NCBI GenBank assembly: GCA_040752895.1
Contig: JBFMHN010000001.1
Location: 163,213 to 227,212 of the forward strand
Origin: Pseudomonadota bacterium
GTDB lineage: Bacteria > Pseudomonadota > Alphaproteobacteria > GCA-2746255
Direction of reading: 5' to 3'
DNA length: 64,000 nt
Shown: in pieces, positions 1-64,000 of the stretch
How the letters are laid out: the number at the start of each line of letters is the position of its first letter
Position numbering within the stretch: position 1 is the stretch's first letter
Notes under the pieces: generated by a model
What the model was told of the DNA's origin: nothing
Seen by the model: only the letters and a program-made list of their open reading frames with translations
The model's database searches: none
Program-made: the position numbers and the translations under genes

Positions 1-921
1 CCGATCACCCAGCTTGCCTTCACCCTTGCGAACGGCTTCACCTTTGTCGAGGCTTACCTGGCGAGGGGCATGTCCATCGACGATTTTGCGCCGAATCTTT
101 CCTTCTTCTTTTCGAACGGAATGGATCCGGAATATTCCGTCCTCGGGCGCGTCGCCCGGCGCATTTGGGCGATGGCCATCAGGTACAAATATGGCGGCAA
201 CGAACGCAGCCAGAAGCTGAAATACCACGTCCAGACGTCCGGTCGCTCCCTGCATGCAAAGGAGATGACGTTCAACGACATTCGGACGACCCTGCAGGCC
301 CTGATCGCGATCTACGACAACTGCAACAGCCTGCACACGAACGCCTACGACGAAGCGTTCACGACGCCGACGGCGGAATCCGTCCGCCGGGCGATGGCGA
401 TTCAGATGATCATCAACCGGGAATGGGGCTGCGCCAAGAACGAGAACCCGAACCAGGGCTCCTTCTTCTTCGAGGAGCTGACGGATCTTGTCGAGGAAGC
501 CGTGTTGGGGGAGTTCGAGCGGCTTTCCGAGCGGGGCGGCGTGCTGGGGGCGATGGAGACCGGGTACCAGCGGGGCAAGATCCAGGACGAATCCCTGCTG
601 TACGAGACCCGCAAGCACGACGGAAGCCTGCCCGTCGTCGGGGTGAACACCTTCCTTAACCGGGAAGCGGTGGGCGCTTTGCCGACGCCGGACCTACAGC
701 GTTCGACCGAGGATGAAAAGCAAAACCAAATTCGCCGCCTTCGCGAATTCCAGACGCGTCACGGCAAGGAAGCGCAAGCCTCTCTCGCCCGCCTCAAGGA
801 AACGGCGATGCAGGATGGAAACGTTTTTGCAGTCTTGATGGCGGCGGTTCGTTGTTGCTCGCTCGGGCAGATCAGCCAGGCGCTGTTCGAGGTTGGCGGT
901 CGATATCGCAGAAATATGTAA
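1..921 (+). CDS. Isobutyryl-CoA mutase-like (methylmalonyl-CoA mutase family) large subunit, C-terminal part. The frame is open from nt 1, so the 5' end is truncated by the window.
   Basis: Frame 1 is open from nt 1 ([47 protein letters not shown]...). It matches the substrate-binding TIM-barrel part of the B12-dependent acyl-CoA mutase family and ends ...[36 protein letters not shown]. The protein terminates with the barrel domain, as in IcmA/IcmF-type mutases, rather than with a B12 domain. Confidence 0.7.
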
Positions 922-1048
922 GAACATCAGTCGATTACAGATAAATTTTTCTTAAACCCATAAACACAAATTTAACCTTTCTGCGGCAGGGTAGCAGCGG
1001 GGCCGCCTCAACCGTGCGGCGAAGCCTAATGAAACGGAAGGGGAAGTT

Positions 1049-1525
1049 GTGCAGTCGGAATATCTGAATATTTTTTCGATGATCGAGCGGCTTCACCGGC
1101 GATTCCTGGACGTCGTGAAGAACGAGTTGGACCGCATCGGAATCACGGACATCAACAACGTCCAGAGCCTGATCCTTTTCAACGTTTCCGAAGAAGAGAT
1201 GACCGTGGGCGAACTCACGATCCGCGGTTTTTATCTGGGGTCGAATGTCTCTTACAACCTGAAGAAGATGGTTGAGAACGGCTACCTCGTCCAAGAACGT
1301 TCCGCCCACGACCGGCGATCCGTACGCGTGCGTTGCTCGGAAAAAGGGCTCAAGCTTTGTCACACCTTGCAGGGCGTCTTCGACAATCACATTGCCGCGC
1401 TTGGCAAAGGTTATCTCACGACGGAAGATCTGGCGGCGGCGAACAAGACCCTGAAGCGGCTCGAACGGTTCTGGACCGACGCGCTTCGCTTCACCGCCGA
1501 TGTCACTCTTGAGGCAGCCTCCTGA
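1049..1525 (+). CDS. MarR-family transcriptional regulator
   Basis: 158 aa. GTG start at 1049 with a GGAAGGGGAAG RBS. wHTH-like core LTVGELTIRGFYLGSNVSYNLKKMVENGYLVQERSAHDRRSVRVR. Confidence 0.6.
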   Translation: MQSEYLNIFSMIERLHRRFLDVVKNELDRIGITDINNVQSLILFNVSEEEMTVGELTIRGFYLGSNVSYNLKKMVENGYLVQERSAHDRRSVRVRCSEKGLKLCHTLQGVFDNHIAALGKGYLTTEDLAAANKTLKRLERFWTDALRFTADVTLEAAS

Positions 1526-1555
1526 CACGCCGCTTGCCGGCCTTACCGAAGAAGC

Positions 1556-2500
1556 TCACGTCACGAACCAGTCCATCAGCGGGTCGATTTCCGGATAAGG
1601 GAAACTGTGCGGCGCGTCGGCGAGCTCCCGATAGGTGATGCCCTTCGTGCGGGCTCGCAATTTTTCGACCGTCTCTCGCGCCGGGCCGATCGGGAAGATC
1701 GGGTCTGCCGTTCCGTGAACGATATAAAGGGGAATTCTCGGCATCGCCTCCATGTCGAAGGGCTTGGTGCCAGCGAGAAGGGCCAGCTTTCGAAATGGAA
1801 CGCGTTTGCGGCAACCGAGAAGGGTGGCCGCGATGGCGCCGTCCGAAAGCCCGGCAAGCAAGGTTTCTTCTTTCGGGAGACCATAGTTCTCGCCCAGCTT
1901 TTCGATCATCAATTCGACCGGCTCGAAATCCTCCGCCGCCCACGTGGCGCCGTGGGAAGAGGGCGCATAGACGGCAAGCCTTCGGCGCGCCGCCGCAAAG
2001 ACCCACTTCCAGATGAAGTTGCGCCCCTTCATGAAGGCGCCGTGCAACACGACCAGCATCGCCTGCCGTGGCTTTGGCTTATCCGGCGGAAGGTAGAAGG
2101 CCTCGTCGCCTTCCTCGAAGATCTCGCCTTTGTACTCGCGCGCGAAGATTGTTTTTTTCAACAACACGTTTGCCGCGTCCACTTGCAGTTTTAGCCGCAC
2201 CACGTCCTCGAAACCGCGGATGGCGTATTGGCTGAAAACGGTCATCGCCTCCTGAAGCTCGACGAAAACGCGAACCAGGTCGGCGTCCAGCAGACTATCG
2301 GCGTGTTTTTCCAGGATGCGGAGCGTCGGCACCCACTTCTCGTGTGCCTCGATCTGGAGGGCGGCCATCTTTTTTGGGTTGTGAAAGGCGAGGCGGAACA
2401 GAAAATCGTCGATATCCTGCGCGAGTTGGCCCAGCCCTTCGGCGTTTTTTGTCACCCGAAACCTCGATGCGATGCGTGGCTGAACGGTGGCGGTTAGCAT
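1556..2500 (-). CDS. Alpha/beta hydrolase (phospholipase/carboxylesterase-like) with an N-terminal helical extension
   Basis: 314 aa. The C-terminal half carries ...LVVLHGAFMKG...LAGLSDGA...IVHGTADPIFP..., an esterase-like nucleophile elbow with Asp/His. Confidence 0.55.
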   Translation of the reverse strand: MLTATVQPRIASRFRVTKNAEGLGQLAQDIDDFLFRLAFHNPKKMAALQIEAHEKWVPTLRILEKHADSLLDADLVRVFVELQEAMTVFSQYAIRGFEDVVRLKLQVDAANVLLKKTIFAREYKGEIFEEGDEAFYLPPDKPKPRQAMLVVLHGAFMKGRNFIWKWVFAAARRRLAVYAPSSHGATWAAEDFEPVELMIEKLGENYGLPKEETLLAGLSDGAIAATLLGCRKRVPFRKLALLAGTKPFDMEAMPRIPLYIVHGTADPIFPIGPARETVEKLRARTKGITYRELADAPHSFPYPEIDPLMDWFVT

Positions 2501-2604
2501 AGATAGCTCATCGCCGATTGCAATTTTGTTTTTATTGGTTGGCAGTCGCTATAGGCCGCTACAATGAGACCGCTCAAGGGGAAGGTGTTGTCCGGAACCC
2601 CGAT

Positions 2605-2832
2605 ATGGTAGAAGGCCGATTGATGGTGAAAGACCCCGGTTCCGGTGATCGCGAGGTCCTGATCGAAATCCAGCGCGTCGGCAACTCGGTCAGGGTGACG
2701 GCCATGGATACGGCAACGCTGGTGGAAGTCACGATCGTCGGATCGCCCCGCGAGACGGAAGCGCGGCTTAAGCAGATGGCGGTGCAGAAGTTGCGTTACG
2801 TGCTTGGAAAACGTGGGCACAGCACCGACTGA
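2605..2832 (+). CDS. Small hypothetical protein
   Basis: ATG at 2605 within the 2518-2832 ORF. There are no recognisable motifs. It sits between the hydrolase and the symporter, and its codon usage fits the genome. Confidence 0.25.
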   Translation: MVEGRLMVKDPGSGDREVLIEIQRVGNSVRVTAMDTATLVEVTIVGSPRETEARLKQMAVQKLRYVLGKRGHSTD

Positions 2833-4423
2833 AGCGAGGGAAGGCAAGCAGAAGGCAGGCAAAATGGCGGCTCGCGCGATCCAAAAAGTCCGGGTTTTTC
2901 TTCTTTTCACTTTTTTCTTCGTTCTTTGGACCACCTTTCCCGCGCTTGCCCAGGCACCCGGCAGTCTTGACGCCAGGATCGACGCCATCCTGTCGCCGCT
3001 GGCCGACACCGTTTCCAGTGCGATTTTTTACGCCATTCCCGTCGGCGAGGCGCAGGTCCGCCTCATCGTCGTTTGGTTGATTGTCGTGGCGGTCAGCTTC
3101 ACCCTCTACCTCCGCTTCATCAATCTTTGGGGGTTTCGCCATGCCGTCGACATCATGCTGGGGAAGTATTCGGACGCTTCGCAACCCGGCGAAGTTTCCC
3201 ACTTCCGGGCGCTCTCGGCCGCCCTCTCTGGCACCGTCGGCCTTGGCAACATCGCGGGCGTTGCGGTTGCGATCGCCGTGGGCGGGCCGGGGGCTACGCT
3301 CTGGATGATCGTCGCCGGCTTCTTCGGCATGGCCTCGAAATTCGCGGAATGCACGCTTGGCGTGAAATACCGCGTCCTGCACGCCGACGGCACCGTGTCG
3401 GGCGGGCCGATGTATTACCTGTCGCGGGGGTTGGCCGAGATCGGTCTCCCCAGGCTCGGGCGCGGCCTTGCGGTCTGTTTCGCGATGGCCTGCGTCGGCG
3501 GCGCCATTGGCGCCGGGAACATGTTCCAGGCCAACCAGGCATACCAGCAGTTCGTCATCGTAACCGGCGGCGAAGCCAGCCTTTTCCATGACCAAGGCTG
3601 GCTGTTTGGTCTAATCCTTGCCGTCGTCGTCGGCCTTGTCATCATCGGCGGAATCAAAAGCATCGCCCAAGTGACGGCGCGAATCGTGCCTTTCATGGGG
3701 ATCACCTACCTGCTGGCCGGGTTTGTCATCGTGGCCACGCACGCCGAGCGCATCCCGGCGGCGATCCTCACCATCGTCGAAGGCGCCTTTACGCCGGCGG
3801 CGGGTTTTGGCGGGCTGATCGGTGTCCTTATGATGGGCTTCCAGCGGGCGACCTTCTCGAACGAGGCCGGCATCGGCTCCGCCCCCATCGCTTACGCTTC
3901 CATACGCACGTCCGAACCCGTTTCGGCGGGCTTCCTGTCGTTGCTCGAACCCTTTATCGACACCATTATCATCTGCACGATGACGGCTTTCGTGATCGTG
4001 CTTTCGGGCGTCTATCTCGAGAAGGAAATTTACCTGGACGGCAACGCGCTGGGCGGCGTCTTGATGACATCGGCCGCCTTTGCGCAAACCATCGACTGGT
4101 TTCCGTATGTACTGGCGCTTGTCGTGACGCTCTTTGCCGTTTCGACAATCATCACGTGGTCCTATTACGGCTTGAAATGCTGGACCTATCTTTTCGGCGA
4201 GACGCGCAGGGTGGATCAGGCCTTCAAGGTGCTTTTCCTCGCGTTCACGGTGATGGGATCGGCGATGTCGCTGCGATCCATCATCGATTTTTCGGACGCC
4301 ATGATTTTTGCGATGGCGTTCCCGAACGCGATCGGTCTTTACCTGCTTTCCGGGAAGCTGCGGGCGGATTTGCAGTCGTATTGGAAACGGGTCAAGGCGG
4401 GCGAAATCGCCCCTCGCAAATAG
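2804..4423 (+). CDS. Alanine/glycine:cation (sodium:alanine) symporter, AGCS family
   Basis: Polytopic membrane protein with AGCS-like segments (GLGNIAGVAVAIAVGGPGATLWM, GMASKFAECTLGVKYR, FSNEAGIGSAPIAYA). The true start may be the internal Met at 2864. Confidence 0.75.
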   Translation: MENVGTAPTEAREGKQKAGKMAARAIQKVRVFLLFTFFFVLWTTFPALAQAPGSLDARIDAILSPLADTVSSAIFYAIPVGEAQVRLIVVWLIVVAVSFTLYLRFINLWGFRHAVDIMLGKYSDASQPGEVSHFRALSAALSGTVGLGNIAGVAVAIAVGGPGATLWMIVAGFFGMASKFAECTLGVKYRVLHADGTVSGGPMYYLSRGLAEIGLPRLGRGLAVCFAMACVGGAIGAGNMFQANQAYQQFVIVTGGEASLFHDQGWLFGLILAVVVGLVIIGGIKSIAQVTARIVPFMGITYLLAGFVIVATHAERIPAAILTIVEGAFTPAAGFGGLIGVLMMGFQRATFSNEAGIGSAPIAYASIRTSEPVSAGFLSLLEPFIDTIIICTMTAFVIVLSGVYLEKEIYLDGNALGGVLMTSAAFAQTIDWFPYVLALVVTLFAVSTIITWSYYGLKCWTYLFGETRRVDQAFKVLFLAFTVMGSAMSLRSIIDFSDAMIFAMAFPNAIGLYLLSGKLRADLQSYWKRVKAGEIAPRK

Positions 4424-4436
4424 CTTTCGGGCGGAC

Positions 4437-4916
4437 CTACTTGCGGGGCTTGCGCCCGCGCCTTGCCATTCCTTTACGGCCCAGGCCGATCTTCTTGGCG
4501 AAGTCGGAGCGCTGGATGGCATAGTTCGGCGCCACCATCGGGTAGTCTGCCGCGAGGCCCCACTTTGCGCGGTATTGCTCCGGCATCATGCCGTAGGCTG
4601 TGCGCAGATGCCGTTTCAGCATCTTCAGTTTCTTGCCGTCCTCCAGACAAATGATGTAATCCGGCGTCACCGATTTGCGGATCGGCACGAAGGGACGGGG
4701 CGGGGCGGTGTCCCGCGCGCTGGCGGCGCCAAGCGAATCGAGCGACCGGTATACCGTCTGGATGAGTTCGGGAATTTGCCCGGCGCTGAGGTTATTGAAG
4801 CCGACATAGGCCGCGACGATCTCCGTCGCCATGCGCAGCAACTCTGTCCTTGGCGCTTTCTCGGCGGAGGTGCCGGCGACCGTCTTTCCGAAGGTGTTTT
4901 CCAGAATCTGTTTCAA
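4437..4916 (-). CDS. mucR: MucR/Ros-family zinc-finger transcriptional regulator
   Basis: 159 aa, Ros/MucR-like throughout (...PDYIICLEDGKKLKMLKRHLRTAYGMMPEQYRAKWGL...). It is followed upstream by a strongly AT-rich region. Confidence 0.8.
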   Translation of the reverse strand: MKQILENTFGKTVAGTSAEKAPRTELLRMATEIVAAYVGFNNLSAGQIPELIQTVYRSLDSLGAASARDTAPPRPFVPIRKSVTPDYIICLEDGKKLKMLKRHLRTAYGMMPEQYRAKWGLAADYPMVAPNYAIQRSDFAKKIGLGRKGMARRGRKPRK

Positions 4917-5105
4917 GCCGTCTCGTCACCCGCTTTGTTAGATATAAGGATGTATAGTATGGTAAATGTTACAATATAATAAAGTAAATAAATAGCTAAA
5001 CCCTTAAAACAATGAAAAAATTATACGATTTTCGATCATTCCCCTTGGCGCGTCCCTCTTTTCTCTCGCAGAAACCTATTTGTTAGATTTTATTGATTCG
5101 TCCTC
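4917..5105. promoter_or_regulatory. AT-rich divergent promoter region between mucR and rpiB
   Basis: About 190 bp of markedly low GC (tatagtatggtaaatgttacaatataataaagtaaataaatagctaaa...) in a genome that is otherwise about 63% GC. Confidence 0.4.
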
Positions 5106-5225
5106 GAATTGACTTTAGGGGAAAGCCGTCGTTTTCTGCCAATGACAGGGGCGGCGGGCTGGTATGGGCACACGACATATGGTAGTTTTTCGTCCTTTCC
5201 ACTCAAGTGCTGCCCGTTTCCGGCG

Positions 5226-5672
5226 ATGCCCGTAAAGCCGATAGCGATCGCTTCCGATCACGCAGGGTTTGAACTGAAGGCGGTTCTGCGTGAGGAAATC
5301 AGGAAGATGGGATACGGCGTTCTGGATTTAGGTACGGACAGCGCCGATTCGGTGGATTATCCGGATTTCGCCGATGCGCTTGCAAAAGCGATTGGCAAGG
5401 GAGACGCGGATCGAGGGGTGCTTATCTGCGGGAGCGGATTGGGTATCAGCATGGCGGCGAACCGTTACCCGGAAGTGCGCGCCGCGCCTTGCGCCGGGGC
5501 GGAGTGGGCGCGTCTTGCGCGGAAGCATAACGATGCCAACGTGCTGGCGCTGGGGGCGCGGCTGATCGGGGCCGATACCGCCAAGGCGTGCCTGAAGGCG
5601 TTTCTGGAGACCCCTTTCGAGGGTGGTCGTCACGAACGGCGCGTTCAAAAGCTATCCAAGCGATCGTCATAA
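5226..5672 (+). CDS. rpiB: Ribose-5-phosphate isomerase B
   Basis: [18 protein letters not shown]...[15 protein letters not shown]... is the RpiB/LacAB signature. ATG at 5226 inside the longer 5109 ORF. Confidence 0.85.
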
Positions 5673-5701
5673 GAGACACAGACAAAGAAAGGCCGGTCCG
5701 G

Positions 5702-7009
5702 ATGTCCGTCGTCAACGCCGCCCCCTCAAGGTTCTCGAGCAAGGAATTTTTTCTGGAAAACCTGGCCCATGAGGACCCCGCTATCTTCGCGGCGATCGAA
5801 GGCGAGTTGCATCGCCAGCAGAACGGGATCGAGCTGATCGCCTCCGAGAACATCGTCTCGCCGGCCGTGCTCGAGGCGCAGGGCTCGGTGCTGACGAACA
5901 AATACGCGGAAGGATACCCATCGAAGCGCTACTACGGCGGCTGCGAATATATGGACGTGGTTGAGGGGCTCGCCATCGAACGCGCGAAACAGCTTTTCGA
6001 CTGTCCCTTCGCGAACGTACAGCCGCATTCCGGCGCTCAGGCGAACGGGGCTGTCATGCTTGCCCTACTCGAACCGGGGGATCCGATCCTCGGCATGTCG
6101 CTGGCGGCGGGCGGGCATCTCACCCACGGGGCGAAGCCGGCGCTTTCCGGGAAATGGTTCAACGCCGCGCAGTACGGTGTGCGAAAGGAAGACGCTCGCA
6201 TCGATTATGACGAAGTTCTGCGCTTGGCTCGCGCACATAAGCCAAAGCTCATCATCGCCGGCGGTTCCGCCTATCCTCGGATCATTGATTTCGCGCGTTT
6301 CCGCGAGATCGCCGACGAGGTCGGAGCCTATCTGATGGTGGACATGGCACACTTTGCCGGGCTCGTCGCCGGCGATGTGCATCCGAGCCCGCTCCCTTAC
6401 GCGGACATCGTCACGACGACGACCCACAAGACTCTTCGCGGGCCGCGCGGCGGCATGATCCTGAGCCGGGACGAAGCGATCGGAAAAAAAATCAACACGG
6501 CGGTGTTTCCGGGTCTACAGGGCGGGCCGCTCATGCACGTCATCGCTGCCAAGGCGGTCGCCTTCGGCGAGGATCTCCGGCCCGCCTTCAAGGACTATGC
6601 GCGCGCGGTCGTTGCCAACGCGGCGACCCTGGCCGAGACCCTTCGCGCGCGGGGGTTCGACATCGTTTCCGGCGGCACCGACACGCACCTTCTTCTCGTC
6701 GATCTGCGTTCGAGGAAATTGTCGGGCAAGGCGGCCGAGGAAACCCTCGAGCGGGCCGGCATGACCTGCAATAAAAACGGCGTGCCTTTCGATCCGCAGC
6801 CGCCGACCGTCACCTCCGGCGTCCGCCTCGGCTCGCCGGCCGCCACGACGCGGGGCTTCGGCGTCGAAGAATTCCGCCTGGTGGGGGGGTGGATTGCCGA
6901 CGTGCTGGAGGGGTTGGAGGCGCACGGAGAAAGCAATTCGGCCGCTGAAACCGCAGCAAGGCAACGCGTCGAGGAATTGTGCCGTCGTTTTCCGATCTAT
7001 GTGCGGTAG
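5702..7009 (+). CDS. glyA: Serine hydroxymethyltransferase
   Basis: SHMT motifs [29 protein letters not shown] and [17 protein letters not shown] at 5702. Confidence 0.9.
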
Positions 7010-7054
7010 GGAGTTCGTGCCGGCGCCGCGTGCGCCGGCGAGGGGGAGATCGCT

Positions 7055-7513
7055 ATGCGTTGCCCGTTTTGCTTTCATGAAGATACCCAGGTCAAGGATT
7101 CACGGCCGACCGAGGACAACTCGGCCATCCGGCGTCGTCGTTTTTGTCCAGCCTGCGGTTCACGCTTTACGACGTTTGAGCGTATTCAGCTTCGGGAGCT
7201 GACCGTCCTTAAGAAAAGCGGAAGGCGGGCGCCCTTCGATCGCGACAAGCTCGCGCGCTCCATACAGATCGCCGTTCGCAAGCGGCCGATCGAACAGGAA
7301 CGGGTGGAACGGCTCATCAACGGCATCGTCCGTCGGCTCGAAAGCTCGGGCGAAAGCGAAATTTCTTCCGAGATCATCGGCGAAATGGTCATGGACGCGT
7401 TGGCCAGCCTCGACCAGGTGGCCTATGTCCGGTTTGCCTCTGTCTACCGGAACTTCCACGAAGCCAAGGACTTCGAGGAATTCGTTGGGAGGCTGAGTGC
7501 CGACGACGAATAA
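7055..7513 (+). CDS. nrdR: Transcriptional repressor NrdR
   Basis: [43 protein letters not shown] is the zinc ribbon plus ATP-cone of NrdR. Confidence 0.9.
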
Positions 7514-7532
7514 CGACGCGGATTTTTGTCAT

Positions 7533-8612
7533 ATGCGGGCCGCCCTCGGCCTCGCCGGTCGGGCGTTGGGGGCGGTTGCGCCGAATCCGGCGGTGGGGGC
7601 TATCCTCGTGCGTGGCGGCCGCGTGGTGGGTCGCGGCTGGACTCAAATCGGCGGCCGACCTCACGCGGAAACCGAAGCTCTCGGGCGCGCCGGCGAAAAG
7701 GCGCGGGGTTCGACCGCCTACGTCACGCTTGAGCCCTGCGCCCATTGGGGGGAGACACCGCCTTGTGCGGATGCCCTGATCGCGGCCGGCGTCAAGCGTG
7801 CCGTCGTTGCGGTCGAAGACCCCGATCCTCGGGTGGCCGGGCAAGGACTCGCACGGCTTCGCGAGGCCGGGATCGAGGTCGTGCTTGGCGTGGCCGGGAC
7901 CAAGGCGGCCGAACTCAACGCCGGATTCTTCCTCCGCGTGAAGGCCGCCCGCCCGCTTCTTACCCTGAAGACGGCGACCACTCTCGATGGCCGCATCGCC
8001 ACCCGCGACGGAAAAAGCGAATGGATTACCGGCGAACAGGCCCGATGGGCGTCCCATGCCTTGCGGGCCAGCCACGACGCGATCATGGTCGGCGTCGGCA
8101 CGGTCAGCGCCGACGACCCGATGTTGACCTGCCGGCTTCCCGGCCTCGAAGGCCGAACCCCGACCCGCATTATCGTCGATTCCCGGCTGCGCACACAGCT
8201 TACGAACAAGCTCGTCGCCACGGCTGACCGCATTCCGACCTGGGTCGTGGCCCGCGAGGACGTGGATAGCGCTCGCCGGAACGCGTTCGAGGATTGCGGG
8301 GTCGAGGTGCTGGGCATGCCGGTGGACGCGAACGGCTACCCGGACCTGGACGAGATGATGCGGGAATTCGGCAGGCGCGGCCTGACGCGCGTCCTTCTGG
8401 AAGGTGGCGGGCATTTGACGGCGGCGCTTTTCGCACGCAACCTGATCGACCGGATTGCCTGGTTCCGCTCGCCGGCCGTCATGGGTGGCGACGGGGTGCC
8501 GGTGGCAAGCGCGTTCGGCGTTGACCGCCTTGCCGACATGCCTACCTTTATACGAAAGGAAGCGAGGGCCGTCGGAGAGGATTTTCTCGAAATCTACCAC
8601 CGTCGGCCATAG
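7533..8612 (+). CDS. ribD: Bifunctional riboflavin biosynthesis deaminase/reductase RibD
   Basis: Deaminase motif HAETEAL...TLEPCAHWGETPPCA followed by a reductase domain. An alternative start is at 7497. Confidence 0.85.
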   Translation: MRAALGLAGRALGAVAPNPAVGAILVRGGRVVGRGWTQIGGRPHAETEALGRAGEKARGSTAYVTLEPCAHWGETPPCADALIAAGVKRAVVAVEDPDPRVAGQGLARLREAGIEVVLGVAGTKAAELNAGFFLRVKAARPLLTLKTATTLDGRIATRDGKSEWITGEQARWASHALRASHDAIMVGVGTVSADDPMLTCRLPGLEGRTPTRIIVDSRLRTQLTNKLVATADRIPTWVVAREDVDSARRNAFEDCGVEVLGMPVDANGYPDLDEMMREFGRRGLTRVLLEGGGHLTAALFARNLIDRIAWFRSPAVMGGDGVPVASAFGVDRLADMPTFIRKEARAVGEDFLEIYHRRP

Positions 8613-8619
8613 AACCGAC

Positions 8620-9207
8620 ATGTTCACAGGCCTTATTACCGATATTGGGCGCGTTCGCGCCATTGCCGGGCAGGGAGAAATGCGGGTCGAGATCGAAACC
8701 GCGCTCGATCTTTCGAACCTTGCCATCGGCGCTTCGATCGCCTGCGCCGGTGTGTGCCTTAGCGTGGTGGAGAAAGGCGCGGGTTGGTTCGCGGTTCAGG
8801 CTTCGGGGGAAACGCTGGCCCATACGACGGTCGGCGAATGGCGGAAGGGCAGAGCGGTCAATCTCGAACGCCCCTTGCGTCTCGGCGACGAGCTTGGCGG
8901 TCATCTCGTCGCAGGTCATGTGGACGGGAAAGCCGAGATTCTTGCCCGCCAGCCGGAAGGTGCTAGCCTTCGGTTCCGGCTCCGGGCGCCTGAAGAACTC
9001 GCCCCTTATCTGGCGCGAAAAGGCTCCGTCACGCTGGACGGGGTTTCGTTGACGGTGAACGGCATCGAGGGAACGGTCTTCGATGTCAACGTCGTTCCGC
9101 ATACCCAACGTGTAACGACCTTCGGAATCGCGCAACCGGGCGATCGTGTAAATATGGAAGTTGACCTTCTCGCCCGCCACCTTGCCCGTCTTTTGGAGAG
9201 GGATTAG
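8620..9207 (+). CDS. ribE: Riboflavin synthase alpha subunit
   Basis: MFTGLITDIGRV... N-terminus with duplicated lumazine-binding halves. ATG at 8620. Confidence 0.85.
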   Translation: MFTGLITDIGRVRAIAGQGEMRVEIETALDLSNLAIGASIACAGVCLSVVEKGAGWFAVQASGETLAHTTVGEWRKGRAVNLERPLRLGDELGGHLVAGHVDGKAEILARQPEGASLRFRLRAPEELAPYLARKGSVTLDGVSLTVNGIEGTVFDVNVVPHTQRVTTFGIAQPGDRVNMEVDLLARHLARLLERD

Positions 9208-9212
9208 CTCGC

Positions 9213-10364
9213 GTGTCCAGCATGCCGTCCACGCTTTCCTCCGTTGCGGAAATTATTGCCGAAGCCCGCGAGGGCCGAATGTTTATCCTGGTCGACGACG
9301 AAGACCGCGAGAACGAAGGCGATCTTGTCATCCCGGCCGAGAAGACAACGCCGGAAGCGATCAATTTCATGGCGAAGCACGGGCGCGGCCTGGTTTGCCT
9401 TGCCCTGTCGTCCGGCCGCATCCGGGAATTGCGTCTGCCCCTGATGGGGAATCGGAACCAGGCGCGCCTGGAAACGGCCTTCACCATCTCCATCGAGGCG
9501 CGGGAAGGGGTGACGACCGGCATTTCCGCGGCCGACCGGGCCCGCACGATTGCCGTTGCCATTGACCCCACGAAGGGCGCCGAAGACATCCTGTCCCCCG
9601 GCCACGTGTTCCCGCTCGTTGCCCGGGACGGCGGCGTCCTTGTCCGCGCCGGGCATACGGAAGCGGCCGTCGACATTGCAAGGCTTGCCGGTCTCAACCC
9701 TTCCGGCGTCATTTGCGAGGTCATGAACGATGACGGCACGATGGCGCGGCTTCCTGATCTGCTTCGATTTGCCAAAGCGCATGGTCTAAAGGTTGGCACG
9801 ATTGCCGATCTTATCGCCTACCGCCGTCGCAACGAGGTGCTCGTCGAGCGTGCCGCGGAAACCGAGATCGTTAGCCGCCACGGCGGCAAACTGCGGATGA
9901 TCGTTTATCGCAACAAGGTCTCTGGAGCCGAGCACGTGGCGCTGATCAAGGGGGACCCGGCGGAAGCGGGGCCGGTGCCGGTCCGGATGCACGCCCTCAA
10001 CGTTTTCACGGACATTCTGGGCGAGGACAGTGAAGGGCGCGGCAGCGAGTTTCAGGCAGCTCTGCGCTTGATCCGCAAGCGTAGACGCGGGGTTGCCGTC
10101 CTCATCCGGGAAGCGCTGCCGTCGAGCCTTTCGGAACGCGTGAAGCTGCGCCAGCGGAAAACGCAAGGGGCGCCCTCAGCCCCCCCCATCTCGAAAGCCA
10201 CCGGCGAGCTTCGCGATTATGGAATCGGCGCGCAGATTTTGCTCGATCTCGGCATTCGGGATATGGTTCTGCTTTCGAACACCCGGCACACGATCATCGG
10301 TCTTGACGGCTATGGGCTTCGGGTCGTCGGCCAAGAGCCAATTCCAGTGGACGACGTGGAATAA
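9213..10364 (+). CDS. ribB: 3,4-dihydroxy-2-butanone-4-phosphate synthase (RibB) with a degenerate C-terminal GTP-cyclohydrolase-II-like domain
   Basis: DHBP synthase motifs (LVDDEDRENEGDL, GHTEAAVDIARLAG). The C-terminal roughly 170 aa resemble GCHII (DYGIGAQILLDLGI) but contain no Cys at all, so the zinc-binding CxxC...C ligands are missing. Confidence 0.8.
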   Translation: MSSMPSTLSSVAEIIAEAREGRMFILVDDEDRENEGDLVIPAEKTTPEAINFMAKHGRGLVCLALSSGRIRELRLPLMGNRNQARLETAFTISIEAREGVTTGISAADRARTIAVAIDPTKGAEDILSPGHVFPLVARDGGVLVRAGHTEAAVDIARLAGLNPSGVICEVMNDDGTMARLPDLLRFAKAHGLKVGTIADLIAYRRRNEVLVERAAETEIVSRHGGKLRMIVYRNKVSGAEHVALIKGDPAEAGPVPVRMHALNVFTDILGEDSEGRGSEFQAALRLIRKRRRGVAVLIREALPSSLSERVKLRQRKTQGAPSAPPISKATGELRDYGIGAQILLDLGIRDMVLLSNTRHTIIGLDGYGLRVVGQEPIPVDDVE

Positions 10365-10369
10365 AACGC

Positions 10370-10834
10370 ATGACCGAACCGCCTTACATCTTGATTGTCG
10401 AAAGCCGCTTTTACGCGGATATCGCAGACGAACTTGTCCATGGTGCGCTCGCGGCTTTGGAAAAGGCGGGTGCGGTTTATGAACGTGTCGCCGTGCCGGG
10501 CGCTTTCGAAATTCCGGCCGCCATCGGCATGGCGATCCGTTCGCGGGAATTTTATTCGGGCGGGCAGCGTTTCGACGGCTATCTGGCGCTTGGCTGCGTC
10601 ATCCGCGGGGAAACTTCTCATTACGATCACGTCTGCCAGGAAAGCGCGCGGGGCTTACAGGACTTGGTCGGGAAATACGCCATCGCGCTTGGCTATGGCA
10701 TCCTGACCGTGGACAACCGAGATCAGGCGTGGGTTCGCGCCGCCGTCGACCAGCGGAACAAGGGTGGCGACGCCGCCCGGGCTTGTCTTCGCATGATCGA
10801 GGTCAAGCGCCATTTCCACCTTTATCCGCGATGA
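10370..10834 (+). CDS. ribH: 6,7-dimethyl-8-ribityllumazine synthase
   Basis: 154 aa lumazine synthase. Its stop overlaps the nusB ATG as ATGA. Confidence 0.85.
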   Translation: MTEPPYILIVESRFYADIADELVHGALAALEKAGAVYERVAVPGAFEIPAAIGMAIRSREFYSGGQRFDGYLALGCVIRGETSHYDHVCQESARGLQDLVGKYAIALGYGILTVDNRDQAWVRAAVDQRNKGGDAARACLRMIEVKRHFHLYPR

Positions 10835-11364
10835 ATTCGGATCCCCACAAAACCGACCCGGACCTCGCCGCATCGGGACCGTCGCATGCGATGCGGCAAA
10901 GCGCTGCGCGCCTGGCCGCCGTGCAAGCCCTCTACCAGATCGAATTGACGGGGGTCTCTATCGAGACGGTCATCAGCGAATTTCGCACCTATCGCCGGGG
11001 CGGCGTGCTCGAAGAGGCGCTGGCGCGCGCGAATCTTACCAAGTTCGAGGCGCTCATCCGTGGTGTCGAAACGCATAGGGGCGATCTCGACGCCAAGATC
11101 ACCGCCGCCCTGGCTGAGGATTGGGCGCTGGAAAGGCTGGGGTCCGTGCTTCTGTCCATCCTGCGTTCGGCCGCCTTCGAGCTTCTGACCAGCAGGGACG
11201 TTCCAGCGAAAGTCATCATCAATGAATACGTTGACCTCGCCCACGCTTTTTTTGAAAAAAGCGAAGCGGGCTTCGTGAACGGGATTCTCGACCGGCTCGC
11301 CCGCGAGCTTCGCAAATTGGAAATGGAGCAGATAACCCGTGAACGGCCGTCGTCTTCCGGATGA
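10831..11364 (+). CDS. nusB: Transcription antitermination factor NusB
   Basis: AARLAAVQALYQIEL...NGILDRLAREL. ATG at 10831 directly after ribH. Confidence 0.85.
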   Translation: MNSDPHKTDPDLAASGPSHAMRQSAARLAAVQALYQIELTGVSIETVISEFRTYRRGGVLEEALARANLTKFEALIRGVETHRGDLDAKITAALAEDWALERLGSVLLSILRSAAFELLTSRDVPAKVIINEYVDLAHAFFEKSEAGFVNGILDRLARELRKLEMEQITRERPSSSG

Positions 11365-12328
11365 ATTCACGCTGATTGATCGGTACTTTGCCCCTCTTGC
11401 GAAGGGTTTCCCGGGCGCCTTTGCGCTGACGGATGATGCGGCGGTGTTTCGCCCCGAAGCCGGATGCGACATCGTGGCAACAACGGATACGATGGTCGAG
11501 GGCGTTCATTTCTTTCCCGACGATCCGCCCGCGCTTGTTGCAAGAAAACTTTTGCGGGTCAACCTTTCCGACCTGGCCGCAATGGGCGCGCGGGCGAAGG
11601 CGTATCTGCTGACGGTGGTGTTTCGCGCCGATACGGAAGAGGCATGGGTCGCGGCCTTTGCCCAAGGCCTGGCCGAGGATCAAGCGGCGTTCGGTGTTCA
11701 TCTTGTCGGCGGCGATACGGTCGCAAGCGAGGGGCCAAAGACCTTCACCGTGGCGGCCCTCGGCGAGGTGCCGTCGGGGAAGGCGCTCCGCCGCGCCGGA
11801 GCGAAAATCGGGGATGACGTCTATGTGACGGGCACCATCGGCGACGCCGCCTTGGGCTTGGCCTGGGGCAAGGGCGAGCTTTCCTTCCTGGCGGCAAAAG
11901 ACGCCGCCCATCTCCTCGGGCGCTTGCGCTTGCCGACACCGCGTCTTGGCATCGGTGGGGACCTGCTGGGCCTCGCCCACGCCGCGATCGACATTTCCGA
12001 CGGCCTGGCGGCGGATTTAGGTCACGTCGCGGAACAATCCGGCGTGCGCGCGGCAATCGAAGCGGCGCGCGTTCCCCTTTCGGCGGCGGCTAAGGCCGCG
12101 CTGGCGCGGGAGGCGGCGTTCCTTTCGACGGTTCTCACCGGCGGCGACGATTATGAGCTTCTTTTTACGGCGAGCGCGGAAAGCGGAAAAGAAATTGCCT
12201 CCTTTGCCGCGAAGCACGCGACCCCCATCACCCGGATCGGCAGGATCGAGGAAGGGACGGGTGTCGAGGTGCGGGACGCGGCCGGAGAGCGGATACCCTT
12301 GGCCGAGGCGGGCTACCGGCACTTTTGA
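11339..12328 (+). CDS. thiL: Thiamine-monophosphate kinase
   Basis: AIR-synthase-related fold (...ATTDTMVEGVHF...VGGDT...). Conserved nusB-thiL linkage. Confidence 0.8.
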   Translation: MNGRRLPDEFTLIDRYFAPLAKGFPGAFALTDDAAVFRPEAGCDIVATTDTMVEGVHFFPDDPPALVARKLLRVNLSDLAAMGARAKAYLLTVVFRADTEEAWVAAFAQGLAEDQAAFGVHLVGGDTVASEGPKTFTVAALGEVPSGKALRRAGAKIGDDVYVTGTIGDAALGLAWGKGELSFLAAKDAAHLLGRLRLPTPRLGIGGDLLGLAHAAIDISDGLAADLGHVAEQSGVRAAIEAARVPLSAAAKAALAREAAFLSTVLTGGDDYELLFTASAESGKEIASFAAKHATPITRIGRIEEGTGVEVRDAAGERIPLAEAGYRHF

Positions 12329-12435
12329 ACACCGCCTATCGCGGCAGGCGTTAAGTAAAATTTACCAAATTGGTGGCAGACTATTTTCCTTCTGGCCTTC
12401 CGGGAGAAGGCTTGCGGGCGAACGAAGGAAAGGCC

Positions 12436-12879
12436 ATGAAGACGAAACCACTTCGGGCGGCGGGCCTGCTCGGTGCAATTGCGCTTGCTTTGGCCGTCTT
12501 CTTAGCTTCGGCTTTCGTCGCGCAGGCCGCCGACGCCGCGGCGGAAGCCACCGACCCGAAACCCCAGTTTGTCAAGGTTGGCGACTTCGTCCTGCCGGTA
12601 ATCCGCGAAAATCAGGTGACGCATCACGTTTTTCTTGCAGTCTCGGTCGAAGTCACCGGTGACGAGAAGAAAGCGGAAGTGGAACGGATGATGCCACGCG
12701 TCAAGGACGCCATGTTGCGCGAGTTGTACAAGCACATGTCGCGGCGGCGTAACCCGGACGCCGTCGAAGAAATCCTGGAACTTAAGCAGAAGCTCAGGAA
12801 AGTCGGCAACGAAATGCTCGAAGCCGCGGCGATCAACGCCGTTCTCATCGAGAACATGCTCGAACGCAAGATCCTGTAA
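12436..12879 (+). CDS. FliL-like membrane protein, orphan (no flagellar genes nearby)
   Basis: N-terminal signal anchor followed by a FliL-like pattern (QFVKVGDFVLPVIREN...VFLAVSVEV...MMPRVKDAMLREL...). RBS GAAGGAAAGG precedes the ATG at 12436. Confidence 0.4.
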   Translation: MKTKPLRAAGLLGAIALALAVFLASAFVAQAADAAAEATDPKPQFVKVGDFVLPVIRENQVTHHVFLAVSVEVTGDEKKAEVERMMPRVKDAMLRELYKHMSRRRNPDAVEEILELKQKLRKVGNEMLEAAAINAVLIENMLERKIL

Positions 12880-12893
12880 CCGCGCCGATTTTT

Positions 12894-14780
<1,887 letters not shown>

Positions 14781-14829
14781 CTAAGCACGGCGCGCGTTCC
14801 AGGCGGTGCGCTTGACCGTGCAAGCATAT

Positions 14830-14926
14830 GTTCCGTTCCCTACGCCGGTTCATCCGGATCAGGTTCAAAGGGTTGCAGGACAAAGCGCCCCGCCTCTCAA
14901 CCCGTCATGGGTACCCCTAGGAACTT
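14830..14926 (-). promoter_or_regulatory. TPP (THI-box) riboswitch upstream of thiC
   Basis: The minus-strand read is CCTAGGGGTACCCATGACGGGTTGAGAGGCGGGGCGC...AACCCTTTGAACCTGATCCGGATGAACCGGCGTAGGGAACGGAAC, which is the canonical THI element (UGAGA...ACCCUUUGAACCUGAUCCGGAUAAUGCCGGCGUAGGGAA). Confidence 0.85.
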
Positions 14927-15087
14927 AGATATATCGTGGCGGTTTGATGGGTCGGGGTCAAGGGGCGAGAGGATAGTTGCGCGGCTTGCCCTATTCTGTC
15001 ATTTTCCGCGCGATTTTGGCCATCTACCATGGCGGCGCTGCCGCATGAAAATGGCCGCTTGAGGACGACCCATCCAGGGGGAGAACG

Positions 15088-17166
15088 ATGGAGAATTTGC
15101 TTTACTACGTCATCGCTTGCGGGGCACTGGCGGTGCTCTATGGACTTGTGACAAGCCGCCAGATCTTAGGCGCATCGGCCGGTAACGACCGTATGCGCGA
15201 GATCGCCGCCAGTATTCAGGAGGGTGCCGGCGCCTATCTCAACCGCCAGTACAGCACAATCGCCATCGTCGGCGTCATTATCGGGGCATTTCTCTGGTGG
15301 CAGCTCGGCCTCTATAGCGGGGTCGGCTACTTTATCGGGGCTATTCTCTCGGGGGCCGCCGGTTACATCGGAATGTATATCTCCGTCCGGGCCAACGTGC
15401 GGACGGCCGAAGCCGCCCGCCGCGGCCTGAACCCGGCCCTTCAAATGGCTTTTCGCGCCGGCGCGGTGACCGGCCTTCTGGTCGTGGGCCTTGGTCTGCT
15501 TGGGGTCGCCATTTACTACCTTGTCCTTCTGCAAATTGGGCTTGGCGGGCGCGACCTGGTGGTTCCCTTGGTCGCCCTCAGTTTCGGCGCTTCCTTGATC
15601 TCGATTTTCGCGCGCCTCGGCGGCGGTATTTTTACGAAGGGGGCCGACGTCGGCGCCGACCTCGTCGGTAAGATCGAGGCCGGAATTCCGGAGGACGATC
15701 CCCGCAACCCGGCGGTGATCGCGGACAACGTCGGCGACAACGTCGGCGATTGCGCCGGCATGGCGGCGGATCTCTTCGAAACCTATGCCGTCACGATTGT
15801 TGCCACGATGCTGCTGGCCGCTCTCTTCTTTAGCGGTGAGACGCAAACGCAAATGATGTTCCTGCCGCTTGCCATCGGCGCGGCCTGTATCGTGGGGTCC
15901 GTGTTGGGGACGTTCTGCGTTCGCCTCGGCAAAAGCGGGCGCATCATGATGGCCCTTTACAAGGGCCTGATCGTCGCGGCGGTTTTGTCGGCGGTTTTCA
16001 TCGGCATCATCTTTCAGGCGTTCGGCTTTTTCGGGCAGGAGTTTCAAATCGGAGAGCGGGTCTTTAGCGGGCACGCGCTTTACTATTCCGCGCTTACGGG
16101 TCTTGTCGTGACGGGACTGCTCGTCTGGATCACGGAATACTATACCTCGACCCATTTCCGCCCCGTTTTGAGCGTCGCGAAGGCTTCGACGACGGGTCAT
16201 GCGACAAACATCATCCAGGGGCTTGCCGTTTCCATGGAATCGACGGCGCTTCCGGTGCTCGTCATCTGCGCGGCAATCATCTTCACCTTCCTTAACGCCG
16301 GTATCTTCGGCGTCGCCATCTCGGCGACCGCCATGCTGGCGCTGGCCGGAATGGTGGTGGCGCTTGATGCCTACGGCCCGGTTACGGACAACGCCGGCGG
16401 CATCGCCGAAATGGCGAACCTGCCGGAAGACGTCCGCAAGACGACGGACGCTCTCGACGCGGTGGGCAACACGACGAAGGCGGTGACGAAAGGCTATGCC
16501 ATCGGTTCGGCTGGTCTGGCGGCGATCGTTCTCTTCTCGGCTTACGTGGAGGACCTTCGGCACTATTTCCCCGATCTGGAGACGCCCTTCCGTCTGCAGG
16601 ACCCCTACGTCGTCGTCGGTCTCTTCCTTGGCGGGCTGCTCCCCTATCTCTTCGGGGCACTCGCCATGATGGCGGTCGGACGTGCCGCCAGCTCCGTCGT
16701 GGTCGAGGTTCGGCGTCAGTTCAAGGAAATTATCGGCATCATGGAGGGTACCGCGAAGCCGGACTACAGCCGCGCCGTCGATTTTCTGACGCGTTCCGCC
16801 ATTAAGGAAATGATTGTGCCTTCACTGCTGCCGGTGCTGGCCCCGGTCGTTCTCTATTTCGTCATCACTTCCGTGGCGGGACAGGCGGCCGCCTTCACAG
16901 CGCTTGGTGCCATGCTGCTCGGCACGATCATTACCGGTATCTTCGTTGCCATCTCCATGACGTCCGGTGGGGGCGCTTGGGACAACGCGAAGAAATACAT
17001 TGAGGAAGGGCATTACGGCGGCAAGAATTCCGAGGCCCATCACGCGGCGATTACCGGCGATACGGTCGGTGATCCTTACAAGGACACGGCGGGCCCCGCC
17101 ATCAATCCGATGATCAAGATCATCAACATCGTGGCGCTTTTGTTGCTGGCTATGCTGGCGGCTTAA
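15088..17166 (+). CDS. hppA: Membrane-bound proton-translocating pyrophosphatase
   Basis: 692 aa polytopic protein with V-PPase motifs ([41 protein letters not shown]). Confidence 0.9.
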
Positions 17167-17185
17167 ACGTTACCGGAGACTCGTA

Positions 17186-17216
17186 AAAAGCCCCGATTCT
17201 TCGGGGCTTTTTTTTG
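17186..17216. terminator. Bidirectional rho-independent terminator between hppA and bamE
   Basis: aaaagccccgattcttcggggctttttttt. A GC stem with a U-run, and an A-run on the other side. Confidence 0.7.
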
Positions 17217-17224
17217 CCTGGGAG

Positions 17225-17668
17225 CTATTTGGAAAGGTCTCCCATGCCACCGAGAAAGCGCTCGATGGCCGGAGGCTCCAAGCCAGGCGTCGGGGTCTCG
17301 CGGCCGACCGACTTGACGATCCAGCCGTCCCTGGCCTGGTAATGCCGGATGCGTTGGACGACGCCTTTCGTGTCGAAATCAATGGCCACGATCTTCCGGT
17401 CGATGATTTCCGGGTCGTGAAAGGACACCTTCCGCACCCGCTCGCTGATGTAATACCACGTGCGGTTGTCGAATGTCGCCAAAGCGGTGGGGGTTCCGAT
17501 GATTTCCGCTACGTCCTCGCGGGTCTGCGTTCCCGGGCGGATGGTGGCAAGCGCCTCCGAGTCCAGCAGGTGGCCGCGAGTCGAGATGGTTGGGCTGCAG
17601 GCAGCCGCACCCAAGGTGCAGAAAAGAACTCCAAAAATCCGGAAAGACCGGAGGCGGTTGTGATTCAT
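17225..17668 (-). CDS. bamE: Outer-membrane protein assembly factor BamE (SmpA/OmlA lipoprotein)
   Basis: MNHNRLRSFRIFGVLFCTLGAAAC has a lipobox. The body is an SmpA/OmlA domain (TIRPGTQTREDVAEIIGTP...DNRTWYYIS). Confidence 0.7.
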   Translation of the reverse strand: MNHNRLRSFRIFGVLFCTLGAAACSPTISTRGHLLDSEALATIRPGTQTREDVAEIIGTPTALATFDNRTWYYISERVRKVSFHDPEIIDRKIVAIDFDTKGVVQRIRHYQARDGWIVKSVGRETPTPGLEPPAIERFLGGMGDLSK

Positions 17669-17815
17669 TTCCTCTAATTCGTCACTGGCAAGATGGGCGC
17701 CGATCTCGCATAATTCACCCCGTTCGGGATCGGTCGCGGGTGTTAGAGAAAAGCACCGGAGCGTGCGACATGTCAATCACAGGCGGTCCATCAGTGGCGC
17801 TTTGAGGGGGCAGGG

Positions 17816-18373
17816 GTGCTCACCAGACTGGTTCATCCACTCAACGTCGAACGGTCGGCGCGCCTTTTATACACGCGAATCGTTCAGCAGGCCCGTCGGA
17901 CGGAATTTTATACCGCTCACGACGTGCCGGACACCCTGGACGGTCGTTTCGAGATGATCGCCCTTCACACCTTTCTCGTCCTCCACCGTTTGAAGCGGAT
18001 GGGCGCTGAACCATTGGCGCAGGCGCTGTTCGACGTCCTATTTCTGGATATGGACGAAAATTTGCGGGAAATGGGGGTCGGCGACCTTTCGGTGGGTAAG
18101 CGGGTAAAACAGATGATCCGCGCCTTCTATGGACGCATCGCGGCCTATGAGGCGGGTCTGGAAGCGGCACCCGGCGCGCTGGAAGCGGCACTCGAGCGCA
18201 ACCTCTATGGAACGGTGTGCCCAGGCCCGGAAGCCCTTGCCGGCATGGCGGCCTATCTTCGAAGGGAAGCCGCTGCCCTTGCCGGGCAGAATGGGACGAT
18301 GCTTTCGAACGGAATTCTTTCCTTCGGGGTTCCGTCTGGCGCGGAGGCCGGGCGCCAGGAGACAACACCATGA
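17816..18373 (+). CDS. Ubiquinol-cytochrome c chaperone (Cbp3-like) domain protein
   Basis: 185 aa. Conserved alphaproteobacterial neighbour of yceD-rpmF. The protein pattern is ...FEMIALHTFLVLHRL... Confidence 0.5.
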   Translation: MLTRLVHPLNVERSARLLYTRIVQQARRTEFYTAHDVPDTLDGRFEMIALHTFLVLHRLKRMGAEPLAQALFDVLFLDMDENLREMGVGDLSVGKRVKQMIRAFYGRIAAYEAGLEAAPGALEAALERNLYGTVCPGPEALAGMAAYLRREAAALAGQNGTMLSNGILSFGVPSGAEAGRQETTP

Positions 18374-18921
18374 CACCGGCGGGCAAAACCGAAACAATCG
18401 AATTTTCACGGCCGGTTTCGACGGCGGGCATCACCGAAAAAGAGGCCCACTTTACGATCGAAGCCACGCCGGCGGAGTGCGCCGCACTTGCCGAACGACT
18501 CGGTTTAAAAGCGCTCACCCGTCTTTCGGCCGATCTTACGCTGGTGCCGGAGCGCAATCGACGGTTGTACCTGGAAGGTCATTTGACGGCGGACGTTGTT
18601 CAGGTTTGCGTCGTCTCGCTGGCCGATATCGCGGCGACGATCGACGAACGCTTCACGTTGCATTTTTCACCGGATGCCGTGCCGGAGGCGACGCCGGGAG
18701 GCGAAGTCACCGTCCTGGTTAACGCGGAGGATCCGCCCGAACCCCTGATCGGCGAAACCATTGATCTCGGAGAAGCGGTGACCGAACATCTGGTGCTTGC
18801 CTTGGATCCTTACCCGCGGTTGCCGGACGCCACCTTCGCCTATGCCTTGCCGGAAGCCCCCGACACGGAAGAGGCGGCTTCGCCTTTTGCCAAGCTGGCG
18901 GCCTTGAAGCCCGAGAGGTAA
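18370..18921 (+). CDS. yceD: YceD/DUF177 family protein
   Basis: Acidic about 180-aa protein directly upstream of rpmF. ATG at 18370. Confidence 0.6.
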   Translation: MTPAGKTETIEFSRPVSTAGITEKEAHFTIEATPAECAALAERLGLKALTRLSADLTLVPERNRRLYLEGHLTADVVQVCVVSLADIAATIDERFTLHFSPDAVPEATPGGEVTVLVNAEDPPEPLIGETIDLGEAVTEHLVLALDPYPRLPDATFAYALPEAPDTEEAASPFAKLAALKPER

Positions 18922-18996
18922 GATTTTCCAGGCCCTTGCCGGAGGCTGGTTTTTTGTTTAATTAGACCTCTCCCAAATCATGAAAAGAGAAGAACG

Positions 18997-19182
18997 ATGG
19001 CGGTTCCAAAGAAAAAAACGTCGCAATCACGCAAGAATATGCGCCGTTCGCACCACGCGCTGAAGCCGGTCAGCCATATGGAATGCCCAAACTGCGGTGA
19101 ATCGAAGCTTCCCCATCATGTTTGTGCTGCCTGCGGCCATTACCGCGATCGGGGCGTGTTGAAAAATAAAGAGGCGATCTGA
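18997..19182 (+). CDS. rpmF: 50S ribosomal protein L32
   Basis: [23 protein letters not shown]...[20 protein letters not shown]. Confidence 0.9.
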
Positions 19183-19214
19183 CCCTCGCGCGACAATCCG
19201 GAGGGACTGGACCC

Positions 19215-20267
19215 ATGACTACGGCGATGGCGATCGCGCTCGACGCGATGGGGGGCGACTATGCGCCTGGTGTCGTCGTCGAGGGCGCCAGATTGGCTCG
19301 CGAACGTTTCCCAAACGTCCATTTCATCCTGTTTGGCGATGAACGGCGTCTGCAGCCGTTGGTTGCGAAAGACGCGCAGCTTCTCGGCCATTCCGAAATC
19401 CGCCATACCGATCAGGCCATCGCAAACGACATGAAGCCCTCGATGGCGCTTCGTAATGGCCGTGATTCGAGTATGCGCCTGGCCATCAACGCCGTCCACG
19501 ACGGCCAGGCGGCCGGCGTCGTTTCGGCCGGAAACACGGGCGCCCTGATGGTGATGGCAAAATTTGTCCTGAAGACCTTGCCTGGAATCGATCGGCCGGC
19601 GATCGCGGGCTATATCCCCAGCATGCGGGGCGATGTCGTCATGCTGGACCTTGGGGCGAACGTGGAATGCAGCGCCAATAACCTCGTGCAGTTCGCCGTC
19701 ATGGGGAACGTTTTTGCGCGCGCCGTCCTCGGTCTGCCGGAGCCGGTTGTCGGCCTGCTCAACGTCGGCGAGGAGGAGATGAAAGGCCACGAATATTTGC
19801 GTGATGCGGCGACCATTCTGCGGACCGAGGGATTCCCGGTGAAGTTTTATGGCTTCATAGAAGGCAACGACATCCTCGAAGGAAAAGTGGACGTGGCCGT
19901 TACCGATGGCTTCACGGGCAACGTGGCGCTGAAGACCGCCGAAGGGGTCTCGAAGTTCTATACGCAGATTTTAAAAGAAGCCTTCCAGAGTTCGCCGATG
20001 GCTCGCCTTGGATATCTGTTGGCCCGTTCCAGCCTTCGCAAGGTCAAGCGAAAGATGGACCCCAGGCGATACAACGGCGCCATGATGTTGGGTTTGAACG
20101 GCATCGTCGTGAAATCGCACGGCGGGGCGGATGCGCTGGGTTTTGCCAACGCCATCGGGGTAGCGATCGACATGGCGACCTTCGGCTTTAACGAGAAGAT
20201 CACCGGCGCATTCGAGAAATTCAGCGCCGACGGTCTGGCTCTGAAGAAAGCGGCGACTCCCGCATGA
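19215..20267 (+). CDS. plsX: Phosphate acyltransferase PlsX
   Basis: 350 aa PlsX ([12 protein letters not shown]...). The stop overlaps the fabH start as ATGA. Confidence 0.9.
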
Positions 20268-21238
20268 TGCGGCACTCGCGAATTGCGGGCTGCGGCTCTT
20301 ACCTGCCGGAGCGCGTTCTAACGAACGCCGACCTTGCAAAATTGGTTGATACGTCGGACGAATGGATCGTCGAACGGACGGGCATCCGGAAGCGTCATGT
20401 CGCGGCGGATGGCCAAACCACGTCCGATCTGGCGACGCGCGCGGCCCAAGCGGCACTCAAGCACGCCGGTGTGAGGGTCGAGGACGTTGACCTAATCGTG
20501 CTGGCGACCGCGACGCCGGATTTTACCTTTCCCTCGACGGCGACCCAGGTGCAGGAGCGCCTTGGCATGACGCGCGGAGCGGCCTTCGACGTCCATGCGG
20601 TTTGTTCGGGTTTTGTTTTCGGGCTGGCGGTCGCCGACAATTTCCTTCGGCTTGGACAGGCAAAGACCGCCCTCGTGATAGGGGCGGAGACTTTCTCGCG
20701 GATTCTAGACTGGACGGACCGGCGCACCTGCGTTCTCTTCGGGGATGGGGCCGGGGCCGTCGTGCTCCGCGCCGAAGAGGGGCCGCCAAGCCAGGAAAAA
20801 GCAGGGATTTTATCCACGCACCTTCACTCGGACGGCCGCTACCGCGATCTTCTCTATGTGGACGGCGGGCCATCTGCCACCCAAACGGTCGGCCACTTGC
20901 GGATGGCTGGGCGCGAGGTTTTTCGTCACGCCGTTGTCAACCTTTCCAATGTTGTCCATGAGGCGCTTGATGCCAATGGCCTCAAGGCGGAAAATATCGA
21001 CTGGATCGTTCCCCATCAGGCAAACCGGCGCATCCTCTCCAGCACGGCCAGGAAACTCGGACTGCCGATCGAGCGCGTGATCGTCACCATCGAGGAGCAC
21101 GCGAATACGTCGGCGGCTTCCATTCCGCTTGCGTTGACAAAGGCGGTCGAGGATGGCCGTATTCAGCCGGGCCATCTTTTGTTGCTGGAAGCGATGGGTG
21201 GTGGATTCACCTGGGGTGCCGCGTTAACGCGCTGGTAG
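20264..21238 (+). CDS. fabH: 3-oxoacyl-ACP synthase III
   Basis: Cys-His-Asn KAS III ([15 protein letters not shown]...HQANRRI...). Confidence 0.9.
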
Positions 21239-21327
21239 CGGCGGCCTCCCGGAAAATTCTCCTATTCGGTAATGTTGACGGCCATTTTCGTCCGGAGTAG
21301 GGTTCTCGCGAAATCAGGGGGCCGCTT

Positions 21328-21639
21328 ATGGGCGAAAGTACGGTTACACGCGCACATTTGACCGAGGCCGTTTATCAGGAAATCGGTCTTTCGCGAAACG
21401 AGTCGGCAGAACTGGTCGAGTCGGCGCTGAAGTTGATTTCGGATGCGTTGGTGCGCGGCGAGCCGGTAAAAGTTTCCTCGTTTGGAAGCTTTTCCATCCG
21501 TCAAAAAGGCCGGCGCATTGGCCGCAACCCGAAAACGGGCGAGGAGGTGCCAATCCTGCCCAGGCGCGTTCTTGTCTTCCGCGCGTCGCAGGTCCTTAAG
21601 AATAGGATAAATAAGACACTTTCTGGAATCTCGCGTTAG
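21328..21639 (+). CDS. ihfA: Integration host factor alpha subunit
   Basis: HU/IHF fold ([26 protein letters not shown]). Confidence 0.85.
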
Positions 21640-21657
21640 GATTCCCAGAGGTTTTGA

Positions 21658-22074
21658 ATGGTTGAATCGCTGAACCTGATGCCCACGCGTCGTGTTGGCA
21701 AGTCGGCGTCCGCGTTCCGTACCATCAGCGAAGTTGCCTCCGAGCTTGACGTTCCCCAGCACGTGCTTCGTTTCTGGGAAGGGAAGTTCACACAGGTCAG
21801 CCCGCTGAAACGGGGCGGCGGCCGGCGTTACTATCGACCGGAAGACGTCGCCCTGCTTCGCCAGATCCGCGCCCTCCTTTACGAGGAAGGGTACACGATC
21901 ATGGGCGTGCAGAAACTTCTGCGAAACGGCGTCTATAAAAATGGCAAGCCCCCGGAGGACGCGGAGGAAACGTCGATCGAAGGTAATAGCGATCCGGCGA
22001 AGCGGGCGGAACTTTGCGCCGTTCTCGGCGAACTCGAAGACCTTCGGAACACGCTACGGAAACTTTGCGATTGA
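21658..22074 (+). CDS. MerR-family transcriptional regulator
   Basis: [26 protein letters not shown]...[16 protein letters not shown]. Conserved partner of ihfA. Confidence 0.7.
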
Positions 22075-22136
22075 GGGGCACCTCCGTTGCGAAAACGGCG
22101 GATCGTCCTTATAGTGCGCCCGCGGCTTGCCCCGGT

Positions 22137-22213
22137 CGGAGCGTAGCGCAGCCTGGTAGCGCATCACACTGGGGGTGTGGGGGTCGTGGGTTCGAATCCC
22201 GCCGCTCCGACCA
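22137..22213 (+). tRNA. tRNA-Pro (anticodon GGG)
   Basis: 77-nt cloverleaf CGGAGCGTAGCGCAGCCTGGTAGCGCATCACACTGGGGGTGTGG...GGTTCGAATCCC...CCGACCA. The anticodon loop CTGGGGG gives GGG. Confidence 0.85.
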
Positions 22214-22351
22214 ATTTCTCTAAACGAAACCATGGTTAACGACCGCGGCATACGGCGGCCTTTCGTTTGCGAGGCTTTTTTTCCAGATTTCCTCTGATAT
22301 TCTTGGATTTGAAAGCCCATATAAACAGGCCCCGCGATTGGGCGTAAGACG

Positions 22352-22894
22352 ATGCATTCGATTCCGATTTGGGTATCTGTTCTGGCGGTGATCGCAACGG
22401 CGGCGATCGCCTGGCTCACGTTCCTCTTGGTGAGGATCAACCGAAGGCTGACAGCATTCACGGGCGCCCTCGAATCCCACTCCACGCTTAGGCTGCGGCT
22501 GGCGCTCAAGAAGGAAAACATCCCCGTCGTCTGGTGGGATAAGACGGTTGAGCCGTGGCCGGTCGAAAACCTGCGCCATCGCAATCGCAGTGAGCTTACC
22601 CACGTCGTTCTCGGCGTTCCGGAACGCCTGCGCTGGGGCTCGGCCATGCGCCGTTACGTGGGGTTGCTGCTTGTCGGCATCTTCGGCGCCCTTGCCAGCG
22701 CGGTTTGGCTTTTCGACTTGGCGCCCTCTCTCGTCGAATGGGCGGCGGCCTGGCGGCGGCATCTTCTTTTTGCCGCTCTCGTCTTGTTCGGCTTTCTTTT
22801 CTTTTACGCGCTTGGCCAATGTTTCCGTAAACTTCTTGAGCGGGAACGCCTGCGGCCGGGCGTCCCGCCGGAGCAATCGCCGGAGGGGCGCTAG
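22352..22894 (+). CDS. Hypothetical membrane protein
   Basis: 180 aa with several hydrophobic helices. No recognisable family. Confidence 0.35.
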   Translation: MHSIPIWVSVLAVIATAAIAWLTFLLVRINRRLTAFTGALESHSTLRLRLALKKENIPVVWWDKTVEPWPVENLRHRNRSELTHVVLGVPERLRWGSAMRRYVGLLLVGIFGALASAVWLFDLAPSLVEWAAAWRRHLLFAALVLFGFLFFYALGQCFRKLLERERLRPGVPPEQSPEGR

Positions 22895-22924
22895 ACGCGC
22901 TTGCGGACCGAAAACGGGGACGGG

Positions 22925-23173
22925 ATGGAAATCGAGCGCAACAGCGTTTCTTTCCGCATTCTGGAGGAATTGTGTGCGATACCGCCGCCCGTGCGCGGCA
23001 TCAGCGCCGTTATGCTGAACCGCAAATTCAGCGCGCCGCAGGCGGTTGCCGAACTCGAACAGGAAGGCCTGATCGCAGAGAGGCGCTGGGACAAGGGGTC
23101 GGGTGGAGTTCTGGTCCCGACCGAGGCGGGCAAGCGGCTTTACACGGCACTTGCCGGCGAAACCATTCGCTAG
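22925..23173 (+). CDS. Small hypothetical protein, possibly wHTH
   Basis: About 82 aa (MEIERNSVSFRILEELCAIP...LEQEGLIAERRWDKG). Weak support. Confidence 0.3.
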   Translation: MEIERNSVSFRILEELCAIPPPVRGISAVMLNRKFSAPQAVAELEQEGLIAERRWDKGSGGVLVPTEAGKRLYTALAGETIR

Positions 23174-23186
23174 AAAGCCGCCGCCT

Positions 23187-24179
23187 TCAAGAATTGTCCG
23201 CCCAGGAGGGGGAACCCTTCGACTTCTGGCAGGCACAGCGTGCCCAAAGGGCGCGGGCGGCGGCCTCGACGGTCTCAAGGGGGAGGCTTTCCATGAGCGT
23301 GCCGGTGCTGCGCCCAATCTGGGAGATAAGTTCCTCCGCCGGGACCGCCGTCTCAGCCACGCCGGTGCATTCCCCCCAAGGCCCATAGACTTCTTTGCGG
23401 CTCGGCCCGAAAAGGCCAAGTGTCGGCACACCGGCCGCGGCCGCCAGGTGCATGAGGCCGGTGTCGTTCGCAATGAAAAAATGGCAGCGCTGAAGACAGG
23501 CGGCGGCCGTCAGCAAATCTCCCTTGCCGATGATGTCCACGAAATCCTGCGGTGGGATGACGTCGATGATTGTCCGCAGGATTTCCCGTTCCGAGGCGGT
23601 TCCGAAAAGGGCGATCCGGGCGCCGGGTAGCATGCCGTCCGGCGCAATCAGGCGTTTTACGAGCTCGACGTAGCGCGGGATCGGCCATTGCTTGCCTTCC
23701 CAACTCGTTGTCGGACCGAAGCCGATGACGGGCTTGCCGGTGGGGACCAGCTTGCGCGCCTTTTCATGGTGTTCCGCCGTTGTCCAGACGCGGGGGTTCG
23801 GTGTCTCCTGCGGGTCCCTAAGAACCCGCCCATACTGCTCGACCTTGTGCCCGCCCTTGCTGCGATGCCAGCGCTGGTAGATGTGCCGTTCGCGGGCAAA
23901 GAGGCCGAAGCTTAAAAGGGAAGACCGCATGTCCACGACGACGTCCCAACGATGGGGGGCACATTTCGCCCATAACTCCAGCCAGTGAAGGTCATAGGGG
24001 CGCTTGTGGATCAGGAGGATCTGTTCCAGCCTTGGAAGGGCTGGAAAAAGAGGCGCGGCCAACGGTCCGCAGGCGACCGTGAAGGACGCCTGCGGGTATC
24101 GCTCGAGGAGGTAGGAAAGAACCCCCGTCGTCAGAATAGCGTCCCCGATCCGCGTCGAGGTTACGAAGAGAACCTTCAT
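23187..24179 (-). CDS. ADP-heptose:LPS heptosyltransferase (glycosyltransferase family 9)
   Basis: MKVLFVTSTRIGDAILTTGVLSYL... and ...IANDTGLMHLAAAAGVPTLGLFGPS, a GT9 signature. ATG at 24179. Confidence 0.8.
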   Translation of the reverse strand: MKVLFVTSTRIGDAILTTGVLSYLLERYPQASFTVACGPLAAPLFPALPRLEQILLIHKRPYDLHWLELWAKCAPHRWDVVVDMRSSLLSFGLFARERHIYQRWHRSKGGHKVEQYGRVLRDPQETPNPRVWTTAEHHEKARKLVPTGKPVIGFGPTTSWEGKQWPIPRYVELVKRLIAPDGMLPGARIALFGTASEREILRTIIDVIPPQDFVDIIGKGDLLTAAACLQRCHFFIANDTGLMHLAAAAGVPTLGLFGPSRKEVYGPWGECTGVAETAVPAEELISQIGRSTGTLMESLPLETVEAAARALWARCACQKSKGSPSWADNS

Positions 24180-24422
24180 CGCCCGATCCTTCGACCCATT
24201 ATCTTCCATGCGAGGCCACGGCGTTCAACGCAAGGTTCGCGGCACAGGACGGGCTTTCGGCATCGGCAGGGTGAGTCGCCCCACGGACTTTTTCCTCTAT
24301 GTATTTGTTCTGCCGACATTCCATCTTCGTGCGGAGGTGACCGGATGGTTATCCTAGGCTAGATTATCATGGTCACCAAGGAGCATTGGAGACCCGATTT
24401 GGTTTAACTGGCGGGGCATGCC

Positions 24423-24758
24423 TTGGACGGAAAAGATACGAATACCTTCTTCTTTCTTTACATGACGGCGGGCTCGAAGGCCGAGGCCGAACGGCTTGCC
24501 CGCGATCTTGTCGAGCGCCGTCTCGTCGCGTGCGCGAACGTCCTCGATCCAATCCAATCCTTCTATTGGTGGGAGGGCAAGGTTGCGGACGAACGCGAAT
24601 CCATCGTCATCGCCAAGACCCAAAAAGCCTGTGTCGATGCGGCCATCGCCCGCGTTAAGGAAATCCATAGCTACGCTTGCCCCTGCGTCGTCGCCTGGCC
24701 CTTGAGCCAGGGCAATCCGGATTTCTTCGCCTGGATCGCCCGCGAAACCAGCCCTTAA
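24423..24758 (+). CDS. cutA: Divalent-cation tolerance protein CutA
   Basis: CutA1 pattern (...LVACANVLDPIQSFYWWEGKV...). Confidence 0.7.
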   Translation: MDGKDTNTFFFLYMTAGSKAEAERLARDLVERRLVACANVLDPIQSFYWWEGKVADERESIVIAKTQKACVDAAIARVKEIHSYACPCVVAWPLSQGNPDFFAWIARETSP

Positions 24759-24873
24759 AATCATATAATACCGCGCATCTATCCTTCTAATTTTAAAGGA
24801 AATTTCGTTGACAGCGGCGATTTTTCTGGCATACTCCGCGCCGGTATTTCAAACATTTTGCGTATGCGAGCCC

Positions 24874-25335
24874 ATGAAAACTTTTTCAGCAAAACCGACG
24901 GACGTGAACAGGAAATGGTACCTGGTCGATGCGGAGGGGCTTATCCTTGGCCGGCTGGCCAGCCGTCTCGCCATGCGCCTACGTGGCAAGCATAAGCCAA
25001 TTTATACGCCGCACGTGGATTGTGGCGACAACATCGTCGTCATCAACGCCGAGAAGATCAAGCTGACCGGCCGCAAGCTGGAGCGCGAGTTTTTCTATTG
25101 GCACACGGGTTATCCGGGCGGTATCAAGGAAAAGAACTTTACCCAACGGCTTCAAGGCGCGCGTCCGGAACGGGTCATCCTGACCGCGGTTCAGCGGATG
25201 ATTCCGAAGGGGCCGCTCGGACGGGCGCAACTCCGAAAGCTGCATGTCTATGCGGGCCCGGACCATCCCCATACGGCGCAACAGCCAGAAACGCTCGACA
25301 TCGCCGGTATGAATCCAAAGAACAAACGGGCTTGA
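24874..25335 (+). CDS. rplM: 50S ribosomal protein L13
   Basis: [30 protein letters not shown]... Confidence 0.9.
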
Positions 25336-25343
25336 GATACGCT

Positions 25344-25847
25344 ATGACGGAGGAAAAAAAGACGCTGGAAAATCTGACCGAGCTTAAAGCCGCGGGACAA
25401 ACCCATGTCGCCCCTACCATGCTTGGCGGGGGGCCTGTCTATGAACAGAAGCTCGATGGGCAGGGTCGGGCCTATGCGACCGGAAGGCGGAAGGACGCCG
25501 TTGCCCGGGTCTGGCTGAAGCCGGGCTCCGGCAAGATCGAGGTCAACGGCAAGAACGTCGAGCTGTATTTTGCGCGGCCGGTGCTCCGCATGATCGTTCG
25601 CCAGCCTTTTTCCATCGTCAATCGGGTCGACCAATATGACATCGCCTGCACGGTGAAGGGGGGCGGGCTTTCCGGGCAGGCCGGCGCCGTACGGCACGGC
25701 ATCAGCCGGGCGCTCACCTATTACGAGCCCACCTTGCGATCGCTCCTGAAAAAGGGAGGGTATCTCACGCGCGACAGCCGCACCGTGGAGCGCAAGAAGT
25801 ATGGCCGGAGCAAGGCGCGACGCAGCTTCCAGTTCTCAAAACGCTAA
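25344..25847 (+). CDS. rpsI: 30S ribosomal protein S9
   Basis: ...[28 protein letters not shown]...[17 protein letters not shown]. Confidence 0.9.
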
Positions 25848-25871
25848 TTCCCGGGGGAACCTCCTGATCGG

Positions 25872-25901
25872 AAAAGGGACGCCCATGGGGCGTCCCTTTT
25901 G
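25872..25901 (+). terminator. Rho-independent terminator after rpsI
   Basis: aaagggacgcccatggggcgtcccttttgc. Perfect 9-bp GC stem plus T-run. Confidence 0.7.
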
Positions 25902-25930
25902 CTATAACGGGAGGTTATCGGAGAGAAGGC

Positions 25931-26983
25931 ATGAACGAAAACCCGAAGGCGATACGGATCGCCGTTCTTGGCGCCAGCGGTTACACGGGCGCCGAGCTGC
26001 TGCGGATTCTTGTCCGGCATCCGCGGGCGAAGATTCAGACGCTGACGGCCGATCGCCACGCCGGCGAGACCGTGGAGGCCGTTTTCCCCCATCTTGGCGG
26101 GCTTGGTCTGCCGCGGTTGATTCGGATCGCGGACGCCGATTTTTCCGATGTTGACGTCGTCTTCTGCTGCCTGCCGCACGGCGCCACCCAAGAGACGGTG
26201 GCGGCCTTGCCCGGGCACCTCAAGATTTTCGATCTTTCGGCCGATTTCCGGCTCGCCGATTCGGCGGCGTACGCGGAATGGTACGGGCACCCGCATCGAG
26301 CCGAAACGTTGCAGAAGGAGGCGGTCTACGGCTTGACCGAGCTTGCCCGCGAGGCGATCGCGAAGGCGCGTCTGATTGCGTGCCCTGGCTGTTACCCGAC
26401 GTCGGCTCTATTGCCGCTGATGCCGCTTCTGGCCGAAGGCCTTATCGAACCCCGGGATATCGTTATCGATGCGAAGTCCGGTGTCAGCGGTGCCGGGCGG
26501 GCGCTAAAGGAGCAAAGCCTTTTCGCCGAAGTGGCGGAAGGCATCCACGCCTACGGCGTCGGTCGGCACCGGCACGTCCCGGAAATCGAGCAGGGGCTGG
26601 CTCTTGCGGCGGGCCGGGACGTGACGGTATCGTTTACGCCCCATCTCGTGCCGATGAACCGGGGCATCCTCTCGACGATCTATGTCCGGCTCGGGAAGAA
26701 CGCGGCCGCCGCGGACTTAAGGGCCGCCCTCGCGAAGCGGTACGAAAAGGAATTTTTTGTGCGCGTTTTGCCGGACGGCGTCGCGCCGGCCACGCGGCAC
26801 GTGCGGGGGTCCAATTTTTGCCTGATCGGCGTTTTTCCGGACCGGCTGCCCGATCGCGCCATCGTGATCTCGGCCATCGACAATCTCGTAAAGGGCGCTT
26901 CCGGCCAGGCCGTGCAGAATTTCAACCTCGTTTTTGGCATTCCGGAACCGACCGGGCTCGAACAGAAGCCCCTTTTCCCGTGA
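25931..26983 (+). CDS. argC: N-acetyl-gamma-glutamyl-phosphate reductase
   Basis: IAVLGASGYTGAELLRIL...ACPGCYPT (catalytic Cys). Confidence 0.9.
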   Translation: MNENPKAIRIAVLGASGYTGAELLRILVRHPRAKIQTLTADRHAGETVEAVFPHLGGLGLPRLIRIADADFSDVDVVFCCLPHGATQETVAALPGHLKIFDLSADFRLADSAAYAEWYGHPHRAETLQKEAVYGLTELAREAIAKARLIACPGCYPTSALLPLMPLLAEGLIEPRDIVIDAKSGVSGAGRALKEQSLFAEVAEGIHAYGVGRHRHVPEIEQGLALAAGRDVTVSFTPHLVPMNRGILSTIYVRLGKNAAAADLRAALAKRYEKEFFVRVLPDGVAPATRHVRGSNFCLIGVFPDRLPDRAIVISAIDNLVKGASGQAVQNFNLVFGIPEPTGLEQKPLFP

Positions 26984-27014
26984 ACGCGGGAACACTCTCC
27001 GGAGACGGCGAACG

Positions 27015-27542
27015 ATGACTGGAAATATTTTTCCCTACCGGAATTGTCTGCCAAAGATTGCGGGGGATGCTTTCATCGCGCCGACGGCAACGGTGATCGG
27101 CGACGTCGAGATCGGTGCGCGCTCCGGCATTTGGTTCGGGGTCGTGATCCGCGGCGACGTGAACGAAATTCGCATCGGCGAACGCACGAACATCCAGGAC
27201 AACACGGTGATCCACGTGACGCGAAACGGTCTTGGCACCTATATCGGGAACGGGGTCACCGTCGGGCACCTTGCCGTCCTGCATGCCTGTACGTTGGAGG
27301 ACGGCAGTTTTGTGGGCATGAAAGCAACGGTAATGGATGGCGTCGTCGTCGAAGGCGGGGCAATGGTGGGCGCCGGCGCCCTCGTGACCCAGGGTAGGCG
27401 TGTCAAGCGGGGCCAGCTATGGGCGGGGAGCCCGGCGTGCCACGTCCGCGACCTTACCCGGGAAGAGCGGGAATTCCTGCCGGATACGAATGCCCATTAC
27501 GTGGACCTCGCGGCCGAGTACCTGGCGGCGCTCAAGAAGTAA
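27015..27542 (+). CDS. Gamma-class carbonic anhydrase / hexapeptide-repeat (LbH) protein
   Basis: Left-handed beta-helix repeats (IGDVEIGARSGIWFGVVIRGDVNEIRIGERTNIQDNTVIH...). ATG at 27015. Confidence 0.75.
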   Translation: MTGNIFPYRNCLPKIAGDAFIAPTATVIGDVEIGARSGIWFGVVIRGDVNEIRIGERTNIQDNTVIHVTRNGLGTYIGNGVTVGHLAVLHACTLEDGSFVGMKATVMDGVVVEGGAMVGAGALVTQGRRVKRGQLWAGSPACHVRDLTREEREFLPDTNAHYVDLAAEYLAALKK

Positions 27543-29339
27543 TCAATCCACGCGGACCTTTGCGTAACTGCCGGGAGCGTCCTCGACCGGCTTCAACGCG
27601 CCGTCGCCCGGCGTGCGCGCCTTGACCTTCGCCCCGCCCTTCGGCGCAAGCCACTTGCCGAAATCCAACCACCAGGAACCGTCCGTCGCCTTGGCGATGG
27701 CCAGCCACTCCTCCGGCGAAGGCGGATTTTTCTCGGCCGTCCAGAAATTGTATTTCTTCTTGGTAGGCGGGTTCACGATTCCCGCCACGTGACCGGAAGC
27801 CGCCAGCGTGAAGTGCACATCGCCCTTGTAGATCTGCGTCGCGGCATACACCGATTTCCAGGGCGCGATATGGTCCTCCCGGCAGGCAAGAATATAAATC
27901 GGCAGGTCAATCTTCCGCAGGTCGATCGGCACGCCGCCCAGGTGGATCGCACCCGGCTTCACGAGCTTGTTTTCCAGGTACATGCGCCGCAGGTAAAAGC
28001 TATGCATGGCGGCCGGCATTCGTGTCGAATCGGCATTCCAGTAGAGAAGATCAAACGGGAAAGGTTCTTTGCCGAGCAGGTAATTGTTTACGACGAAAGA
28101 CCAGATCAGGTCGTTCGCGCGCAGCATATTGAAGGTCGCGTTCATTTCGTGACCTTCCAGATAGCCTTGTTTTTCCATCTTCTTTTCGAGGACGCCGATC
28201 TGGGCCTCGTCGATGAATACGGAAAGCTCGCCGGGGTCTTCGAAATCCACCATCGCGGTGAGAAAAATGGCGCTATGGACGCGACGATCCTTTTTTGCGG
28301 CGAGGTAGGAGAGGGTACAGGCCAGCAAGGTGCCGCCGATGCAATAGCCGAGAACGTTGAGCTCCTTCTCGCCGGTCGCCTTTGCGATGGCGTCCATGGC
28401 TTCCAGCGGTCCTTCGAGCATATAATCCTCGAAGGTTTTATTGGCGAGTTTTTCGTCCGGATTTACCCATGAGATGACGAAGACGGTATGCCCCTTGTCA
28501 AGGGCCCACCGGACGAAGGAATTCGATTCGCGCAGGTCGAGTATGTAATATTTGTTGATCCAGGGCGGGATGATTAGAAGCGGCCGCTTGTAGACGTTCT
28601 CCGTCGTCGGCGAAAATTGCAGCAATTGCATGAGTTCGTTCTGATAGATCACCTTGCCCGGCGTGCAGGCGATGTTCCCGCCAATTTTGAAAGCCTCTGG
28701 ATCCGTGTGCAGGATGCGAAGTTTGCCCTTACCGTTTTCAAGGTCCTTCAAAAGGTTGTTCAATCCCCGGACCAGGTTGTTACCCTTGCTTTCAAGCGTC
28801 GCCCGGAGAACCTCCGGATTCGTGAGCAAAAAATTTGTCGGTGCTATCGCGTCGACGAACTGGCGGGAGTAAAAATCAAGCTTCCGGGCAGTGTCTTCGT
28901 CCAGATCTTCGGCCTTCGAGACAAGGGATTGCGTCCACCTTGCCGTTAGCAGGTAGGACTGCTTGATGAAATCGAATAGCGGATTTTCCTGCCATTCCGG
29001 GCTTTGGAAGCGGCGATCGGATTCTTCGGGTTCGATGATGGGAGACGTCTCGATACCCATGGCGCGCCGCGTCGCGTGCTGCCAAAGGTTGAGGTAGTTC
29101 TGCCAAAGTTCCGCCTGGGCCTCGAGCAATTTGGCGGGGTTTGCCATCATCTTGGCCGTCATTTCGAGAAAGGCCGTGCCTATGCTCATCGGGACGGCCA
29201 TGCCCGTGTCCCCTTCCTGGGCCTGTTTTGTAAGGAAATCCTCAACGATTCTCTGGCTCTTTTCAGCAATCTGCCGCAGATTTTCGGATAGTCTGCTAGA
29301 ATCCGAGGGTTGTTTAGTGGAGTTCGGTTGATCGTTCAT
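27543..29339 (-). CDS. phaC: Class I poly(3-hydroxyalkanoate) synthase
   Basis: 598 aa with a lipase box GYCIGG, PhaC N-domain and catalytic Asp/His region. Confidence 0.9.
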   Translation of the reverse strand: MNDQPNSTKQPSDSSRLSENLRQIAEKSQRIVEDFLTKQAQEGDTGMAVPMSIGTAFLEMTAKMMANPAKLLEAQAELWQNYLNLWQHATRRAMGIETSPIIEPEESDRRFQSPEWQENPLFDFIKQSYLLTARWTQSLVSKAEDLDEDTARKLDFYSRQFVDAIAPTNFLLTNPEVLRATLESKGNNLVRGLNNLLKDLENGKGKLRILHTDPEAFKIGGNIACTPGKVIYQNELMQLLQFSPTTENVYKRPLLIIPPWINKYYILDLRESNSFVRWALDKGHTVFVISWVNPDEKLANKTFEDYMLEGPLEAMDAIAKATGEKELNVLGYCIGGTLLACTLSYLAAKKDRRVHSAIFLTAMVDFEDPGELSVFIDEAQIGVLEKKMEKQGYLEGHEMNATFNMLRANDLIWSFVVNNYLLGKEPFPFDLLYWNADSTRMPAAMHSFYLRRMYLENKLVKPGAIHLGGVPIDLRKIDLPIYILACREDHIAPWKSVYAATQIYKGDVHFTLAASGHVAGIVNPPTKKKYNFWTAEKNPPSPEEWLAIAKATDGSWWLDFGKWLAPKGGAKVKARTPGDGALKPVEDAPGSYAKVRVD

Positions 29340-29352
29340 CCTGGATTCCCTT

Positions 29353-30795
29353 ATGATTTATAAGGCGCTTTGCGGCTTGTCCATTTTCCGAGGACAGGAA
29401 GAAGCCATGCGTGCTTCTCAGATTGCCTCGTCGAGGAGGGTGTTCCCTGTCATGGAGACGTGTTTATTTAAGTCGAAGCGGATTTTCTTGCAAGCAAGGG
29501 CTTGCCTCTCTTTGCGAATTGCTCTGGGGGTGTTCCTTTTCACCTTGGCCGGGTGCAGCCAGGTCCCCGACGCGGCGAACCCCATCGAATGGTACAAGGG
29601 CGTCGCTGGCTGGTTTGAAGACGACGAGGCTTATGCGGAAGGGTCCGGGGCGCTCGATCTCGCCTTGGAGCGGGAACGGCAAGCTGCCGAGGATGAGGCT
29701 TTCCCGAACTTGAGCGAGGTGCCGCCAAGGCCGCCGGTCTATGATCCGGGGCAGGCGGCCGAAGTCACGAAAGGCCTGGTGGCGGACCGTGCGCGCGCAC
29801 AATATTCGGACGAGACGATTCGCCTGCAGTCCGAGATGGACAAGGCCCTGCCACCGCCCCGGCCGAGGCCCGTTCCGAAAGAGGCGCCGCCACCAGCCGC
29901 CGCGCCTCGTTCGCCGGTGACGGTCGCCGGCGAGCTTTCCGAGCCGCGCCCGATGCCGAACGATTCCCTTACCCCCCTCGGCGAACAAACCGGCACGTTG
30001 ACGGCAAAGGCGCCGCCGCCGCCCGTTTTTTCGCAGGCGCCCCAGCCGGGCGTGCCGTCGCGGCAGTCGGTGATGGCGTCTCCGCGTCCGACGGCGATTG
30101 CGCCGCGCCCTATCGCCCCGCCGGAGATGGTGGCGGCGTCGCTGCAGATTCCGAATTCGGAAATCGTGCCTTCCTTGCCTTACTTTCCGGCTAGCGCGAA
30201 CGAATTGAACCAAACAATGCAGCAATACCTTACGCAGTCGGCGGCACGCACCTTGCCGGCCAATATGCAGCAAGAAGCGTTTTCGCCGCTGCCCGCCGGT
30301 CAGGCTCTTCCCCCTCTCGAAGAGCTGCCCCGGAATGGCGTTGCGGGGGGTGGCCTTGCGGCGCCCTCGGCACTCATCGCTTCGACGGCGCCCGGCGCGC
30401 CGCAGCCGTTGGAGACGTTCGACCAGACCACCGTCGGCATGTCCATGCTGGTGGCGACGATTCCCTTCGAGATCGGGTCCAGTTCGCTTGACGCAAACGA
30501 CCGCGCGGTGTTGAACGACGTCGTCGGTCTGTTCCGCCAGAACGGCAGGTCGGTTCGGGTCGTCGGCCATGCCAGCAGCCGAACGCGGGATTTGGACCCG
30601 ACGACGCACCAGCTCACGAACCTCAACGTTTCCGTTGATCGTGCGAACCGGGTTGCCAAGGAGTTGATGCGCCTTGGGGTTCCGCCGGAAAAGATCTATG
30701 TCGGCGCGAAATCAGACTCCGAACCGCTTTACTACGAGGTAATGCCGTCCGGCGAGGCCGGCAACCGGCGGACGGAAGTTTATATCGATTACTAG
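29353..30795 (+). CDS. OmpA-family lipoprotein with a proline-rich linker
   Basis: Lipobox LFTLAGCSQ, a long Pro/Ala-rich low-complexity middle, and a C-terminal OmpA/MotB peptidoglycan-binding domain (...NRRTEVYIDY). The start is possibly 29452. Confidence 0.7.
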   Translation: MIYKALCGLSIFRGQEEAMRASQIASSRRVFPVMETCLFKSKRIFLQARACLSLRIALGVFLFTLAGCSQVPDAANPIEWYKGVAGWFEDDEAYAEGSGALDLALERERQAAEDEAFPNLSEVPPRPPVYDPGQAAEVTKGLVADRARAQYSDETIRLQSEMDKALPPPRPRPVPKEAPPPAAAPRSPVTVAGELSEPRPMPNDSLTPLGEQTGTLTAKAPPPPVFSQAPQPGVPSRQSVMASPRPTAIAPRPIAPPEMVAASLQIPNSEIVPSLPYFPASANELNQTMQQYLTQSAARTLPANMQQEAFSPLPAGQALPPLEELPRNGVAGGGLAAPSALIASTAPGAPQPLETFDQTTVGMSMLVATIPFEIGSSSLDANDRAVLNDVVGLFRQNGRSVRVVGHASSRTRDLDPTTHQLTNLNVSVDRANRVAKELMRLGVPPEKIYVGAKSDSEPLYYEVMPSGEAGNRRTEVYIDY

Positions 30796-30874
30796 ATTTG
30801 AGACGCAAACTTCCCTCCGCCCGCCCACGGGCCCTCCAGATGTAGGGGCCGGGGTAGGAGAGAGGTGATATTGG

Positions 30875-32104
30875 ATGGAAATGGAACAGGAATTTCATAG
30901 GATCCGGCGGCTTCCGCCTTATGTCTTTGCCGAAGTGAACGCGATGAAGGCGAAGGCGCGCGCGGCGGGCGAAGACATCATCGACTTCGGCATGGGCAAT
31001 CCCGATCGGCCGACCCCGCGCCATATTGTTGAAAAACTGATTGAAACGGTGCAGGACCCGAAAACGCACCGCTACTCGAACTCACGCGGCATTCCCGGCC
31101 TTCGTAAGGCGCTCGCCAATTATTACGCCCGCCGCTTCGGTGTCTCGGTCGATCCCGAAATCGAAACGATCGTGACACTCGGATCGAAGGAGGGCTTGGC
31201 CAACCTTGCCCAGGCGATTACCTCGCCCGGCGATATCGTGCTGGTGCCGAACCCGAGCTACCCGATCCATCCTTACGGCTTCATCATCGCAGGGGCGTCA
31301 ATCCGGCACATTCCCCTTGGCCCGGACATGGGCGAGTTCATGAAGGGGCTTGAGCGGGCGGTCCGTCACAGCGTGCCGCCGCCGAGTTTGCTCGTGCTCA
31401 ACTTTCCATCCAACCCGACCACCCAGGTCGTTGATCTGGACTTTTACGGCCAAGTCGTGGATTTCTGCCGGCACCATCAGATTTACGTGCTTTCGGACCT
31501 GGCCTACGCGGAGATCTATTTCGAGTGCGCGCCGCCGCCCTCGATCCTGCAAATTCCCGGGGCCAAGGATGTCGCGGTGGAATTCACCTCCTTGAGCAAG
31601 ACCTACAACATGCCAGGGTGGAGGATCGGCTTCGCTACCGGCAACCGGCAGCTCATCGGCGCGCTCGCCCGCATCAAGTCCTACTTGGACTATGGCGCCT
31701 TCACGCCCATTCAAGTGGCCGGCGCGGCGGCGCTCAACGGTCCGCAGAACTGTGTCGAGGACATTCGCCAGACCTACCGCAAGCGCCGGGACGTGCTCGT
31801 GCAGGGCCTGCGGGGTGCGGGGTGGCAGGTACCTTTGCCGCCCGCCACGATGTTCGTCTGGGCGCCGTTGCCGGCATCCTTTGCCCATCTCGGCTCGCTC
31901 GAGTTCTCGAAGCTTCTGCTGCAGGAGGCGAAGGTCGCCGTTTCGCCAGGCTTAGGCTTCGGCGAATACGGCGAGGGGTATGTTCGCTTGGCCGTCGTCG
32001 AAAACGAGCACCGGACCCGCCAGGCGGTGCGGAACATCCGGACATTTCTTGCGTCTTCCGACGCCGTGCTCGAAAAGCTGCAACGAAAGGTCGCCGCGTC
32101 TTGA
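30875..32104 (+). CDS. Class I/II pyridoxal-phosphate aminotransferase (AlaC/LL-DAP-aminotransferase-like)
   Basis: PLP fold-type I motifs (NPSYPIH, SLSKTYNMPGWRIGF). Conserved upstream neighbour of hom. Confidence 0.8.
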   Translation: MEMEQEFHRIRRLPPYVFAEVNAMKAKARAAGEDIIDFGMGNPDRPTPRHIVEKLIETVQDPKTHRYSNSRGIPGLRKALANYYARRFGVSVDPEIETIVTLGSKEGLANLAQAITSPGDIVLVPNPSYPIHPYGFIIAGASIRHIPLGPDMGEFMKGLERAVRHSVPPPSLLVLNFPSNPTTQVVDLDFYGQVVDFCRHHQIYVLSDLAYAEIYFECAPPPSILQIPGAKDVAVEFTSLSKTYNMPGWRIGFATGNRQLIGALARIKSYLDYGAFTPIQVAGAAALNGPQNCVEDIRQTYRKRRDVLVQGLRGAGWQVPLPPATMFVWAPLPASFAHLGSLEFSKLLLQEAKVAVSPGLGFGEYGEGYVRLAVVENEHRTRQAVRNIRTFLASSDAVLEKLQRKVAAS

Positions 32105-33405
32105 GCAGGGAAGTGAAGATCGCGATCGCCGGGCTTGGCACGGTTGGGGCTGGCACCTGTCGCATTCTGCGCGAACACGGGGAATTGCTTACCGAACGGT
32201 GTGGCTGCTCGCTCGTTGTCTCGGCGGTTTCCGCGCGCGACCGCAGCCGCGAGCGTGGGATCGATCTTCGGAACGTGCCATGGTTCGACGACCCGGTCCA
32301 GATGGCGGCGGAAGCCGACGCCGACGTCGTCGTTGAGTTGATCGGCGGCGCTGAAGGGATCGCGAAAGCGATCTGCGAGACGGCGCTCGGTCGTGGCCGC
32401 CACGTCGTCACCGCGAACAAGGCGATGCTCGCCCATCACGGGCTTTCGCTCGCCCGCCAGGCGGAAGAAAAGGGGCTGACCCTGGCTTATGAGGCGGCGG
32501 TGGCGGGCGGCGTGCCGATCATCAAGGCCCTGCGCGAGGGGCTTGCCGGCAACAAACTCCGCCGTATCTACGGCATCTTGAACGGTACAAGTAACTTTAT
32601 TCTGACGGAGATGCGCCGGTCCGGGCGTGAGTTCAAGGCCGTCCTGAAGGACGCCCAAAGGCTTGGCTACGCCGAGGCCGATCCCTCCTTCGACGTGGAC
32701 GGGATAGACGCCGCTCATAAGCTCGCCATTCTTGCTTCCGTCGCCTTCGGCTGCGAGATGGATTTTGCGGGCGTTTATACGGAAGGCATCCGGCATGTGA
32801 GCGCCCTGGACATCGTCTACGCCGAAGAACTCGGCTACCGGATCAAGCTTCTCGGCATCGTGCGGATGACCGAGGACGGGATCGAGCAGCGCGTGCATCC
32901 CTGCATGGTGCCGCTATCGGTTCCTATCGCCTATGTCGAAGGAGTCGACAACGCCATCGTCGCCGAAGGCGACTTCGTCGGAAACACCATGTTCGAGGGG
33001 CGCGGCGCCGGCGCCGGCCCGACGGCATCGGCCATCGTGGCCGACCTCGTGGATATTGCGCGCGGGAGAAGGCTTCCCACTTTCTCGGTGCCGGTGGGCC
33101 GTCTGGTGAAGGTCTCGTCGGCCCCGATGGAACGCCACAAGGGTGCCTATTACGTGCGGCTCATGCTGCTGGATCGCCCGGGCGTGATCGCCGATGTAAC
33201 GGCGATCCTGCGCGACGAGAACGTTTCGCTGGAGGCGATGCTTCAGCGCCAGCGCGCGCCCGGCTCGGCCGTCCCGATCGTGCTGACGACGCACGAGACT
33301 AGCGAGGCCGCTATGCGCCGCGCGCTCCAGAAAATCAAACGCTTGGATACGATTGCAGAATCGCCGAGAATGATCCGCGTCGAAGCCTTCGACGACCGGT
33401 CATAG
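32101..33405 (+). CDS. hom: Homoserine dehydrogenase
   Basis: KIAIAGLGTVGAG...NGTSNFILTEM...ACT C-terminal domain. A TTG start at 32101 overlaps the aminotransferase stop. Confidence 0.85.
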   Translation: MSREVKIAIAGLGTVGAGTCRILREHGELLTERCGCSLVVSAVSARDRSRERGIDLRNVPWFDDPVQMAAEADADVVVELIGGAEGIAKAICETALGRGRHVVTANKAMLAHHGLSLARQAEEKGLTLAYEAAVAGGVPIIKALREGLAGNKLRRIYGILNGTSNFILTEMRRSGREFKAVLKDAQRLGYAEADPSFDVDGIDAAHKLAILASVAFGCEMDFAGVYTEGIRHVSALDIVYAEELGYRIKLLGIVRMTEDGIEQRVHPCMVPLSVPIAYVEGVDNAIVAEGDFVGNTMFEGRGAGAGPTASAIVADLVDIARGRRLPTFSVPVGRLVKVSSAPMERHKGAYYVRLMLLDRPGVIADVTAILRDENVSLEAMLQRQRAPGSAVPIVLTTHETSEAAMRRALQKIKRLDTIAESPRMIRVEAFDDRS

Positions 33406-33426
33406 CGGAACGAACCGAGGGGGGAA

Positions 33427-34416
33427 ATGGATATCAAGGGAACGTTGGAGCGCAACCTCGCGCTCGAAGTGGTCCGGGTGACGGAAGCGGCGGCCCTTTC
33501 GGCCTCGCTCCTCATGGGGCGGGGTGACGAAAAGGCAGCCGACCAGGCGGCGGTGGACGCGATGCGGGCGGCGCTGAACGGCGTCGCGATCGACGGCACC
33601 GTCGTGATCGGCGAGGGCGAACGCGACGAAGCGCCCATGCTCTACATCGGCGAAAAGGTCGGCACCGGTTCGGGCCCCAAGGTGGACGTGGCGCTCGATC
33701 CCTTGGAAGGGACGACGATCACGGCGAAGGGCGGGCAGAACGCGCTCGCCGTCGTCGCTATGGCCGAACATGGCGGCTTTCTGAATTCCCCCGACGTCTA
33801 TATGGACAAGATCGCCGTCGGCCCCGGCCTGCCCGAGGGCATCGTGGACCTCGACGTGAGCCCAAAGGAAAACCTGCAAGCCCTTGCCAAGGCGAAGAAA
33901 CTGGACGTTGCGGATCTCGTCGTCTGCGTCCTCGACCGGCCCCGGCATCACGCCCTTATCGCTAGCGTCCGCGAAGCGGGCGCGCGCATCATGCTGATTT
34001 CGGATGGCGACGTGAGCGGCGTGATCGCGACCGCGACGAAGGACAGCGGCGTCGACATCTACATGGGGGTGGGCGGCGCGCCGGAAGGAGTCTTGGCGGC
34101 GGCGGCTTTGTGCTGCATCGGCGGCCAGATGCAGGGCAGGCTGCAGTTCCGCAATGACGACGAACGCGCCCGGGGCGAACGCTGCGGCATCACGAATTTT
34201 GATCGCAAATATGGCTTGAGCGAATTGGCCAGGGGCGACGTCATGTTCGCGGCGACCGGGGTGACGAACGGCTCGATGTTGAGGGGCGTGCGGCGCTTCG
34301 CTGGCGGGGCCTATACCTATTCGACGGTGATGCGCTCGAAGACGGGCACGGTGCGGATGATCGAGGCAAGGCACAATTTCAATCGCAAGTCCGGCTTCGA
34401 GCCGGTAGATCGCTAA
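33427..34416 (+). CDS. glpX: Fructose-1,6-bisphosphatase class II
   Basis: LEVVRVTEAAALSAS...DPLEGTT... is the GlpX signature. Confidence 0.85.
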   Translation: MDIKGTLERNLALEVVRVTEAAALSASLLMGRGDEKAADQAAVDAMRAALNGVAIDGTVVIGEGERDEAPMLYIGEKVGTGSGPKVDVALDPLEGTTITAKGGQNALAVVAMAEHGGFLNSPDVYMDKIAVGPGLPEGIVDLDVSPKENLQALAKAKKLDVADLVVCVLDRPRHHALIASVREAGARIMLISDGDVSGVIATATKDSGVDIYMGVGGAPEGVLAAAALCCIGGQMQGRLQFRNDDERARGERCGITNFDRKYGLSELARGDVMFAATGVTNGSMLRGVRRFAGGAYTYSTVMRSKTGTVRMIEARHNFNRKSGFEPVDR

Positions 34417-34426
34417 GTCTCTCGCG

Positions 34427-36217
34427 ATGGCGGAGCCCGAGCCGGGCGAAAGTTTCCTGGGGGTCGAACGCTCGCTTTCGGGCAAGCGCTGGCGGGCGAG
34501 GCTTGCGGACGCGCGGGCCGGCATGGCGTTTTCCCAGCGGCTCGACGTGCCCGAGATCATCGGCCGCGTCATCGCCGCCCGCGGCATCAAGCTGGAAGAG
34601 GCGGAAAGTTTTTTCGAGCCGACGCTCCGCAGGCTTCTTCCAGACCCTTCTCTATTCAAGGACATGGAGAAGGCCGCCCACCGCATCGCGGAGGCGATCG
34701 CCAAGGGGGAACGCGTTGCCGTCTTCGGCGATTACGACGTGGATGGCGCTACCTCCTCAGCCCTTCTGGAGCGCTTCTTCCGGGTAGTGGGGGCGGCGCT
34801 CCGTGTCTATATCCCGGACCGCCTGAAGGAAGGCTACGGGCCGAACGCGCCGGCCCTTCTTCGCCTGCGGGAGGAAGGGGTTTCCCTCGTGCTCACGGTC
34901 GATTGCGGAACGACGGCTTTTTCGGCCCTCGAGGCGGCGGCCGAGGCTTCCCTCGACGTCGTCGTGATCGACCACCATATCGGCGAGCCGAGGCTCCCGA
35001 AGGCGTTCGCCGTCGTCAACCCGAACCGGCTCGACGAAACCGGCCGGAACCGTGAACTTGCCGCGGTTGGGGTTGCCTATCTTCTGGTTGTTGCGGTGAA
35101 CCGGCATCTGCGGAAGTCCGGCTGGTATGGGGCGCGGCCCGAGCCCGACCTTCTCCAATGGCTCGACCTCGTCGCCTTGGGCACGGTCGCCGACGTCGCC
35201 CCCTTGGTCGGCCTCAACCGCGCTCTCGTCACCCAAGGCTTGAAGATGGCCGCCCGGCGCGGCAATCCCGGCATCGCAGCACTCGCCGACGTGGCGAGGC
35301 TCGACCAGCCGCCTACCGCCTACCATTTCGGGTTCCTTCTGGGGCCTCGCGTGAACGCCGGCGGGCGCGTCGGCGAGGCAGACCTTGGCGCCAGGCTGCT
35401 GGCAACCGAAGACCCGATCGAAGCGCGCGAGCTTGCTGGCCGTCTCGACGCCTTGAACGTTGAGCGCCAGCGGATCGAAGCGGAGGTCCTGGAGCAGGCG
35501 ATCGCAAGAGTCGAAGCCTCGGCTGGCGGCGCGATCGCCTTTGTCTATGGGGAAGGCTGGCATCCGGGCGTTGTCGGCATCGTCGCCAGCCGGCTTCGGG
35601 AACGCTACAACCGGCCCGCCTTCGTCGCCGCGGTGACCGGGGATCGTGCCGCCGGCTCGGGCCGTTCGGTGCCGGGCGTTGATCTCGGCAGCGCCGTCCT
35701 CGCCGCCCGCCAGGCCGGCCTTGTCGCAACCGGCGGCGGGCACGTCATGGCGGCGGGCTTCACAGGCACCGCCCAAAACCTGCCGAAGCTCCGGGAGTTC
35801 CTGAACGACCGCATCGGCGGGGCTCTTGCCAGGCTTGGCTTCGTCCCTTCCCTTGACTTCGACGGGGCGCTTTCGCCGGGGGCGGCGACGGCCGAGTTCG
35901 TCGGCCTCCTCGAACGTCTCGCCCCCTTCGGCTCCGGCAACGCCGAACCGCGGTTCGCCTTTGCCAATGCCCGCATTGCCTTTGCCGACGTCGTGGGCAC
36001 CGACCACGTCCGCTGCGTGATCACGGACGCCGCCGGCAGCGCCCGGCTCAAGGGAATCGCCTTCCGCGCCGTGGCGACGCCGCTCGGCCAGGCCCTGCTC
36101 GAAAAGGGCGGGGTGGGGCTGCACGTGGCCGGCCACCTGCGGGCCAACCGCTGGCAGGGGCGGGACGAAGTCCAGCTTTTCATCGAGGACGCCGCGAAGG
36201 CCCGCCCGGATGCCTAG
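34427..36217 (+). CDS. recJ: Single-stranded-DNA-specific exonuclease RecJ
   Basis: DHH motifs (VAVFGDYDVDGATS, VIDHH) and a DHHA1 domain. Confidence 0.85.
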   Translation: MAEPEPGESFLGVERSLSGKRWRARLADARAGMAFSQRLDVPEIIGRVIAARGIKLEEAESFFEPTLRRLLPDPSLFKDMEKAAHRIAEAIAKGERVAVFGDYDVDGATSSALLERFFRVVGAALRVYIPDRLKEGYGPNAPALLRLREEGVSLVLTVDCGTTAFSALEAAAEASLDVVVIDHHIGEPRLPKAFAVVNPNRLDETGRNRELAAVGVAYLLVVAVNRHLRKSGWYGARPEPDLLQWLDLVALGTVADVAPLVGLNRALVTQGLKMAARRGNPGIAALADVARLDQPPTAYHFGFLLGPRVNAGGRVGEADLGARLLATEDPIEARELAGRLDALNVERQRIEAEVLEQAIARVEASAGGAIAFVYGEGWHPGVVGIVASRLRERYNRPAFVAAVTGDRAAGSGRSVPGVDLGSAVLAARQAGLVATGGGHVMAAGFTGTAQNLPKLREFLNDRIGGALARLGFVPSLDFDGALSPGAATAEFVGLLERLAPFGSGNAEPRFAFANARIAFADVVGTDHVRCVITDAAGSARLKGIAFRAVATPLGQALLEKGGVGLHVAGHLRANRWQGRDEVQLFIEDAAKARPDA

Positions 36218-36285
36218 GGAAACCTTTGGAAGGGCTTGATTTTAGGCCCTTTCCAGTTTAGACGTGGCGCCCGATCATGTGCTTC

Positions 36286-36361
36286 GTCCCCATCGTCTAG
36301 AGGCCTAGGACTCCACTCTTTCAAGGTGGCAACACGGGTTCGAATCCCGTTGGGGACGCCA
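36286..36361 (+). tRNA. tRNA-Glu (anticodon TTC)
   Basis: GTCCCCATCGTCTAGAGGCCTAGGACTCCACTCTTTCAAGGTGGCAACACGGGTTCGAATCCCGTTGGGGACGCCA. Typical tRNA-Glu with a TTC anticodon. Confidence 0.85.
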
Positions 36362-36428
36362 ACAAAATTTAGAAGTTATAATCGGGCGGCGTGCTAAGCG
36401 GTTTCCATTGAAAGGGTAAGGATACCAG

Positions 36429-36866
36429 ATGCGTATCTTGGCACTTTTTTTGTTGCTGGCAACTCTCCTGCATATGGATTCCGCATCGGCCGCGAATCCG
36501 TCGAAGGATGCTGTCCTATACAAGAACCCGGGCTGCGTCTGTTGCGACGACTACGCCACCTACCTGAGGAAAAGGGGCATTCGGGTCACCGTCGAGGCGA
36601 CGGAGGACCTTGCGCTTATCAAGCGCCGACACGGCGTGCCGGAAGACCTTGAGGGCTGCCATACCGTACTGCTGGATGGCTACGTCATCGAGGGCCACGT
36701 TCCCATGAAAGCGCTGGACCGCCTTTTCGCCGAACGCCCCAAAATCACGGGTATCGCCCTGCCGGGCATGCCGGAAGGTTCTCCGGGCATGGGTGGGGAT
36801 AAATCCGGACCTTTTGAGGTTTATGCGTTCTCGAAAGGCGGCTCGAAAATCTACGCTATCGAGTAA
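36429..36866 (+). CDS. CopG-like DUF411 periplasmic metal (copper) binding protein
   Basis: Signal peptide MRILALFLLLATLLHMDSASA. The CxCC motif (NPGCVCCDDY) is diagnostic of the DUF411/CopG family. Also present: GMPEGSPGMGGDKSGPFEVY. Confidence 0.7.
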   Translation: MRILALFLLLATLLHMDSASAANPSKDAVLYKNPGCVCCDDYATYLRKRGIRVTVEATEDLALIKRRHGVPEDLEGCHTVLLDGYVIEGHVPMKALDRLFAERPKITGIALPGMPEGSPGMGGDKSGPFEVYAFSKGGSKIYAIE

Positions 36867-36964
36867 ACACCGGAGATACAGCCGGCGGCCGGCAATTCCA
36901 GGCCGCATTCCGTATCGAAAACGGATGGACCCGGAAAGCCGTTCCCGGCGACGGCAGGGCTTGC

Positions 36965-37315
36965 CTACAGGCGGATTCCGAACCTGCCCAGGATCGTCAT
37001 GTAGGACCAATAGCTTGCGGCCGTGACTGCGATGGCCAACGCCAGCGAGACGGCGAAGCCGAGGTTGAACCGCAAGGCCAAGGGCAGCGCCACGAAAAAA
37101 ACCAGGGATGGCAGTATCATCAACAGGATACTCCAACAAAGTCGCGCGACTTCGCTCTCGCTTCCGGTGTCGGCGTAAAGCCATAGAATGGCTAGCACCG
37201 AAACCAATGGAAGCGACGCCACGAGGCCTGCGAAAAGGGGGGAGCGTTTTGCGACTTCACCGATGGCGACCACCAACGCGGCCGTTATGGCGGTCTTGAT
37301 CATGAGGTAGAGCAT
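36965..37315 (-). CDS. Small polytopic membrane protein (DUF3147-like)
   Basis: 116 aa with four hydrophobic helices. Confidence 0.4.
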   Translation of the reverse strand: MLYLMIKTAITAALVVAIGEVAKRSPLFAGLVASLPLVSVLAILWLYADTGSESEVARLCWSILLMILPSLVFFVALPLALRFNLGFAVSLALAIAVTAASYWSYMTILGRFGIRL

Positions 37316-37483
37316 GTGCGAACCCTTCGGCAGGAGAATGGAACATCTTCATTTTAGTCGCCGAACTTAAGAGCGCGAAAGCGGCGTTTCCGTTGGCCGT
37401 GGCCGTTTTAGGTTGTTTGGCCTTGCGATCCGCCTATAAGCTGAAAAGATGCTGGCAAGACCCCGAGCAAGGTCCAGAGACCA

Positions 37484-38326
37484 ATGCCCGACTTCCTGCA
37501 GGCCAACGAGCCCCTGATCCGCCTGGCCGCCTTCTTTGGCGTCCTTGTCGTCATGGCGACGTGGGAAGCGCTCGCACCCCGCCGCCAGCAGGCCGTTCCC
37601 CGCCGGACGCGCTGGCCCAACAACCTCGGCATCGTCGTCCTCAACACGGTGGTGCTCCGGCTGGCCTTTCCAATCGCCGCCGTCGGTTTTGCCCTTCTCG
37701 CCGAGGCCAAGGGCTGGGGCTTGTTCCACGCGCTTGCCATGCCTTGGTGGGTTGCCGTCGTTGCTTCCGTGATCGTGCTCGACCTTGCGATCTATTTCCA
37801 GCACGTGCTGTTCCACGCGGTGCCCGCGCTGTGGCGGCTGCACCGCATGCACCACGCCGACCTCGAGTTCGACGTCACCACCGGCCTGCGCTTCCACCCC
37901 GTGGAGATCCTGCTCTCGATGGGCATCAAGCTTGCCGTGATCGCCGCCCTCGGGCCGCCCGCCGTCGCCGTGCTGGTCTTCGAGGTGCTGCTGAACGCGA
38001 CTTCGATGTTCAACCACGGCAATGTCCGTATCCCGGCCGGTATTGATCGCGCGCTGCGCTGGTTCGTGGTCACGCCGGACATGCACCGCGTCCATCACTC
38101 GATCCTGCCCCACGAGACCAACAGCAATTTCGGCTTCAACCTGCCCTGGTGGGACCGCCTGTTCGAGACCTATCGCGCCCAACCGGCGACTGGGCATGAG
38201 GGCATGACCATCGGCATCGAACAGTTCCGCAAACCCCGCGACCTGTGGCTCGACCGGATGTTGATTCAGCCGCTTCTCGGCCCGGCCAGCGGTTACCCGA
38301 TCAACCGGCGGGAAGGGCCGGGATGA
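37484..38326 (+). CDS. Fatty-acid hydroxylase / sterol-desaturase superfamily membrane protein
   Basis: His boxes HVLFH, HRMHHAD and HRVHH between transmembrane segments. Confidence 0.7.
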   Translation: MPDFLQANEPLIRLAAFFGVLVVMATWEALAPRRQQAVPRRTRWPNNLGIVVLNTVVLRLAFPIAAVGFALLAEAKGWGLFHALAMPWWVAVVASVIVLDLAIYFQHVLFHAVPALWRLHRMHHADLEFDVTTGLRFHPVEILLSMGIKLAVIAALGPPAVAVLVFEVLLNATSMFNHGNVRIPAGIDRALRWFVVTPDMHRVHHSILPHETNSNFGFNLPWWDRLFETYRAQPATGHEGMTIGIEQFRKPRDLWLDRMLIQPLLGPASGYPINRREGPG

Positions 38327-38556
38327 AAAGCCGGGATACTGGCTGCCACACCCATAGCTTCTTGGCCGGCGTCGTTGCGACGATGCCAGGAGCGAGCGTG
38401 AAGCGGGAGGGTTTGATGCCTCCAACGGGCGAACAAAGCTTGATCTATCTCAAGGAGACGGCGACCAAAAACCCATACATTGGAAACTTTCTGTTCCCGA
38501 TCGGCCTACCCATAGGCGATCCCGAATACCCACTTGATCAGAAAGGAATAAGACGA

Positions 38557-38919
38557 ATGAAACAGACTTCCATGGAAAGGCTTATTTCCATCGCCACTGC
38601 GGCGGTTGTTGTAGTGGGGATGGCAATCGCGGCGTCTGGTCATGCGCAGGCAGAAGAAGGAGCTACACCTTCTCCGCGTGACGGGCAGGGTCAAGGCATG
38701 GCGCCGATGCAGCAGCAGATGATGCAGGGCATGATGCAGCAAATGCAGAATTGCATGGGGCAAATGGGTGCTATGGGTGGCGACGTATCGCAAGATCAGA
38801 TGCGCGCCCAGATGATGCAGCGCATGCAGTCCTGTACGACACAAATGCAATCCGGCAAAGGACAAGCTCCGAAGGACTCCAGCTCGGACCAGAAAGGTGC
38901 TCCTGGCGACCGGCGTTGA
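38557..38919 (+). CDS. Secreted Met/Gln-rich low-complexity protein (putative periplasmic metal-binding)
   Basis: ATG at 38557 after a GAAAGGA RBS. Signal peptide ...AASGHAQA, then MAPMQQQMMQGMMQQMQNCMGQMGAMGG...MRAQMMQRMQSC (many Mx2-3M spacings, 2 Cys). Confidence 0.55.
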   Translation: MKQTSMERLISIATAAVVVVGMAIAASGHAQAEEGATPSPRDGQGQGMAPMQQQMMQGMMQQMQNCMGQMGAMGGDVSQDQMRAQMMQRMQSCTTQMQSGKGQAPKDSSSDQKGAPGDRR

Positions 38920-39099
38920 GCGATCAACACTGGCCGGCGTTTCCCTTGCGCCTAGAAGTATCCTATGGGGAATGAAATAAGATGAAGCGTCTCTTCATCC
39001 TGGACGGTGCCCGCCGCAGTACCATGGATGAACTGGCGGTGGAAACACTTGCCGCCAATAAGGTTCTGGTGTTCTGATGCTTACAACGGAGGCATCCGG

Positions 39100-39219
39100 A
39101 TGATGAACGGCATGGAGGGAATGGGGTGGGGCATGGGCTTGATTGGCATATTAGTGGCCGCTCTTCTCGTCCTTGGAATCGCGGCGCTCGTAAAATATCT
39201 CCTTGGGAGCCGCGAATGA
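39100..39219 (+). CDS. 39-aa Met/Gly-rich single-TM peptide
   Basis: Strong RBS AACGGAGG 7 nt before the ATG at 39100. Sequence MMNGMEGMGWGMGLIGILVAALLVLGIAALVKYLLGSRE. Confidence 0.45.
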   Translation: MMNGMEGMGWGMGLIGILVAALLVLGIAALVKYLLGSRE

Positions 39220-39286
39220 CGAGTGGGACGGCAGAGAAAGAATGAACGCACGTTACCATCGGAATGTTGCATGGAGAGCATCTGTC

Positions 39287-39826
39287 ATGGGTAGAGCACC
39301 GTTAACCGTTAAACGCCTGATTGTGGTGGGCGTCGCCGTCGCCGCGGCCGTGGCGACACTCTTAGCAAATGACCCGTCCTACGCCCAAGGACGAGGCGGA
39401 GCGGATAAGGCGCAGGGCAAATCGGATGGCGTCAAGGCCCCTTCGGAGAAGCGGCCTGACTTCTCTGGCCGGCCTGAATGGGCAACCAAGCCCGAAGATC
39501 CGAAAGCCCTTAAAGAGCAACGCCGGGAACAAGCCAAGGAGCGACGCAAGGCCGTTAAGGACGAGCTTGAAAAGGAAGATTCGAAAGCCCTTAAGGAGCA
39601 AGGCCGGGAACAAGCCAAGGAGCGACGCAAGGCCGTTAAGGACGAGCTTGAAAAGGAAGATTCGAAAGCCCTTAAGGAGCAAGGCCGGGAACAAGCCAAG
39701 GAACGACGCAAGGCCGTTAAGGACGAGCTTGAAAAGGAAGATTCGAAAGCCCTTAAGGAGCAAGGCCGGGAACAAGCCAAGGAACGACGCAAGGCCGTTA
39801 AGGACGAGCTTGAAAAGTCGGACTAG
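39287..39826 (+). CDS. Secreted charged tandem-repeat protein
   Basis: Signal peptide MGRAPLTVKRLIVVGVAVAAAVATLLA, then about 4.5 copies of the 23-aa unit ALKEQGREQAKERRKAVKDELEKEDSK. Confidence 0.55.
   Translation: MGRAPLTVKRLIVVGVAVAAAVATLLANDPSYAQGRGGADKAQGKSDGVKAPSEKRPDFSGRPEWATKPEDPKALKEQRREQAKERRKAVKDELEKEDSKALKEQGREQAKERRKAVKDELEKEDSKALKEQGREQAKERRKAVKDELEKEDSKALKEQGREQAKERRKAVKDELEKSD
39503..39810 (+). repeat. 69-bp in-frame tandem repeat, about 4.5 copies
   Basis: Near-identical 69-nt units (cccttaaggagcaaggccgggaacaagccaaggagcgacgcaaggccgttaaggacgagcttgaaaaggaagattcgaaag). The first copy has diverged (aaagagcaacgc). Confidence 0.8.
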
Positions 39827-39852
39827 ACCAGGTCCGGCCCCTGCTTTTCTTT

Positions 39853-41538
39853 CTAAGCGGGCATTTCCTCGTAGCCGACGACCCGTTCGAAATCCCGTTG
39901 CAACAGCGGTTCCGTGTCGAGGAGCTGGCTAGCGGCGTCGAAGTCGAGGGTGCGCCGGATGAAGCGTTTCGCGAGGCAGGCTTTTCTTCCGTCTTTCTTT
40001 TCGGCGAGATCGGCAGCCGCCTCTTCCAGCAGCAAGCACGCGGCGAGCAAGACCGCCATGCGGTCCATCAGGCGCCGCGCGATCCGCGAGGCAACTTCCG
40101 GGCTTTTGGTGGCCTGTCGGACGCCATCCGCGCAGAGGGCAAGCGCGCTCCGCAAAGGCTTGGCGCATTCTTCTTCCAGGGGGCTCTTGACCCCACCCAG
40201 GACGCCTTCGATGCGCGCCATGAACGCGCCGAAGCCTTCGCCGTTCCCCGCGACCAGTCGCAGCACCTCGAGCGCCTGAATGTTCGCCGTTCCCTCCCAC
40301 ACGGTAAGCACCTGGGCGTCCCGGAGAAGCCTGGGCGTCACGTAGTCTTCCGTGTAGCCGACGCCGCCCAGAACCTCGATCGCGCTGCTCGCGGCGCGGA
40401 TCGCCTTCTCCGCCGTCCAGTATTTTGCCAGCGCCGTCGTCAGCCGCCGCCAGGGAAGTCGTTTGGCGTTCTTCTCCGATTCATCAAACGCGACCGCGGC
40501 CTCGAAGGCGAGGGTGAGGGAGGCCTCGGCGTTCATCTGGAGATCGAGCAGCACGCTCTGCACCATGGGAAAGGCCAGGAGGATTTTTCCGAAGGCCTGG
40601 CGATGGGAGGCGTAGGCGATCGCCTCCAGGAAGGCCCGTCGGCCGACGGCGGCGGCGGCGAACGCGTTGTGGACGCGGCTGTAATCGAGCGCTTCGAGCA
40701 TGAGCCGCAAGCCCCTGGGCGGCGGGCTCACCTCGAAGGCGAACGCCCCTTCGAGTTCGATCTCGCCGGAAGCAAGCCCGCGCGTGCCGAGCTTCGTCTT
40801 CAGCCGCCGAATGCGGTAGCGGTTCGGGCTTCCATCCGCCAGTGCCTTCGGCACCAGGTAAAGACCGAGGCCTTCCGTCCCTCCCGGTGCTTCTTCCGGC
40901 CTTGCGGTCGCCAGCGCCACATCTGAATCCGGGTTGCTCGCAAACCATTTGAAGCCGGTAAGCCGGAAATGTTCGCCATCTCGTTTCGCAACCGTAGCCG
41001 TTGCGGCAAGGTCGCTTCCGCCGTCGAGCTCGGTCGCCCATGTGCCGCCGGTCAGCGCCTTTCCGTCCAGCCGGAGGAGTCCTTCGAGATAGTGCTTCGC
41101 CGCGGCTTTTTCGGGAAGCTTACCGAGGATATAGGCCACGGCGCCGGTGAGCGTCGCCGGGCAGTGGATAGAGATATCCGCCTGCGACAGCAGATATCCC
41201 ATGAGGAAACTCATGAGAAAAGGCTCCGCCTTCGGTCCGAAGTTTAGGCCCACGATGCCCCGCGCATAAACGTCGCGGTGGATTTCCGCGTAAAGCGGGT
41301 TGTGGCGGACGCGGTTCGTGAGCCGGCCGAAGCGGTCGTGGGCTTCGAGCACGGGGGGCGCGAAGCGGTCCGTGTATTCCGCCTCGCAGTCTACGTCGCT
41401 TCCGACCCAGGCGCCGAAGGCGTGGAGTCTTTCCCCGTTCCGCGCAAGAAGGTCGGGCGCGCGGCGAGCAAGCAGCGTCTTCAGGTTTGGATCTACCGCG
41501 AAGAAATTCTGGCCTCGGGTTTCTTGCTGGTAGCGCAT
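39853..41538 (-). CDS. AidB-like large acyl-CoA dehydrogenase family protein
   Basis: 561 aa. ACAD fold with an extended N-terminus (...YTEDYVTPRLLRDAQVLTVWEGTANIQALEV...). Lies 21 nt downstream of the amidase gene. Confidence 0.7.
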   Translation of the reverse strand: MRYQQETRGQNFFAVDPNLKTLLARRAPDLLARNGERLHAFGAWVGSDVDCEAEYTDRFAPPVLEAHDRFGRLTNRVRHNPLYAEIHRDVYARGIVGLNFGPKAEPFLMSFLMGYLLSQADISIHCPATLTGAVAYILGKLPEKAAAKHYLEGLLRLDGKALTGGTWATELDGGSDLAATATVAKRDGEHFRLTGFKWFASNPDSDVALATARPEEAPGGTEGLGLYLVPKALADGSPNRYRIRRLKTKLGTRGLASGEIELEGAFAFEVSPPPRGLRLMLEALDYSRVHNAFAAAAVGRRAFLEAIAYASHRQAFGKILLAFPMVQSVLLDLQMNAEASLTLAFEAAVAFDESEKNAKRLPWRRLTTALAKYWTAEKAIRAASSAIEVLGGVGYTEDYVTPRLLRDAQVLTVWEGTANIQALEVLRLVAGNGEGFGAFMARIEGVLGGVKSPLEEECAKPLRSALALCADGVRQATKSPEVASRIARRLMDRMAVLLAACLLLEEAAADLAEKKDGRKACLAKRFIRRTLDFDAASQLLDTEPLLQRDFERVVGYEEMPA

Positions 41539-41559
41539 GGGCGGAACTCTTTTGCAACC

Positions 41560-42369
41560 CTACTTCACGGGTGCGCGCTCTTTGGCGATCGCTAGGATTC
41601 GCTCGTCGTCTTCCCAGACGAGAGACGTGTAATCGAAGCCATGTTCGATCGTCGGTTTTACAATCTGAAAATAGGGCGAAAGGTCGAAGTCGCGCGGCGC
41701 GAACAGGCTGTGATGCCGGATATGCAGAATATCGCGCGCGAAGTATCCGCCCTGCCGATGGGAATAAACCCAGTCCGTACAGACGATGGGGAGGATCGGG
41801 TAGCGCACCTCTTGGAAGGCGCGTGCGATCAGGGTCGAGCAGATGGCCCGCGTCGGGTCGCCGCTGCCCAGCGCCAGCATTCGCCGCCGCCAGCGGACCG
41901 GCACCGGCGGCGTCGGCCACAGATAGCGCAAGAGGTCAATGACGTTCTTTAGGTCGTATGCATGCCCCAGATTGGCAAGGGCAGATTCGATGACGCGCCT
42001 GCAATCGGCTTCGCTCAACCCGATCGGGCGGCAGATTCGCGTATTCAATTCCCCATATTTCGAGATTGGCACGGCGGTGACACCATGCTTGAGGTCCGCT
42101 TCGATCAGCGTTTTTGGTTCTTCGTTGTTGCGGGGTGGACCCAGCGCTTCGCCGATATAAAGTGCGGCGTGCGACCAGGTGGATTGCGTGAGATATTTTA
42201 TCGCAACGCTTAAGCGCTGGTTCCCCTCGACGAGAAGAATATCGCCGGGCCTTAAGGTCGCCTGCAGCTTCTCGATCGGAGTGACGGAAAAGGGTTCGTA
42301 TTTGCGCAACGGCTGCGCAAGGTAGTCGGCGAGGACTTTGCCGATTTTCTCGACCAGGCGATTGAGCAT
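41560..42369 (-). CDS. Permuted papain-fold amidase, YiiX/C92 (DUF830) family
   Basis: PGDILLVEGNQRLSVAIKYLTQSTWSHAALYIG and later ...RAICSTLIARAF. The His-before-Cys order and motifs parallel E. coli YiiX (GDIIFQ...SHTGM...YCSEVVWKVY). No signal peptide. Confidence 0.6.
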   Translation of the reverse strand: MLNRLVEKIGKVLADYLAQPLRKYEPFSVTPIEKLQATLRPGDILLVEGNQRLSVAIKYLTQSTWSHAALYIGEALGPPRNNEEPKTLIEADLKHGVTAVPISKYGELNTRICRPIGLSEADCRRVIESALANLGHAYDLKNVIDLLRYLWPTPPVPVRWRRRMLALGSGDPTRAICSTLIARAFQEVRYPILPIVCTDWVYSHRQGGYFARDILHIRHHSLFAPRDFDLSPYFQIVKPTIEHGFDYTSLVWEDDERILAIAKERAPVK

Positions 42370-42437
42370 GGCGCTCGATCCTTAAGGCTTTGGCCGACCC
42401 TCTCCAAAGACCGCCAGCATAACGTGCTTTGAGCGCC

Positions 42438-44393
42438 TTACGCGACTCCGGCAAGCGCCGAAACGGGCATGGCTTTCTCCCTCGTCTCGCGTAGCGTAAG
42501 GCGTTCGACCGCCGCTTCCAGAATCATGCGCAAAAGATCCGCATAGCGAATCCCGCCGAATTCCGCCATCAGGTTGAGTTTTCCGTCCCAGCACCAGCCG
42601 GGATTCGGGTTTACTTCCAAGAGCTTGATCGTGCCGTGCGCGTCGGCGCGGAAGTCGAAGCGGGCGTAGTCCCGGCAGCCCAAACGCTCGAAAAGTTGCA
42701 TCGAAGCATCGACGATCAACCGCGCCTTTTCCGGTTTGAGTTTTGCCTCTTGGTAGCGAATATCCTTCCAGTAGGGCGAATCGGGAAGCCACTTCGATTC
42801 GTAACCAAGGATACGCGGCAGGTTTGGATCGAGGCGGCTATAATCGACTTCGAGAACGGGAAGTGCCTGCAACTCCTGCCCGCTGTTGCCGATGATGCCG
42901 ACGCTGTATTCCGACCCGGTAAGGAACTCCTGGGCGAGAACCGAACGGCCGGGCAGCGTTTCCTTGAGGCGTATGAGATAGGAGACAAGCTGTTCCGGCG
43001 TATAGACGACGGAGTCCTGCACGATGCCGATGCTGCTATCACCCAAATTCGGCTTCAGGATCGCCGGGAAAACAGAAGGCATCGTCGCCGACTGGTCTTC
43101 CGGCCTCATGTAGGTCTCAAGCGGCACCGGGATGTCGAGCGCGGCGGCTATGCATCGGACGAGCGCCTTGTCGTAACACATGGCGAGGCAGGCCGGTCCG
43201 GCACCGGTGTAAGGGATATCGAGCATCTCGAGGAGCGCTGGTACGTGCAGCTCTTGCAGCGCGTCGTTGTTGAAGCCCTCGTCACAGAGATTGAAGACGA
43301 AGTTCGGCTGGTCCTTCTCGAGGTCCACGTGAAGGGTGGCGTGGTTGTTGATGTAGTTGAACGCATATCCATGAAGCTCGGAAAGAGCGTCTTTCAGGCG
43401 CTGAACCGTGTCCATGTCTTCCGGATTGAACTGGCCGGCCTTCTTTACGGAGTCCGGAAGGCGGTGGTCGCCCATCACGACGGTGACTTTTCGGATGATC
43501 TTGCCGCGAATGGGTTTTGGATCTTTTTGCGGCGCGCTCGCTATCAGGAAAAAGCGCTTGGCCATCATGCCGAGATCTTGGTTTTGGGTGGATTCCGCCT
43601 CAAGCGTGGCGTGGGTACGAACGTTCTGGAAGCCAACGCGTTTCAAGACTTCGAGAATGCGCTCCTGGGAATAGAGGCGTTCGGCATAGAATTGGTCGGC
43701 GATAACGCCGCGTTCGGCGTGGACGACGACTTCGCGGGAGACAAGTCGGTCGCCGTCGGCGGTCAACGACCGTTCGCGGCAAACGAAATGGTTGCCGTCA
43801 ATCCATTCCCAGGATCGGCGTTCGAGGTTCTTGCGCATCCAGTCGCCGTCCGTCAGGTCGAGCGCAATCGTGCCGTGGGACCGCAGGGCCTCCTTCACGG
43901 TCTCCAGCACCCGGATGTCGTCTTCTTCGTTGTCGAAGTAGCCGAAGGAATTTCCCATCAGCATGACGGCGTCGAAATTGCCGTTCTTCGAGCGGAAGGT
44001 CCGGGCGTCGCCTTCGTGGAAGGTGACCTTGAGGCTCGTCTTCATCGCCCGTCGGCGGGCGAGGCGAATGAGGTAGCGCGAACGGTCCACACCGACGACG
44101 TTCTCAAAGCCGCGGCGGGCAAGCTCCAGCGAATGCCGGCCTTGGCCGCAGCAGAAATCCAGGATCCGATCGGTCGGGCGCAGGGCCGTTGCCCGCAGCA
44201 GAATGTCCACCTCGCGGATGGTGTTGGCGTCGTTCTCGACGACGTCGCCGTCCGTTCGCAAATAAAGCGAATCAAAAAGGTCGCGCCACCATTCCTGGGG
44301 AAGGTGGCTGGCTAGGTCGGCCACCGGGCCGAGAAAGGCCCTGGACCGTGGTTTGGGAGAATTGGCTTTCGTGGAGGCAGTCGGTTTCGTCAT
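42438..44393 (-). CDS. Fusion protein: class I SAM-dependent methyltransferase (N-terminal) plus D-Ala-D-Ala-ligase-family ATP-grasp enzyme (C-terminal)
   Basis: MTase motif I ILDFCCGQGRHSLELARRGFENVVGVDRS. The C-terminal Ddl-like N-domain and ATP-grasp carry NFVFNLCDEGFNNDALQELHVPALLEMLDIPYTGAGPACLAMCYDKALV, ILKPNLGDSSIGI and KLLEVNPNPGW. Confidence 0.7.
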   Translation of the reverse strand: MTKPTASTKANSPKPRSRAFLGPVADLASHLPQEWWRDLFDSLYLRTDGDVVENDANTIREVDILLRATALRPTDRILDFCCGQGRHSLELARRGFENVVGVDRSRYLIRLARRRAMKTSLKVTFHEGDARTFRSKNGNFDAVMLMGNSFGYFDNEEDDIRVLETVKEALRSHGTIALDLTDGDWMRKNLERRSWEWIDGNHFVCRERSLTADGDRLVSREVVVHAERGVIADQFYAERLYSQERILEVLKRVGFQNVRTHATLEAESTQNQDLGMMAKRFFLIASAPQKDPKPIRGKIIRKVTVVMGDHRLPDSVKKAGQFNPEDMDTVQRLKDALSELHGYAFNYINNHATLHVDLEKDQPNFVFNLCDEGFNNDALQELHVPALLEMLDIPYTGAGPACLAMCYDKALVRCIAAALDIPVPLETYMRPEDQSATMPSVFPAILKPNLGDSSIGIVQDSVVYTPEQLVSYLIRLKETLPGRSVLAQEFLTGSEYSVGIIGNSGQELQALPVLEVDYSRLDPNLPRILGYESKWLPDSPYWKDIRYQEAKLKPEKARLIVDASMQLFERLGCRDYARFDFRADAHGTIKLLEVNPNPGWCWDGKLNLMAEFGGIRYADLLRMILEAAVERLTLRETREKAMPVSALAGVA

Positions 44394-44399
44394 GGGTCA

Positions 44400-44716
44400 G
44401 GTATAGCCGTGGAAAGTTGGATTGTGGGCCAGCGGGGTGTTCGCCAAGAGTAAGATCATTTAGCCAATCGCGTAAGTACGCCAACCTTCGTCAAAGTCAA
44501 TAGGGAACCTTGCAGCTTCCGTTTCTCCAGGTTGTCCGACACTTTTTTTCCAGCCGCCTCGGCCGGGATAGGGGCGCAATTTGAACCGTAATTCTATCAA
44601 ATAATATTCGCTATTTTAAAATAAAAAATAATAATAAATCATAAATCGTAAGCATAGTTTAAATATTGATTAACATGATTACTGTAGCCTGATTTCGGGT
44701 TTTGGAGGAACAGGCG
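44400..44716. promoter_or_regulatory. AT-rich divergent promoter island
   Basis: 44570-44700 is extremely AT-rich (ataatattcgctattttaaaataaaaaataataataaatcataaatcg...). It is flanked by the methyltransferase-ATP-grasp gene on the minus strand and a small secreted-protein gene on the plus strand. Confidence 0.4.
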
Positions 44717-45031
44717 ATGCAATCCATTATGGATCGGAAAAGTTTCCGCGTTGTCCGAGCTTTCCTGTTGGGGCTGGCATTTGCGGTTGTGATTACACTG
44801 GGGGATGTTCCTTTCGCCTCCGGGAAGCTGGACCCCCTGTGGTCGTTCGGCTTGAACCAAATGGAGGTTGCGCCGGCGCAAATGGGGCCTTCGGCGACGT
44901 CGCCGGAAAAACGCCAGCCGGCTTTTGCCGGGCGACCGCCGGCGTTCGAGGGGGATGCGGAGGTCCAAGCGCGTGCGCGCCGGCTGATGACCCTGCTGGT
45001 AATCGCTTTTTTGCAAGAGGCGGGTCATTAG
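44717..45031 (+). CDS. Small hypothetical secreted or membrane protein
   Basis: Perfect RBS GGAGGAA 6 nt upstream of the ATG at 44717. N-terminal signal-like MQSIMDRKSFRVVRAFLLGLAFAVVITLG. Confidence 0.4.
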   Translation: MQSIMDRKSFRVVRAFLLGLAFAVVITLGDVPFASGKLDPLWSFGLNQMEVAPAQMGPSATSPEKRQPAFAGRPPAFEGDAEVQARARRLMTLLVIAFLQEAGH

Positions 45032-45040
45032 ACCTCCGGC

Positions 45041-45874
45041 CTAGCTCGCCTCGCGCTGGATCCGTTCCGCGAAGTCGCGGAGATAGCAAAGCCCCTGGAT
45101 GGCGCGCGAGCCATACCAGGAAGTCATCTCGCCATCGATCCGGGCAAGCCTGACCCCTTCGCAGGCAAACCGTGCCCGGAAGGCTTCTACGTCCGCGGGT
45201 GTGAAGGCGTAAGGCTCGCTTGGGAAAAGAACAAGGTCGGTCTCCTTCAGGCAAACCCTGCTGATTTCGATGGTGGGGTAGCGTTCCGGTCCTTCGTTGC
45301 CGACCGTTTGCCAGTGGAGAAGGGCCAGGGTTGCCGCGATATAGGTGTCGCGGGCGACCGTCATCCAGGGGTCCTGCCAGATGAGGTAAAGAACCTTTCG
45401 GTTTGGCCAGTCTTCGGCCGCCGCCGCCAGTTCCGCATAGGCTTCGAGGAAGCGGGCGGACAACCTTTCCGCTTCCGCCTCCCGGTCGAAAAGGCTTCCC
45501 ATCAGGCGATAGAGAGGAAGGTTGTCGAGGGGCGCAAGCGGGTGCGTCACGATTACCTCGATGCCGGCTTCTGCGATCGCCTCCGCCATTGCTCTGGGGT
45601 TTTCATCCACGTTGACGATCGCATGGCTCGGCCGCAGCTCCTGCAAACGTTCCATCCGGATTTTCTTCGTACCGCCAAGGCTCGGCACGCGTGCGACCCC
45701 TTCTTTCGGATGGATGCAGTAATGGGTGCGCCCGACGATATGGTTGCCTAAGCCCAGATCAAACAGCAATTCCGTGACGCTTGGCACCAGCGAAACGATG
45801 CGCGCGTTTCCCTTGGCCGGCGCGTGAATGACGCCGCCGGCGTCCCTCCGGGTTTCTTCGGCCGCTATCGCCAT
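45041..45874 (-). CDS. TroA/BtuF-like periplasmic-binding-fold protein (Peripla_BP_2) without a detectable signal peptide
   Basis: ...RIVSLVPSVTELLFDLGLGNHIVGRTHYC...VIVTHP... is the class III SBP fold. ATG at 45874. The N-terminus MAIAAEETRRDAGG is not hydrophobic. Overlaps the GDPD gene by 10 nt. Confidence 0.5.
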   Translation of the reverse strand: MAIAAEETRRDAGGVIHAPAKGNARIVSLVPSVTELLFDLGLGNHIVGRTHYCIHPKEGVARVPSLGGTKKIRMERLQELRPSHAIVNVDENPRAMAEAIAEAGIEVIVTHPLAPLDNLPLYRLMGSLFDREAEAERLSARFLEAYAELAAAAEDWPNRKVLYLIWQDPWMTVARDTYIAATLALLHWQTVGNEGPERYPTIEISRVCLKETDLVLFPSEPYAFTPADVEAFRARFACEGVRLARIDGEMTSWYGSRAIQGLCYLRDFAERIQREAS

Positions 45875-46608
45875 CGCTCCGGCTCCGGGTAGTCCGTGAA
45901 AATGGCGTTGACGCCCCAGCCGCGCAGCACCCTCGCGCGTTCCGGGTCGTTCACGGTGTAGGCGAGTACGGCGTAGCCGCCGGCAAGCAGAAATTCGGTT
46001 TTGGCCTTGGTCAGCAGGTCGGCGTTCGGATGGACGGAAACGCAGCCCGAGGCCCGTTCGGCCAGGACCACCTCGTTCGGCACGTCCCGCACGATGAGGC
46101 CGCGCGGAAAGTCCGGCACGACAAGGGCGGCTTTGCGAAGGATCCGTGGCTGGCTTGCCGAGATCAAGGGCGGTGGTTTCGCGTTTGGCCAGAGATCTTG
46201 GAGAAGGGTGACGACAGCCTCCGCAACGGCTTCTTCTCTCTCCGCTTCGGCCTTGATCTCGACGTTTGCGAACAGGCCTCGCTCGGTGCAAAGGGCGACG
46301 AACGCGGCCAGTGTCGGCACCCGTTCACCGGCGAACTCGGGCGCGAACCAGGCGCCGGCGTCGAGGGCCGCGACCGTTTCGTAGGAGGTTTCGGCGACCT
46401 TGCCGCGGCCGTTCGTCGTTCGATCGAGGGTGGCGTCGTGGAGAAGGACAAGCTCGCCTGTTGCCGTCTGTCGGACGTCCACCTCGACCCAATGTGCGCC
46501 AAGATCGGCGGCGCGGCGAATGGCGGCGAGCGTGTTTTCAGGCGCGCTTCCGCTGGCGCCGCGATGGGCAATCACCGGATTGAGCCAGGGCAGGGGGCCT
46601 TGGGGCAT
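45865..46608 (-). CDS. ugpQ: Glycerophosphodiester phosphodiesterase
   Basis: VIAHRGASGSAPENTLAAIRRAADLGAHWVEVDVRQTATGELVLLHD is the GDPD motif. Confidence 0.8.
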   Translation of the reverse strand: MPQGPLPWLNPVIAHRGASGSAPENTLAAIRRAADLGAHWVEVDVRQTATGELVLLHDATLDRTTNGRGKVAETSYETVAALDAGAWFAPEFAGERVPTLAAFVALCTERGLFANVEIKAEAEREEAVAEAVVTLLQDLWPNAKPPPLISASQPRILRKAALVVPDFPRGLIVRDVPNEVVLAERASGCVSVHPNADLLTKAKTEFLLAGGYAVLAYTVNDPERARVLRGWGVNAIFTDYPEPERWR

Positions 46609-46689
46609 GTGTCTTCTCCGTCAGGCTTTGCATGGCAAGCCTGGACGGCTTTTCGGGAAGACTCAAGACGGCGTTTCAAAAAAACGGTG

Positions 46690-47979
46690 TTACGCCGAGG
46701 CCGCCTCGCGGCCCAGTTCACCGAAGAAAGCCCCCTCCAGGTTGGCGCCGGTGATCGTCGTCTTGACCAGAACGACGTTTCGCAAATCGGCACCGCGCAG
46801 ATCGGCCTGGCTCAGGTTGGCGCCCGTTAAATCCGCTCCCTGTAGGCAGGCGTCGAGGAGGGAAGCGCGGCTCAAATTCGTTGGCCAGATGCGGCCCGTG
46901 GAAGTGCCGTTCGGGTCCCGAAGCTCGACCGGGAAAAGCCGGGCGCGGCGAAGATTGGTGCCGCTCAGATCCGTTTCCGAAAGATTGGCGCCGGCCAGCA
47001 TGCACCCTTCCAGGTTAGCACCCTGCATGGCCGCACCGGAAAAATCGGTCAGCTCGAAAAGGCTGTCGCGCAGATTGGTTTCCGAAAGGTTGGCCCCCTT
47101 GAGGCTGGCGCCGCTTAGGTCCAGGCCGGAGAGGTTGAGCCAGCTCAAGTCATACCCGTCCAGCACGGCCTGCTCGCCTTTCGCCCCACGTGTCGCGATC
47201 CATTTCTTATGGGAGAGAAGAATGGCCTCGACCGTCTTTTGTCGCAGTTCTGGCGCCGAGGGAAGTTTTGCCTTGTGAAGCTTGGCGAGGGACAGCGGAA
47301 CGTCCACAATTTTGGCCGTTTCGAGATTGGCGTTCGTGAAGTTTGTCCCCATCACGTGTGTCTTGACGAGTATGGCGTTGCTCAGGTTGCAATTCGCAAG
47401 GTTGGTGCTTTCGAGGTTCGCGCTGGAAAGGTTTGCCTGGGTCAGGTTGGCGCCTTGAAGATCCGCGTTTTGAAGCCGGACCCCGATCAGGTTGGCGCTT
47501 TGAAGGTCTGCGCCGACGGCCGAGCACCCCTTCATGTCGGCGCGCGTCAGATTGGCGCCTCTTAGAATGGCCTCGTCCAGAACGGAATGACCAAGATTGC
47601 TGCCGACGATCTGCCAGCTGCCTTTCTCGCCCACGACGGCGAGGCGGCCTTCTCTCAAGTCGGCCTTTTCCAGCGTGGCACCACTCAGGTCGGCCTTGTA
47701 AAGATTAACGCCGTGCATGTCGGCGCTTTTAAGATTTGCGTTTTTCAGGACCGAACCGGAAAATTCCGCCGCGTACAGATCCGCTCTTTCGAAATTGGCG
47801 TCGGTCAGGTTGCAGTTTTTCAGATTCGCGCCGTTCAGGCTGGCCCGGCTTAAATTCACGCTCGAAAGGTCAAGGCCGGAAAGGTCGACTTTCGACAACT
47901 CGGCTCGCTTGCCGTCCGTCTTGCCCTGCAGCCATTTCTCGTGTTTCTGGATAAGCCCCAGGATTTCATGCGGAGTCAT
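46690..47979 (-). CDS. Pentapeptide-repeat protein, paralogue 1
   Basis: 429 aa. Two modules, each opening with hhxxHxKWlxxxGxxGxxAxLxGxDLS (MTPHEILGLIQKHEKWLQGKTDGKRAELSKVDLS and LLSHKKWIATRGAKGEQAVLDGYDLS). Each is followed by long A(D/N)LxG pentapeptide runs. Confidence 0.75.
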   Translation of the reverse strand: MTPHEILGLIQKHEKWLQGKTDGKRAELSKVDLSGLDLSSVNLSRASLNGANLKNCNLTDANFERADLYAAEFSGSVLKNANLKSADMHGVNLYKADLSGATLEKADLREGRLAVVGEKGSWQIVGSNLGHSVLDEAILRGANLTRADMKGCSAVGADLQSANLIGVRLQNADLQGANLTQANLSSANLESTNLANCNLSNAILVKTHVMGTNFTNANLETAKIVDVPLSLAKLHKAKLPSAPELRQKTVEAILLSHKKWIATRGAKGEQAVLDGYDLSWLNLSGLDLSGASLKGANLSETNLRDSLFELTDFSGAAMQGANLEGCMLAGANLSETDLSGTNLRRARLFPVELRDPNGTSTGRIWPTNLSRASLLDACLQGADLTGANLSQADLRGADLRNVVLVKTTITGANLEGAFFGELGREAASA

Positions 47980-48081
47980 GTTGGTCCCCCTTCGAGGGCG
48001 AGGCGGAAGGGTTTTTCCTTTGCCGTCCCCTTAAAATACGAATGATCTCCCGGCCGGAGATCGGGAAATTGGCTCTGCCGG

Positions 48082-49380
48082 TCATGGGGCAGTCCCGCCG
48101 ATCGGGATAGCCGCCAGTGTCGTGCATTCAAGGATCGCCCGCGTGAAAATCGTGTTCTTCAGGTCCGCTCCGCGGAAATCGGCCTGGGTCAGATTCGCGG
48201 CCGTGAAATCGGTCTCGGTAAGACGGGCATCGGTCAACGTTGCCCGGGTAAGGTTGGAAGGCCAAAGCCGCCCGGTTCGTTCGCCCAGCGCGCTCCGGAT
48301 CTCGACCGGGACAAGCCGGGCCTTGGCAAGGTTGGCCCCCTTCAGGTCGGCGCCCGTCAGATTGGCGCCGGCGAGAAGCGCGCCTTTCAGGTCCGCGTTC
48401 CGAAGGTTGGCGTAAGAGAGATCGGCCAGTTCGAAGACGCCACGCCGAAGGTCCGCCCCGGTGAAATTGGTTCCCTTGAGGCTGGCGCCGCTTAGCTTGA
48501 CACCGGCAAGGTTTTGATTGCTGAGATCGAGGCCGTCGAGGATGGCCCGTTTGCCGGTTTTGCCATGGCTTTTGATCCACTGCAGATGGCTCTCAAAAAT
48601 CGACTCGAGCGATCCGGCCCGTTTTGCGAGCGAAGGCGGTAATTTTGCCCCGTGCAGGCCCACGGATCCGAGTATCGTATTCCTGAGATCGGCGGTGTCG
48701 AGGACCGCGTTGGAAAAATCCGCACCCGTCGCATCTGTCTGCCGAAGGGACGCACCGGAGAAATTTCCGCCGGAAAAATTTCCGCCCGTCAGCCCGGCGT
48801 TGGTGAGATTTGCGTCGTTCAACTTGGCGCCCCGCCAGTCCGCGTTTTCGATCTGGGCGTTGACCAGGGTGGCGCCCGTGAAGTCGCCGTCTTTGGCCGA
48901 ACTTCTCCGGAGGTCGGCGCCGGTCAGGTTGGCACCCATCAGCTCGGCCTCGTCCAGATTCGAATCCGAAAGGTCGACAGAAATAGCGATGGCCTTCCAA
49001 TCGTCCGATTCGCCCCAGACGGCGACGCGGCCTTCCCGCAGGTTCGCGCCTACCAGCTTGGCCCGCTTCAAGGTGGCCTTGTGCAGGTTGGCGCCTTGCA
49101 GGTCGGCGCCGGTGAAGTCCGCGTGCACGAGGTTCGCAAGCGAGAGGTCCGCCGTTGCCAGGCGGGCATTCGATAGGTTGGCGCCGTTCAGGTTACTGCG
49201 TTGAAGGATGGCGCCGCTCATTTCGGCCTGGCTCAAATTCGTATAGGAAAGATCCGCGCCGATGAGGTTGAGCCTGGCCAGGTTCGCCTGCTGGCCGCCG
49301 CTCTTGCCCTCGAGCCACCGTTCGTGCTTTCGAAGCAACCTTAAAATATCCTTAGGCAACATGGCCGACTCTCTCGACAA
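48082..49380 (-). CDS. Pentapeptide-repeat protein, paralogue 2
   Basis: 432 aa with the same two-module layout (MLPKDILRLLRKHERWLEGKSGGQQANLARLNLIGADLS and FESHLQWIKSHGKTGKRAILDGLDLS). The start is probably 49362. Confidence 0.75.
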   Translation of the reverse strand: MSRESAMLPKDILRLLRKHERWLEGKSGGQQANLARLNLIGADLSYTNLSQAEMSGAILQRSNLNGANLSNARLATADLSLANLVHADFTGADLQGANLHKATLKRAKLVGANLREGRVAVWGESDDWKAIAISVDLSDSNLDEAELMGANLTGADLRRSSAKDGDFTGATLVNAQIENADWRGAKLNDANLTNAGLTGGNFSGGNFSGASLRQTDATGADFSNAVLDTADLRNTILGSVGLHGAKLPPSLAKRAGSLESIFESHLQWIKSHGKTGKRAILDGLDLSNQNLAGVKLSGASLKGTNFTGADLRRGVFELADLSYANLRNADLKGALLAGANLTGADLKGANLAKARLVPVEIRSALGERTGRLWPSNLTRATLTDARLTETDFTAANLTQADFRGADLKNTIFTRAILECTTLAAIPIGGTAP

Positions 49381-49600
49381 GCGCTTTCGTTGCGCGGAGG
49401 TAATCGCTTTTTTCGAAATGCTATAAGATCAAATTGCCTAAGTATTTCAATAAGTTTCGATTCGGATTCGCCTGAAATTTTGTCAAATTTTGTCTAAAAT
49501 TTTTCCGATCCAGCGCAGCCGCGAGATAGCGGCGCTTTATGTGAAAGCCGGTTCGGTCGTTAAGAAAGATTAGCGAGGTAGGGGAAGGGGCGGCTCTCGG

Positions 49601-51007
49601 TCAGGCGGGCCGTTTTGCGGTTTCCGCAACGCTTTCCTCGATGACGCCGTTGAAGGGCAGGACGCCTTTGAACAGGACGCCTTCCAAATTAGCGCCCTCG
49701 ACGATGGCGTCGATCATAATGGCGTTCTGAAGGTCTGCCCAGCGCAGGTCCGCGTTGCTGAAGTTCGCCGACGTCAGGTCGGCGTCGGCCAGGCACGCAT
49801 CCAGAAGGGTCGCCCGGGTAAGATTGGCCGGCCACCAGCGGCCCGTCGTCTTTCCTCTCTGATCGAGAAGTTCCACCGGCACGAGGCGGCTCTTGCAAAG
49901 ATTGGCGCCGGTCAAATCCGCCTCCATGAAGTTCGTTCCGGCCAGATGGCTGCCCTCGAGGTTGGCGCCTTGAAGAATGGCGCCGCCGAGGTCGGCAAGT
50001 TCGAACCGGCACCCGTGGAGGTCCGCCTCGGTCAGGTCGGCCCCCTTCAGGCTGGCGCCGCTGAAATCCGTGCCGGCGAAGGTTTTGTTGCTGAGGTCAT
50101 AGCCGTCCAGATTGGCCCGCTCGCCCTCGCGTCCACGGCTTTCGATCCAGCGCAGATGTTCCTCCAGAACCGTCTTAAGGGGCTTGCTCGCTTTCTGGGG
50201 TTCGGTCGGAAGCTTCGCCTCGGACATGTTTGCCAAGGCCATGGGAACGTCCGTCAGGTTCGTTGTCGTAAGGTTGGCGTTTGTAAAATTGGCCCCCGTC
50301 ACATGTGCCTTGACGAGGTTGGCGCCGTCGAAATTGCAGCCGGAGAGATTGGTGTCTCCGAGATTGGAGCTGGCCATGTTCGCTTTCGTCAAATTTGCGC
50401 CCTGAAGGTTTGCGTTCTGAAGCTTGACGCCGATCAGCTTGGCACCGCTAAGATCGGCGCCGACGGCCGTGCAGCCCTTCATGTTGGCGCGTGTTAGATT
50501 AGCGCCCTTCAGGATCGCGTCGTTCAGGATGGATTGACCAAGATTGCTGCCGACGGTTTTCCAGGTGCCGCGTTGCCGCGCATCGATGAGGCGGCCTTCC
50601 CTTAAATCCGCCTTTTCAAGATCCGCACCCGTCAAATCCGCCTTGTAGAGATTGGCGCCATGCAAATCGGCGCTCTTGAGGTTGGCGTTCTTCAGGATCG
50701 ACAGCGAAAGGTCCGATGCGTAGAGGTCCGCTTTTTCAAGGTTGGCGCCGCTCAGGTTGCAGTTCTTGAGAATGGCGCCGTTCATACGGGCCTTGGCGAG
50801 GTTGGCAAAGGAAAGATCCAGCCCGGAAAGGTCCAGCGCGGAAAGGTTGGCCCGCTCGCCATCCGCTTTGCCGGCTAGCCACCTCTCGTGCTTCCGAAGA
50901 AGCCGAATGATTTCATAAGGTGTCAAAAGAGCACCTGCCGATCCAAGCCTCGCGTGCCGTTTTTCATCCCACAGGGAAAAATGCACCAGCCTAGTTTGAT
51001 ACGCCAT
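49601..51007 (-). CDS. Pentapeptide-repeat protein, paralogue 3
   Basis: Same layout (LTPYEIIRLLRKHERWLAGKADGERANLSALDLS and LEEHLRWIESRGREGERANLDGYDLS). The annotated ATG gives a 27-aa N-terminal extension absent from the paralogues. A TTG at 50926 preceded by AGGTG would give an MTPYEII... start. Confidence 0.7.
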   Translation of the reverse strand: MAYQTRLVHFSLWDEKRHARLGSAGALLTPYEIIRLLRKHERWLAGKADGERANLSALDLSGLDLSFANLAKARMNGAILKNCNLSGANLEKADLYASDLSLSILKNANLKSADLHGANLYKADLTGADLEKADLREGRLIDARQRGTWKTVGSNLGQSILNDAILKGANLTRANMKGCTAVGADLSGAKLIGVKLQNANLQGANLTKANMASSNLGDTNLSGCNFDGANLVKAHVTGANFTNANLTTTNLTDVPMALANMSEAKLPTEPQKASKPLKTVLEEHLRWIESRGREGERANLDGYDLSNKTFAGTDFSGASLKGADLTEADLHGCRFELADLGGAILQGANLEGSHLAGTNFMEADLTGANLCKSRLVPVELLDQRGKTTGRWWPANLTRATLLDACLADADLTSANFSNADLRWADLQNAIMIDAIVEGANLEGVLFKGVLPFNGVIEESVAETAKRPA

Positions 51008-51139
51008 GGCCTGTTAAGGAAGGACTAAGAAAACCAAAGACGCAGAAACGCCGGGAAGGGGACCCCAATTCCCGCCGCCTTTGCTTCACCGCGTCTTTCC
51101 GGTTGAGCGTCGCCCGAAACTTCGCTAGGGTTTCCTTCG

Positions 51140-51325
51140 ACGGTTCCCCCATTTGGGGATGAGAAAGGGAACACGGTGCGACCCGATGGGTTCATGCCGT
51201 GGCTGCCCCCGCAACTGTATGCGGAAGATGCGTCCAAGAAAGCCACTGGGAAACTGGGAAGGCTGGACGCGAACGCTAAATCCGCAAGCCAGGAGACCTG
51301 CCGTCGAATGTCACCACCGTTGGGC
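51140..51325 (+). promoter_or_regulatory. Cobalamin (AdoCbl) riboswitch
   Basis: ...gagaaagggaacacggtgcgacccgatgggttcatgccgtggctgcccccgcaactgta... then gccactgggaaactgggaaggc... and the B12 box aagccaggagacctgccg. Lies upstream of a TonB-dependent receptor. Confidence 0.8.
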
Positions 51326-51633
51326 GGGGTTGTTCCGGCGGCTGCGGGTTTCCGTAGACGGTGACATGGCTTCGTAAGAAGGATGTTGTCGGCTGCGGAG
51401 GGTCCCATTCGATGTTTTTTTCCGACGGCTTAATCTCTCGCGGGCGAGGGCGGTTGCTCTTGCGCGCCATCTCTTCTTCGTCACAGTTCTTCGGGGGCAG
51501 CAAACCTACCGTCCGCTTGTCCGTCACGGCATCGATCGCCGGGCGGGTGGAAAGAAGCGGAAGAACCCGGGCGCCTGATCGGGCCGGGTTCTCCCGTGAA
51601 CGGGAAATCCCATTCACACAGACGGAGTCTGCA

Positions 51634-53646
51634 ATGCCCACTTCAGTAAAAAGTTTTCTTGCGCCGAACTTCTTCCTACGCCTGAAACGCGGGACGGTTT
51701 TATTTCTCCTTTCTTCTCTGACCTTCCTGCCGCTGCCCGCCTTTTCGGCGGAGGGCGAGGAGGGGAAAGAGCCGGCCACGTCGACGCTTCCCGAGGTCGT
51801 CGTTACCGCCACGCGCATTGCAACACCCAGGGAGCAGGTTGCCTCCTCGATCACCGTGATCACGGCGGACGAGATCGCGCGTCGGCAATACCGCGTGATT
51901 GAAGACGCCCTGCGCTCCGTGTCGAGCTTGAGCGTCGTTCGCAACGGCGGCCCCGGTAAGAACACGGCGGTCTTTAGCCGAGGCAGCAGCGCAAACCATA
52001 CGCTCGTCCTGCTCGACGGGATTGAGATGAACGATCCCAGCACGCCGGACGGCCGGATGAATTTTGCCGGTCTTCCGATCGAGGATGTCGAGCGGATCGA
52101 GGTTCTGCATGGGCCACAGGGCACTCTCTATGGTTCGGACGCGATCGGTGCCGTCGTCAACATCATCACGAAAAAAGGCTCGGGCGCGCCGACAGCGACG
52201 CTGAGCCTGGAAGGCGGCTCCTTCGACACTTTCCGCCAGATGTTAAATCTGCGCGGCGGGGAAAAGCTCTTCGATTACTCCGTCACTTTCCAGGGCGTTA
52301 CGACCGACGGCGTCTCCGTCGCGCCGGCCCGTTTTACGCCGGCCGGAAGCGTGAAGGACAAGGACGGCTATGACAATCAGACCGTTTCCGCCAATCTGGG
52401 CATCACGCCGAACGAGATCCTCGCGTTCCGCTTCACGGGCCGCTTCACGGATCTTCGGAATGACCTCGACCTCAACGTCTTTCCCATCCAGGCGGACAAC
52501 GACAGCCACGACGAAGAGGATCGCCTTTTCCTGGGCGGGGAGGCTTCCCTCTCGCTTTTCGAGGGCCGCAGCGAGCACCGCCTCGCCGCGACCTACACGG
52601 ACTATAACCGGATCGTTCGGGACGATCCGGACGCCTTCAACCCGTTCGATTTCTTGCGCAGCAAAGCGGTCGGCGAGAAGCTGAAATTCGAGATCCAGAA
52701 CGACTTCCGCTTCGTCGAAAACCATGTCCTGACGCTTGGCCTGGAGACCGAGGAAGAAAAAATCAAAACAAGCACGGATTCCGATAGCCTGTTCGGTCCG
52801 TTTACGTCCGCGGCCAAGGCGGACGTGCAGACGAACGCGGTCTATCTTCAGGACCAGTTTGCTTATCGCGACCGTTTCTTCGGGACGCTTGGCGTCCGGT
52901 TGGACGATCCCGACAGCTTCGGCTCGGAAACCACCTATCGCATAGCGCCCGCCTACCTGCACCGCGAGACGGGCACGAAAGTTCGCGGCGCCTATGCGAA
53001 AGGCTTCAAGGCTCCCGCCTTGTTCCAGCTTTTCGGTTCCTCGATCTCCGGCTTCGGCGTCTTTTCCGGCAACCCGAATCTGAAGCCCGAAGTCAGCCGG
53101 GGCTGGGAGATAGGTTTTGACCAAGGTCTCTTCGACCGGCGTCTGACCGTCGGCGTCACCTATTACGAGAACGACATCAAGAACCTGATCGAAGGCACTG
53201 CCACGACAAACCTGAACATCGGCAAGGCCGAGACGAAGGGGGTTGAGGTAACCGCCACGGCAAAGCTTCTCGAAAACCTCGACCTCGATGCGCGCTATGC
53301 TTATACGCGGGCGGAGAACAGCACGACCGGACAGGAACTTCTGCGCCGGCCCTTGCACAAGGCGGGTTTTGACTTTGCTTACCGGCCGATCACGGAACTC
53401 CGGCTCAACCTTGGCGGAACCTATATCGGCCGCCGCCATGACATCGACGCCCTTACCTTCGGACGCGTCAAGGGCGCCGGCTACTTCCTGGCCGATGTCG
53501 CCGCCACATACGACGTGGCGGAAGGGTGGCAGGCTTTCGGCCGGCTCGAGAACGCCTTCAGCCACAAAGTCGAAGACCCGGACGGTTTCGGGCAGCCGGG
53601 CTTTGCTTTCTTCCTGGGGCTGAAGAGGTCTCTGGAGATTTTCTGA
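51634..53646 (+). CDS. btuB: TonB-dependent outer-membrane receptor (cobalamin/BtuB-type)
   Basis: Signal peptide MPTSVKSFLAPNFFLRLKRGTVLFLLSSLTFLPLPAFSA, a TonB box TLPEVVVTATR, plug and 22-strand barrel, and a C-terminal aromatic residue. Controlled by the B12 riboswitch. Confidence 0.8.
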   Translation: MPTSVKSFLAPNFFLRLKRGTVLFLLSSLTFLPLPAFSAEGEEGKEPATSTLPEVVVTATRIATPREQVASSITVITADEIARRQYRVIEDALRSVSSLSVVRNGGPGKNTAVFSRGSSANHTLVLLDGIEMNDPSTPDGRMNFAGLPIEDVERIEVLHGPQGTLYGSDAIGAVVNIITKKGSGAPTATLSLEGGSFDTFRQMLNLRGGEKLFDYSVTFQGVTTDGVSVAPARFTPAGSVKDKDGYDNQTVSANLGITPNEILAFRFTGRFTDLRNDLDLNVFPIQADNDSHDEEDRLFLGGEASLSLFEGRSEHRLAATYTDYNRIVRDDPDAFNPFDFLRSKAVGEKLKFEIQNDFRFVENHVLTLGLETEEEKIKTSTDSDSLFGPFTSAAKADVQTNAVYLQDQFAYRDRFFGTLGVRLDDPDSFGSETTYRIAPAYLHRETGTKVRGAYAKGFKAPALFQLFGSSISGFGVFSGNPNLKPEVSRGWEIGFDQGLFDRRLTVGVTYYENDIKNLIEGTATTNLNIGKAETKGVEVTATAKLLENLDLDARYAYTRAENSTTGQELLRRPLHKAGFDFAYRPITELRLNLGGTYIGRRHDIDALTFGRVKGAGYFLADVAATYDVAEGWQAFGRLENAFSHKVEDPDGFGQPGFAFFLGLKRSLEIF

Positions 53647-54476
53647 TGTTTCGATGGGGCGGTGCGTTCCTGGTTGTCGCTTTTGTCGGGGGGTTCCTCG
53701 CTCATGCGGCGGAAGCGCGGCCGGAACGCATCGTCTCCATCAATCTTTGCGCGGATCAACTGCTGCTTCTTCTGGTCGAGCCTTCGCGTATTCGCTCCTT
53801 GAGTTACTACGCCCTCGACCCCGAAGAATCTTATTTTGCCGAGCGGGCGAAGCCCTTTCCCATCAACCATGTGACGGCGGACGAGGTGCTGGCGTTCGAG
53901 CCGGATATCGTCCTGGCCGGCTCCTATACGAGTCGTTCGACGGTTGATCTTTTGAAACGAAGAGGAGTTCACGTTGTCGAGCTTCCGGTGCCGACAACGC
54001 TTACCGAGGTGCGCGCGCAATTTCTGGAGGTGGCGGAACTTCTGGACGCCCGACCGAAAGCCGAGGGCTTGCTTGCCGAAATGACCGAACGGCTGGAGGC
54101 CGTTTCCGCCCGTGTCAAGAATACGCAAAAACCGTTGGCGGCGGTTTATTTCGCGAACGGGCTGACGGCCGGCAAAGGGACGCTCATGGACGACGTCATG
54201 CGCGTGGCTGGCATCGAAAACCTGGCCGGTCGTTTGGGTATCGAAGGCTATGGCAGTCTTTCCCTTGAACGCCTGCTGGTGAGCCAGCCGGACATGATCA
54301 TTCTCGGCCAGCTCTCGCCGGAGAGTCCTTCCCTTGCCCGCTTGGTGCTGGAGCATCCCGCCTTCCGGCTGTTGCACGCGCACGCGAAGACGGTGGCGGT
54401 GCCGCGCCGCTTGTGGACGTGCTGGGGGCCCTTTACGGCGGAATGGGTCGAGCGCCTGGCGGAGGCGCGGCCATGA
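53646..54476 (+). CDS. btuF: Periplasmic substrate-binding protein (BtuF/FecB-like, class III)
   Basis: Signal peptide MFRWGGAFLVVAFVGGFLAHAAEA. RIVSINLCADQLLLLL... is the Peripla_BP_2 fold. The ATG overlaps the btuB stop. Confidence 0.7.
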   Translation: MFRWGGAFLVVAFVGGFLAHAAEARPERIVSINLCADQLLLLLVEPSRIRSLSYYALDPEESYFAERAKPFPINHVTADEVLAFEPDIVLAGSYTSRSTVDLLKRRGVHVVELPVPTTLTEVRAQFLEVAELLDARPKAEGLLAEMTERLEAVSARVKNTQKPLAAVYFANGLTAGKGTLMDDVMRVAGIENLAGRLGIEGYGSLSLERLLVSQPDMIILGQLSPESPSLARLVLEHPAFRLLHAHAKTVAVPRRLWTCWGPFTAEWVERLAEARP

Positions 54477-55504
54477 TGGGTATGCCAGCACCCGGAAAAA
54501 CGGTCGGCAAGGCCGCGTCGCTTTTTCCGCTGGCGGGCGGGCTTTTCCTTCTCCTCCTGGTTCTTGCCGCGCTCTCCCTTTCCCTCGGCAAGGTGGACGT
54601 ACCGTTGCGGGAAGCGATCCAAGGGCTGTTCGCGGAGGACCCGCCGCTCACCTCCGTCCTGCTTTTCGAAATCCGTCTGCCGCGTACGATCCTTGCGATC
54701 CTTGTCGGCGGCAGCCTGGGCCTTTGCGGGGCGGCGTTGCAGGGGCTTCTTCGCAATCCGCTGGCCGAGCCGGGCCTGATCGGGATTTCCAGCAGCGCCG
54801 CCTTGGGTGCCGTCTGCATGCTTTATTTTGGGTATGCGCAAGTCTTTCCGTTGGCGTTGCCGATGGGCGGCATCGCGGGCGCGCTTGTCGTCGTCTTTCT
54901 TCTCTATGGGATAGCGGGCCGCGATGCCAGCATCCTGACTTTGATCCTCGCAGGGGTCGCCATCAGCAGTTTTGCCGCGGCATTGACGTCGCTTGCCTTG
55001 AATCTGGCGCCCAGCCCCTATGCCGCCTACGAGATCGTGTTCTGGCTTCTTGGCTCACTCGCTGACCGCAGTTTCGATCACGTGATGCTGGTGGCGCCTT
55101 TGATGTTCCTGGGGTGGGTCTTGCTGATGAGTACGGGCCGCGCGCTCGATGCGCTTTCGCTTGGCGAGGAAACGGCGTCGACGCTTGGCTTTCATCTTCC
55201 GCGGGTGCGCTTTGCCGTCATCGTCGGCACGGCGCTTGCCGTCGGCGCGGCCGTTGCCGTGACCGGCGGCATCGCTTTCATCGGCCTTGTCGTGCCGCAT
55301 TTGCTGCGTCCACTCGTCGGTCATCAGCCGAGCCGGCTTTTGGGCATCAGCGCACTCGGGGGTGCGGTTCTTTTGCTGGCCGGCGATATTGCGGTGCGCG
55401 TTTTTTCGCCGGGGCTTGAACTCAAGCTCGGCGTGCTGACAGCGGTGATCGGGGCCCCCTTCTTCCTGTATCTCATCCTCAAGACCCGGAGGGAGATGCG
55501 ATGA
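54473..55504 (+). CDS. btuC: FecCD-family ABC permease
   Basis: Polytopic FecCD/BtuC-like (ILAILVGGSLGLCGAALQGLLRNPLAEPGLIGISS). Confidence 0.8.
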   Translation: MMGMPAPGKTVGKAASLFPLAGGLFLLLLVLAALSLSLGKVDVPLREAIQGLFAEDPPLTSVLLFEIRLPRTILAILVGGSLGLCGAALQGLLRNPLAEPGLIGISSSAALGAVCMLYFGYAQVFPLALPMGGIAGALVVVFLLYGIAGRDASILTLILAGVAISSFAAALTSLALNLAPSPYAAYEIVFWLLGSLADRSFDHVMLVAPLMFLGWVLLMSTGRALDALSLGEETASTLGFHLPRVRFAVIVGTALAVGAAVAVTGGIAFIGLVVPHLLRPLVGHQPSRLLGISALGGAVLLLAGDIAVRVFSPGLELKLGVLTAVIGAPFFLYLILKTRREMR

Positions 55505-56298
55505 GCCTGGTCGAGGCAGAGGCGCTCACGGTTCGCTTCCGCGATCATACCGTTCTCGATGGGACTGGTTTGGCGGCGGCGAAAGGCGAATTGATCGGCC
55601 TCATCGGCGAGAACGGCGCCGGCAAGACAACGCTGCTGCGCGTTCTTGCCGACCTTCAGCCGACGGAGAAGGGCGAGGTACGCTTCGCCGGCGATCCGCT
55701 CGGCCGCATCCCGAAACGCGTCTATGCCCGCCAGATGGCCTATCTTCCCCAGGCCGCTTCCAGCCACTGGCCGCTCGAGGTTCGCCACCTCGTGGCCCTT
55801 GGCAGGCTTCCCCACCGGAACCCGTGGCAGCGGCTGGCCACCGCCGATTTCGAACGTGTCGAGGCAGTCCTTCGCTGGACGGATACGCTGCACCTTGCCG
55901 CCCGCACGGTGACGACGCTTTCAGGCGGCGAGCGCGTGCGCGTCATGCTGGCCCGGGCGCTTGCTTCCGAGCCGAAACTCTTGCTTGCCGATGAGCCGGT
56001 CGCCTCCCTCGATCCCTATCACCAACTTCAGGTCATGGAGCTTCTCCGCGAGGTTGCAAAACGGGGCGCCGCCGTCCTCGTCGTTCTTCACGACCTCACG
56101 CTTGCGGCACGCTTTTGCGACCGGCTTTTGCTGCTGCATGCGGGCAAGGTCTTGGCGGAAGGCTCGCCGGCAAACGTGCTGACGCCGGCGAATCTGGAAA
56201 GGGCTTATGCGATCACCGCCGAGTTCGGCGAGCGCGAAGGCGAGCGCTACCTGCTGCCCTGGCGGCGGCTGGATCGAAAGCCCGGCGCGGCGGAGTGA
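55501..56298 (+). CDS. btuD: ABC transporter ATP-binding protein (BtuD/FecE-like)
   Basis: Walker A GENGAGKTT, signature LSGGERVRV, Walker B LLLADEP. Confidence 0.85.
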   Translation: MSLVEAEALTVRFRDHTVLDGTGLAAAKGELIGLIGENGAGKTTLLRVLADLQPTEKGEVRFAGDPLGRIPKRVYARQMAYLPQAASSHWPLEVRHLVALGRLPHRNPWQRLATADFERVEAVLRWTDTLHLAARTVTTLSGGERVRVMLARALASEPKLLLADEPVASLDPYHQLQVMELLREVAKRGAAVLVVLHDLTLAARFCDRLLLLHAGKVLAEGSPANVLTPANLERAYAITAEFGEREGERYLLPWRRLDRKPGAAE

Positions 56299-56303
56299 AG
56301 CCG

Positions 56304-57011
56304 ATGACGATCCCGCCGGTGCGCCTCGCCGCTTACGTCTTTTCGGCGGCTGTTCATGCCAGCATCGTCGGTGCTGCGCTGCTGGTGTCTGGCGATGCCC
56401 CGCCACGGATGACCGACGTGGCGGGATTCGAAGTCGAGGTCGTGGTCGAACTGCCTGGAGGGCTTTTGGAAAACGCTGCCGAGGACGCCTTCGATTCGGC
56501 GCCGTCGGAGGTGCGGGAAACTTCTCCGGACCGCGAAACAGAGGCAAAAGCGGAAGCGCACCCGCCTTTACGGGCGGCACCATCGGCAGCGCCGGCGCCT
56601 TCGGTCGAAGCGCCACTTTCGGAGCCGCCCGCCGAGGGCGAGCAGGGAGTCGAAACCGCGTCCTTGCCGGCGGAGTTCGTCCAGCCGGCCAGCGCGGCGG
56701 CGGCGAAACCGGCCGAGAAGGGGCCGAGCCTTGCCCCGAGGCCGCTTGCCAATCCGCGGCCCATCTATCCGAGGGAAGCGCGGCGGAGGGGCGTCGAGGG
56801 CCATGTATTGCTTCGTGTCGTAGTCGGCGAGAAGGGGATGAGCGAAGCCGTCACCCTGCTTGAGACGAGCGGCTATTCCGTCCTCGACGAGGCGGCGATC
56901 GCGGCCATCCGGAAATGGCGATTTGAGCCCGCCCGCCGCGGCGGCACGCCGATGACGGCAGCGATCGACGTTCCGGTCACTTTCCGGATCAACCGGGAAG
57001 AAGAAGAATAG
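56304..57011 (+). CDS. tonB: TonB-family energy transducer
   Basis: N-terminal TM anchor, a Pro/Ala/Glu-rich spacer, and a C-terminal TonB domain (PIYPREARRRGVEGHVLLRVVVGEKGMSEAVTLLETSGYSVLDEAAIAAIRKWRFEPA). Confidence 0.75.
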   Translation: MTIPPVRLAAYVFSAAVHASIVGAALLVSGDAPPRMTDVAGFEVEVVVELPGGLLENAAEDAFDSAPSEVRETSPDRETEAKAEAHPPLRAAPSAAPAPSVEAPLSEPPAEGEQGVETASLPAEFVQPASAAAAKPAEKGPSLAPRPLANPRPIYPREARRRGVEGHVLLRVVVGEKGMSEAVTLLETSGYSVLDEAAIAAIRKWRFEPARRGGTPMTAAIDVPVTFRINREEEE

Positions 57012-57014
57012 GAC

Positions 57015-57887
57015 TCAAGCGCTCCGCCGGAGGCGGGCGATCAAGCTAGACGTATCCCACCCTGCGCCGCCCATCTTGACGACGTCGGCGTAGAAACGGT
57101 CCACCAGCAGGGTGACGGGAAGCTCGGCCCCGATTTCCCTCGCCTCCTCGAAACAGATCGCCAAATCCTTCCGCATCCACTTTACGGCAAAGCCGAAATC
57201 GAACTCACCGGCCAGCATGGTACGGGCGCGGTTGTCCATCTGCCAGGATTGGGCGGCGCCCTTGGAGATGACCGCGGCCACTCTCTCCATGTCGAGACCG
57301 GCCCGATGGCCGAAATTCAAGCCTTCGGCGAGCGCTTCGAGAAGGCCAGCGGCGCATATCTGGTTCACCATTTTCGTCAATTGGCCGGTGCCGACGTCGC
57401 CCATGCGCTGGACGAAACGCGCGTAAGCCTCGATGACGGGTCTTGTGCGCTCGAAATCGGCTTCCGCGCCGCCGGCCATCACCGTGAGCTTGCCTTCCTT
57501 CGCCCCCGCCTCGCCGCCGGAAACCGGGGCGTCGAGAAAGCCGACCCCGCACGCCTTTCCCTTTTCGGCAAGCGCACGGGCGACCTTGGCCGAGGCGGTC
57601 GTGTGGTCCGCCAGGACGGCCCCTTTCCCCATGCCGGCGAAGGCGCCGCTTTCTCCAAGGACAACACTTCGCAGATCGTCGTCGTTGCCGACGCAGGTGA
57701 AGACGAAATCGGCGCCCTCGGCCGCCTGCTTGGGCGTCGTCGCCAGTTTTCCCGAATGCTTGGCGCACCAGCTTTCCGCCTTTGCCAAGGTGCGATTCAC
57801 AACCGTCACGTCGTGGCCGGCGCGGGCCAGATGGCCCGCCATCGGAAACCCCATCACCCCAAGTCCGATGAAAGCAACCCGTGCCAT
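57015..57887 (-). CDS. 3-hydroxyisobutyrate-dehydrogenase-family NAD(P)-dependent oxidoreductase
   Basis: MARVAFIGLGVMGFPMAGHL... is the Rossmann motif. HIBADH-type catalytic region (GKACGVGFLDAPVSGG). Confidence 0.75.
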   Translation of the reverse strand: MARVAFIGLGVMGFPMAGHLARAGHDVTVVNRTLAKAESWCAKHSGKLATTPKQAAEGADFVFTCVGNDDDLRSVVLGESGAFAGMGKGAVLADHTTASAKVARALAEKGKACGVGFLDAPVSGGEAGAKEGKLTVMAGGAEADFERTRPVIEAYARFVQRMGDVGTGQLTKMVNQICAAGLLEALAEGLNFGHRAGLDMERVAAVISKGAAQSWQMDNRARTMLAGEFDFGFAVKWMRKDLAICFEEAREIGAELPVTLLVDRFYADVVKMGGAGWDTSSLIARLRRSA

Positions 57888-57898
57888 GCCCTCGCCGT

Positions 57899-58420
57899 TC
57901 AGACTTTTTGCCAGTGGCAGGTGAGGCGCAGCTCCTCCGTCGTATTGACGACGGTTGCGATACAGGCTTCGGCGCGTTCTTCCGGAATCCAAACGGCGAA
58001 GCGGATCAAGTACTGAACGCCCTCGGCACGCGGAATTCTTTCAGCATTCAGGCCTATGATGTTCGCGTCGTACTGAACGAAAACCTCGGAAAGGCGTGCG
58101 ATCAGGCCGGGGCTGTCGCCTCCGGTGACGCGGATGTAGTGGGTAAGTTTTCCGGACGGTCCATGCACAGCGGGAAGCTTGAAGGGGCTTACGGTGACTT
58201 TACCTTCACCGATCTCCGGCAATGCCTTTACCTCTTCCGCGATCGTTTCCGGCGTCACCGAATCGGGGATTTCGACGATGGCCGTAAACTCCGCCGCCCC
58301 GCCGAGGACGGCGAAGCTCGCGTCGCCCAGATTGGCGCCAAGCTCGAAGAGAAGGCCGGTAACCGCTGAAACCAGCCCCGTGCGGTCGGGGCAAAGGATG
58401 GAAACGAGGATGGTCTGCAT
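57899..58420 (-). CDS. ACT-domain regulatory protein (GcvR-like)
   Basis: Two tandem ACT-like halves (ILVSILCPDRTGLVSAVTGLLFELGANL and ...RVTGGDSPGLIARLSEVFVQYDANI). Confidence 0.55.
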   Translation of the reverse strand: MQTILVSILCPDRTGLVSAVTGLLFELGANLGDASFAVLGGAAEFTAIVEIPDSVTPETIAEEVKALPEIGEGKVTVSPFKLPAVHGPSGKLTHYIRVTGGDSPGLIARLSEVFVQYDANIIGLNAERIPRAEGVQYLIRFAVWIPEERAEACIATVVNTTEELRLTCHWQKV

Positions 58421-58498
58421 CGTAAAAGCAAGCCGTTGCTGTGAAAGGGATCTCATCATGGGCGAAAAGCCGGGAGATGGGAAGGGATGGTGCCGGCC

Positions 58499-58852
58499 TC
58501 ACGCCTCGGGCAACGAAGGAAAAACGTGGCGGCCCTCCTTATCCAATGGCAGGTCCAGCACCTCGACGACTGCCGCGACCGGCAAGGAGGCGTAGAGGTG
58601 GGGGAAGAGGCGCCCACTTCGCGAGGGCTCCCAGCGGAGCGCGTCGCCCACGGCGTCCACCCGCACGACGAGGAGCACGAGGTCTTTCTCGCCGGCGTGG
58701 TGGGTTGCCGTGCTTTCGGCGATTTGGGTGAGGTCGGAAAAATGAAGAAAGCCGTCGCGCCGGTCGTCCGCCGACCCGCCGTAGCTTCCTTCCGCCTTTG
58801 CCTTCACCCAAGCGGCGCGCGTGCAGGCGTGGAAGATATAGCGCGCTACCAT
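58499..58852 (-). CDS. DUF952 family protein
   Basis: 117 aa, YIFHACTRAAW...DGFLHFS pattern. Confidence 0.5.
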   Translation of the reverse strand: MVARYIFHACTRAAWVKAKAEGSYGGSADDRRDGFLHFSDLTQIAESTATHHAGEKDLVLLVVRVDAVGDALRWEPSRSGRLFPHLYASLPVAAVVEVLDLPLDKEGRHVFPSLPEA

Positions 58853-58855
58853 CGG

Positions 58856-59551
58856 TTAGCAGGGGTACGCTTCGACGCTGCGCGCAAAGCCGCCGAAAAG
58901 GTCGAGCAGGCGTTCCCGCCACGCCCGGATGGGGTCGTCCTCGGCAAGCAGAACGAAAGGGCTTACGCTTCGCACCCATTGAAAGGCGCCGAACACGATG
59001 TAGTCAGCGTAGGCCGGGTGTTCGCCACACAGAAACAGCTCCTTCTCCAGGGTGTGGCGAAGAACGTCGAGACGCGCGTGCAAAGACTCCAGGCGTTTCT
59101 CGCGCGTCGCTTGAACATCCTCAAGCGGTTCGCCAAAGCGCTTCTCGCGGGACTGGCGGTAATAGTCGCGATCTTCCGGCCGGACGTGATCGAAGATGTC
59201 CTTGGCGAACATCGGGGAAAGTTCGGCCAGCAGGACGCGGTCCGTCCACGCGTTGATGAAAAGCGCTTCCCCCCGGGCGATCGAATTTCCGAAAAGGGGC
59301 GGGCGGTCGGGATAGGCTTCTTCAAGGTAGCAGGCGATGCGCCAGGAATCGAAGACGGTTTTTCCGCGATCCACGAGGACGGGCACGCGGTCCTGCCCGC
59401 TGAACGCGATCTTTTCCTTCTCCATGAAGCCGACCGGCACGATCTCGTCCGGCTCCAACCCCTTGTGGGCAAGCGCCATCCGCGTTCGCCAGCAGAAGGG
59501 GGAGAACCGGCGATCTTCAGCGCCCTGCAATTCATAAAGAACGCGTGACAT
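58856..59551 (-). CDS. Glutathione S-transferase
   Basis: The N-terminal thioredoxin-like domain has SPFCWRTRMAL. Followed by a helical GST C-domain. Confidence 0.7.
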   Translation of the reverse strand: MSRVLYELQGAEDRRFSPFCWRTRMALAHKGLEPDEIVPVGFMEKEKIAFSGQDRVPVLVDRGKTVFDSWRIACYLEEAYPDRPPLFGNSIARGEALFINAWTDRVLLAELSPMFAKDIFDHVRPEDRDYYRQSREKRFGEPLEDVQATREKRLESLHARLDVLRHTLEKELFLCGEHPAYADYIVFGAFQWVRSVSPFVLLAEDDPIRAWRERLLDLFGGFARSVEAYPC

Positions 59552-59678
59552 TTTTTCTCCAAGGGTTGGCGGGTCCCACCCTAAGTCGCCGGTGGTAAAG
59601 GCGCAATCCTTGCGCTTTTACAAAAAAACCCCGCCCTTAGGGGGGGCAGGGTGAGGAGGGAACTTGCGATGGAAGGGG

Positions 59679-60428
59679 TCAATAAACCCCAGGGATCACC
59701 CGGGCCGTGCGGGCCTTGTAGGCTTCGTATTCGGGGAAAGTTTGCCCGAGGACGCTTTCCTCGTTCCGCATGCGCTGGATCTGAAGCGCGATATGAATCA
59801 ACAGCAACAGAATGGCCAGGGGTGAAAAATAAATCACGATGGCGCCGATAACGGCGACTTCTTCAGCCAGGTAGAGCGGATGCCGAATGTGCGAATAAAC
59901 GCCGTGCGTAACCAGTTCACGCGCTTCCGCCATGATACTGAACGAACGGCCAAGATAGCCGATGGCCACGACGGAAAAAGCGCTTCCAATCGCCACCAGG
60001 CCAAGGCCAAGAAGGCTTTGCCAAAGCGTTGCTTCCGGCGTCGGCAGGAGCACGATCGCCATCAGCAGAAAAGTGCCGGCCATGGCCGTAAGGCGTGGCT
60101 GAACGCCGGGCGCTTTCCGGATCGGCGGTTTGCGGATCAGAAACAATACGGCGATCAGCGACATAAAAAGCATCTTGCCAATCGTCGAGGCGGCTGCCGC
60201 AAAAATATGCACTTCCGCTTCCGTGGTTGCGAGGGGTTTTTCAAGCAGCCGAAGCAAGTCATGGCCTTCGGTCATGACAAGCAGCAGAAAATAGCCGGCG
60301 GGTAAAAAACCGCTAAGCTGGTTGAAAAGCGGGTGGTTCGTAACCCGCTGGAAAACAAGCTGCACCTGGCCGGCGGCCGATAAAAACGTATTCGTGAGTG
60401 GCGGGCTCGGGGTTTGAACTTCTTGCAT
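59679..60428 (-). CDS. Isoprenylcysteine-carboxyl-methyltransferase-family (ICMT/PEMT-like) membrane methyltransferase
   Basis: Polytopic protein with a C-terminal GVYSHIRHPLYLAEEVAVIG...RMRNEESVLGQTFPEYEAY signature. Confidence 0.65.
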   Translation of the reverse strand: MQEVQTPSPPLTNTFLSAAGQVQLVFQRVTNHPLFNQLSGFLPAGYFLLLVMTEGHDLLRLLEKPLATTEAEVHIFAAAASTIGKMLFMSLIAVLFLIRKPPIRKAPGVQPRLTAMAGTFLLMAIVLLPTPEATLWQSLLGLGLVAIGSAFSVVAIGYLGRSFSIMAEARELVTHGVYSHIRHPLYLAEEVAVIGAIVIYFSPLAILLLLIHIALQIQRMRNEESVLGQTFPEYEAYKARTARVIPGVY

Positions 60429-60452
60429 GCCGGCTCCGTTCCGTTGCGGGGG

Positions 60453-61907
60453 TTATTTTGACAGCCGAAGTTCGGAAAGATGATTAGCGATCTCCTGGAA
60501 CACCCGCTCAAGGGTCGCAGCATCCGGGGCATAGTGGTAGTAGGGGGCGCCCGGTCCGGAGGCGACGCTCTTCAGCAAAGCCTCTATCGTTCCGCCGCTG
60601 TTTGCGAATTGAATCGTATAGATGATGACGCCGCTTGCCTTGATGTTGTTGGCAAGTTGCAGAAGTCTTGGGTCCATTTGCGTCCCAGCGCCAGTGCCCA
60701 GGCCGAAGACCGCCTTGTAGCCGTCTCCCGAGCCGCCGGTATTCTCGCCATCCGTCAGCAGCACGATCGCCTGCTGGCGGGTGAATGTCGGGTTCGGGTC
60801 CGCTTGAGCGAAGGGTTCCCCCGGCATCAGCGCGCGCCACGCCCAGGCAAGCCCCGCCGGAATGTTTGTCACTCCCGTAGGCGCCGTCAGGGCGTTGATG
60901 GCGTTCAATACCCCGGTTTTTGCGTTCTGCATGGGTGTGATCCCGTGCGTCAGGCATGGCGTGCATTCCGAGAAAGAAACGGCGAGCGTGCAACGTGCGG
61001 AGCCCGGCACCGGCTCGCCTTCCGGGCCGACCGGCTGCCATCCGAACCATTGGACGCCGTTCTTCGTGACTTCATAGAGATCCGGATCCGCGTCGTCGAG
61101 CGCGTTGCCGTTGTGGAGGTAGCGTTGGTAGACGCAGCCTTTCCAGTCCGCCGGTGGGGGGGAAAAAAACGGTACCGGTGAATTGTTTGCGCGGTAAATC
61201 ACCGACTGCGATACGCCGGTCAACGGATTCGTGAAAGGCGTCACCGGCGTCGTCGTGGTCAGCGCGGCGTTGTAGGCCTCGCCATTCCGCATGACGTTCA
61301 CCTTTCCGTTCCATGGCACGAGACCGATCTTTAAAAGGGCCTTCGTTTCATCGGCGCCGAACAAGATGTTGACGAGCGCGGTTGCCGCGTTGCGCGCGGC
61401 CTGAATGCGCGTGCCGCCGCCTGTGGCGCTGCTCGTCATCGAACCGGACATGTCGATGGCAAGAACGACGTCCAGCATCTGGGTCTGGCGCGTCACCTCC
61501 GTCTCGGCCGACACGTTCAGCGTGTTAAAGCCAAAAATGTGCATGAAGGTCGTCGGAATCGTTGCCGCGGCGCTTAAGGTGATTACCTCGTTGTTGGCGT
61601 CGATCGCAAAATTTGGCCCGGTGACGGCGGCGCCGAGATAGCCGGGGGGGAAATTCGCGTTGAAGTACATTTGGATGTCGGCGTCTCGGTTAGCCGAGAA
61701 CATGACCCGGCCGCCGGCCAGAGCCGCAGCATCCAGCGCCCGCGAAAGCCTGGCCTTCACGAGAAAGCCACGCGCCGCGTCGGTCGCGATGCCCAGAAAG
61801 CCGAGGGTCGGAAAGATGGCGGCCGCCAGGAAGATTGCGATGACCCCGCGGCGGTCCACTCCGAAAAGATGGCAACCCCGCTTCAGCCTTTGCCAACACG
61901 CCCGCAT
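60453..61907 (-). CDS. TadG/TadE-like pilus-assembly protein with a vWA domain
   Basis: An N-terminal TadE-like hydrophobic segment (GVIAIFLAAAIFPTLGFLGIATDAARGFLVKARL) and a vWA MIDAS motif (DMSGSM). ATG at 61907. Confidence 0.65.
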   Translation of the reverse strand: MRACWQRLKRGCHLFGVDRRGVIAIFLAAAIFPTLGFLGIATDAARGFLVKARLSRALDAAALAGGRVMFSANRDADIQMYFNANFPPGYLGAAVTGPNFAIDANNEVITLSAAATIPTTFMHIFGFNTLNVSAETEVTRQTQMLDVVLAIDMSGSMTSSATGGGTRIQAARNAATALVNILFGADETKALLKIGLVPWNGKVNVMRNGEAYNAALTTTTPVTPFTNPLTGVSQSVIYRANNSPVPFFSPPPADWKGCVYQRYLHNGNALDDADPDLYEVTKNGVQWFGWQPVGPEGEPVPGSARCTLAVSFSECTPCLTHGITPMQNAKTGVLNAINALTAPTGVTNIPAGLAWAWRALMPGEPFAQADPNPTFTRQQAIVLLTDGENTGGSGDGYKAVFGLGTGAGTQMDPRLLQLANNIKASGVIIYTIQFANSGGTIEALLKSVASGPGAPYYHYAPDAATLERVFQEIANHLSELRLSK

Positions 61908-61949
61908 CGCCGGAACCTCAAGCAAATAATATGGCTGCACTTTAGGCAT

Positions 61950-62150
61950 AAGCTATTAATGGAATCTTAAATCGCTAGGTATCTGTCGATATAATAAATA
62001 TAAAATTTTATAATATTTTTATTTAAAAGTATTTATAAGTTTTATTTATTTTAAATAAAACGCCATTACTATTTAATTCTATTATTTTTACTTTCGGTTA
62101 ATGAATTTATCTTATAAAAATACGCATCGCTCTCAAAAAGGAGGAAAAGA
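61950..62150. promoter_or_regulatory. Very AT-rich promoter region upstream of the flp pilin gene
   Basis: About 200 bp at under 25% GC (ataataaatataaaattttataatatttttatttaaaagtatttataagttttatttattttaaataaaa...) ending in an RBS AAAGGAGGAAAAG before the flp ATG. Confidence 0.5.
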
Positions 62151-62153
62151 GCA

Positions 62154-62336
62154 ATGGGTACGTTACTCAAACTTCTAAAGGATGAATCCGGCGCCACCGC
62201 GATCGAGTACGGCCTGATCGCCGCGCTCGTGTCGGTCGCCGCGATCGGCGCTCTGACCGCGATGGGCGGTTCCCTGAACTCGATGTTCACGGCCGTTTCC
62301 ACCGCGCTCAACAACGCCATTTCACCGCCCGCATAA
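62154..62336 (+). CDS. flp: Flp/Fap type IVb pilin
   Basis: MGTLLKLLKDESGATAIEYGLIAALVSVAAIGALTAMGGSL is the Flp motif (G/ATAIEY). Confidence 0.85.
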   Translation: MGTLLKLLKDESGATAIEYGLIAALVSVAAIGALTAMGGSLNSMFTAVSTALNNAISPPA

Positions 62337-62464
62337 GGCGCGCGGCTGTTTAGGGCATTGGAGGCGGGGATGCAGATGGCGATTCGGATCTGCCGCGGCG
62401 TTGCGATGGGGATTTTCCCCTGTCCCCGACCTCCGTTCCCTTTCCGGCTTGGGAGGGCTTCGAG

Positions 62465-62965
62465 ATGCTTTCGATGATCTTTCTCGATCAGGTAACGGTC
62501 ATTGCGTTTCTGGGGCTGCTCACCTGGGCGGCGATCAGCGACTTTTACAGTTACCTTATTCCGAACCGCGTTTCCGTGGCGGCGGCCATTCTATTTTGCG
62601 CGCATGTCTTGGCGGCACTGCCGACGATCGATTGGATCGGCGCGTTACTCACCGGCGGGACGGTGTTCCTGGTCGGTGCCGCCATGTTTGCCTTTCGGCT
62701 GATTGGCGGCGGCGACGTCAAGCTGTTGTCGGCCGCCGCGCTGTGGGCCGGGCCGGAGCAGATTATCGATTTCCTTCTTGTCACGGCGCTGGCCGGCGGC
62801 CTGATCTCGCTCGCCATGATGACGGCGCTTCGTCTCTATCGGCCGGGGCCGGTGGAAGCCGCCGTGTCCTCGCCGCGTTTTTCGATGCGCAAGCAATACA
62901 TTCCTTACGGCGTCGCAATTGCAACCGGTGGCTTCTACGTCGGCTTGCGTCTGCTGGCAGGGTAG
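62465..62965 (+). CDS. cpaA: Prepilin peptidase CpaA/TadV (A24 family)
   Basis: 166 aa polytopic protein with conserved Asp residues (AISDFYSYLIPN..., GGGDVKLL). Confidence 0.75.
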   Translation: MLSMIFLDQVTVIAFLGLLTWAAISDFYSYLIPNRVSVAAAILFCAHVLAALPTIDWIGALLTGGTVFLVGAAMFAFRLIGGGDVKLLSAAALWAGPEQIIDFLLVTALAGGLISLAMMTALRLYRPGPVEAAVSSPRFSMRKQYIPYGVAIATGGFYVGLRLLAG

Positions 62966-62977
62966 GGGCAACGTCCG

Positions 62978-63832
62978 ATGGCAAATGTTTTTGGTTTCCT
63001 AAACGTGCGCACCTTCGTCTTAATCCTGCTTGCAATCGCCCTTTCGGTTGGAACGGCGCTTTTCGCGCGGGGTTGGATGCATGCCGAGCGCGCGGCCCTC
63101 GCCGCTCAGCCGCAAGGCGAGCCAAAATCAGCCGCTCTGGAAATTCTGATCGTAGCGGAAGACATGCCGGCCGGCTCTTTCGTCAAGCCGAACCATCTGC
63201 GTTGGCAACCTTGGCCAGAGAAAAATCTCCTGCCAGTCTACATTGTCAGGGAAAATGGCGCGCTTGAGAATTTCATCGACACGGTCGTTCGCAGCGGAAT
63301 CACGGCTGGTGAACCGATAACGGAAGGACGCATCGTCCGTCCCGGCGATCGGGGATTTCTAGCCGCGGTGCTTTCGCCTGGCATGCGGGCCGTCACGGTG
63401 CCGATCAACGCGACTTCCGGTATCGCAGGCTTCATCTTTCCGGGCGATCGGGTGGATCTAATTCTGACCCACGCCATCCGGCTGGATAAAGAAGAAAACG
63501 GCCCGCTGAAGCGGGCCAGCGAGACCGTGCTTCGCGATATCCGCGTGTTGGCCGTCGATCAGAAGACGGACGATCAAAACAGCGAAGTGAAAATCGCGCA
63601 AACCACGACCCTTGAAGTCACAACGAAACAGGCGGAAATGATCGCCATGCTGACGGAAATGGGAAAGCTTTCTTTAAGTCTTCGAAGCCTGGCGGAAGAA
63701 GAAGAACCGGACGCCAACAAGCGCAGGCGCCGTACCTATACATGGGACAGCGAGGTCAGCCCCCTCATCAACGGAATAACGACGGCCGTCACGGTTACGC
63801 GAGGGTCGGAACAAAAAGAAATTCGGTTTTGA
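62978..63832 (+). CDS. cpaB: Flp pilus assembly protein CpaB
   Basis: N-terminal TM anchor, SAF-like domain, and a C-terminal RcpC/CpaB domain. Confidence 0.75.
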   Translation: MANVFGFLNVRTFVLILLAIALSVGTALFARGWMHAERAALAAQPQGEPKSAALEILIVAEDMPAGSFVKPNHLRWQPWPEKNLLPVYIVRENGALENFIDTVVRSGITAGEPITEGRIVRPGDRGFLAAVLSPGMRAVTVPINATSGIAGFIFPGDRVDLILTHAIRLDKEENGPLKRASETVLRDIRVLAVDQKTDDQNSEVKIAQTTTLEVTTKQAEMIAMLTEMGKLSLSLRSLAEEEEPDANKRRRRTYTWDSEVSPLINGITTAVTVTRGSEQKEIRF

Positions 63833-63844
63833 GGTGATGCCGCG

Positions 63845-64000
63845 ATGATGCGCACCGTTCTCGCCACTTTTGTCGGGTTTCTCATCTTTGCGGCGACGCC
63901 ATCGGCGTTGCCGGTCTTTGCGTCTGTTCACGCCGAATTTGTTCCGGCGATGGATCAACCGGTCGAGCTTGAAATAAATGAAGGACAGCTCGTCCGTTTG
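63845..64000 (+). CDS. cpaC: Flp pilus secretin CpaC, N-terminal fragment that runs off the window end
   Basis: MMRTVLATFVGFLIFAATPSALPVFA signal peptide. Its position after cpaB fits the conserved flp-cpaA-cpaB-cpaC order. Confidence 0.5.
   Translation, partial: MMRTVLATFVGFLIFAATPSALPVFASVHAEFVPAMDQPVELEINEGQLVRL

Follow-up and report, generated by a model that had tools for sequence, protein, structure and literature searches.

On balance, we read the segment at 36.4–39.8 kb of the window (the whole 64-kb stretch of DNA that was analysed) as a chromosomal accessory locus, in part eroded, that deals with soft metals in the envelope (copper being the likeliest), and not as a demonstrable tRNA-integrated island. 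The support for copper handling by this putative locus is contextual. It comes from an intact CopG protein and from a very rare family of Met-rich secreted proteins whose genes adjoin copper genes in other genomes.

In the arrangement that we propose, CopG and a novel small secreted Met-rich protein would form an intact pair of periplasmic metal-handling proteins, the latter presenting a Met/Cys face to the metal on its two amphipathic helices. They are accompanied by two membrane proteins, a member of the BV97_02767 family and a di-iron fatty-acid hydroxylase that presumably remodels a membrane lipid. In other genomes the Met-rich gene has an ArsR-rhodanese regulator gene before it, genes for a membrane protein of the SHOCT type and for a DsrE sulfur carrier after it, and copper pumps beside it. 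In the window the DsrE gene is cut to a 31-codon stub, and neither a SHOCT gene nor the regulator nor a pump is present in the 64 kb; a 39-codon ORF and a repeat protein would be lineage-specific additions.

Setting of the cluster beside tRNA-Glu

The features of the region are collected in Table 1. The tRNA-Glu gene is the last element of a conserved aminotransferase-hom-glpX-recJ-tRNA-Glu block. A reading of the sequence alone, made earlier (the sequence-only reading), had described core synteny up to this tRNA, and we saw the aminotransferase-hom-glpX-recJ order again in most of 160 alphaproteobacterial loci. Where there was enough flank to judge (131 loci), recJ was followed by a + strand tRNA-Glu no more than 400 nt on in 44. 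Downstream of these recJ-tRNA-Glu pairs almost every relative has other genes, and the commonest family is found at only 6 of the 44 loci. The nearest RecJ in the two large collections searched has 64% identity.

All of the genes listed in the sequence-only reading are present where it placed them. The AT-rich junction that it described between the tRNA and the CopG gene is likewise real, its GC content being well below the 61% of the whole window; this junction contains neither an inverted repeat nor a match to a sigma-70-like promoter.

Table 1. Features of the region 3′ of the recJ gene, with positions in the window
Feature	Position	Strand	Basis or remark
tRNA-Glu(UUC)	36286-36361	+	ARAGORN; Rfam 57.8 bits
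Junction, 67 nt	36362-36428		43% GC; upstream of CopG gene
CopG/DUF411 periplasmic copper protein, 145 aa	36429-36866	+	Pfam DUF411 match; PDB 6WIS
Small strongly hydrophobic membrane protein, 116 aa	36965-37315	-	PF28289 (BV97_02767)/PRK09272
Fatty-acid hydroxylase/sterol-desaturase-type membrane enzyme, 280 aa	37484-38326	+	Pfam; His boxes
Secreted Met/Gln/Cys-rich protein, 120 aa	38557-38919	+	Start set by family alignment and ribosome-binding site
DsrE-family gene remnant, 31 codons	38982-39077	+	tblastn; alignment to four full-length DsrE proteins
39-codon Met-rich transmembrane ORF	39100-39219	+	GGAGG ribosome-binding site; called as gene in L081; status as genuine gene uncertain
Secreted Lys/Glu-rich repeat protein	39287-39826	+	Four 27-aa repeats
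Terminator-like hairpin	39817-39838	+	Consensus match only; overlaps 3′ end of repeat-protein gene

Family memberships and conserved motifs

The first gene of the cluster had been taken to encode a secreted CopG/DUF411 protein with a CxCC motif (GCVCCDD), and database comparison agrees. The product matches PF04214 (DUF411) with 81.8 bits against a cutoff of 27 (E 2.9e-23) and aligns over 110 residues (30–139) with P. aeruginosa CopG (PDB 6WIS; E 8.9e-23), from which alignment a thioredoxin-like fold may be predicted. It carries a signal peptide, C36-x-C38-C39 and M114-x6-M121 (MPEGSPGM, in agreement with the MPxGSPGM motif of CopG), and both C36-V-C38-C39 and M114PEGSPGM121 line up with the 6WIS motifs. 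In CopG, the CxCC motif and the two Met ligands of M-x6-M hold a Cu cluster. The Pseudomonas protein is thioredoxin-like, has a Cu4 cluster bridged by Cys and either interconverts Cu(I) and Cu(II) or passes them on, and the CopG/CutG genes described in the literature are part of cutFOG, copA or cus clusters (PMC7558416, PMC8456105).

The window protein thus resembles CopG/CutG (PF04214; 6WIS; R. capsulatus CutG) in its signal peptide, CxCC and M-x6-M. Whereas those genes are clustered with other copper genes, the window gene stands alone, with no homolog of a multicopper oxidase, the CopA ATPase or the CusCBA system in the 64 kb. Such linkage is typical of CopG genes and not obligatory. In three other contexts, DUF411 homologs with 52–62% identity are found 3′ of a multicopper oxidase gene, either directly or with one short unannotated ORF between.

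The secreted Met/Gln-rich protein of the sequence-only reading was also found, and it belongs to a very rare, unnamed family that is covered by neither Pfam nor NCBIfam; the protein has no PDB match either. The family has 31 members in 5.8 billion proteins and 21 clusters in 1.84 billion representatives. A signal peptide is followed by two amphipathic helices, each with a QMM..M..CM motif, and residues M51, M59, C66, M67, M82, R83, M86, M87, M90 and C93 are invariant. In the AF2 model the helices span residues 49–73 and 79–99 (block-mean pLDDT 76–83), with Met and Cys gathered on one side of the helix (shuffle fractions 0.001 and 0.01). Many family members have C-terminal tails containing His and Cys; the mature part of the window protein has no His at all.

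A series of Met residues along one face of a helix is an established way of ligating Cu(I)/Ag(I), as in CusF, PcoE/SilE and Ctr1. By analogy with other Met-rich periplasmic proteins, the window protein may bind or buffer Cu(I) or Ag(I). Set beside PcoE/SilE and CusF, a comparison by description only, it is likewise small, secreted and Met-rich, with Met at i, i+3/4 on predicted amphipathic helices, and the genes of its family adjoin copper export genes as theirs do. It differs from them in its two invariant Cys, in a core that is Gln-rich and not His-rich, and in forming a tiny family of its own.

One label in the sequence-only reading had to be replaced. The small membrane protein had been called DUF3147-like, an identity that we reject as there were no Pfam DUF3147 matches even at E ≤ 10; its family is PF28289/PRK09272. 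The PF28289 ‘BV97_02767’ label is a precomputed annotation, and the match to NCBIfam PRK09272.1-2 (E 8.9e-33) reaches 112.9 bits, below the cutoff of 119. For the neighbouring gene, the earlier description as a His-box fatty-acid hydroxylase holds. Its product matches PF04116 with 96.4 bits against a cutoff of 31 (E 2.4e-27), and the translation contains the boxes HVLFH, HRMHH and HRVHH (HxxxH, HxxHH, HxxHH). Assignment to the OlsE equivalog (NF052566) was rejected, the score being 85 bits against an NCBIfam cutoff of 475.

Recurring neighbourhoods and gene decay

Copper genes adjoin the Met-rich family in five of six context classes, the CopG of the window being counted among them; few contexts are available, and those of L176, L177 and L178 represent a single architecture with variations. 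The copper neighbours are Cu-type P1B ATPases, copA/copB, CusBA or, in the window, CopG. The usual order elsewhere is the Met-rich gene, then SHOCT and DsrE genes, as is most simply seen in L175 (Met-rich, SHOCT, DsrE). In L176 the order is MBL, MFS, Met-rich, SHOCT, DsrE and the N-terminal fragment of a heavy-metal P-type ATPase, which is closely similar to the L177 enzyme. L177 itself reads MerR, BV97_02767, UPF0060, ArsR-rhodanese, MBL, MFS, Met-rich, SHOCT, DsrE, and an ATPase with CPC, NX6YNX4P and MxxSS motifs is encoded another 3.5 kb along; L178 has the same core arrangement. The order in L172 is ArsR-rhodanese, fatty-acid hydroxylase, DedA-rhodanese, Met-rich, SHOCT, with a copA-type oxidase and CopB 1.9 kb upstream. 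L179 has HMA-ATPase, MFS and Met-rich. In L180, CusBA is divergently upstream, and a CPH-type ATPase and DUF2933 come after the Met-rich gene.

An ArsR-rhodanese regulator lies divergently upstream in L172, L177 and L178, and a homologous ArsR-type N-terminal fragment is present in L176. Further genes that recur are those for an MBL-fold protein, a DedA-rhodanese fusion, DsrE and, after DsrE, a UbiE-type methyltransferase. Rhodanese, DsrE and MBL as recurring partners point to sulfur chemistry as much as to copper.

Both membrane-protein families of the window also recur in Met-rich neighbourhoods. The 116-aa protein is 38–41% identical to the BV97_02767 proteins of L177 and L178, whose genes are ∼3.3 kb upstream of the Met-rich gene, and the fatty-acid hydroxylase shares 72% identity along its full 280 aa with the product of the L172 gene that is second upstream from the Met-rich gene. 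Compared with the ArsR-rhodanese-regulated operons (L172 and L176–L178), the window retains the BV97_02767 protein, the hydroxylase, the Met-rich protein and a DsrE stub, but lacks the regulator, MBL, MFS, SHOCT and an intact DsrE. Its genes are also ordered differently, the stub being directly 3′ of the Met-rich gene.

This stub, which the sequence-only reading missed, is a DsrE pseudogene remnant. It keeps 7 codons from the start of the gene and 24 from its end, and ∼86 codons, including the conserved LLCGxCMDARG segment, have been deleted in frame, such that the complete domain (∼117 aa with the conserved Cys segment) is absent at this position. In tblastn searches with the DsrE proteins of L175 and L176, the stub aligned with 83% identity over 23 aa and 69% over 26 aa (E ∼1e-7), and its sequence is the same in the independent assembly L081.

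Of the two proposals in the sequence-only reading, that of Cu(I) handling is supported, by context. The intact CopG motifs and the position of the Met-rich family beside copper genes elsewhere speak for it. Against it, the 64 kb contain no homolog of a copper pump, oxidase, CusAB, MerR or ArsR-rhodanese, and there are no CueR- or CusR-type operators near the cluster genes. CopG was never seen beside the Met-rich module in the context loci examined, the window excepted, so its adjacency here may be due to chance. The loose packing of the genes and the absence of His from the mature Met-rich protein also count against it. The cluster genes may function jointly and respond to copper.

Origin and function of the cluster

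The sequence-only reading had suggested a small genomic island at the 3′ end of tRNA-Glu. We found no integrase, att repeat or decisive compositional anomaly, and consider it rather unlikely that the cluster is such an island, since degraded, with its integrase and att site lost. Like tRNA-integrated islands, it has accessory content and lies directly 3′ of a tRNA that is used for integration in relatives: in L006 the recJ-linked tRNA-Glu has an integrase gene 63 nt further on, and in L066 a phage capsid gene comes after it, which makes an island of some age, now degraded, conceivable. Synteny ends at the tRNA, the junction is AT-rich and the cluster slightly lower in GC than the window, the gene families of the cluster are patchy and rare, and two Logan contigs break within or at the end of the tRNA. 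In a Novosphingobium MAG, ∼4–9 kb separate the homologous module from a gene for a phage-type integrase at the edge of the locus, and the decay of the DsrE gene fits an ageing acquisition. Unlike such islands, the cluster has no integrase, direct repeat or clear compositional break. A 25-mer of the tRNA 3′ end, allowed ≤3 mismatches, matched only the tRNA itself in the 64 kb, where the direct repeat that would mark an att site has no copy; outside the tRNA, exact matches reach at most 14 nt (in the T-loop of tRNA-Pro), and one of 10 nt at 39891 is no more than chance would give. No integrase, transposase or recombinase was present among the genes checked at 22–64 kb. Base composition and tetranucleotide usage deviate no more than mildly. 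The GC content of the cluster is 58.9% (0.589) against 61.1% (0.611) for the window, a z of −1.1; its tetranucleotide distance (z +2.2) is exceeded by that of the core hom-recJ block, and per-gene GC3 (0.61–0.86) is inside the range of the window. The right-hand edge drawn at 39850 is not a synteny boundary, because the ‘core’ genes past it are equally missing from the recJ loci of relatives. Genes for the fatty-acid hydroxylase and a methyltransferase/ATP-grasp protein, on either side of 39850 in the window, share a 15-kb contig in L172, and the only other assemblies of the source organism have the identical arrangement of the cluster.

Two further explanations concern function. It is unlikely, in our view, that the Met/Cys-rich protein and its partners handle reactive sulfur (sulfide, persulfide) or a chalcogen, with copper genes being frequent stress-island neighbours. 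The ArsR-rhodanese genes, the MBL-fold, DedA-rhodanese, DsrE and UbiE-type partners and the two invariant cysteines of the Met-rich family would fit such a role, but in L179 and L180 the Met-rich gene is directly against copper-type ATPases with sulfur genes absent nearby, the Met runs on the helix face are of the recognised Cu(I)/Ag(I) type, and the sole sulfur-type gene of the window, DsrE, is dead while CopG is intact. That there is no functional unit, and that unrelated small accessory genes gathered in a poorly constrained stretch after the tRNA, seems very unlikely given that, although the Met-rich family is extremely rare, four of the elements (the BV97_02767 protein, the hydroxylase, the Met-rich protein and the DsrE remnant) are met again in other genomes, jointly or two at a time. 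Such a gathering would be consistent with the loose spacing of the cluster genes (gaps of 60–230 nt, one gene on the opposite strand), with CopG not travelling with the other cluster genes elsewhere, with a 39-codon ORF and a repeat protein that have no relatives in the context loci, and with the variable gene content after recJ-tRNA-Glu noted above.

More speculatively, we suggest that the Met/Cys/Gln-rich helical hairpin, SHOCT and DsrE could constitute an undescribed periplasmic module that couples copper export to sulfur-carrier chemistry, with the window as a natural minimal version. If so, the module might capture Cu(I) on the Met/Cys face and hand it to, or shield it from, persulfide carriers, and in the window only the Met-rich protein would survive from the module, alongside CopG.

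At the 3′ end of the cluster, the 39-codon ORF, proposed earlier as a 39-aa Met-rich membrane peptide, is a candidate gene. It has a Met/Gly-rich N-terminus and one transmembrane helix, and aligns weakly with the Met/Gly-rich and transmembrane part of the SHOCT proteins of other loci; it has no SHOCT domain (PF09851), no Pfam match and no homolog in any context locus. The secreted repeat protein, which has no family match, had been correctly recognised as such: its gene contains a tandem array at 39494–39817 (TRF; period 81, 4.0 copies, 98% matches), which has four copies in the window versus two in the ENA contig L081. The hairpin that overlaps the end of this gene faces the 3′ end of a convergent AidB-like gene.

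Gene content downstream of tRNA-Glu

The genes 5′ of tRNA-Glu (aminotransferase, hom, glpX and recJ) stand in an order that tblastn found to be widespread in Alphaproteobacteria, with 160 loci retrieved with RecJ. Where there was enough flanking sequence, 44 of 131 loci had a plus-strand tRNA-Glu no more than 400 nt after recJ. This makes the tRNA-Glu a member of the conserved block, and the core synteny up to the tRNA and the AT-rich junction described in the sequence-only reading were both borne out. In this organism, two Logan contigs stop inside the tRNA-Glu (L082, window 33194-36310) or at its last base (L083, window 33626-36360), which would fit several copies of tRNA-Glu in the genome or variable downstream sequence.

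Features of the locus, in window coordinates
Feature	Position	Strand	Basis or remark
tRNA-Glu(UUC)	36286-36361	+	ARAGORN, Rfam
Junction 3′ of tRNA-Glu	36362-36428		67 nt, 43% GC (window 61%)
DUF411/CopG protein, 145 aa	36429-36866	+	Pfam, alignment to 6WIS
Membrane protein, 116 aa	36965-37315	−	PF28289 (BV97_02767); NCBIfam PRK09272.1-2
His-box fatty-acid hydroxylase, 280 aa	37484-38326	+	Pfam
Secreted Met/Gln-rich protein	38557-38919	+	Family alignment
31-codon ORF, DsrE remnant	38982-39077	+	tblastn, alignment
39-codon Met-rich transmembrane ORF	39100-39219	+	
Secreted Lys/Glu-rich protein	39287-39826	+	Four 81-nt repeats
Terminator-like hairpin			Over 3′ end of repeat-protein gene; faces 3′ end of convergent AidB-like acyl-CoA dehydrogenase gene

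The gene list of the earlier reading also stood, except that it did not mention the 31-codon ORF and labelled the 116-aa membrane protein as DUF3147-like. We rejected the DUF3147 identity, as no match to that family was found even at E ≤ 10. The protein instead belongs to PF28289 (BV97_02767), matching NCBIfam PRK09272.1-2 with an E-value of 8.9e-33, and shares 38-41% identity with the BV97_02767 genes of two other loci that hold the Met-rich gene (L177 and L178). Upstream of the fatty-acid hydroxylase gene, no conserved block was found between the window and L172, another such locus. In the 39-codon ORF there is a loose resemblance to the Met/Gly-rich transmembrane portion of SHOCT proteins, but the SHOCT domain is absent. 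Neither this ORF nor the repeat protein had relatives in the context loci, and the possibility that the repeat protein is a decayed SHOCT domain was rejected because the two show no similarity. The tandem array of 81-nt repeats has four copies in the window (39494-39817) and two in an independent ENA contig of the same organism (L081, 7147-7308) that is otherwise 99.9% identical; the difference reflects either genuine variation in copy number or collapse during short-read assembly. Most of the locus is unremarkable: after a tRNA come genes for CopG, a lipid hydroxylase and several small envelope proteins.

The 31-codon ORF corresponds to the two ends of the DsrE proteins of the context loci, 7 residues from the N-terminus and 24 from the C-terminus of 117 aa (tblastn E about 1e-7; alignment). 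About 86 codons, including the conserved LLCGxCMDARG segment, have been removed by an in-frame internal deletion. The same sequence is present in the independent ENA assembly, so the deletion is not an assembly artefact. One metagenome annotation calls the remnant as a tiny gene. The remnant is a clear case of a pseudogene formed by in-frame deletion that automatic annotation overlooked or called as a tiny ORF. In L178 (2761-2925) an intact DsrE gene is accompanied by a second DsrE fragment, truncated to 54 aa, and in these neighbourhoods DsrE genes seem to decay readily.

The Met-rich family and its neighbourhoods

A single-sequence search with the Met/Gln-rich protein gave three relatives, a profile search gave 31 proteins among 5.8 billion, and an exhaustive HMMER search gave 21 clusters among 1.84 billion representatives. 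No member had a match in Pfam, NCBIfam or the PDB; the family is very rare and has never been named. In the family alignment a signal peptide is followed by the core MG.M.QQMM.GMMQQMQ.CM.QM, a short linker and MR.QMM.RM..CM..M, with ten invariant positions that include both cysteines. AlphaFold2 predicted helices at residues 49-73 and 79-99 of the window protein (block-mean pLDDT 76-83). The methionines and cysteines fall on one face of each helix, with resultants of 0.60 and 0.73 that were reached by 0.1% and 1% of shuffles, respectively. Many members have C-terminal tails containing histidine and cysteine; the mature window protein has no histidine. A tblastn search for plasmid-borne copies of the gene gave no match, to which the low-complexity filter may have contributed. 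The public annotation (NCBI protein P0121, 198 aa; 38245-38919) begins 78 codons too far upstream: the signal peptide is where every relative starts, placing the true start at 38557.

Neighbourhoods of the Met-rich gene in other genomes
Locus	Genes
L172	Cupredoxin, copA-type oxidase, CopB; ArsR-rhodanese (divergent); fatty-acid hydroxylase, DedA-rhodanese, Met-rich, SHOCT
L175	Met-rich, SHOCT, DsrE, methyltransferase
L176	ArsR-type fragment (divergent); MBL, MFS, Met-rich, SHOCT, DsrE; then N-terminal heavy-metal P-type ATPase fragment
L177	MerR, BV97_02767, UPF0060, ArsR-rhodanese (divergent); MBL, MFS, Met-rich, SHOCT, DsrE, methyltransferase; later Cu(I) ATPase, DUF2933, MerR
L178	Core as in L177
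L179	HMA-ATPase (YN and MxxSS motifs), MFS, Met-rich, DUF302
L180	CusBA (divergent); Met-rich, CPH-type ATPase, DUF2933

When L176-L178 are treated as one architecture and the window is counted, copper genes are adjacent in five of the six context classes. The Cu(I) ATPase of L177 is canonical, with CPC, NX6YNX4P and MxxSS motifs, and the ATPase fragment of L176 is closely similar to it. The BV97_02767 protein, the fatty-acid hydroxylase, the Met-rich protein and the DsrE stub of the window are part of a recurring neighbourhood around a very rare gene. What is new is an unnamed family, with about 30 sequences in 5.8 billion proteins, found repeatedly right beside copper-type pumps and together with SHOCT and DsrE. 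The locus as a whole is ordinary, and this Met/Cys-rich family with its fixed partnership is the one thing in it worth following up. A search of the literature on SHOCT, DsrE and copper gave one relevant mention, a silver-induced SHOCT membrane protein in Haloferax.

Copper and sulfur readings of the locus

CopG, a periplasmic protein with a role in copper resistance, is thioredoxin-like and has a tetranuclear copper cluster whose ligands are a C-x-CC motif and the methionines of MPxGSPGM (PMC7558416, PMC8456105). The DUF411 protein of the window aligns to Pseudomonas aeruginosa CopG (6WIS) over 110 residues (E 8.9e-23) and keeps both sets of ligands. In three independent contexts, CopG homologs with 52-62% identity lie 3′ of a multicopper oxidase, either directly or after one short unannotated ORF. 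In contrast, the 64 kb around the window copy contain no oxidase, and no copper ATPase or Cus system was found there. CopG does not recur with the Met-rich module in the context loci, so the adjacency of the two in the window may be coincidental.

The copper handling proposed from the sequence alone was upheld in part: the CopG motifs and the copper genes beside the Met-rich family elsewhere favour it, but no copper-regulator operator (CusR-type box, CueR-type palindrome or intergenic inverted repeat) was found near the cluster. A promoter scan gave zero matches. The window version of the neighbourhood has lost the regulator, the MBL and MFS genes, SHOCT, a functional DsrE and any pump. It is best read as an eroded envelope-stress locus in which the surviving CopG and the predicted Met-rich hairpin would most plausibly act as periplasmic binders or buffers of copper. 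This reading draws on motif conservation and guilt by association. A sulfur or persulfide role for the module is a serious rival, since genes for rhodanese, DsrE and MBL recur with the same regularity as those for copper. If the Met-rich protein does bind Cu(I), it would be a new type of small periplasmic copper-handling protein, and would hint at a testable link between copper and sulfur-carrier proteins. Besides CopG, the sole metal-named gene seen in the window was the CutA1 divalent-ion tolerance gene (24423-24758), 12 kb upstream.

Possible integration at tRNA-Glu, and the flanking region

The cluster had also been suggested to be a small genomic island inserted at the 3′ end of tRNA-Glu. 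A search of the whole window for the att repeat that this implies found no second copy. As a 25-mer with up to three mismatches, the tRNA 3′ end matched tRNA-Glu alone across the 64 kb; blastn-short and longest exact k-mers gave just the tRNA-Pro T-loop and chance matches of 10-12 nt. Outside tRNA-Glu, no exact match exceeded the 14 nt of the T-loop in common with tRNA-Pro, and a 10-mer at 39891 was at chance level. No integrase, transposase or other mobility gene was found among the genes checked at 22-64 kb. The composition of the cluster is only mildly deviant, with a GC content of 58.9% (z = −1.1 against equal-sized windows) and a tetranucleotide distance (z = +2.2) exceeded by that of the neighbouring core hom-glpX-recJ block. 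Per-gene GC3 values (0.61-0.86) lie inside the range of the window, and the unusually high GC content of recJ (69%) accounts for some of the apparent drop at the tRNA.

Relatives were of limited closeness: the closest RecJ in a genome collection of 185,579 species and in metagenome contigs was 64% identical. None of the loci retrieved with RecJ (≤64%) carried any of the genes downstream of the window's tRNA-Glu, including the supposed core beyond 39850. Almost every relative has a different set of genes 3′ of recJ-tRNA-Glu; the most frequent family there is present in 6 of 44 loci. Other assemblies of the organism show 99.9-100% identity and an unchanged arrangement, and exact-protein look-up of RecJ and the AidB-like gene for strain variants returned the same arrangement only. 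The proposed right-hand edge looks arbitrary, since homologs of the fatty-acid hydroxylase (72% identical) and of the methyltransferase/ATP-grasp gene at 42438-44393 (64.5%) occur together on the single 15-kb contig L172.

In other members of the group, the recJ-linked tRNA-Glu is a real integration site: in L006, a Stellaceae MAG, a phage-type integrase (11834-13090; Pfam E 1.1e-21) follows it after 63 nt, and in L066 a phage major capsid gene (11804-13650) comes next. Together with an integrase a few kilobases from the homologous module in a Novosphingobium MAG, these neighbours make an old, degraded island at tRNA-Glu conceivable, but with no tRNA repeat in the 64 kb and no mobility gene among those checked at 22-64 kb it is unsupported here. 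Nothing in the window demonstrates an island. A synteny break beside a tRNA is insufficient for an island call when close relatives do not exist.

Beyond the cluster, an operon-like trio on the minus strand (39853-44393) encodes the AidB-like acyl-CoA dehydrogenase, a C92 permuted-papain amidase and a 651-aa fusion of a SAM methyltransferase to a D-Ala-D-Ala-ligase-type ATP-grasp, whose L172 counterpart is a partial gene at the contig end. Between two divergent genes lie roughly 90 nt of almost pure A/T (44590-44680) in a genome of 61% GC; the GC content of 44400-44799 is 43.5%. Three adjacent pentapeptide-repeat genes (46690-51007, minus strand; 429, 432 and 468 aa) contain a 300-nt duplication (47261-47560 and 50208-50507, 70% identity). 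They are flanked by genes for a Peripla_BP_2 periplasmic binding protein, a TonB-dependent receptor, a FecCD permease and an ABC ATPase (45041-46291 and 51361-56298), which together resemble an uptake system of the siderophore or cobalamin type.

Follow-up and report, generated by a model that had tools for sequence, protein, structure and literature searches.

Layout of the locus

The window analyzed here is a stretch of DNA of 64,000 nucleotides (64 kb). The locus of interest within it consists of three co-directional minus-strand genes, which we call A, B, and C, and of the divergent region upstream of gene A. The features, in window coordinates, are as follows.

42438-44393, minus strand: gene A, an open reading frame (ORF) of 651 amino acids (aa), a methyltransferase fused to a Ddl-type ATP-grasp ligase
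43524-44306, minus strand: methyltransferase domain of gene A (about aa 30 to 290), a Rossmann core with a beta-strand cap
42489-43496, minus strand: ATP-grasp ligase domain of gene A (about aa 300 to 635)
41560-42369, minus strand: gene B, 269 aa, a cytoplasmic permuted-papain C92 (YiiX/YaeF-like) cysteine hydrolase, assigned by PF05708
39853-41538, minus strand: gene C, 561 aa, an AidB/ACDH-11-type flavoenzyme of the acyl-CoA dehydrogenase (ACAD) family, assigned by Pfam
44394-44716, no strand: divergent intergenic region upstream of gene A, holding an AT-rich island and a promoter match
44717-45031, plus strand: divergent small gene, 104 aa with a hydrophobic N terminus, an ORF that is also a gene call on the identical contig L081

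An earlier note on this DNA had described three minus-strand genes with short gaps, and the coordinates and ORFs agree: 68 nt separate A from B (42370-42437) and 21 nt separate B from C (41539-41559). Gene C is the final member of the minus-strand run. Within the AT-rich island, the minus strand has a sigma-70-like promoter match at 44620-44591. In the gaps between genes A, B, and C and beyond the last of them, this strand has no terminator-like site, so co-transcription of the three, as predicted from sequence, is plausible. The genes are thus possibly co-transcribed in this organism, and the short gaps, the missing terminator-like sites, and the single promoter-like site may leave room for a true A-B-C transcript and for a functional link at this locus.

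The same note had singled out the AT-rich island at 44570-44700. Its composition stands (26.7% GC versus the window mean of 61%). The window, however, has four intergenic islands with less than 40% GC, this one included, so low GC is a general trait of promoter regions in this genome rather than a mark of this locus. The divergent 104-aa gene, which has no match in a Pfam search, has this promoter region in common with gene A but lies outside the system. A riboswitch or other known RNA in the long region upstream of gene A was considered and rejected, as Rfam searches gave no match at E ≤ 1 in window positions 39000-46000 and nothing at the gathering score upstream of gene A in 8 loci, and as the upstream DNA is alike only among close relatives. 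Composition gave no evidence for a recent transfer of A and B, since GC and GC3 are unremarkable against the neighboring genes.

Gene A belongs to a widespread fusion family

The fusion reported in the earlier note is genuine. Gene A is a single uninterrupted ORF with full-length orthologs that extend to eukaryotes, which excludes a frameshift or misassembly as its origin, and its architecture is common to thousands of relatives, eukaryotes included. Scoring 8000 candidates gave 5404 related proteins at E ≤ 1e-5. Among the 120 matches listed, all are fused, with lengths of 624 to 719 aa and identities of 62 to 69%, apart from one identical protein. Full-length relatives occur in Planctomycetota, Proteobacteria, Nitrospirales, and other groups; the choanoflagellate Monosiga has a full-length ortholog with 42% identity over 650 aa, end to end, and family members were found in chytrid and blastoclad (zoosporic) fungi. 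Identity does not track taxonomy, the best matches being from an Isosphaeraceae metagenome-assembled genome (69%), Gammaproteobacteria (68%), and Alphaproteobacteria (68%). Conservation is high, with a mean column identity of 68% in an alignment of 40 family members. Carriage of gene A on plasmids was rejected, as PLSDB contains no fused copy and only ATP-grasp relatives about 30% identical. Fusions to SET, LRR, and prolyl-oligopeptidase domains also occur in the same ligase clade.

The view that the fusion lacks a characterized member also held. The only names given to the relatives in source records are "methyltransferase domain-containing protein" and "D-alanine-D-alanine ligase," no solved structure of a fused methyltransferase/ATP-grasp protein was found, and full-text literature searches for methyltransferase/ATP-grasp fusions, for C92 with ATP-grasp, and for bifunctional dipeptide enzymes with an N-methyltransferase returned no paper on the fusion and no characterized member. 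None of A, B, and C reaches any curated NCBIfam cutoff, in agreement with the statement that the three have no assigned function. Sequence comparison thus identifies gene A as one copy of a widespread, strongly conserved, uncharacterized methyltransferase-ligase family. Cultured carriers exist, among them Hyphomicrobium zavarzinii ATCC 27496 (L078) and Methylohalomonas lacus HMT 1 (L011), so the function of gene A is directly testable.

The ligase and methyltransferase halves of gene A

The domains named in the earlier note were recovered by Pfam, with Methyltransf_25 at aa 77 to 174 (68.5 bits) and Dala_Dala_lig_C at aa 441 to 626 (71.3 bits) in gene A, along with Peptidase_C92 in gene B. Conserved residues in sequence comparisons show that both halves of gene A keep their catalytic machinery. 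The orientation of the domains to each other is uncertain in the AlphaFold model (pTM 0.56).

In the ligase half, residues K447, E489, K534, R578, D580, E593, and N595 do not vary among 40 family members and align with the ATP-grasp catalytic core of Ddl (K144, E180, K215, R255, D257, E270, and N272 in E. coli DdlB). The elements that bind D-Ala in DdlB, namely E15 in GGxSxEhEVS, Y216 of the omega loop, and the loop with S281/L282, are replaced in gene A by GDxRLPD, W535 (GYESKW), and NPNPGWCWDGK, all of them conserved across the fusion family; NLCDEG is a further replacement motif of the substrate region. In PDB sequence searches, the C-terminal half matches Ddl and Van ligases exclusively, and GshF structures are absent from these matches. 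Gene A scores 116.3 bits against the Ddl model NF002378 (cutoff 243), 107.3 bits against TIGR01205 (cutoff 245.65), and at most 65 bits against all Van models (cutoffs 495 to 775). Unlike Ddl and the VanA-type ligases (D-Ala-D-Lac/D-Ser), to which it is 24% identical, gene A carries a fused methyltransferase, occurs in eukaryotes, and has no cell wall gene context: no mur/fts or van genes lie next to it in the window or in the annotated and surveyed loci. With the Ddl substrate residues not conserved and the Ddl models at less than half of their cutoffs, the role in D-amino-acid or cell wall precursor metabolism put forward in the earlier note is weakened.

The methyltransferase half has the S-adenosylmethionine (SAM) motif I LDFCCGQGRH, followed by GNSFGYF and VCRERSL motifs. 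Its closest relatives are NmbA, which N-methylates bacillithiol (PDB 9RI2) (PMC12719100), and other amine N-methylases; CypM, YunM, and CgnL, which act on peptide N termini, are among the closest structures, and the daptide methyltransferase model scores 74 bits. Like NmbA, the gene A domain is a class I SAM methyltransferase in which beta strands cap the active site. However, its 29% identity falls under the 35 to 95% that defines the NmbA cluster (PMC12719100), and NmbA is a stand-alone protein of 266 aa with bacillithiol as its substrate, whereas gene A is fused. No bsh genes were seen among the adjoining genes on the contig of the window organism and in four distant annotated genomes. Two other candidate identities were rejected. 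In the bifunctional DMSP synthase DsyGD, a DsyG-type S-methyltransferase is fused to the decarboxylase domain DsyD, which is PF04115 and not an ATP-grasp, and BLASTP of gene A against G. sunshinyii DsyGD gave an E value of 0.18. For the MADS antiphage system, only the Rossmann core of gene A (aa 37 to 193) matches mad2, at 74 bits, and B and C have no PADLOC hit.

Genes B and C

The domain calls for genes B and C were upheld, both passing their Pfam cutoffs. Gene B scores 35.5 bits against Peptidase_C92 (PF05708; cutoff 27). Its catalytic His67 (SxWSH) and Cys177 (ICS) have the permuted His-then-Cys order of YiiX and YaeF and are invariant in the window protein and 69 relatives. Gene B is not an ortholog of E. 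coli YaeF, as it scores 24.4 bits against an equivalog cutoff of 279 (NF008552), and it differs from YiiX and YaeF in a long conserved C-terminal extension and in recurrent neighbors of its own, described below. We found 297 relatives in metagenomes; the 80 of them that were kept are 57 to 67% identical.

Gene C has the three-domain ACAD architecture with an AidB-type N-terminal domain, as in AidB and ACDH-11 (AidB_N, 49.8 bits; Acyl-CoA_dh_M, 55.1; Acyl-CoA_dh_1, 114.5; all over the cutoffs), and its translation contains a VWEGT motif. Its best PDB matches are ACDH-11 (4y9j, E = 4e-58), 6sd8, 5ez3, and AidB (3djl, E = 1e-48). Because it falls below the AidB equivalog cutoff (NF008594; 192.9 bits versus 545), gene C is an AidB paralog. 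Such a gene is ordinary for a proteobacterial genome.

Gene neighborhoods across genomes

The earlier note had read the locus as a self-contained system of modification and turnover and had suggested surveying neighborhoods for co-occurrence of the fusion and the C92 gene. We surveyed 80 A-centered genome loci (to a distance of about 8 kb; at least 1 kb downstream in 72 and at least 3 kb in 59) and 80 B-centered metagenome loci (at least 2 kb upstream in 45). Neither C92 nor ACAD genes lie in any A-centered locus (tblastn, E ≤ 1e-5; family HMMs, E ≤ 1), and no B-centered locus has the fusion or an ACAD gene, also by family HMMs at E ≤ 1, so the trio is absent from both sets. Lack of co-occurrence elsewhere is an outcome that the earlier note itself had named as refuting its reading, and the proposed system is not supported. 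The three genes were found together only on contigs of the same organism, with an identical A protein and with the order kept on two independent contigs. No A locus in the survey exceeds 69% identity to the window copy, which places the survey outside the close relatives of the host, so an A-B-C operon at the family level in the host lineage is conceivable. Across the loci surveyed, B and C are not conserved partners of A, and nothing ties gene C to gene A. Gene B has a recurrent context of its own, with an extracytoplasmic function (ECF) sigma factor in 21 of the 80 loci and DUF3379 in 13.

Gene A is usually monocistronic and travels without fixed neighbors. No BLAST cluster besides gene A itself occurs in more than 13 of the 80 loci, the annotated neighbors differ among four distant genomes, and a Pfam tally of immediate neighbors has no dominant family; the gaps upstream of gene A are typically 100 to 500 nt, with neighbors in either orientation. 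An Orn/Arg-decarboxylase gene downstream of A (six loci by Pfam, ten by BLAST clustering) lies about 450 to 550 nt away, across a gap that holds a conserved noncoding block of its own. This adjacency is most likely lineage synteny, and a link to polyamines was rejected, as a single group of related alphaproteobacterial loci accounts for all cases. In a search for the precursor peptide of a RiPP tailoring system (linaridin-, daptide-, or graspetide-like), small ORFs (18 to 110 aa) in the 700 nt upstream and the 500 nt downstream of gene A include none common beyond close relatives by blastp-short, which may miss short divergent peptides; the clusters found in close relatives are conserved in several frames and are thus noncoding.

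About 12 of the 80 loci have any hydrolase as an immediate neighbor of gene A, and AstE/AspA alone recurs across phyla. An AstE/AspA-family gene is directly downstream and co-directional in four Planctomycetota loci and nearby in two gammaproteobacterial loci, the copies being about 56% identical across phyla. In the stand-alone ATP-grasp clade, a convergent S15/PepX_C hydrolase gene is present in six of seven loci, and in Monosiga the next locus tag after the gene A ortholog is an ATP-grasp joined in one protein with an S9 prolyl oligopeptidase.

Proposed chemistry and alternative explanations

With moderate confidence, we favor reading the locus as a lineage-specific juxtaposition of three independently distributed genes, of which only A is unusual, encoding a widespread, self-sufficient bifunctional enzyme with an N-methylated, amide-linked product. 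The chemistry proposed for gene A is based on homology at 24 to 29% identity. As in Ddl, the ATP-grasp half would activate a carboxylate as an acyl-phosphate and join it to an amine in an amide or peptide bond. With the D-Ala-binding elements replaced, its substrates would be other than D-Ala and D-Ala. The methyltransferase half would N-methylate the substrate or product at a primary (alpha-)amine, by analogy with NmbA, CypM, DesVI, and glycine/sarcosine N-methyltransferase. As no dedicated neighbors accompany the gene, the substrates may be common metabolites, and the product would be an N-methylated dipeptide-like small molecule. Gene B might be a locally recruited hydrolase for this product, given that other lineages place other hydrolases beside the ligase clade.

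Single polypeptides of comparable design are known. Ngg joins an acetyltransferase to an ATP-grasp and makes N-acetylglutaminylglutamine amide, and GshF joins GshA to a Ddl-like ATP-grasp. Both resemble gene A in combining a peptide-bond-forming ATP-grasp with a second enzyme that acts on the same small molecule, in one portable gene, but the partner domain of gene A is a SAM methyltransferase, and the sequence relationship is limited to the ATP-grasp superfamily. In E. coli Gss, an ATP-grasp-type ligase is paired with a papain-fold (CHAP) cysteine amidase that reverses its reaction, the logic first proposed for A and B; the two Gss enzymes are, however, fused and universally linked, whereas A and B are separate genes that adjoin only in this organism.

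A dedicated pathway of all three genes, in which A would ligate and methylate, B would hydrolyze the amide in turnover, and C would oxidize an acyl-CoA precursor or breakdown product, seems improbable, even though the layout and promoter-like site upstream fit it, the order is kept on both contigs of the organism, and hydrolases beside this ligase clade in other lineages offer an analogy. In the 80 loci of each set, B and C are never near A, nor A and C near B, with the family HMMs included; B keeps its own neighbors, an ACAD gene is in none of the surveyed loci, and nothing connects an acyl-CoA substrate with an ATP-grasp or N-methyltransferase product. A local pair of A and B without C, in which the C92 amidase was recruited to recycle the product of A in place of AstE/AspA or S15/S9, has a modest chance of being right. 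The different hydrolase families beside the ligase clade in different lineages, the cytoplasmic location and intact His/Cys pair of B, and the precedent of the E. coli glutathionylspermidine synthetase/amidase argue for such a pair, but A and B adjoin in one organism only, hydrolases of any kind adjoin few copies of A, with AstE/AspA alone doing so across phyla, and the conserved context of B is an ECF sigma module.

The high conservation of gene A, with its unusually many invariant residues, and the SET, LRR, and prolyl-oligopeptidase fusions of its ligase clade mean that the substrate could instead be a peptide or protein. Gene A would then add an amino acid to, or cross-link, a ribosomal peptide or protein and methylate its N terminus, in line with CypM, YunM, and CgnL and the daptide model score. 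We consider this unlikely, as no conserved small ORF or partner gene accompanies A across lineages, and small molecules are the substrates both of Ddl, the nearest ligase structure, and of NmbA, the closest characterized methyltransferase. A SET domain, moreover, can act on a free amino acid, as BurB is reported to do in methylating methionine (PMC12542666). That gene A is a true D-Ala-D-Ala or D-Ala-D-X ligase for cell wall precursors, with an incidental methyltransferase, is highly improbable: JGI and some NCBI records carry that name and the PDB matches of the C-terminal half point the same way, but the model scores, the replaced E15, Y216, and S281/L282 elements, and the lack of mur/fts genes in any locus speak against it, as do orthologs in a choanoflagellate and in fungi, organisms without peptidoglycan.

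Implications

Read as a chance neighborhood around a widespread enzyme, the three-gene "system" is of no import outside this organism, and the interest lies in gene A. The label "D-alanine-D-alanine ligase" is routinely misapplied to its family and can distort cell wall inventories, notably of Planctomycetota. We tentatively suggest that the fusion family makes an undescribed N-methylated dipeptide-like metabolite, such as a compatible solute or a cofactor- or thiol-like molecule, from common precursors and with a single portable gene, and that lineages recruited different hydrolases to recycle it: AstE/AspA, S15, S9, and here C92. If so, the carriers of this metabolite would include many Planctomycetota, Proteobacteria, other phyla, a choanoflagellate, and zoosporic fungi. 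Should the chemistry prove true, one widely transferred gene would explain an unrecognized N-methylated amide metabolite in many environmental bacteria and some early-branching eukaryotes.

The gene trio and its domains

We found the three ORFs on the minus strand at exactly the coordinates assigned to them in the earlier note, with gaps of 68 nt (A-B) and 21 nt (B-C).

Features of the locus
42438-44393, minus strand: gene A, ORF of 651 aa (methyltransferase/Ddl-type ATP-grasp fusion)
41560-42369, minus strand: gene B, ORF of 269 aa (C92 permuted-papain hydrolase)
39853-41538, minus strand: gene C, ORF of 561 aa (AidB-like acyl-CoA dehydrogenase)
44717-45031, plus strand: small divergent gene

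Pfam bore out every domain assignment made in that note: gene A combines Methyltransf_25 (aa 77-174) with Dala_Dala_lig_C (aa 441-626), gene B matches Peptidase_C92 above the gathering score, and gene C carries AidB_N and two acyl-CoA dehydrogenase (ACAD) domains. Because none of the three proteins reached a curated NCBIfam cut-off, none has an assigned function, as had been proposed. H67 and C177 of gene B are invariant in the family alignment, and its product is predicted to be an active-looking cytoplasmic C92 cysteine hydrolase; identity as a YaeF orthologue was ruled out by NCBIfam scoring. Gene C encodes an AidB/ACDH-11-type flavoenzyme, ordinary for such a genome, and scores under the AidB equivalog cut-off.

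The gene A family

Among the candidates scored in a protein search, 5404 relatives of A passed E ≤ 1e-5. One of the 120 relatives listed is identical to A; all the others are full-length fusions (624-719 aa, 62-69% identity), which rules out a frameshift artefact, raised in the earlier note as an alternative in which the two halves are split. Database records call them only "methyltransferase domain-containing protein" or "D-alanine-D-alanine ligase." Across 40 aligned members, mean column identity is 68%, and each half contains long invariant runs. The family includes a protein of Monosiga brevicollis (MONBRDRAFT_25176) that is 42% identical to A across all 650 residues, and chytrid and blastoclad fungi also carry members. 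Bacterial orthologues include those of H. zavarzinii and M. lacus. We found no characterised member in the literature on ATP-grasp/methyltransferase fusions.

Identity to A does not track taxonomy (Isosphaeraceae MAG, 69%; Gammaproteobacteria, 68%; Alphaproteobacteria, 68%). Two Nitrospirales MAGs (loci L038 and L049) and a Hydrogenedentota MAG (L042) share 187 nt of non-coding DNA upstream of the fusion gene at ~90% nucleotide identity, reflecting either very recent transfer of gene and promoter or a binning error. Together, the identities and the shared upstream DNA point to horizontal spread of A under strong constraint.

By sequence, the best solved relative of the N-terminal half is 9RI2 (E 1.3e-20, core and cap covered), NmbA of Chlorobaculum tepidum, a bacillithiol N-methyltransferase whose target is the cysteinyl alpha-amine (PMC12719100). 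The ligase half reached 107-116 bits, against cut-offs of 243-246 for D-alanine-D-alanine ligase (Ddl). Where Ddl has its substrate elements (the E15 motif, Y216, and the S281/L282 loop), the A family invariantly has GDxRLPD, W535, and NPNPGWCWDGK, respectively. Given the scores under the Ddl cut-offs and the replaced substrate elements, this half is a Ddl-like ligase, but almost certainly not one that joins two D-alanines.

Conservation of the trio

We scanned one genome per species for A relatives, obtaining at least 588 stretches, and took forward the 80 best loci, each with flanks of up to 8 kb. These came from Planctomycetota, Alpha- and Gammaproteobacteria, Nitrospirales, Omnitrophota, Gemmatimonadota, Hydrogenedentota, and Rhodothermales. 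Neither B nor C relatives lay near A in any of the 80, whether by tblastn (E ≤ 1e-5) or by a family HMM for B (E ≤ 1) and phmmer for C; the flank available downstream of A was at least 1 kb in 72 loci and at least 3 kb in 59. For the reverse test we took 80 metagenome loci built around relatives of B (57-67% identity), 45 of which have at least 2 kb upstream; A or an ACAD was present in none. The A-B-C order was found only on contigs with an identical A protein, that is, in the same organism.

Co-occurrence elsewhere had been set beforehand, in the earlier note, as the point on which its self-contained three-gene system could be refuted. The three genes, their domains, the fusion, and the AT-rich island all stand; the conserved system does not. 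Since B and C are missing near A, A and ACAD are missing near B, and the trio occurs only in the same organism, it is a lineage-specific juxtaposition relative to sampled A relatives of at most 69% identity, the nearest in a survey that lay outside the host's close relatives. The "operon" is accidental and local, or at most reflects recruitment in this lineage, and its non-conservation is much firmer than the chemistry proposed below. A compositional anomaly was looked for in A and B against neighbouring genes, and none was found.

B relatives often have, downstream, an ECF sigma factor (21 of 80 metagenome loci, L084-L163; for example, L101:7001-8446) and a DUF3379 protein (13 of 80), and have DUF3179 upstream in 13 of 80. 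These neighbours suggest that the B-family hydrolase elsewhere belongs to an envelope-stress-type regulon; none of them occurs within the 64-kb window.

Neighbourhood of gene A

No gene cluster outside A occurred in more than 13 of the best 80 loci, Pfam counts of immediate upstream and downstream neighbours gave no dominant family, and four annotated contexts from distant genomes had nothing in common. Gaps upstream of A are usually 100-500 nt. Gene A behaves as a portable unit, complete in itself. Just one neighbour recurs in more than one phylum, an AstE/AspA-family deacylase. In four Planctomycetota loci it is the next gene downstream, on the same strand as A, and two gammaproteobacterial loci have it nearby; these copies are ~56% identical and closest to DoeB, far under the DoeB cut-off. 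A search of PLSDB found no plasmid carriage of the fusion. Defence-system membership of A-B-C was not supported by PADLOC, and a DsyGD reading of A was rejected.

Downstream of the fusion gene, and before an Orn/Arg-decarboxylase-like gene, lies a near-invariant ~190-nt non-coding block at L072:2020-2210 and at equivalent positions in L022, L026, L047, L053, L075, and L077, all related alphaproteobacterial loci and several labelled Stellaceae. Variable stretches part its conserved portions. Rfam yields nothing at gathering score and a single weak match, to the ar45 sRNA (22.6 bits, E 0.011); the block may serve the decarboxylase gene as a 5' leader.

Upstream region and AT-rich islands

The AT-rich island reported upstream of gene A is real (44570-44700, 26.7% GC versus 61% for the whole window). 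It sits in a 323-nt divergent intergenic region common to gene A and the small plus-strand gene, where we also found a sigma-70-like promoter match; no known RNA element was found upstream of gene A with Rfam. Terminator-like sites were searched for on the minus strand within and after A-B-C, and none was found. Co-transcription of the trio is plausible.

Low-GC islands (33-43% GC; window 61%)
4871-5122, intergenic
44511-44762, intergenic
49361-49542, intergenic
61881-62212, intergenic, with a 131-nt stretch of only ~11% GC

Because the island upstream of A is one of four in the window, all intergenic, it is a habit of the genome, not a mark of the A-B-C locus. Just downstream of island 61881-62212, a short ORF starting MGTLLKLLKDESGATAIEYG resembles, by eye, a Flp-type pilin. 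Elsewhere, plus-strand ORF 39203-39826 contains four copies of an 81-nt unit (98% identity, 39494-39817) and encodes a 207-aa protein with a K/E-rich 27-residue repeat, a hydrophobic N-terminal segment, and no Pfam match.

Ligase relatives and proposed function

The ATP-grasp half as query matched 520 cluster representatives at E ≤ 1e-30. The 150 listed included true stand-alone ligases of ~340 aa (for example, protein P0123, 50% identical), a methyltransferase/ATP-grasp/SET fusion, an ATP-grasp/S9 prolyl oligopeptidase fusion in Monosiga whose locus tag adjoins that of the fusion orthologue (MONBRDRAFT_25175/25176), and an LRR/ATP-grasp fusion in a Lokiarchaeia MAG. In the stand-alone clade (L168-L174; for example, L173:5001-9171), six of seven loci have a 670-710-aa Peptidase_S15/PepX_C (CocE/NonD) hydrolase that is convergent with the ligase or near it, and in four of the six the next gene encodes a conserved protein of ~318 aa (314-319 aa) with no Pfam match. 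The latter is 63-78% identical between loci, with ATP-grasp-like motifs by eye. This set looks like an uncharacterised ligase/hydrolase module. Pairing of a ligase with a hydrolase, whose family varies, is a recurring theme.

Both catalytic sites of A are intact, and the fusion is ancient, portable, and without an obligatory partner. The ATP-grasp half would make an acyl-phosphate intermediate and couple it to an amine substrate, giving an amide, and the methyltransferase half would N-methylate a primary amine on the ligase substrate or product. The substrates would be common metabolites and the product an N-methylated dipeptide-like molecule. We consider this picture, a portable bifunctional enzyme with no fixed partners that makes an N-methylated, amide-linked product, somewhat better than an even prospect.

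The ligase/hydrolase theme makes local recruitment of the C92 hydrolase beside A conceivable by analogy, so that A and B might form a local synthesis/hydrolysis pair; with B relatives missing from the A loci surveyed, we regard such a pair as unlikely. Slightly more doubtful is action of A on a peptide or a protein; a search beside A for small ORFs that might encode RiPP precursors found none conserved beyond close relatives. A full pathway of A, B, and C has the short intergenic gaps in its favour and both locus surveys against it, and is improbable. That A is a true Ddl matches JGI and some NCBI records, which call the fusion "D-alanine-D-alanine ligase"; that label conflicts with our residue and score tests, and we give it almost no credence. 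The portable fusion encoded by gene A belongs to a large family that is catalogued yet uncharacterised, of the known kind in which a bifunctional ATP-grasp ligase is fused to a tailoring enzyme.

What the first reader, a model, noticed from the sequence alone, without database searches (positions are those of the whole stretch)
46690..51007. Tandem triplication of two-module pentapeptide-repeat proteins
Three adjacent minus-strand genes of 429, 432 and 468 aa are clearly paralogous. Each has two modules that open with a conserved non-repeat motif (hhxxH(E/K)xWLxxxGxxGxxAxLxGxDLS, for example LIQKHEKWLQGKTDGKRAELSKVDLS and LLSHKKWIATRGAKGEQAVLDGYDLS). Each module then continues with long A(D/N)LxG pentapeptide runs. 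None has a signal peptide. Intergenic gaps of about 100 and 220 bp, the latter AT-rich, suggest individually promoted genes. Pentapeptide-repeat proteins of the Qnr/MfpA type mimic DNA and protect topoisomerases. A triplicated, internally duplicated family with a conserved 'KHE-WL' head has no described function. Paralogue 3 probably has a mis-called start (TTG at 50926).
Basis: seen in the sequence. Interest (0 to 1): 0.6.

Follow-up and report, generated by a model that had tools for sequence, protein, structure and literature searches.

The report
Three tandem two-domain pentapeptide-repeat genes
Three neighbouring genes encode diverged copies of a rod-shaped pentapeptide-repeat protein built from two capped beta-helix domains; the family is common in Alphaproteobacteria but unstudied, so this is a real lineage-specific gene expansion, not a new kind of system.

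Summary
Three minus-strand genes (P1 46690-47979, P2 48082-49362, P3 49601-50926) are true paralogues, 46-61% identical in protein and 58-66% in DNA. The longest shared DNA run is 23 nt, so they are not an assembly artefact. Each is a strong Pfam Pentapeptide match (E about 1e-75). Each is modelled with high confidence (pLDDT 92-94) as two quadrilateral beta-helices, each opened by an alpha-helix and interrupted by one loop or hairpin. The "KHE-WL head" is the N-terminal capping helix known from other pentapeptide-repeat proteins. It is not a separate domain or a dimerisation element.

The two-module layout is not unique. About 90 of the 120 listed hits are 400-510 aa proteins with the same layout, several from Caulobacterales and Micavibrio; the six contexts examined held one copy each. 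The triplication is specific to a small clade of uncultured Alphaproteobacteria. It predates the split of four genomes. P1 and P3 are under purifying selection (dN/dS 0.13-0.21), while P2 is broken or lost in the three relatives.

Qnr, MfpA, HetL and secreted YjbI membership tests fail. Function is unknown. My best inference is a cytoplasmic partner-binding rod whose copies have diverged in specificity.

The parts
46690..47979 (-). P1: 429-aa two-domain pentapeptide-repeat protein (net charge -3)
   Evidence: ORF. PF00805 E = 2e-76. AF2 model pLDDT 93.5. Orthologues in L002, L003 and L004 at 64-69% identity with dN/dS 0.13-0.21.
48082..49362 (-). P2: 426-aa paralogue, the most divergent copy (net charge +3). 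Likely start is ATG 49362; the longest ORF starts at TTG 49380.
   Evidence: AF2 pLDDT 92.4. Its orthologues are frameshifted (L002), frameshifted with two stops (L003) or absent (L004).
49601..50926 (-). P3: 441-aa paralogue (net charge -5). Likely start is TTG 50926, not ATG 51007.
   Evidence: The start is supported by a conserved AGGTG-type motif followed by the start codon in the orthologues and by the end of homology at 50926.
47881..47979 (-). P1 head 1 (residues 1-33): capping alpha-helix 3-17, a Gly turn (D22-G23 here; G-G in P2 and in most family members) and the first repeats
   Evidence: DSSP helix 3-17 in the model. H13, G23 and A26 are invariant or nearly so in the family.
47194..47232 (-). 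P1 head 2: capping alpha-helix of module 2 (residues 250-262). The low-confidence linker at residues 244-246 lies just before it.
   Evidence: H257, W260, G265 and G268 are at least 98% conserved in the family.
47596..47646 (-). P1 module-1 hairpin insertion (residues about 112-128), directly after the family-invariant ADLREG motif (R109)
   Evidence: Strands 114-116 and 122-124. R109 is invariant in 93 sequences.
46882..46935 (-). P1 module-2 hairpin insertion (residues about 349-366: PVELRD...TGRIWP)
   Evidence: Strands 351-354 and 360-365. It aligns with the module-1 insertion.
49447..49468 (-). Conserved intergenic block AATCCGAATCGAAACTTATTGA upstream of P2; candidate promoter or operator
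   Evidence: It is the only strongly conserved stretch of the P3-downstream spacer in four genomes, and L004 keeps it although P2 is absent there. It is unique in the window, with 0 matches expected by chance.
49505..49556 (-). Stem-loop just after the P3 stop codon (terminator-like)
   Evidence: -23.7 kcal/mol, z = -2.9 against shuffles. The consensus scan found a hairpin at the same place on the opposite strand.
48044..48062 (-). Terminator-like hairpin GATCTCCGGCCGGGAGATC plus a T-rich tail, between P2 and P1
   Evidence: The fold is -11.9 kcal/mol with z = -1.4, which is weak.

Best explanation
The locus is a lineage-specific tandem triplication of a chromosomal gene. The gene belongs to a widespread but uncharacterised alphaproteobacterial family of about 420-aa cytoplasmic pentapeptide-repeat proteins.

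Shown:
- Each protein consists of two right-handed quadrilateral beta-helix (Rfr) domains joined by a short flexible linker.
G-x-x-G) and interrupted once by a protruding loop or hairpin.
- The two-domain unit arose by an old internal duplication that the whole family shares.
- Two later gene duplications (P2 first, then P1/P3) happened before four related genomes diverged.
- P1 and P3 are kept under purifying selection. P2 is intact here but broken or lost in the relatives.

Inferred:
- Like other pentapeptide-repeat proteins, these act as rigid binding rods with no enzymatic activity.
- They engage a partner protein or nucleoprotein through the outward-facing side chains of the helix faces and through the loop that follows the invariant ADLREG motif.
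- The three copies have diverged in surface charge (module charges +1/-3, -3/+6, +5/-10). They have also replaced several surface Arg/Asp residues that are otherwise near-invariant. I read this as a shift towards different partners or conditions (sub- or neo-functionalisation).
- Each gene probably has its own promoter and terminator.

Confidence is about 0.9 for the identity and evolutionary history and about 0.4 for the binding-rod mechanism. The partner is unknown.
For: - Fold and family: PF00805 E about 1e-75 for all three. AF2 pLDDT is 93.5 (P1) and 92.4 (P2), with helix 3-17, beta-coils, an insertion at about 112-128, a low-confidence linker (P1 residues 244-246), a second helix at about 250-262, and beta-coils with a hairpin at about 350-366. 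The best Foldseek PDB hits are HetL, designed beta1 solenoids, Np275/276, QnrB1, MfpA and AlbG.
- Cap helix is a known feature: PMC8145042.
- Family breadth: 90 of the 120 listed hits are 400-510 aa with a second HxxW..G..G head at about residue 257. R109 is invariant, and H13, G23, D87, G90, D107, G111, H257, W260, G265 and G268 are nearly invariant.
- Copy number elsewhere: the six family members whose contexts were examined each show one listed pentapeptide gene, among unrelated housekeeping neighbours.
- History: orthologue groups and the P3-P2-P1 order are conserved in L002-L004. The NJ tree gives ((P1,P3),P2).
- Selection: dN/dS is 0.13-0.21 for P1 and P3 and 0.25 for P2.
- Location: no signal peptide or transmembrane segment.
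- Charges.
- Separate units: hairpins after P3 and P2 and a conserved block upstream of P2.
Against: No partner, phenotype or expression data exist for any family member that I could find. No gene neighbour is conserved across lineages to point to a partner. The relative orientation of the two domains is uncertain (pTM 0.63-0.67). The charge differences could be neutral drift. Loss or decay of P2 in all three relatives shows that at least one copy is dispensable. The promoter and terminator assignments rest on weak consensus or folding signals; the P2-P1 hairpin has z of only -1.4.
Confidence: 0.55

Rival explanations
1. They are topoisomerase-directed DNA mimics of the Qnr/MfpA/AlbG type. The two-domain chain would act as a single-chain counterpart of the Qnr dimer that binds gyrase or topoisomerase IV, and the loops would play the role of Qnr loops A and B. 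The three copies would serve different enzymes or states.
For: QnrB1, MfpA, AlbG and EfsQnr are significant structural matches. Each module is about Qnr-sized, at roughly 7-10 coils with one protruding loop, and loops are essential in Qnr. The proteins are cytoplasmic. The Micavibrio-type family members lie one or two genes from mutL.
Against: NCBIfam Qnr scores are 91-97 bits against a cut-off of 240, and MfpA scores are 82-86 against 360. The modules are linked head-to-tail, not as a C-terminal-helix-mediated two-fold dimer. Net charge is -3, +3 and -5, and P2 has pI 8.9, so there is no pronounced acidic surface. No mfpB-like GTPase or toxin-biosynthesis neighbour is present. Every pentapeptide-repeat protein hits these PDB entries, so the fold match is not specific.
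Confidence: 0.15
2. They are functionally tied to the adjacent cobalamin-uptake locus, for example as regulators of TonB-dependent receptor expression or envelope state. This would be analogous in outcome to Caulobacter YjbI/PerA.
For: In all four genomes the array sits between the divergent cobalamin riboswitch-btuB-btuF operon and ugpQ. A Caulobacter pentapeptide-repeat protein controls the TonB-dependent receptor proteome (PMC12864828). A Caulobacter 'hypothetical protein with pentapeptide repeats', CCNA_02342, is co-repressed with TonB-dependent receptors by the sRNA RusT (PMC11005374). Whether it is an orthologue was not verified.
Against: The four genomes are close relatives, so shared synteny is expected by descent. 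None of the six other family members examined has such neighbours. The genes are transcribed divergently from the riboswitch operon, and L003 and L004 have two unrelated genes in between. YjbI is 183 aa, Sec-secreted and has Cys pairs, and none of this applies here.
Confidence: 0.08
3. They are effectors exported by a non-Sec route (type I, III, IV or VI secretion) that act on another cell. A diversifying tandem effector family would be expected in a small-genome, possibly predatory or host-associated alphaproteobacterium.
For: Pentapeptide-repeat effectors exist, such as PipB, PipB2 and SopA/NleL; partial NCBIfam and PDB matches appear. One relative has a chromosome of only 2.1 Mb. Micavibrio carries family members. 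Tandem expansion with gain and loss is typical of effectors.
Against: Scores are well below the PipB and PipB2 cut-offs. No secretion-system genes lie in the neighbourhood. Free-living Caulobacterales keep the family in a stable housekeeping context. dN/dS of 0.13-0.21 shows no sign of diversifying selection.
Confidence: 0.07
4. The array is redundant duplicated DNA on its way to decay, or an assembly artefact, and three copies have no distinct function.
For: The P2 orthologue is frameshifted in L002, frameshifted with two stops in L003 and missing in L004. The L002 P3 orthologue has one in-frame stop.
Against: All three window genes are intact. P1 and P2 were modelled and give pLDDT above 92. 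DNA identity between copies is only 58-66%, which excludes an artefact. P1 and P3 are intact in nearly all relatives with dN/dS 0.13-0.21. The same array was assembled independently in four genomes.
Confidence: 0.05

Closest known systems
Uncharacterised alphaproteobacterial two-domain pentapeptide-repeat proteins of about 410-440 aa, annotated only as 'pentapeptide repeat-containing protein' or 'YjbI with pentapeptide repeats' (e.g. Brevundimonas WP_292091296.1, Phenylobacterium WP_329653277.1, Micavibrio MFN3826622.1)
   Same: Same length. Same two modules, each with a capping helix and one insertion. Same invariant or near-invariant residues: H13, G23, D87, G90, D107, R109, G111, H257, W260, G265, G268. 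Alignments cover the full length (95-100%).
   Different: Identity is only 29-36%. The window clade has replaced otherwise at least 90% conserved surface residues: R85, R89, R279, D317, D327 and R329 in all three copies, and R319 in P1 and P3. It carries three tandem copies, whereas the six other family contexts examined show one. Some family members add a C-terminal PilZ domain or a kinase domain.
HetL (Nostoc PCC 7120, PDB 3DU1)
   Same: It is the best structural hit. It is a cytoplasmic Rfr beta-helix of about 10 coils with an N-terminal capping helix and loop insertions. The NCBIfam HetL profile gives the highest or second-highest score.
   Different: HetL has a single domain (237 aa in the crystal structure). 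Scores of 181-248 fall below the 260-bit cut-off and come from several partial stretches. HetL is cyanobacterial and acts in heterocyst patterning.
Qnr / MfpA / AlbG / McbG topoisomerase-protecting pentapeptide-repeat proteins
   Same: Rfr fold, cytoplasmic location, functional loops protruding from the helix, and modules of similar size.
   Different: These are single-domain proteins that dimerise through C-terminal helices. They have acidic DNA-mimic surfaces and sit in characteristic operons or on plasmids. Profile scores here are far below the cut-offs, and charge is near neutral or basic.
Np275/Np276 (Nostoc punctiforme, PDB 2J8I/2J8K) and designed beta1 solenoids
   Same: Adjacent pentapeptide-repeat genes. 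An N-terminal capping helix whose sequence aligns with head 1: GEILRHYAAGKRNF against GLIQKHEKWLQGKTDGK.
   Different: These are tiny proteins (98 and 75 aa) thought to be a split single gene. They are not multi-domain paralogues.
Caulobacter crescentus YjbI/PerA (CCNA_01968)
   Same: An alphaproteobacterial pentapeptide-repeat protein with a documented regulatory role linked to TonB-dependent receptors.
   Different: It is 183 aa, has a Sec signal peptide, is located in the outer membrane, and has Cys pairs at both ends. The window proteins have no signal peptide and two domains.

Membership tests
Pentapeptide-repeat protein superfamily (Pfam PF00805; Rfr fold) | At least eight contiguous A(D/N)LXX pentapeptides and a score above the Pfam gathering threshold | tested here: met
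   241-251 bits against a 20.2 cut-off, with 8-10 matched stretches per protein. The five-residue register runs uninterrupted over four segments of P1.
Pentapeptide-repeat protein superfamily (Pfam PF00805; Rfr fold) | Right-handed quadrilateral beta-helix | tested here: met
   Prediction only. AF2 pLDDT is 93.5 and 92.4 with one short strand every 5 residues. Foldseek gives probability 1.00 to solved pentapeptide-repeat proteins.
Alphaproteobacterial two-domain PRP family (unnamed) | About 400-510 aa, with two Rfr modules each preceded by a capping helix (second head HxxW..G..G near residue 257), and an ADLREG motif followed by an insertion in module 1 | tested here: met
   All three paralogues carry H13, G23, D/N107, R109, E110, G111, H257, W260, G265 and G268. 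Alignment to family members covers 95-100% of the length.
Qnr family (NCBIfam NF033086) | Profile score of at least 240 bits over a protein of about 211-218 aa | tested here: not met
   91-97 bits in partial stretches.
Qnr / MfpA type | Single Rfr domain forming a two-fold dimer through a C-terminal alpha-helix | tested here: not met
   There are two domains in one chain. Only a 4-residue, low-confidence C-terminal helix appears in P1 and none in P2. The defining feature is taken from PMC8145042 and PMC10886550. Oligomeric state itself cannot be tested here.
Qnr / MfpA type | Predominantly electronegative, DNA-like surface | tested here: inconclusive
   Net charge is -3, +3 and -5, with pI 6.2, 8.9 and 5.8. 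Surface potential was not computed.
Qnr / MfpA type | Binds and protects or inhibits DNA gyrase or topoisomerase IV | not testable with these tools
   This needs biochemistry or MIC assays.
MfpA (NCBIfam NF000349) | Profile score of at least 360 bits, and an operon with the mfpB-type GTPase | tested here: not met
   82-86 bits. The neighbours are the btuB operon, ugpQ and a periplasmic binding protein.
HetL (NCBIfam NF047416) | Profile score of at least 260 bits, full length | tested here: not met
   186, 181 and 248 bits, summed over 3-5 stretches.
Alr5209 family (NCBIfam NF052603) | Equivalog: about 129-aa single four-coil domain, score of at least 125 bits | tested here: not met
   The summed score (180-207 bits) formally passes. 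However, it is the sum of 5-7 partial matches of a 113-position profile along a protein more than three times longer. This is a repeat artefact, not an equivalog.
Secreted YjbI/PerA-type PRP | N-terminal Sec signal peptide, about 183 aa, and Cys pairs flanking the helix | tested here: not met
   There is no hydrophobic N-terminal region. The proteins are 426-441 aa. Cys counts are 5, 1 and 6; whether any flank the helix ends was not examined. Family features are from PMC12864828.
PipB / PipB2 type III effectors (NF011744 / NF011743) | Profile score of at least 274 / 354 bits | tested here: not met
   124-141 / 112-154 bits.
Known anti-phage defence proteins (PADLOC) | Match to any PADLOC model | tested here: not met
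   0 families at E <= 0.001.

The most novel reading that the evidence does not exclude
The family could be a single-chain, head-to-tail 'pseudo-dimer' version of the Qnr/MfpA DNA mimics that regulates topoisomerases or other DNA-tracking enzymes in Alphaproteobacteria. In that case the three diverged copies in this clade (one acidic, one basic, one mixed) would be tuned to different target enzymes or would assemble into heteromers. That would extend topoisomerase-directed pentapeptide-repeat proteins to a new architecture and to a large, unstudied chromosomal family.
Probability: 0.12. Interest if true: 0.6.

Novelty: new variant of a known kind. Interest (0 to 1): 0.3.

Why it matters
Pentapeptide-repeat proteins are very numerous: this query alone has 108,817 relatives at E <= 0.001. 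Yet only a handful have a known role. This locus draws attention to a coherent, widespread alphaproteobacterial sub-family. It has a fixed two-domain layout, an invariant ADLREG-plus-loop site, and members that appear to come from genera with culturable, genetically workable species (Caulobacter, Brevundimonas; the hits here are MAG proteins). No member has been studied.

The triplicated clade is a natural experiment. One copy (P2) is repeatedly lost and two are retained, and the copies differ in surface charge. This could guide partner-mapping experiments.

In itself the finding is a moderate curiosity. Tandem paralogues of repeat proteins are common, and nothing here points to a new mechanism.

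Tried and rejected
- Assembly artefact or collapsed repeat: rejected. DNA identity is 58-66% and the longest identical run is 23 nt. The same array is present in three independent assemblies.
- Head motif as a separate annotated domain: Pfam and NCBIfam give only pentapeptide models. The models show a capping helix.
- Qnr, MfpA, HetL, PipB and YjbI membership: all fail.
- Defence system: no PADLOC match.
- Guilt by association: six family members from other lineages were looked up. Synteny is only lineage-specific. Caulobacterales have His_Phos_1/dCMP deaminase - PRP - HSP20. Micavibrio-type genomes have lspA-DUF3035-M16-M16 - PRP - mutL. The PilZ-fused member lies next to bactofilin and murJ. 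Nothing is shared across lineages.
- The search for related loci with the 93-sequence alignment failed because no stretch was conserved enough. The rerun with the three paralogues found only three close relatives, plus generic pentapeptide-repeat proteins matched through a repeat pattern.
- The search of protein representatives was swamped by giant multi-repeat proteins. It returned no relative above about 36% identity over the full length, and it did not return the query's own cluster.
- Literature searches for PRP with Caulobacter, Alphaproteobacteria, PilZ or bactofilin, and for CCNA_02342, found no study of this family. [quoted passage not shown]
- The sigma-70 consensus scan gave no convincing promoter in the intergenic regions.

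Full report
**1. The observation**

The three minus-strand ORFs exist exactly where stated: 46690-47979 (429 aa), 48082-49380 (432 aa) and 49601-51007 (468 aa). I call them P1, P2 and P3. All three are overwhelming matches to Pfam Pentapeptide (PF00805), with E = 2e-76, 4e-73 and 3e-74 and 8-10 matched stretches each.

They are paralogues. Protein identity is 61% for P1/P3, 46% for P1/P2 and 48% for P2/P3. At the DNA level they are only 58-66% identical, and the longest shared run is 23 nt. Third codon positions at conserved residues agree only about half the time. The gaps of 102 bp and 220 bp are as described, and the second is AT-rich (GC 0.46 against about 0.60 around it). No other pentapeptide-repeat gene lies in the window.

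**2. Gene starts**

In three related genomes (section 5) every orthologue begins at (M)-[T/S]-P-[Y/H/K/Q]-[E/D]-I, with ATG, GTG or TTG placed 4-5 nt after an AGGTG or GGGTG motif. P3 in the window has the same arrangement at TTG 50926 (ggcAGGTGctctTTG). Upstream of that codon the orthologues share no similarity, and homology to relatives stops exactly at 50926. By the same comparison P2 most likely starts at ATG 49362 (MLPKDIL..., 426 aa) and not at TTG 49380.

**3. Anatomy**

AlphaFold2 models built on a 93-sequence family alignment are confident: P1 has pLDDT 93.5 and pTM 0.63, P2 has pLDDT 92.4 and pTM 0.67. Both show the same plan:
- an alpha-helix at residues 3-17;
- a beta-helix with one short strand every five residues;
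- an insertion at about residues 112-128, which is a beta-hairpin in P1 and low-confidence in P2;
- more coils;
- a low-confidence linker (P1 residues 244-246; lower confidence around 240-250 in P2);
- a second alpha-helix at about residues 250-262;
- a second beta-helix interrupted by a hairpin at about residues 350-366.

The modest pTM reflects an undetermined orientation between the two domains.

The six modules align with each other at 30-37% identity, and the helix and the insertion fall at equivalent positions. Module 1 is always closer to other module 1s, and module 2 to other module 2s. The internal duplication therefore predates the gene triplication.

N-terminal capping helices are documented for HetL, Np275, Alr5209 and PENT. 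Known pentapeptide-repeat dimers use C-terminal helices (PMC8145042; PMC10886550). The head of P1 even aligns with the cap of the Np275-derived designed solenoids. It is a structural cap, and nothing suggests a dimerisation device or a separately annotated domain.

None of the proteins has a signal-peptide-like or membrane-spanning stretch, so they are most likely cytoplasmic.

**4. The family**

A search of 5.8 billion proteins with P1 gave no hit above 40% identity, and full-length hits reached only about 36%. However, 90 of the 120 listed hits are 400-510 aa proteins aligned over 95-100% of the query with a second HxxW..G..G head near residue 257. Where a source names them, they come from Caulobacter, Brevundimonas, Phenylobacterium, Micavibrio and unclassified Alphaproteobacteria. 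The names are only "pentapeptide repeat-containing protein" or "YjbI with pentapeptide repeats".

In the 93-sequence alignment R109 is invariant. H13, G23, D87, G90, D107, G111, H257, W260, G265, G268, D277 and G330 are at least 90% conserved. D87-x-R/H89-G90 and D107-x-R109-x-G111 lie exactly 20 residues apart, which is one coil. They therefore stack at one corner directly before the module-1 insertion. This makes that corner and the loop the best candidate functional site (inference).

A few members add a C-terminal PilZ domain (P0060, P0088, P0108, P0116), and P0014 carries protein-kinase Pfam domains listed ahead of its pentapeptide domains. This hints at signalling inputs in some lineages.

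The exhaustive HMMER search found 108,817 pentapeptide-repeat relatives at E <= 0.001 but nothing closer over the full length. It was dominated by giant multi-repeat proteins.

**5. History of the triplication**

A scan of 185,579 species-representative genomes found only three close relatives, all uncultured "Alphaproteobacteria bacterium" MAGs:
- L002 (JAGWAR010000003.1);
- L003 (OZ252220.1, a 2.1-Mb chromosome);
- L004 (JAJFGH010000160.1).

All share the window's synteny. A cobalamin riboswitch-TonB receptor-BtuF operon lies divergently upstream in all three, and a GDPD/UgpQ gene follows the array in L002 and L003; L004's contig ends within the second copy. The order P3-P2-P1 is conserved.

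A neighbour-joining tree gives three orthologue groups with topology ((P1,P3),P2), nested within the wider family. Two duplications therefore preceded the divergence of the four genomes.

P1 and P3 orthologues give dN/dS of 0.13-0.21, with dS of about 0.8-1.5. These are real, constrained genes.

P2 behaves differently. Its orthologue is frameshifted in L002, frameshifted with two in-frame stops in L003, and absent in L004, where a P1-group copy directly follows P3. It is intact only in the window, with dN/dS 0.25 against the L002 remnant. The L002 P3 orthologue carries one in-frame stop inside the hairpin. Sequencing error cannot be excluded for single lesions.

The window clade has also replaced several surface residues that are at least 90% conserved elsewhere: R85, R89, R279, D317, D327 and R329 in all three copies, and R319 in P1 and P3. 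It is a divergent branch of the family.

**6. Transcription units (inferred)**

A stable stem-loop follows the P3 stop (49505-49556; -23.7 kcal/mol, z = -2.9). A hairpin with a T-rich tail lies between P2 and P1 (48044-48062), but support is weak (z = -1.4).

In the otherwise poorly conserved spacer after P3, one block (49447-49468, AATCCGAATCGAAACTTATTGA) is nearly invariant in all four genomes. It is retained in L004, where it precedes the P1-group gene. It is unique in the window.

**7. What it is not**

- NCBIfam scores for Qnr (91-97 against 240), MfpA (82-86 against 360), HetL (181-248 against 260) and PipB/PipB2 are all below the curated cut-offs.
- The one formal pass, Alr5209 family (180-207 against 125), is the sum of 5-7 partial matches of a 113-position profile along a protein more than three times longer. 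I treat it as a repeat artefact.
- Foldseek hits to HetL, Np275/276, QnrB1, MfpA and AlbG show the shared fold and nothing more.
- Net charges are -3, +3 and -5, and P2 has pI 8.9. These do not suggest a uniformly acidic DNA mimic.
- The modules are joined head-to-tail, unlike the tail-to-tail Qnr/MfpA dimer.
- The recently characterised Caulobacter YjbI/PerA is 183 aa, Sec-secreted and flanked by Cys pairs (PMC12864828). It belongs to a different family.
- No PADLOC defence model matches.

**8. Function**

No gene neighbour is conserved across lineages. No paper in the searchable library addresses this family.

The best-supported reading is generic. These are rigid cytoplasmic binding rods that engage a partner through the helix faces and the ADLREG-adjacent loop. 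The three copies have diverged in surface properties (module charges +1/-3, -3/+6, +5/-10).

I rate the specific rivals as follows:
- Qnr-like topoisomerase regulator: about 0.15.
- Link to the adjacent B12-uptake locus: about 0.08.
- Non-Sec effector: about 0.07.
- Redundancy or decay: about 0.05.

**9. Verdict**

The novelty is modest: this is a clade-specific tandem expansion, with ongoing loss of one copy, of a widespread but unstudied two-domain variant of a well-known repeat fold. It is worth a note as an entry point into that family, but it is not a surprising system.

Noticed in passing
window 51124-51319 (+), then 51361-57011 (+): A cobalamin riboswitch (114 bits) precedes a TonB-dependent receptor, a BtuF-like binding protein, a FecCD permease, an ABC ATPase and a TonB gene. 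This B12-uptake operon runs divergently from P3 and is conserved in L002-L004.
   Followed up: partly
window 49447-49468 (-); L002, L003 and L004 spacers (alignment A4): A near-invariant intergenic block AAT(C/T)CGAATCGAAA...TTGA lies downstream of P3. It contains a GANTC (CcrM) site, and its reverse complement CGATTCG fits the GcrA-type extended motif YGAKTCK as I recall it. This may indicate a cell-cycle- or methylation-dependent promoter. The motif match is from memory and was not tested.
   Followed up: partly
L003 6376-6945 (-) and 7071-7349 (+); L004 7263-7868 (-) and 7968-8171 (+): Two relatives carry two extra small genes between the riboswitch and the P3 orthologue: a lipoprotein-like protein of about 190-200 aa, and a Cys-rich protein of 67-92 aa containing ...KKGDCCVFCSYG.... 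The window lacks both; only about 200 nt separate the riboswitch and the P3 start.
   Followed up: no
L002 about 7770-7780, inside the P3 orthologue; L002 about 10000-10020 and L003 9260-10486 (P2 orthologues): There are in-frame stops and frameshifts in orthologues. The L002 P3 orthologue has a single stop inside the hairpin loop. The P2 orthologues are broken in two genomes and absent in L004. Sequencing error against true pseudogenisation was not resolved.
   Followed up: partly
L086 5455-7518: A family member with a C-terminal PilZ domain (P0088, 505 aa) lies directly downstream of a bactofilin gene and near murJ. This may link it to c-di-GMP or cell-envelope and cytoskeleton functions in that lineage.
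   Followed up: no
L082 8001-11253; L085 6001-9964: In Micavibrio-type genomes the family member lies one or two genes upstream of mutL and downstream of two M16 peptidase genes. The synteny holds within that lineage only.
   Followed up: no
window 42438-44393 (-): A 651-aa fusion of an N-terminal SAM-methyltransferase domain with a C-terminal D-Ala-D-Ala-ligase-like ATP-grasp domain. This is an unusual architecture and was not examined further.
   Followed up: no
window 45041-45898 (-) and 45865-46608 (-): Downstream of P1 on the same strand lie a GDPD/UgpQ phosphodiesterase and a second Peripla_BP_2 (BtuF-like) binding protein. The latter was not detected downstream in L002 or L003.
   Followed up: partly
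window 14819-14928 (-): A TPP riboswitch (61.6 bits, above the gathering score), unrelated to the finding.
   Followed up: no
(databases): Neither large protein search returned the query's own cluster or the 64-69% identical MAG proteins that the genome scan found. Near relatives seem to be missing from, or withheld by, those indexes, so 'best hit 36%' understates how many close relatives exist.
   Followed up: no
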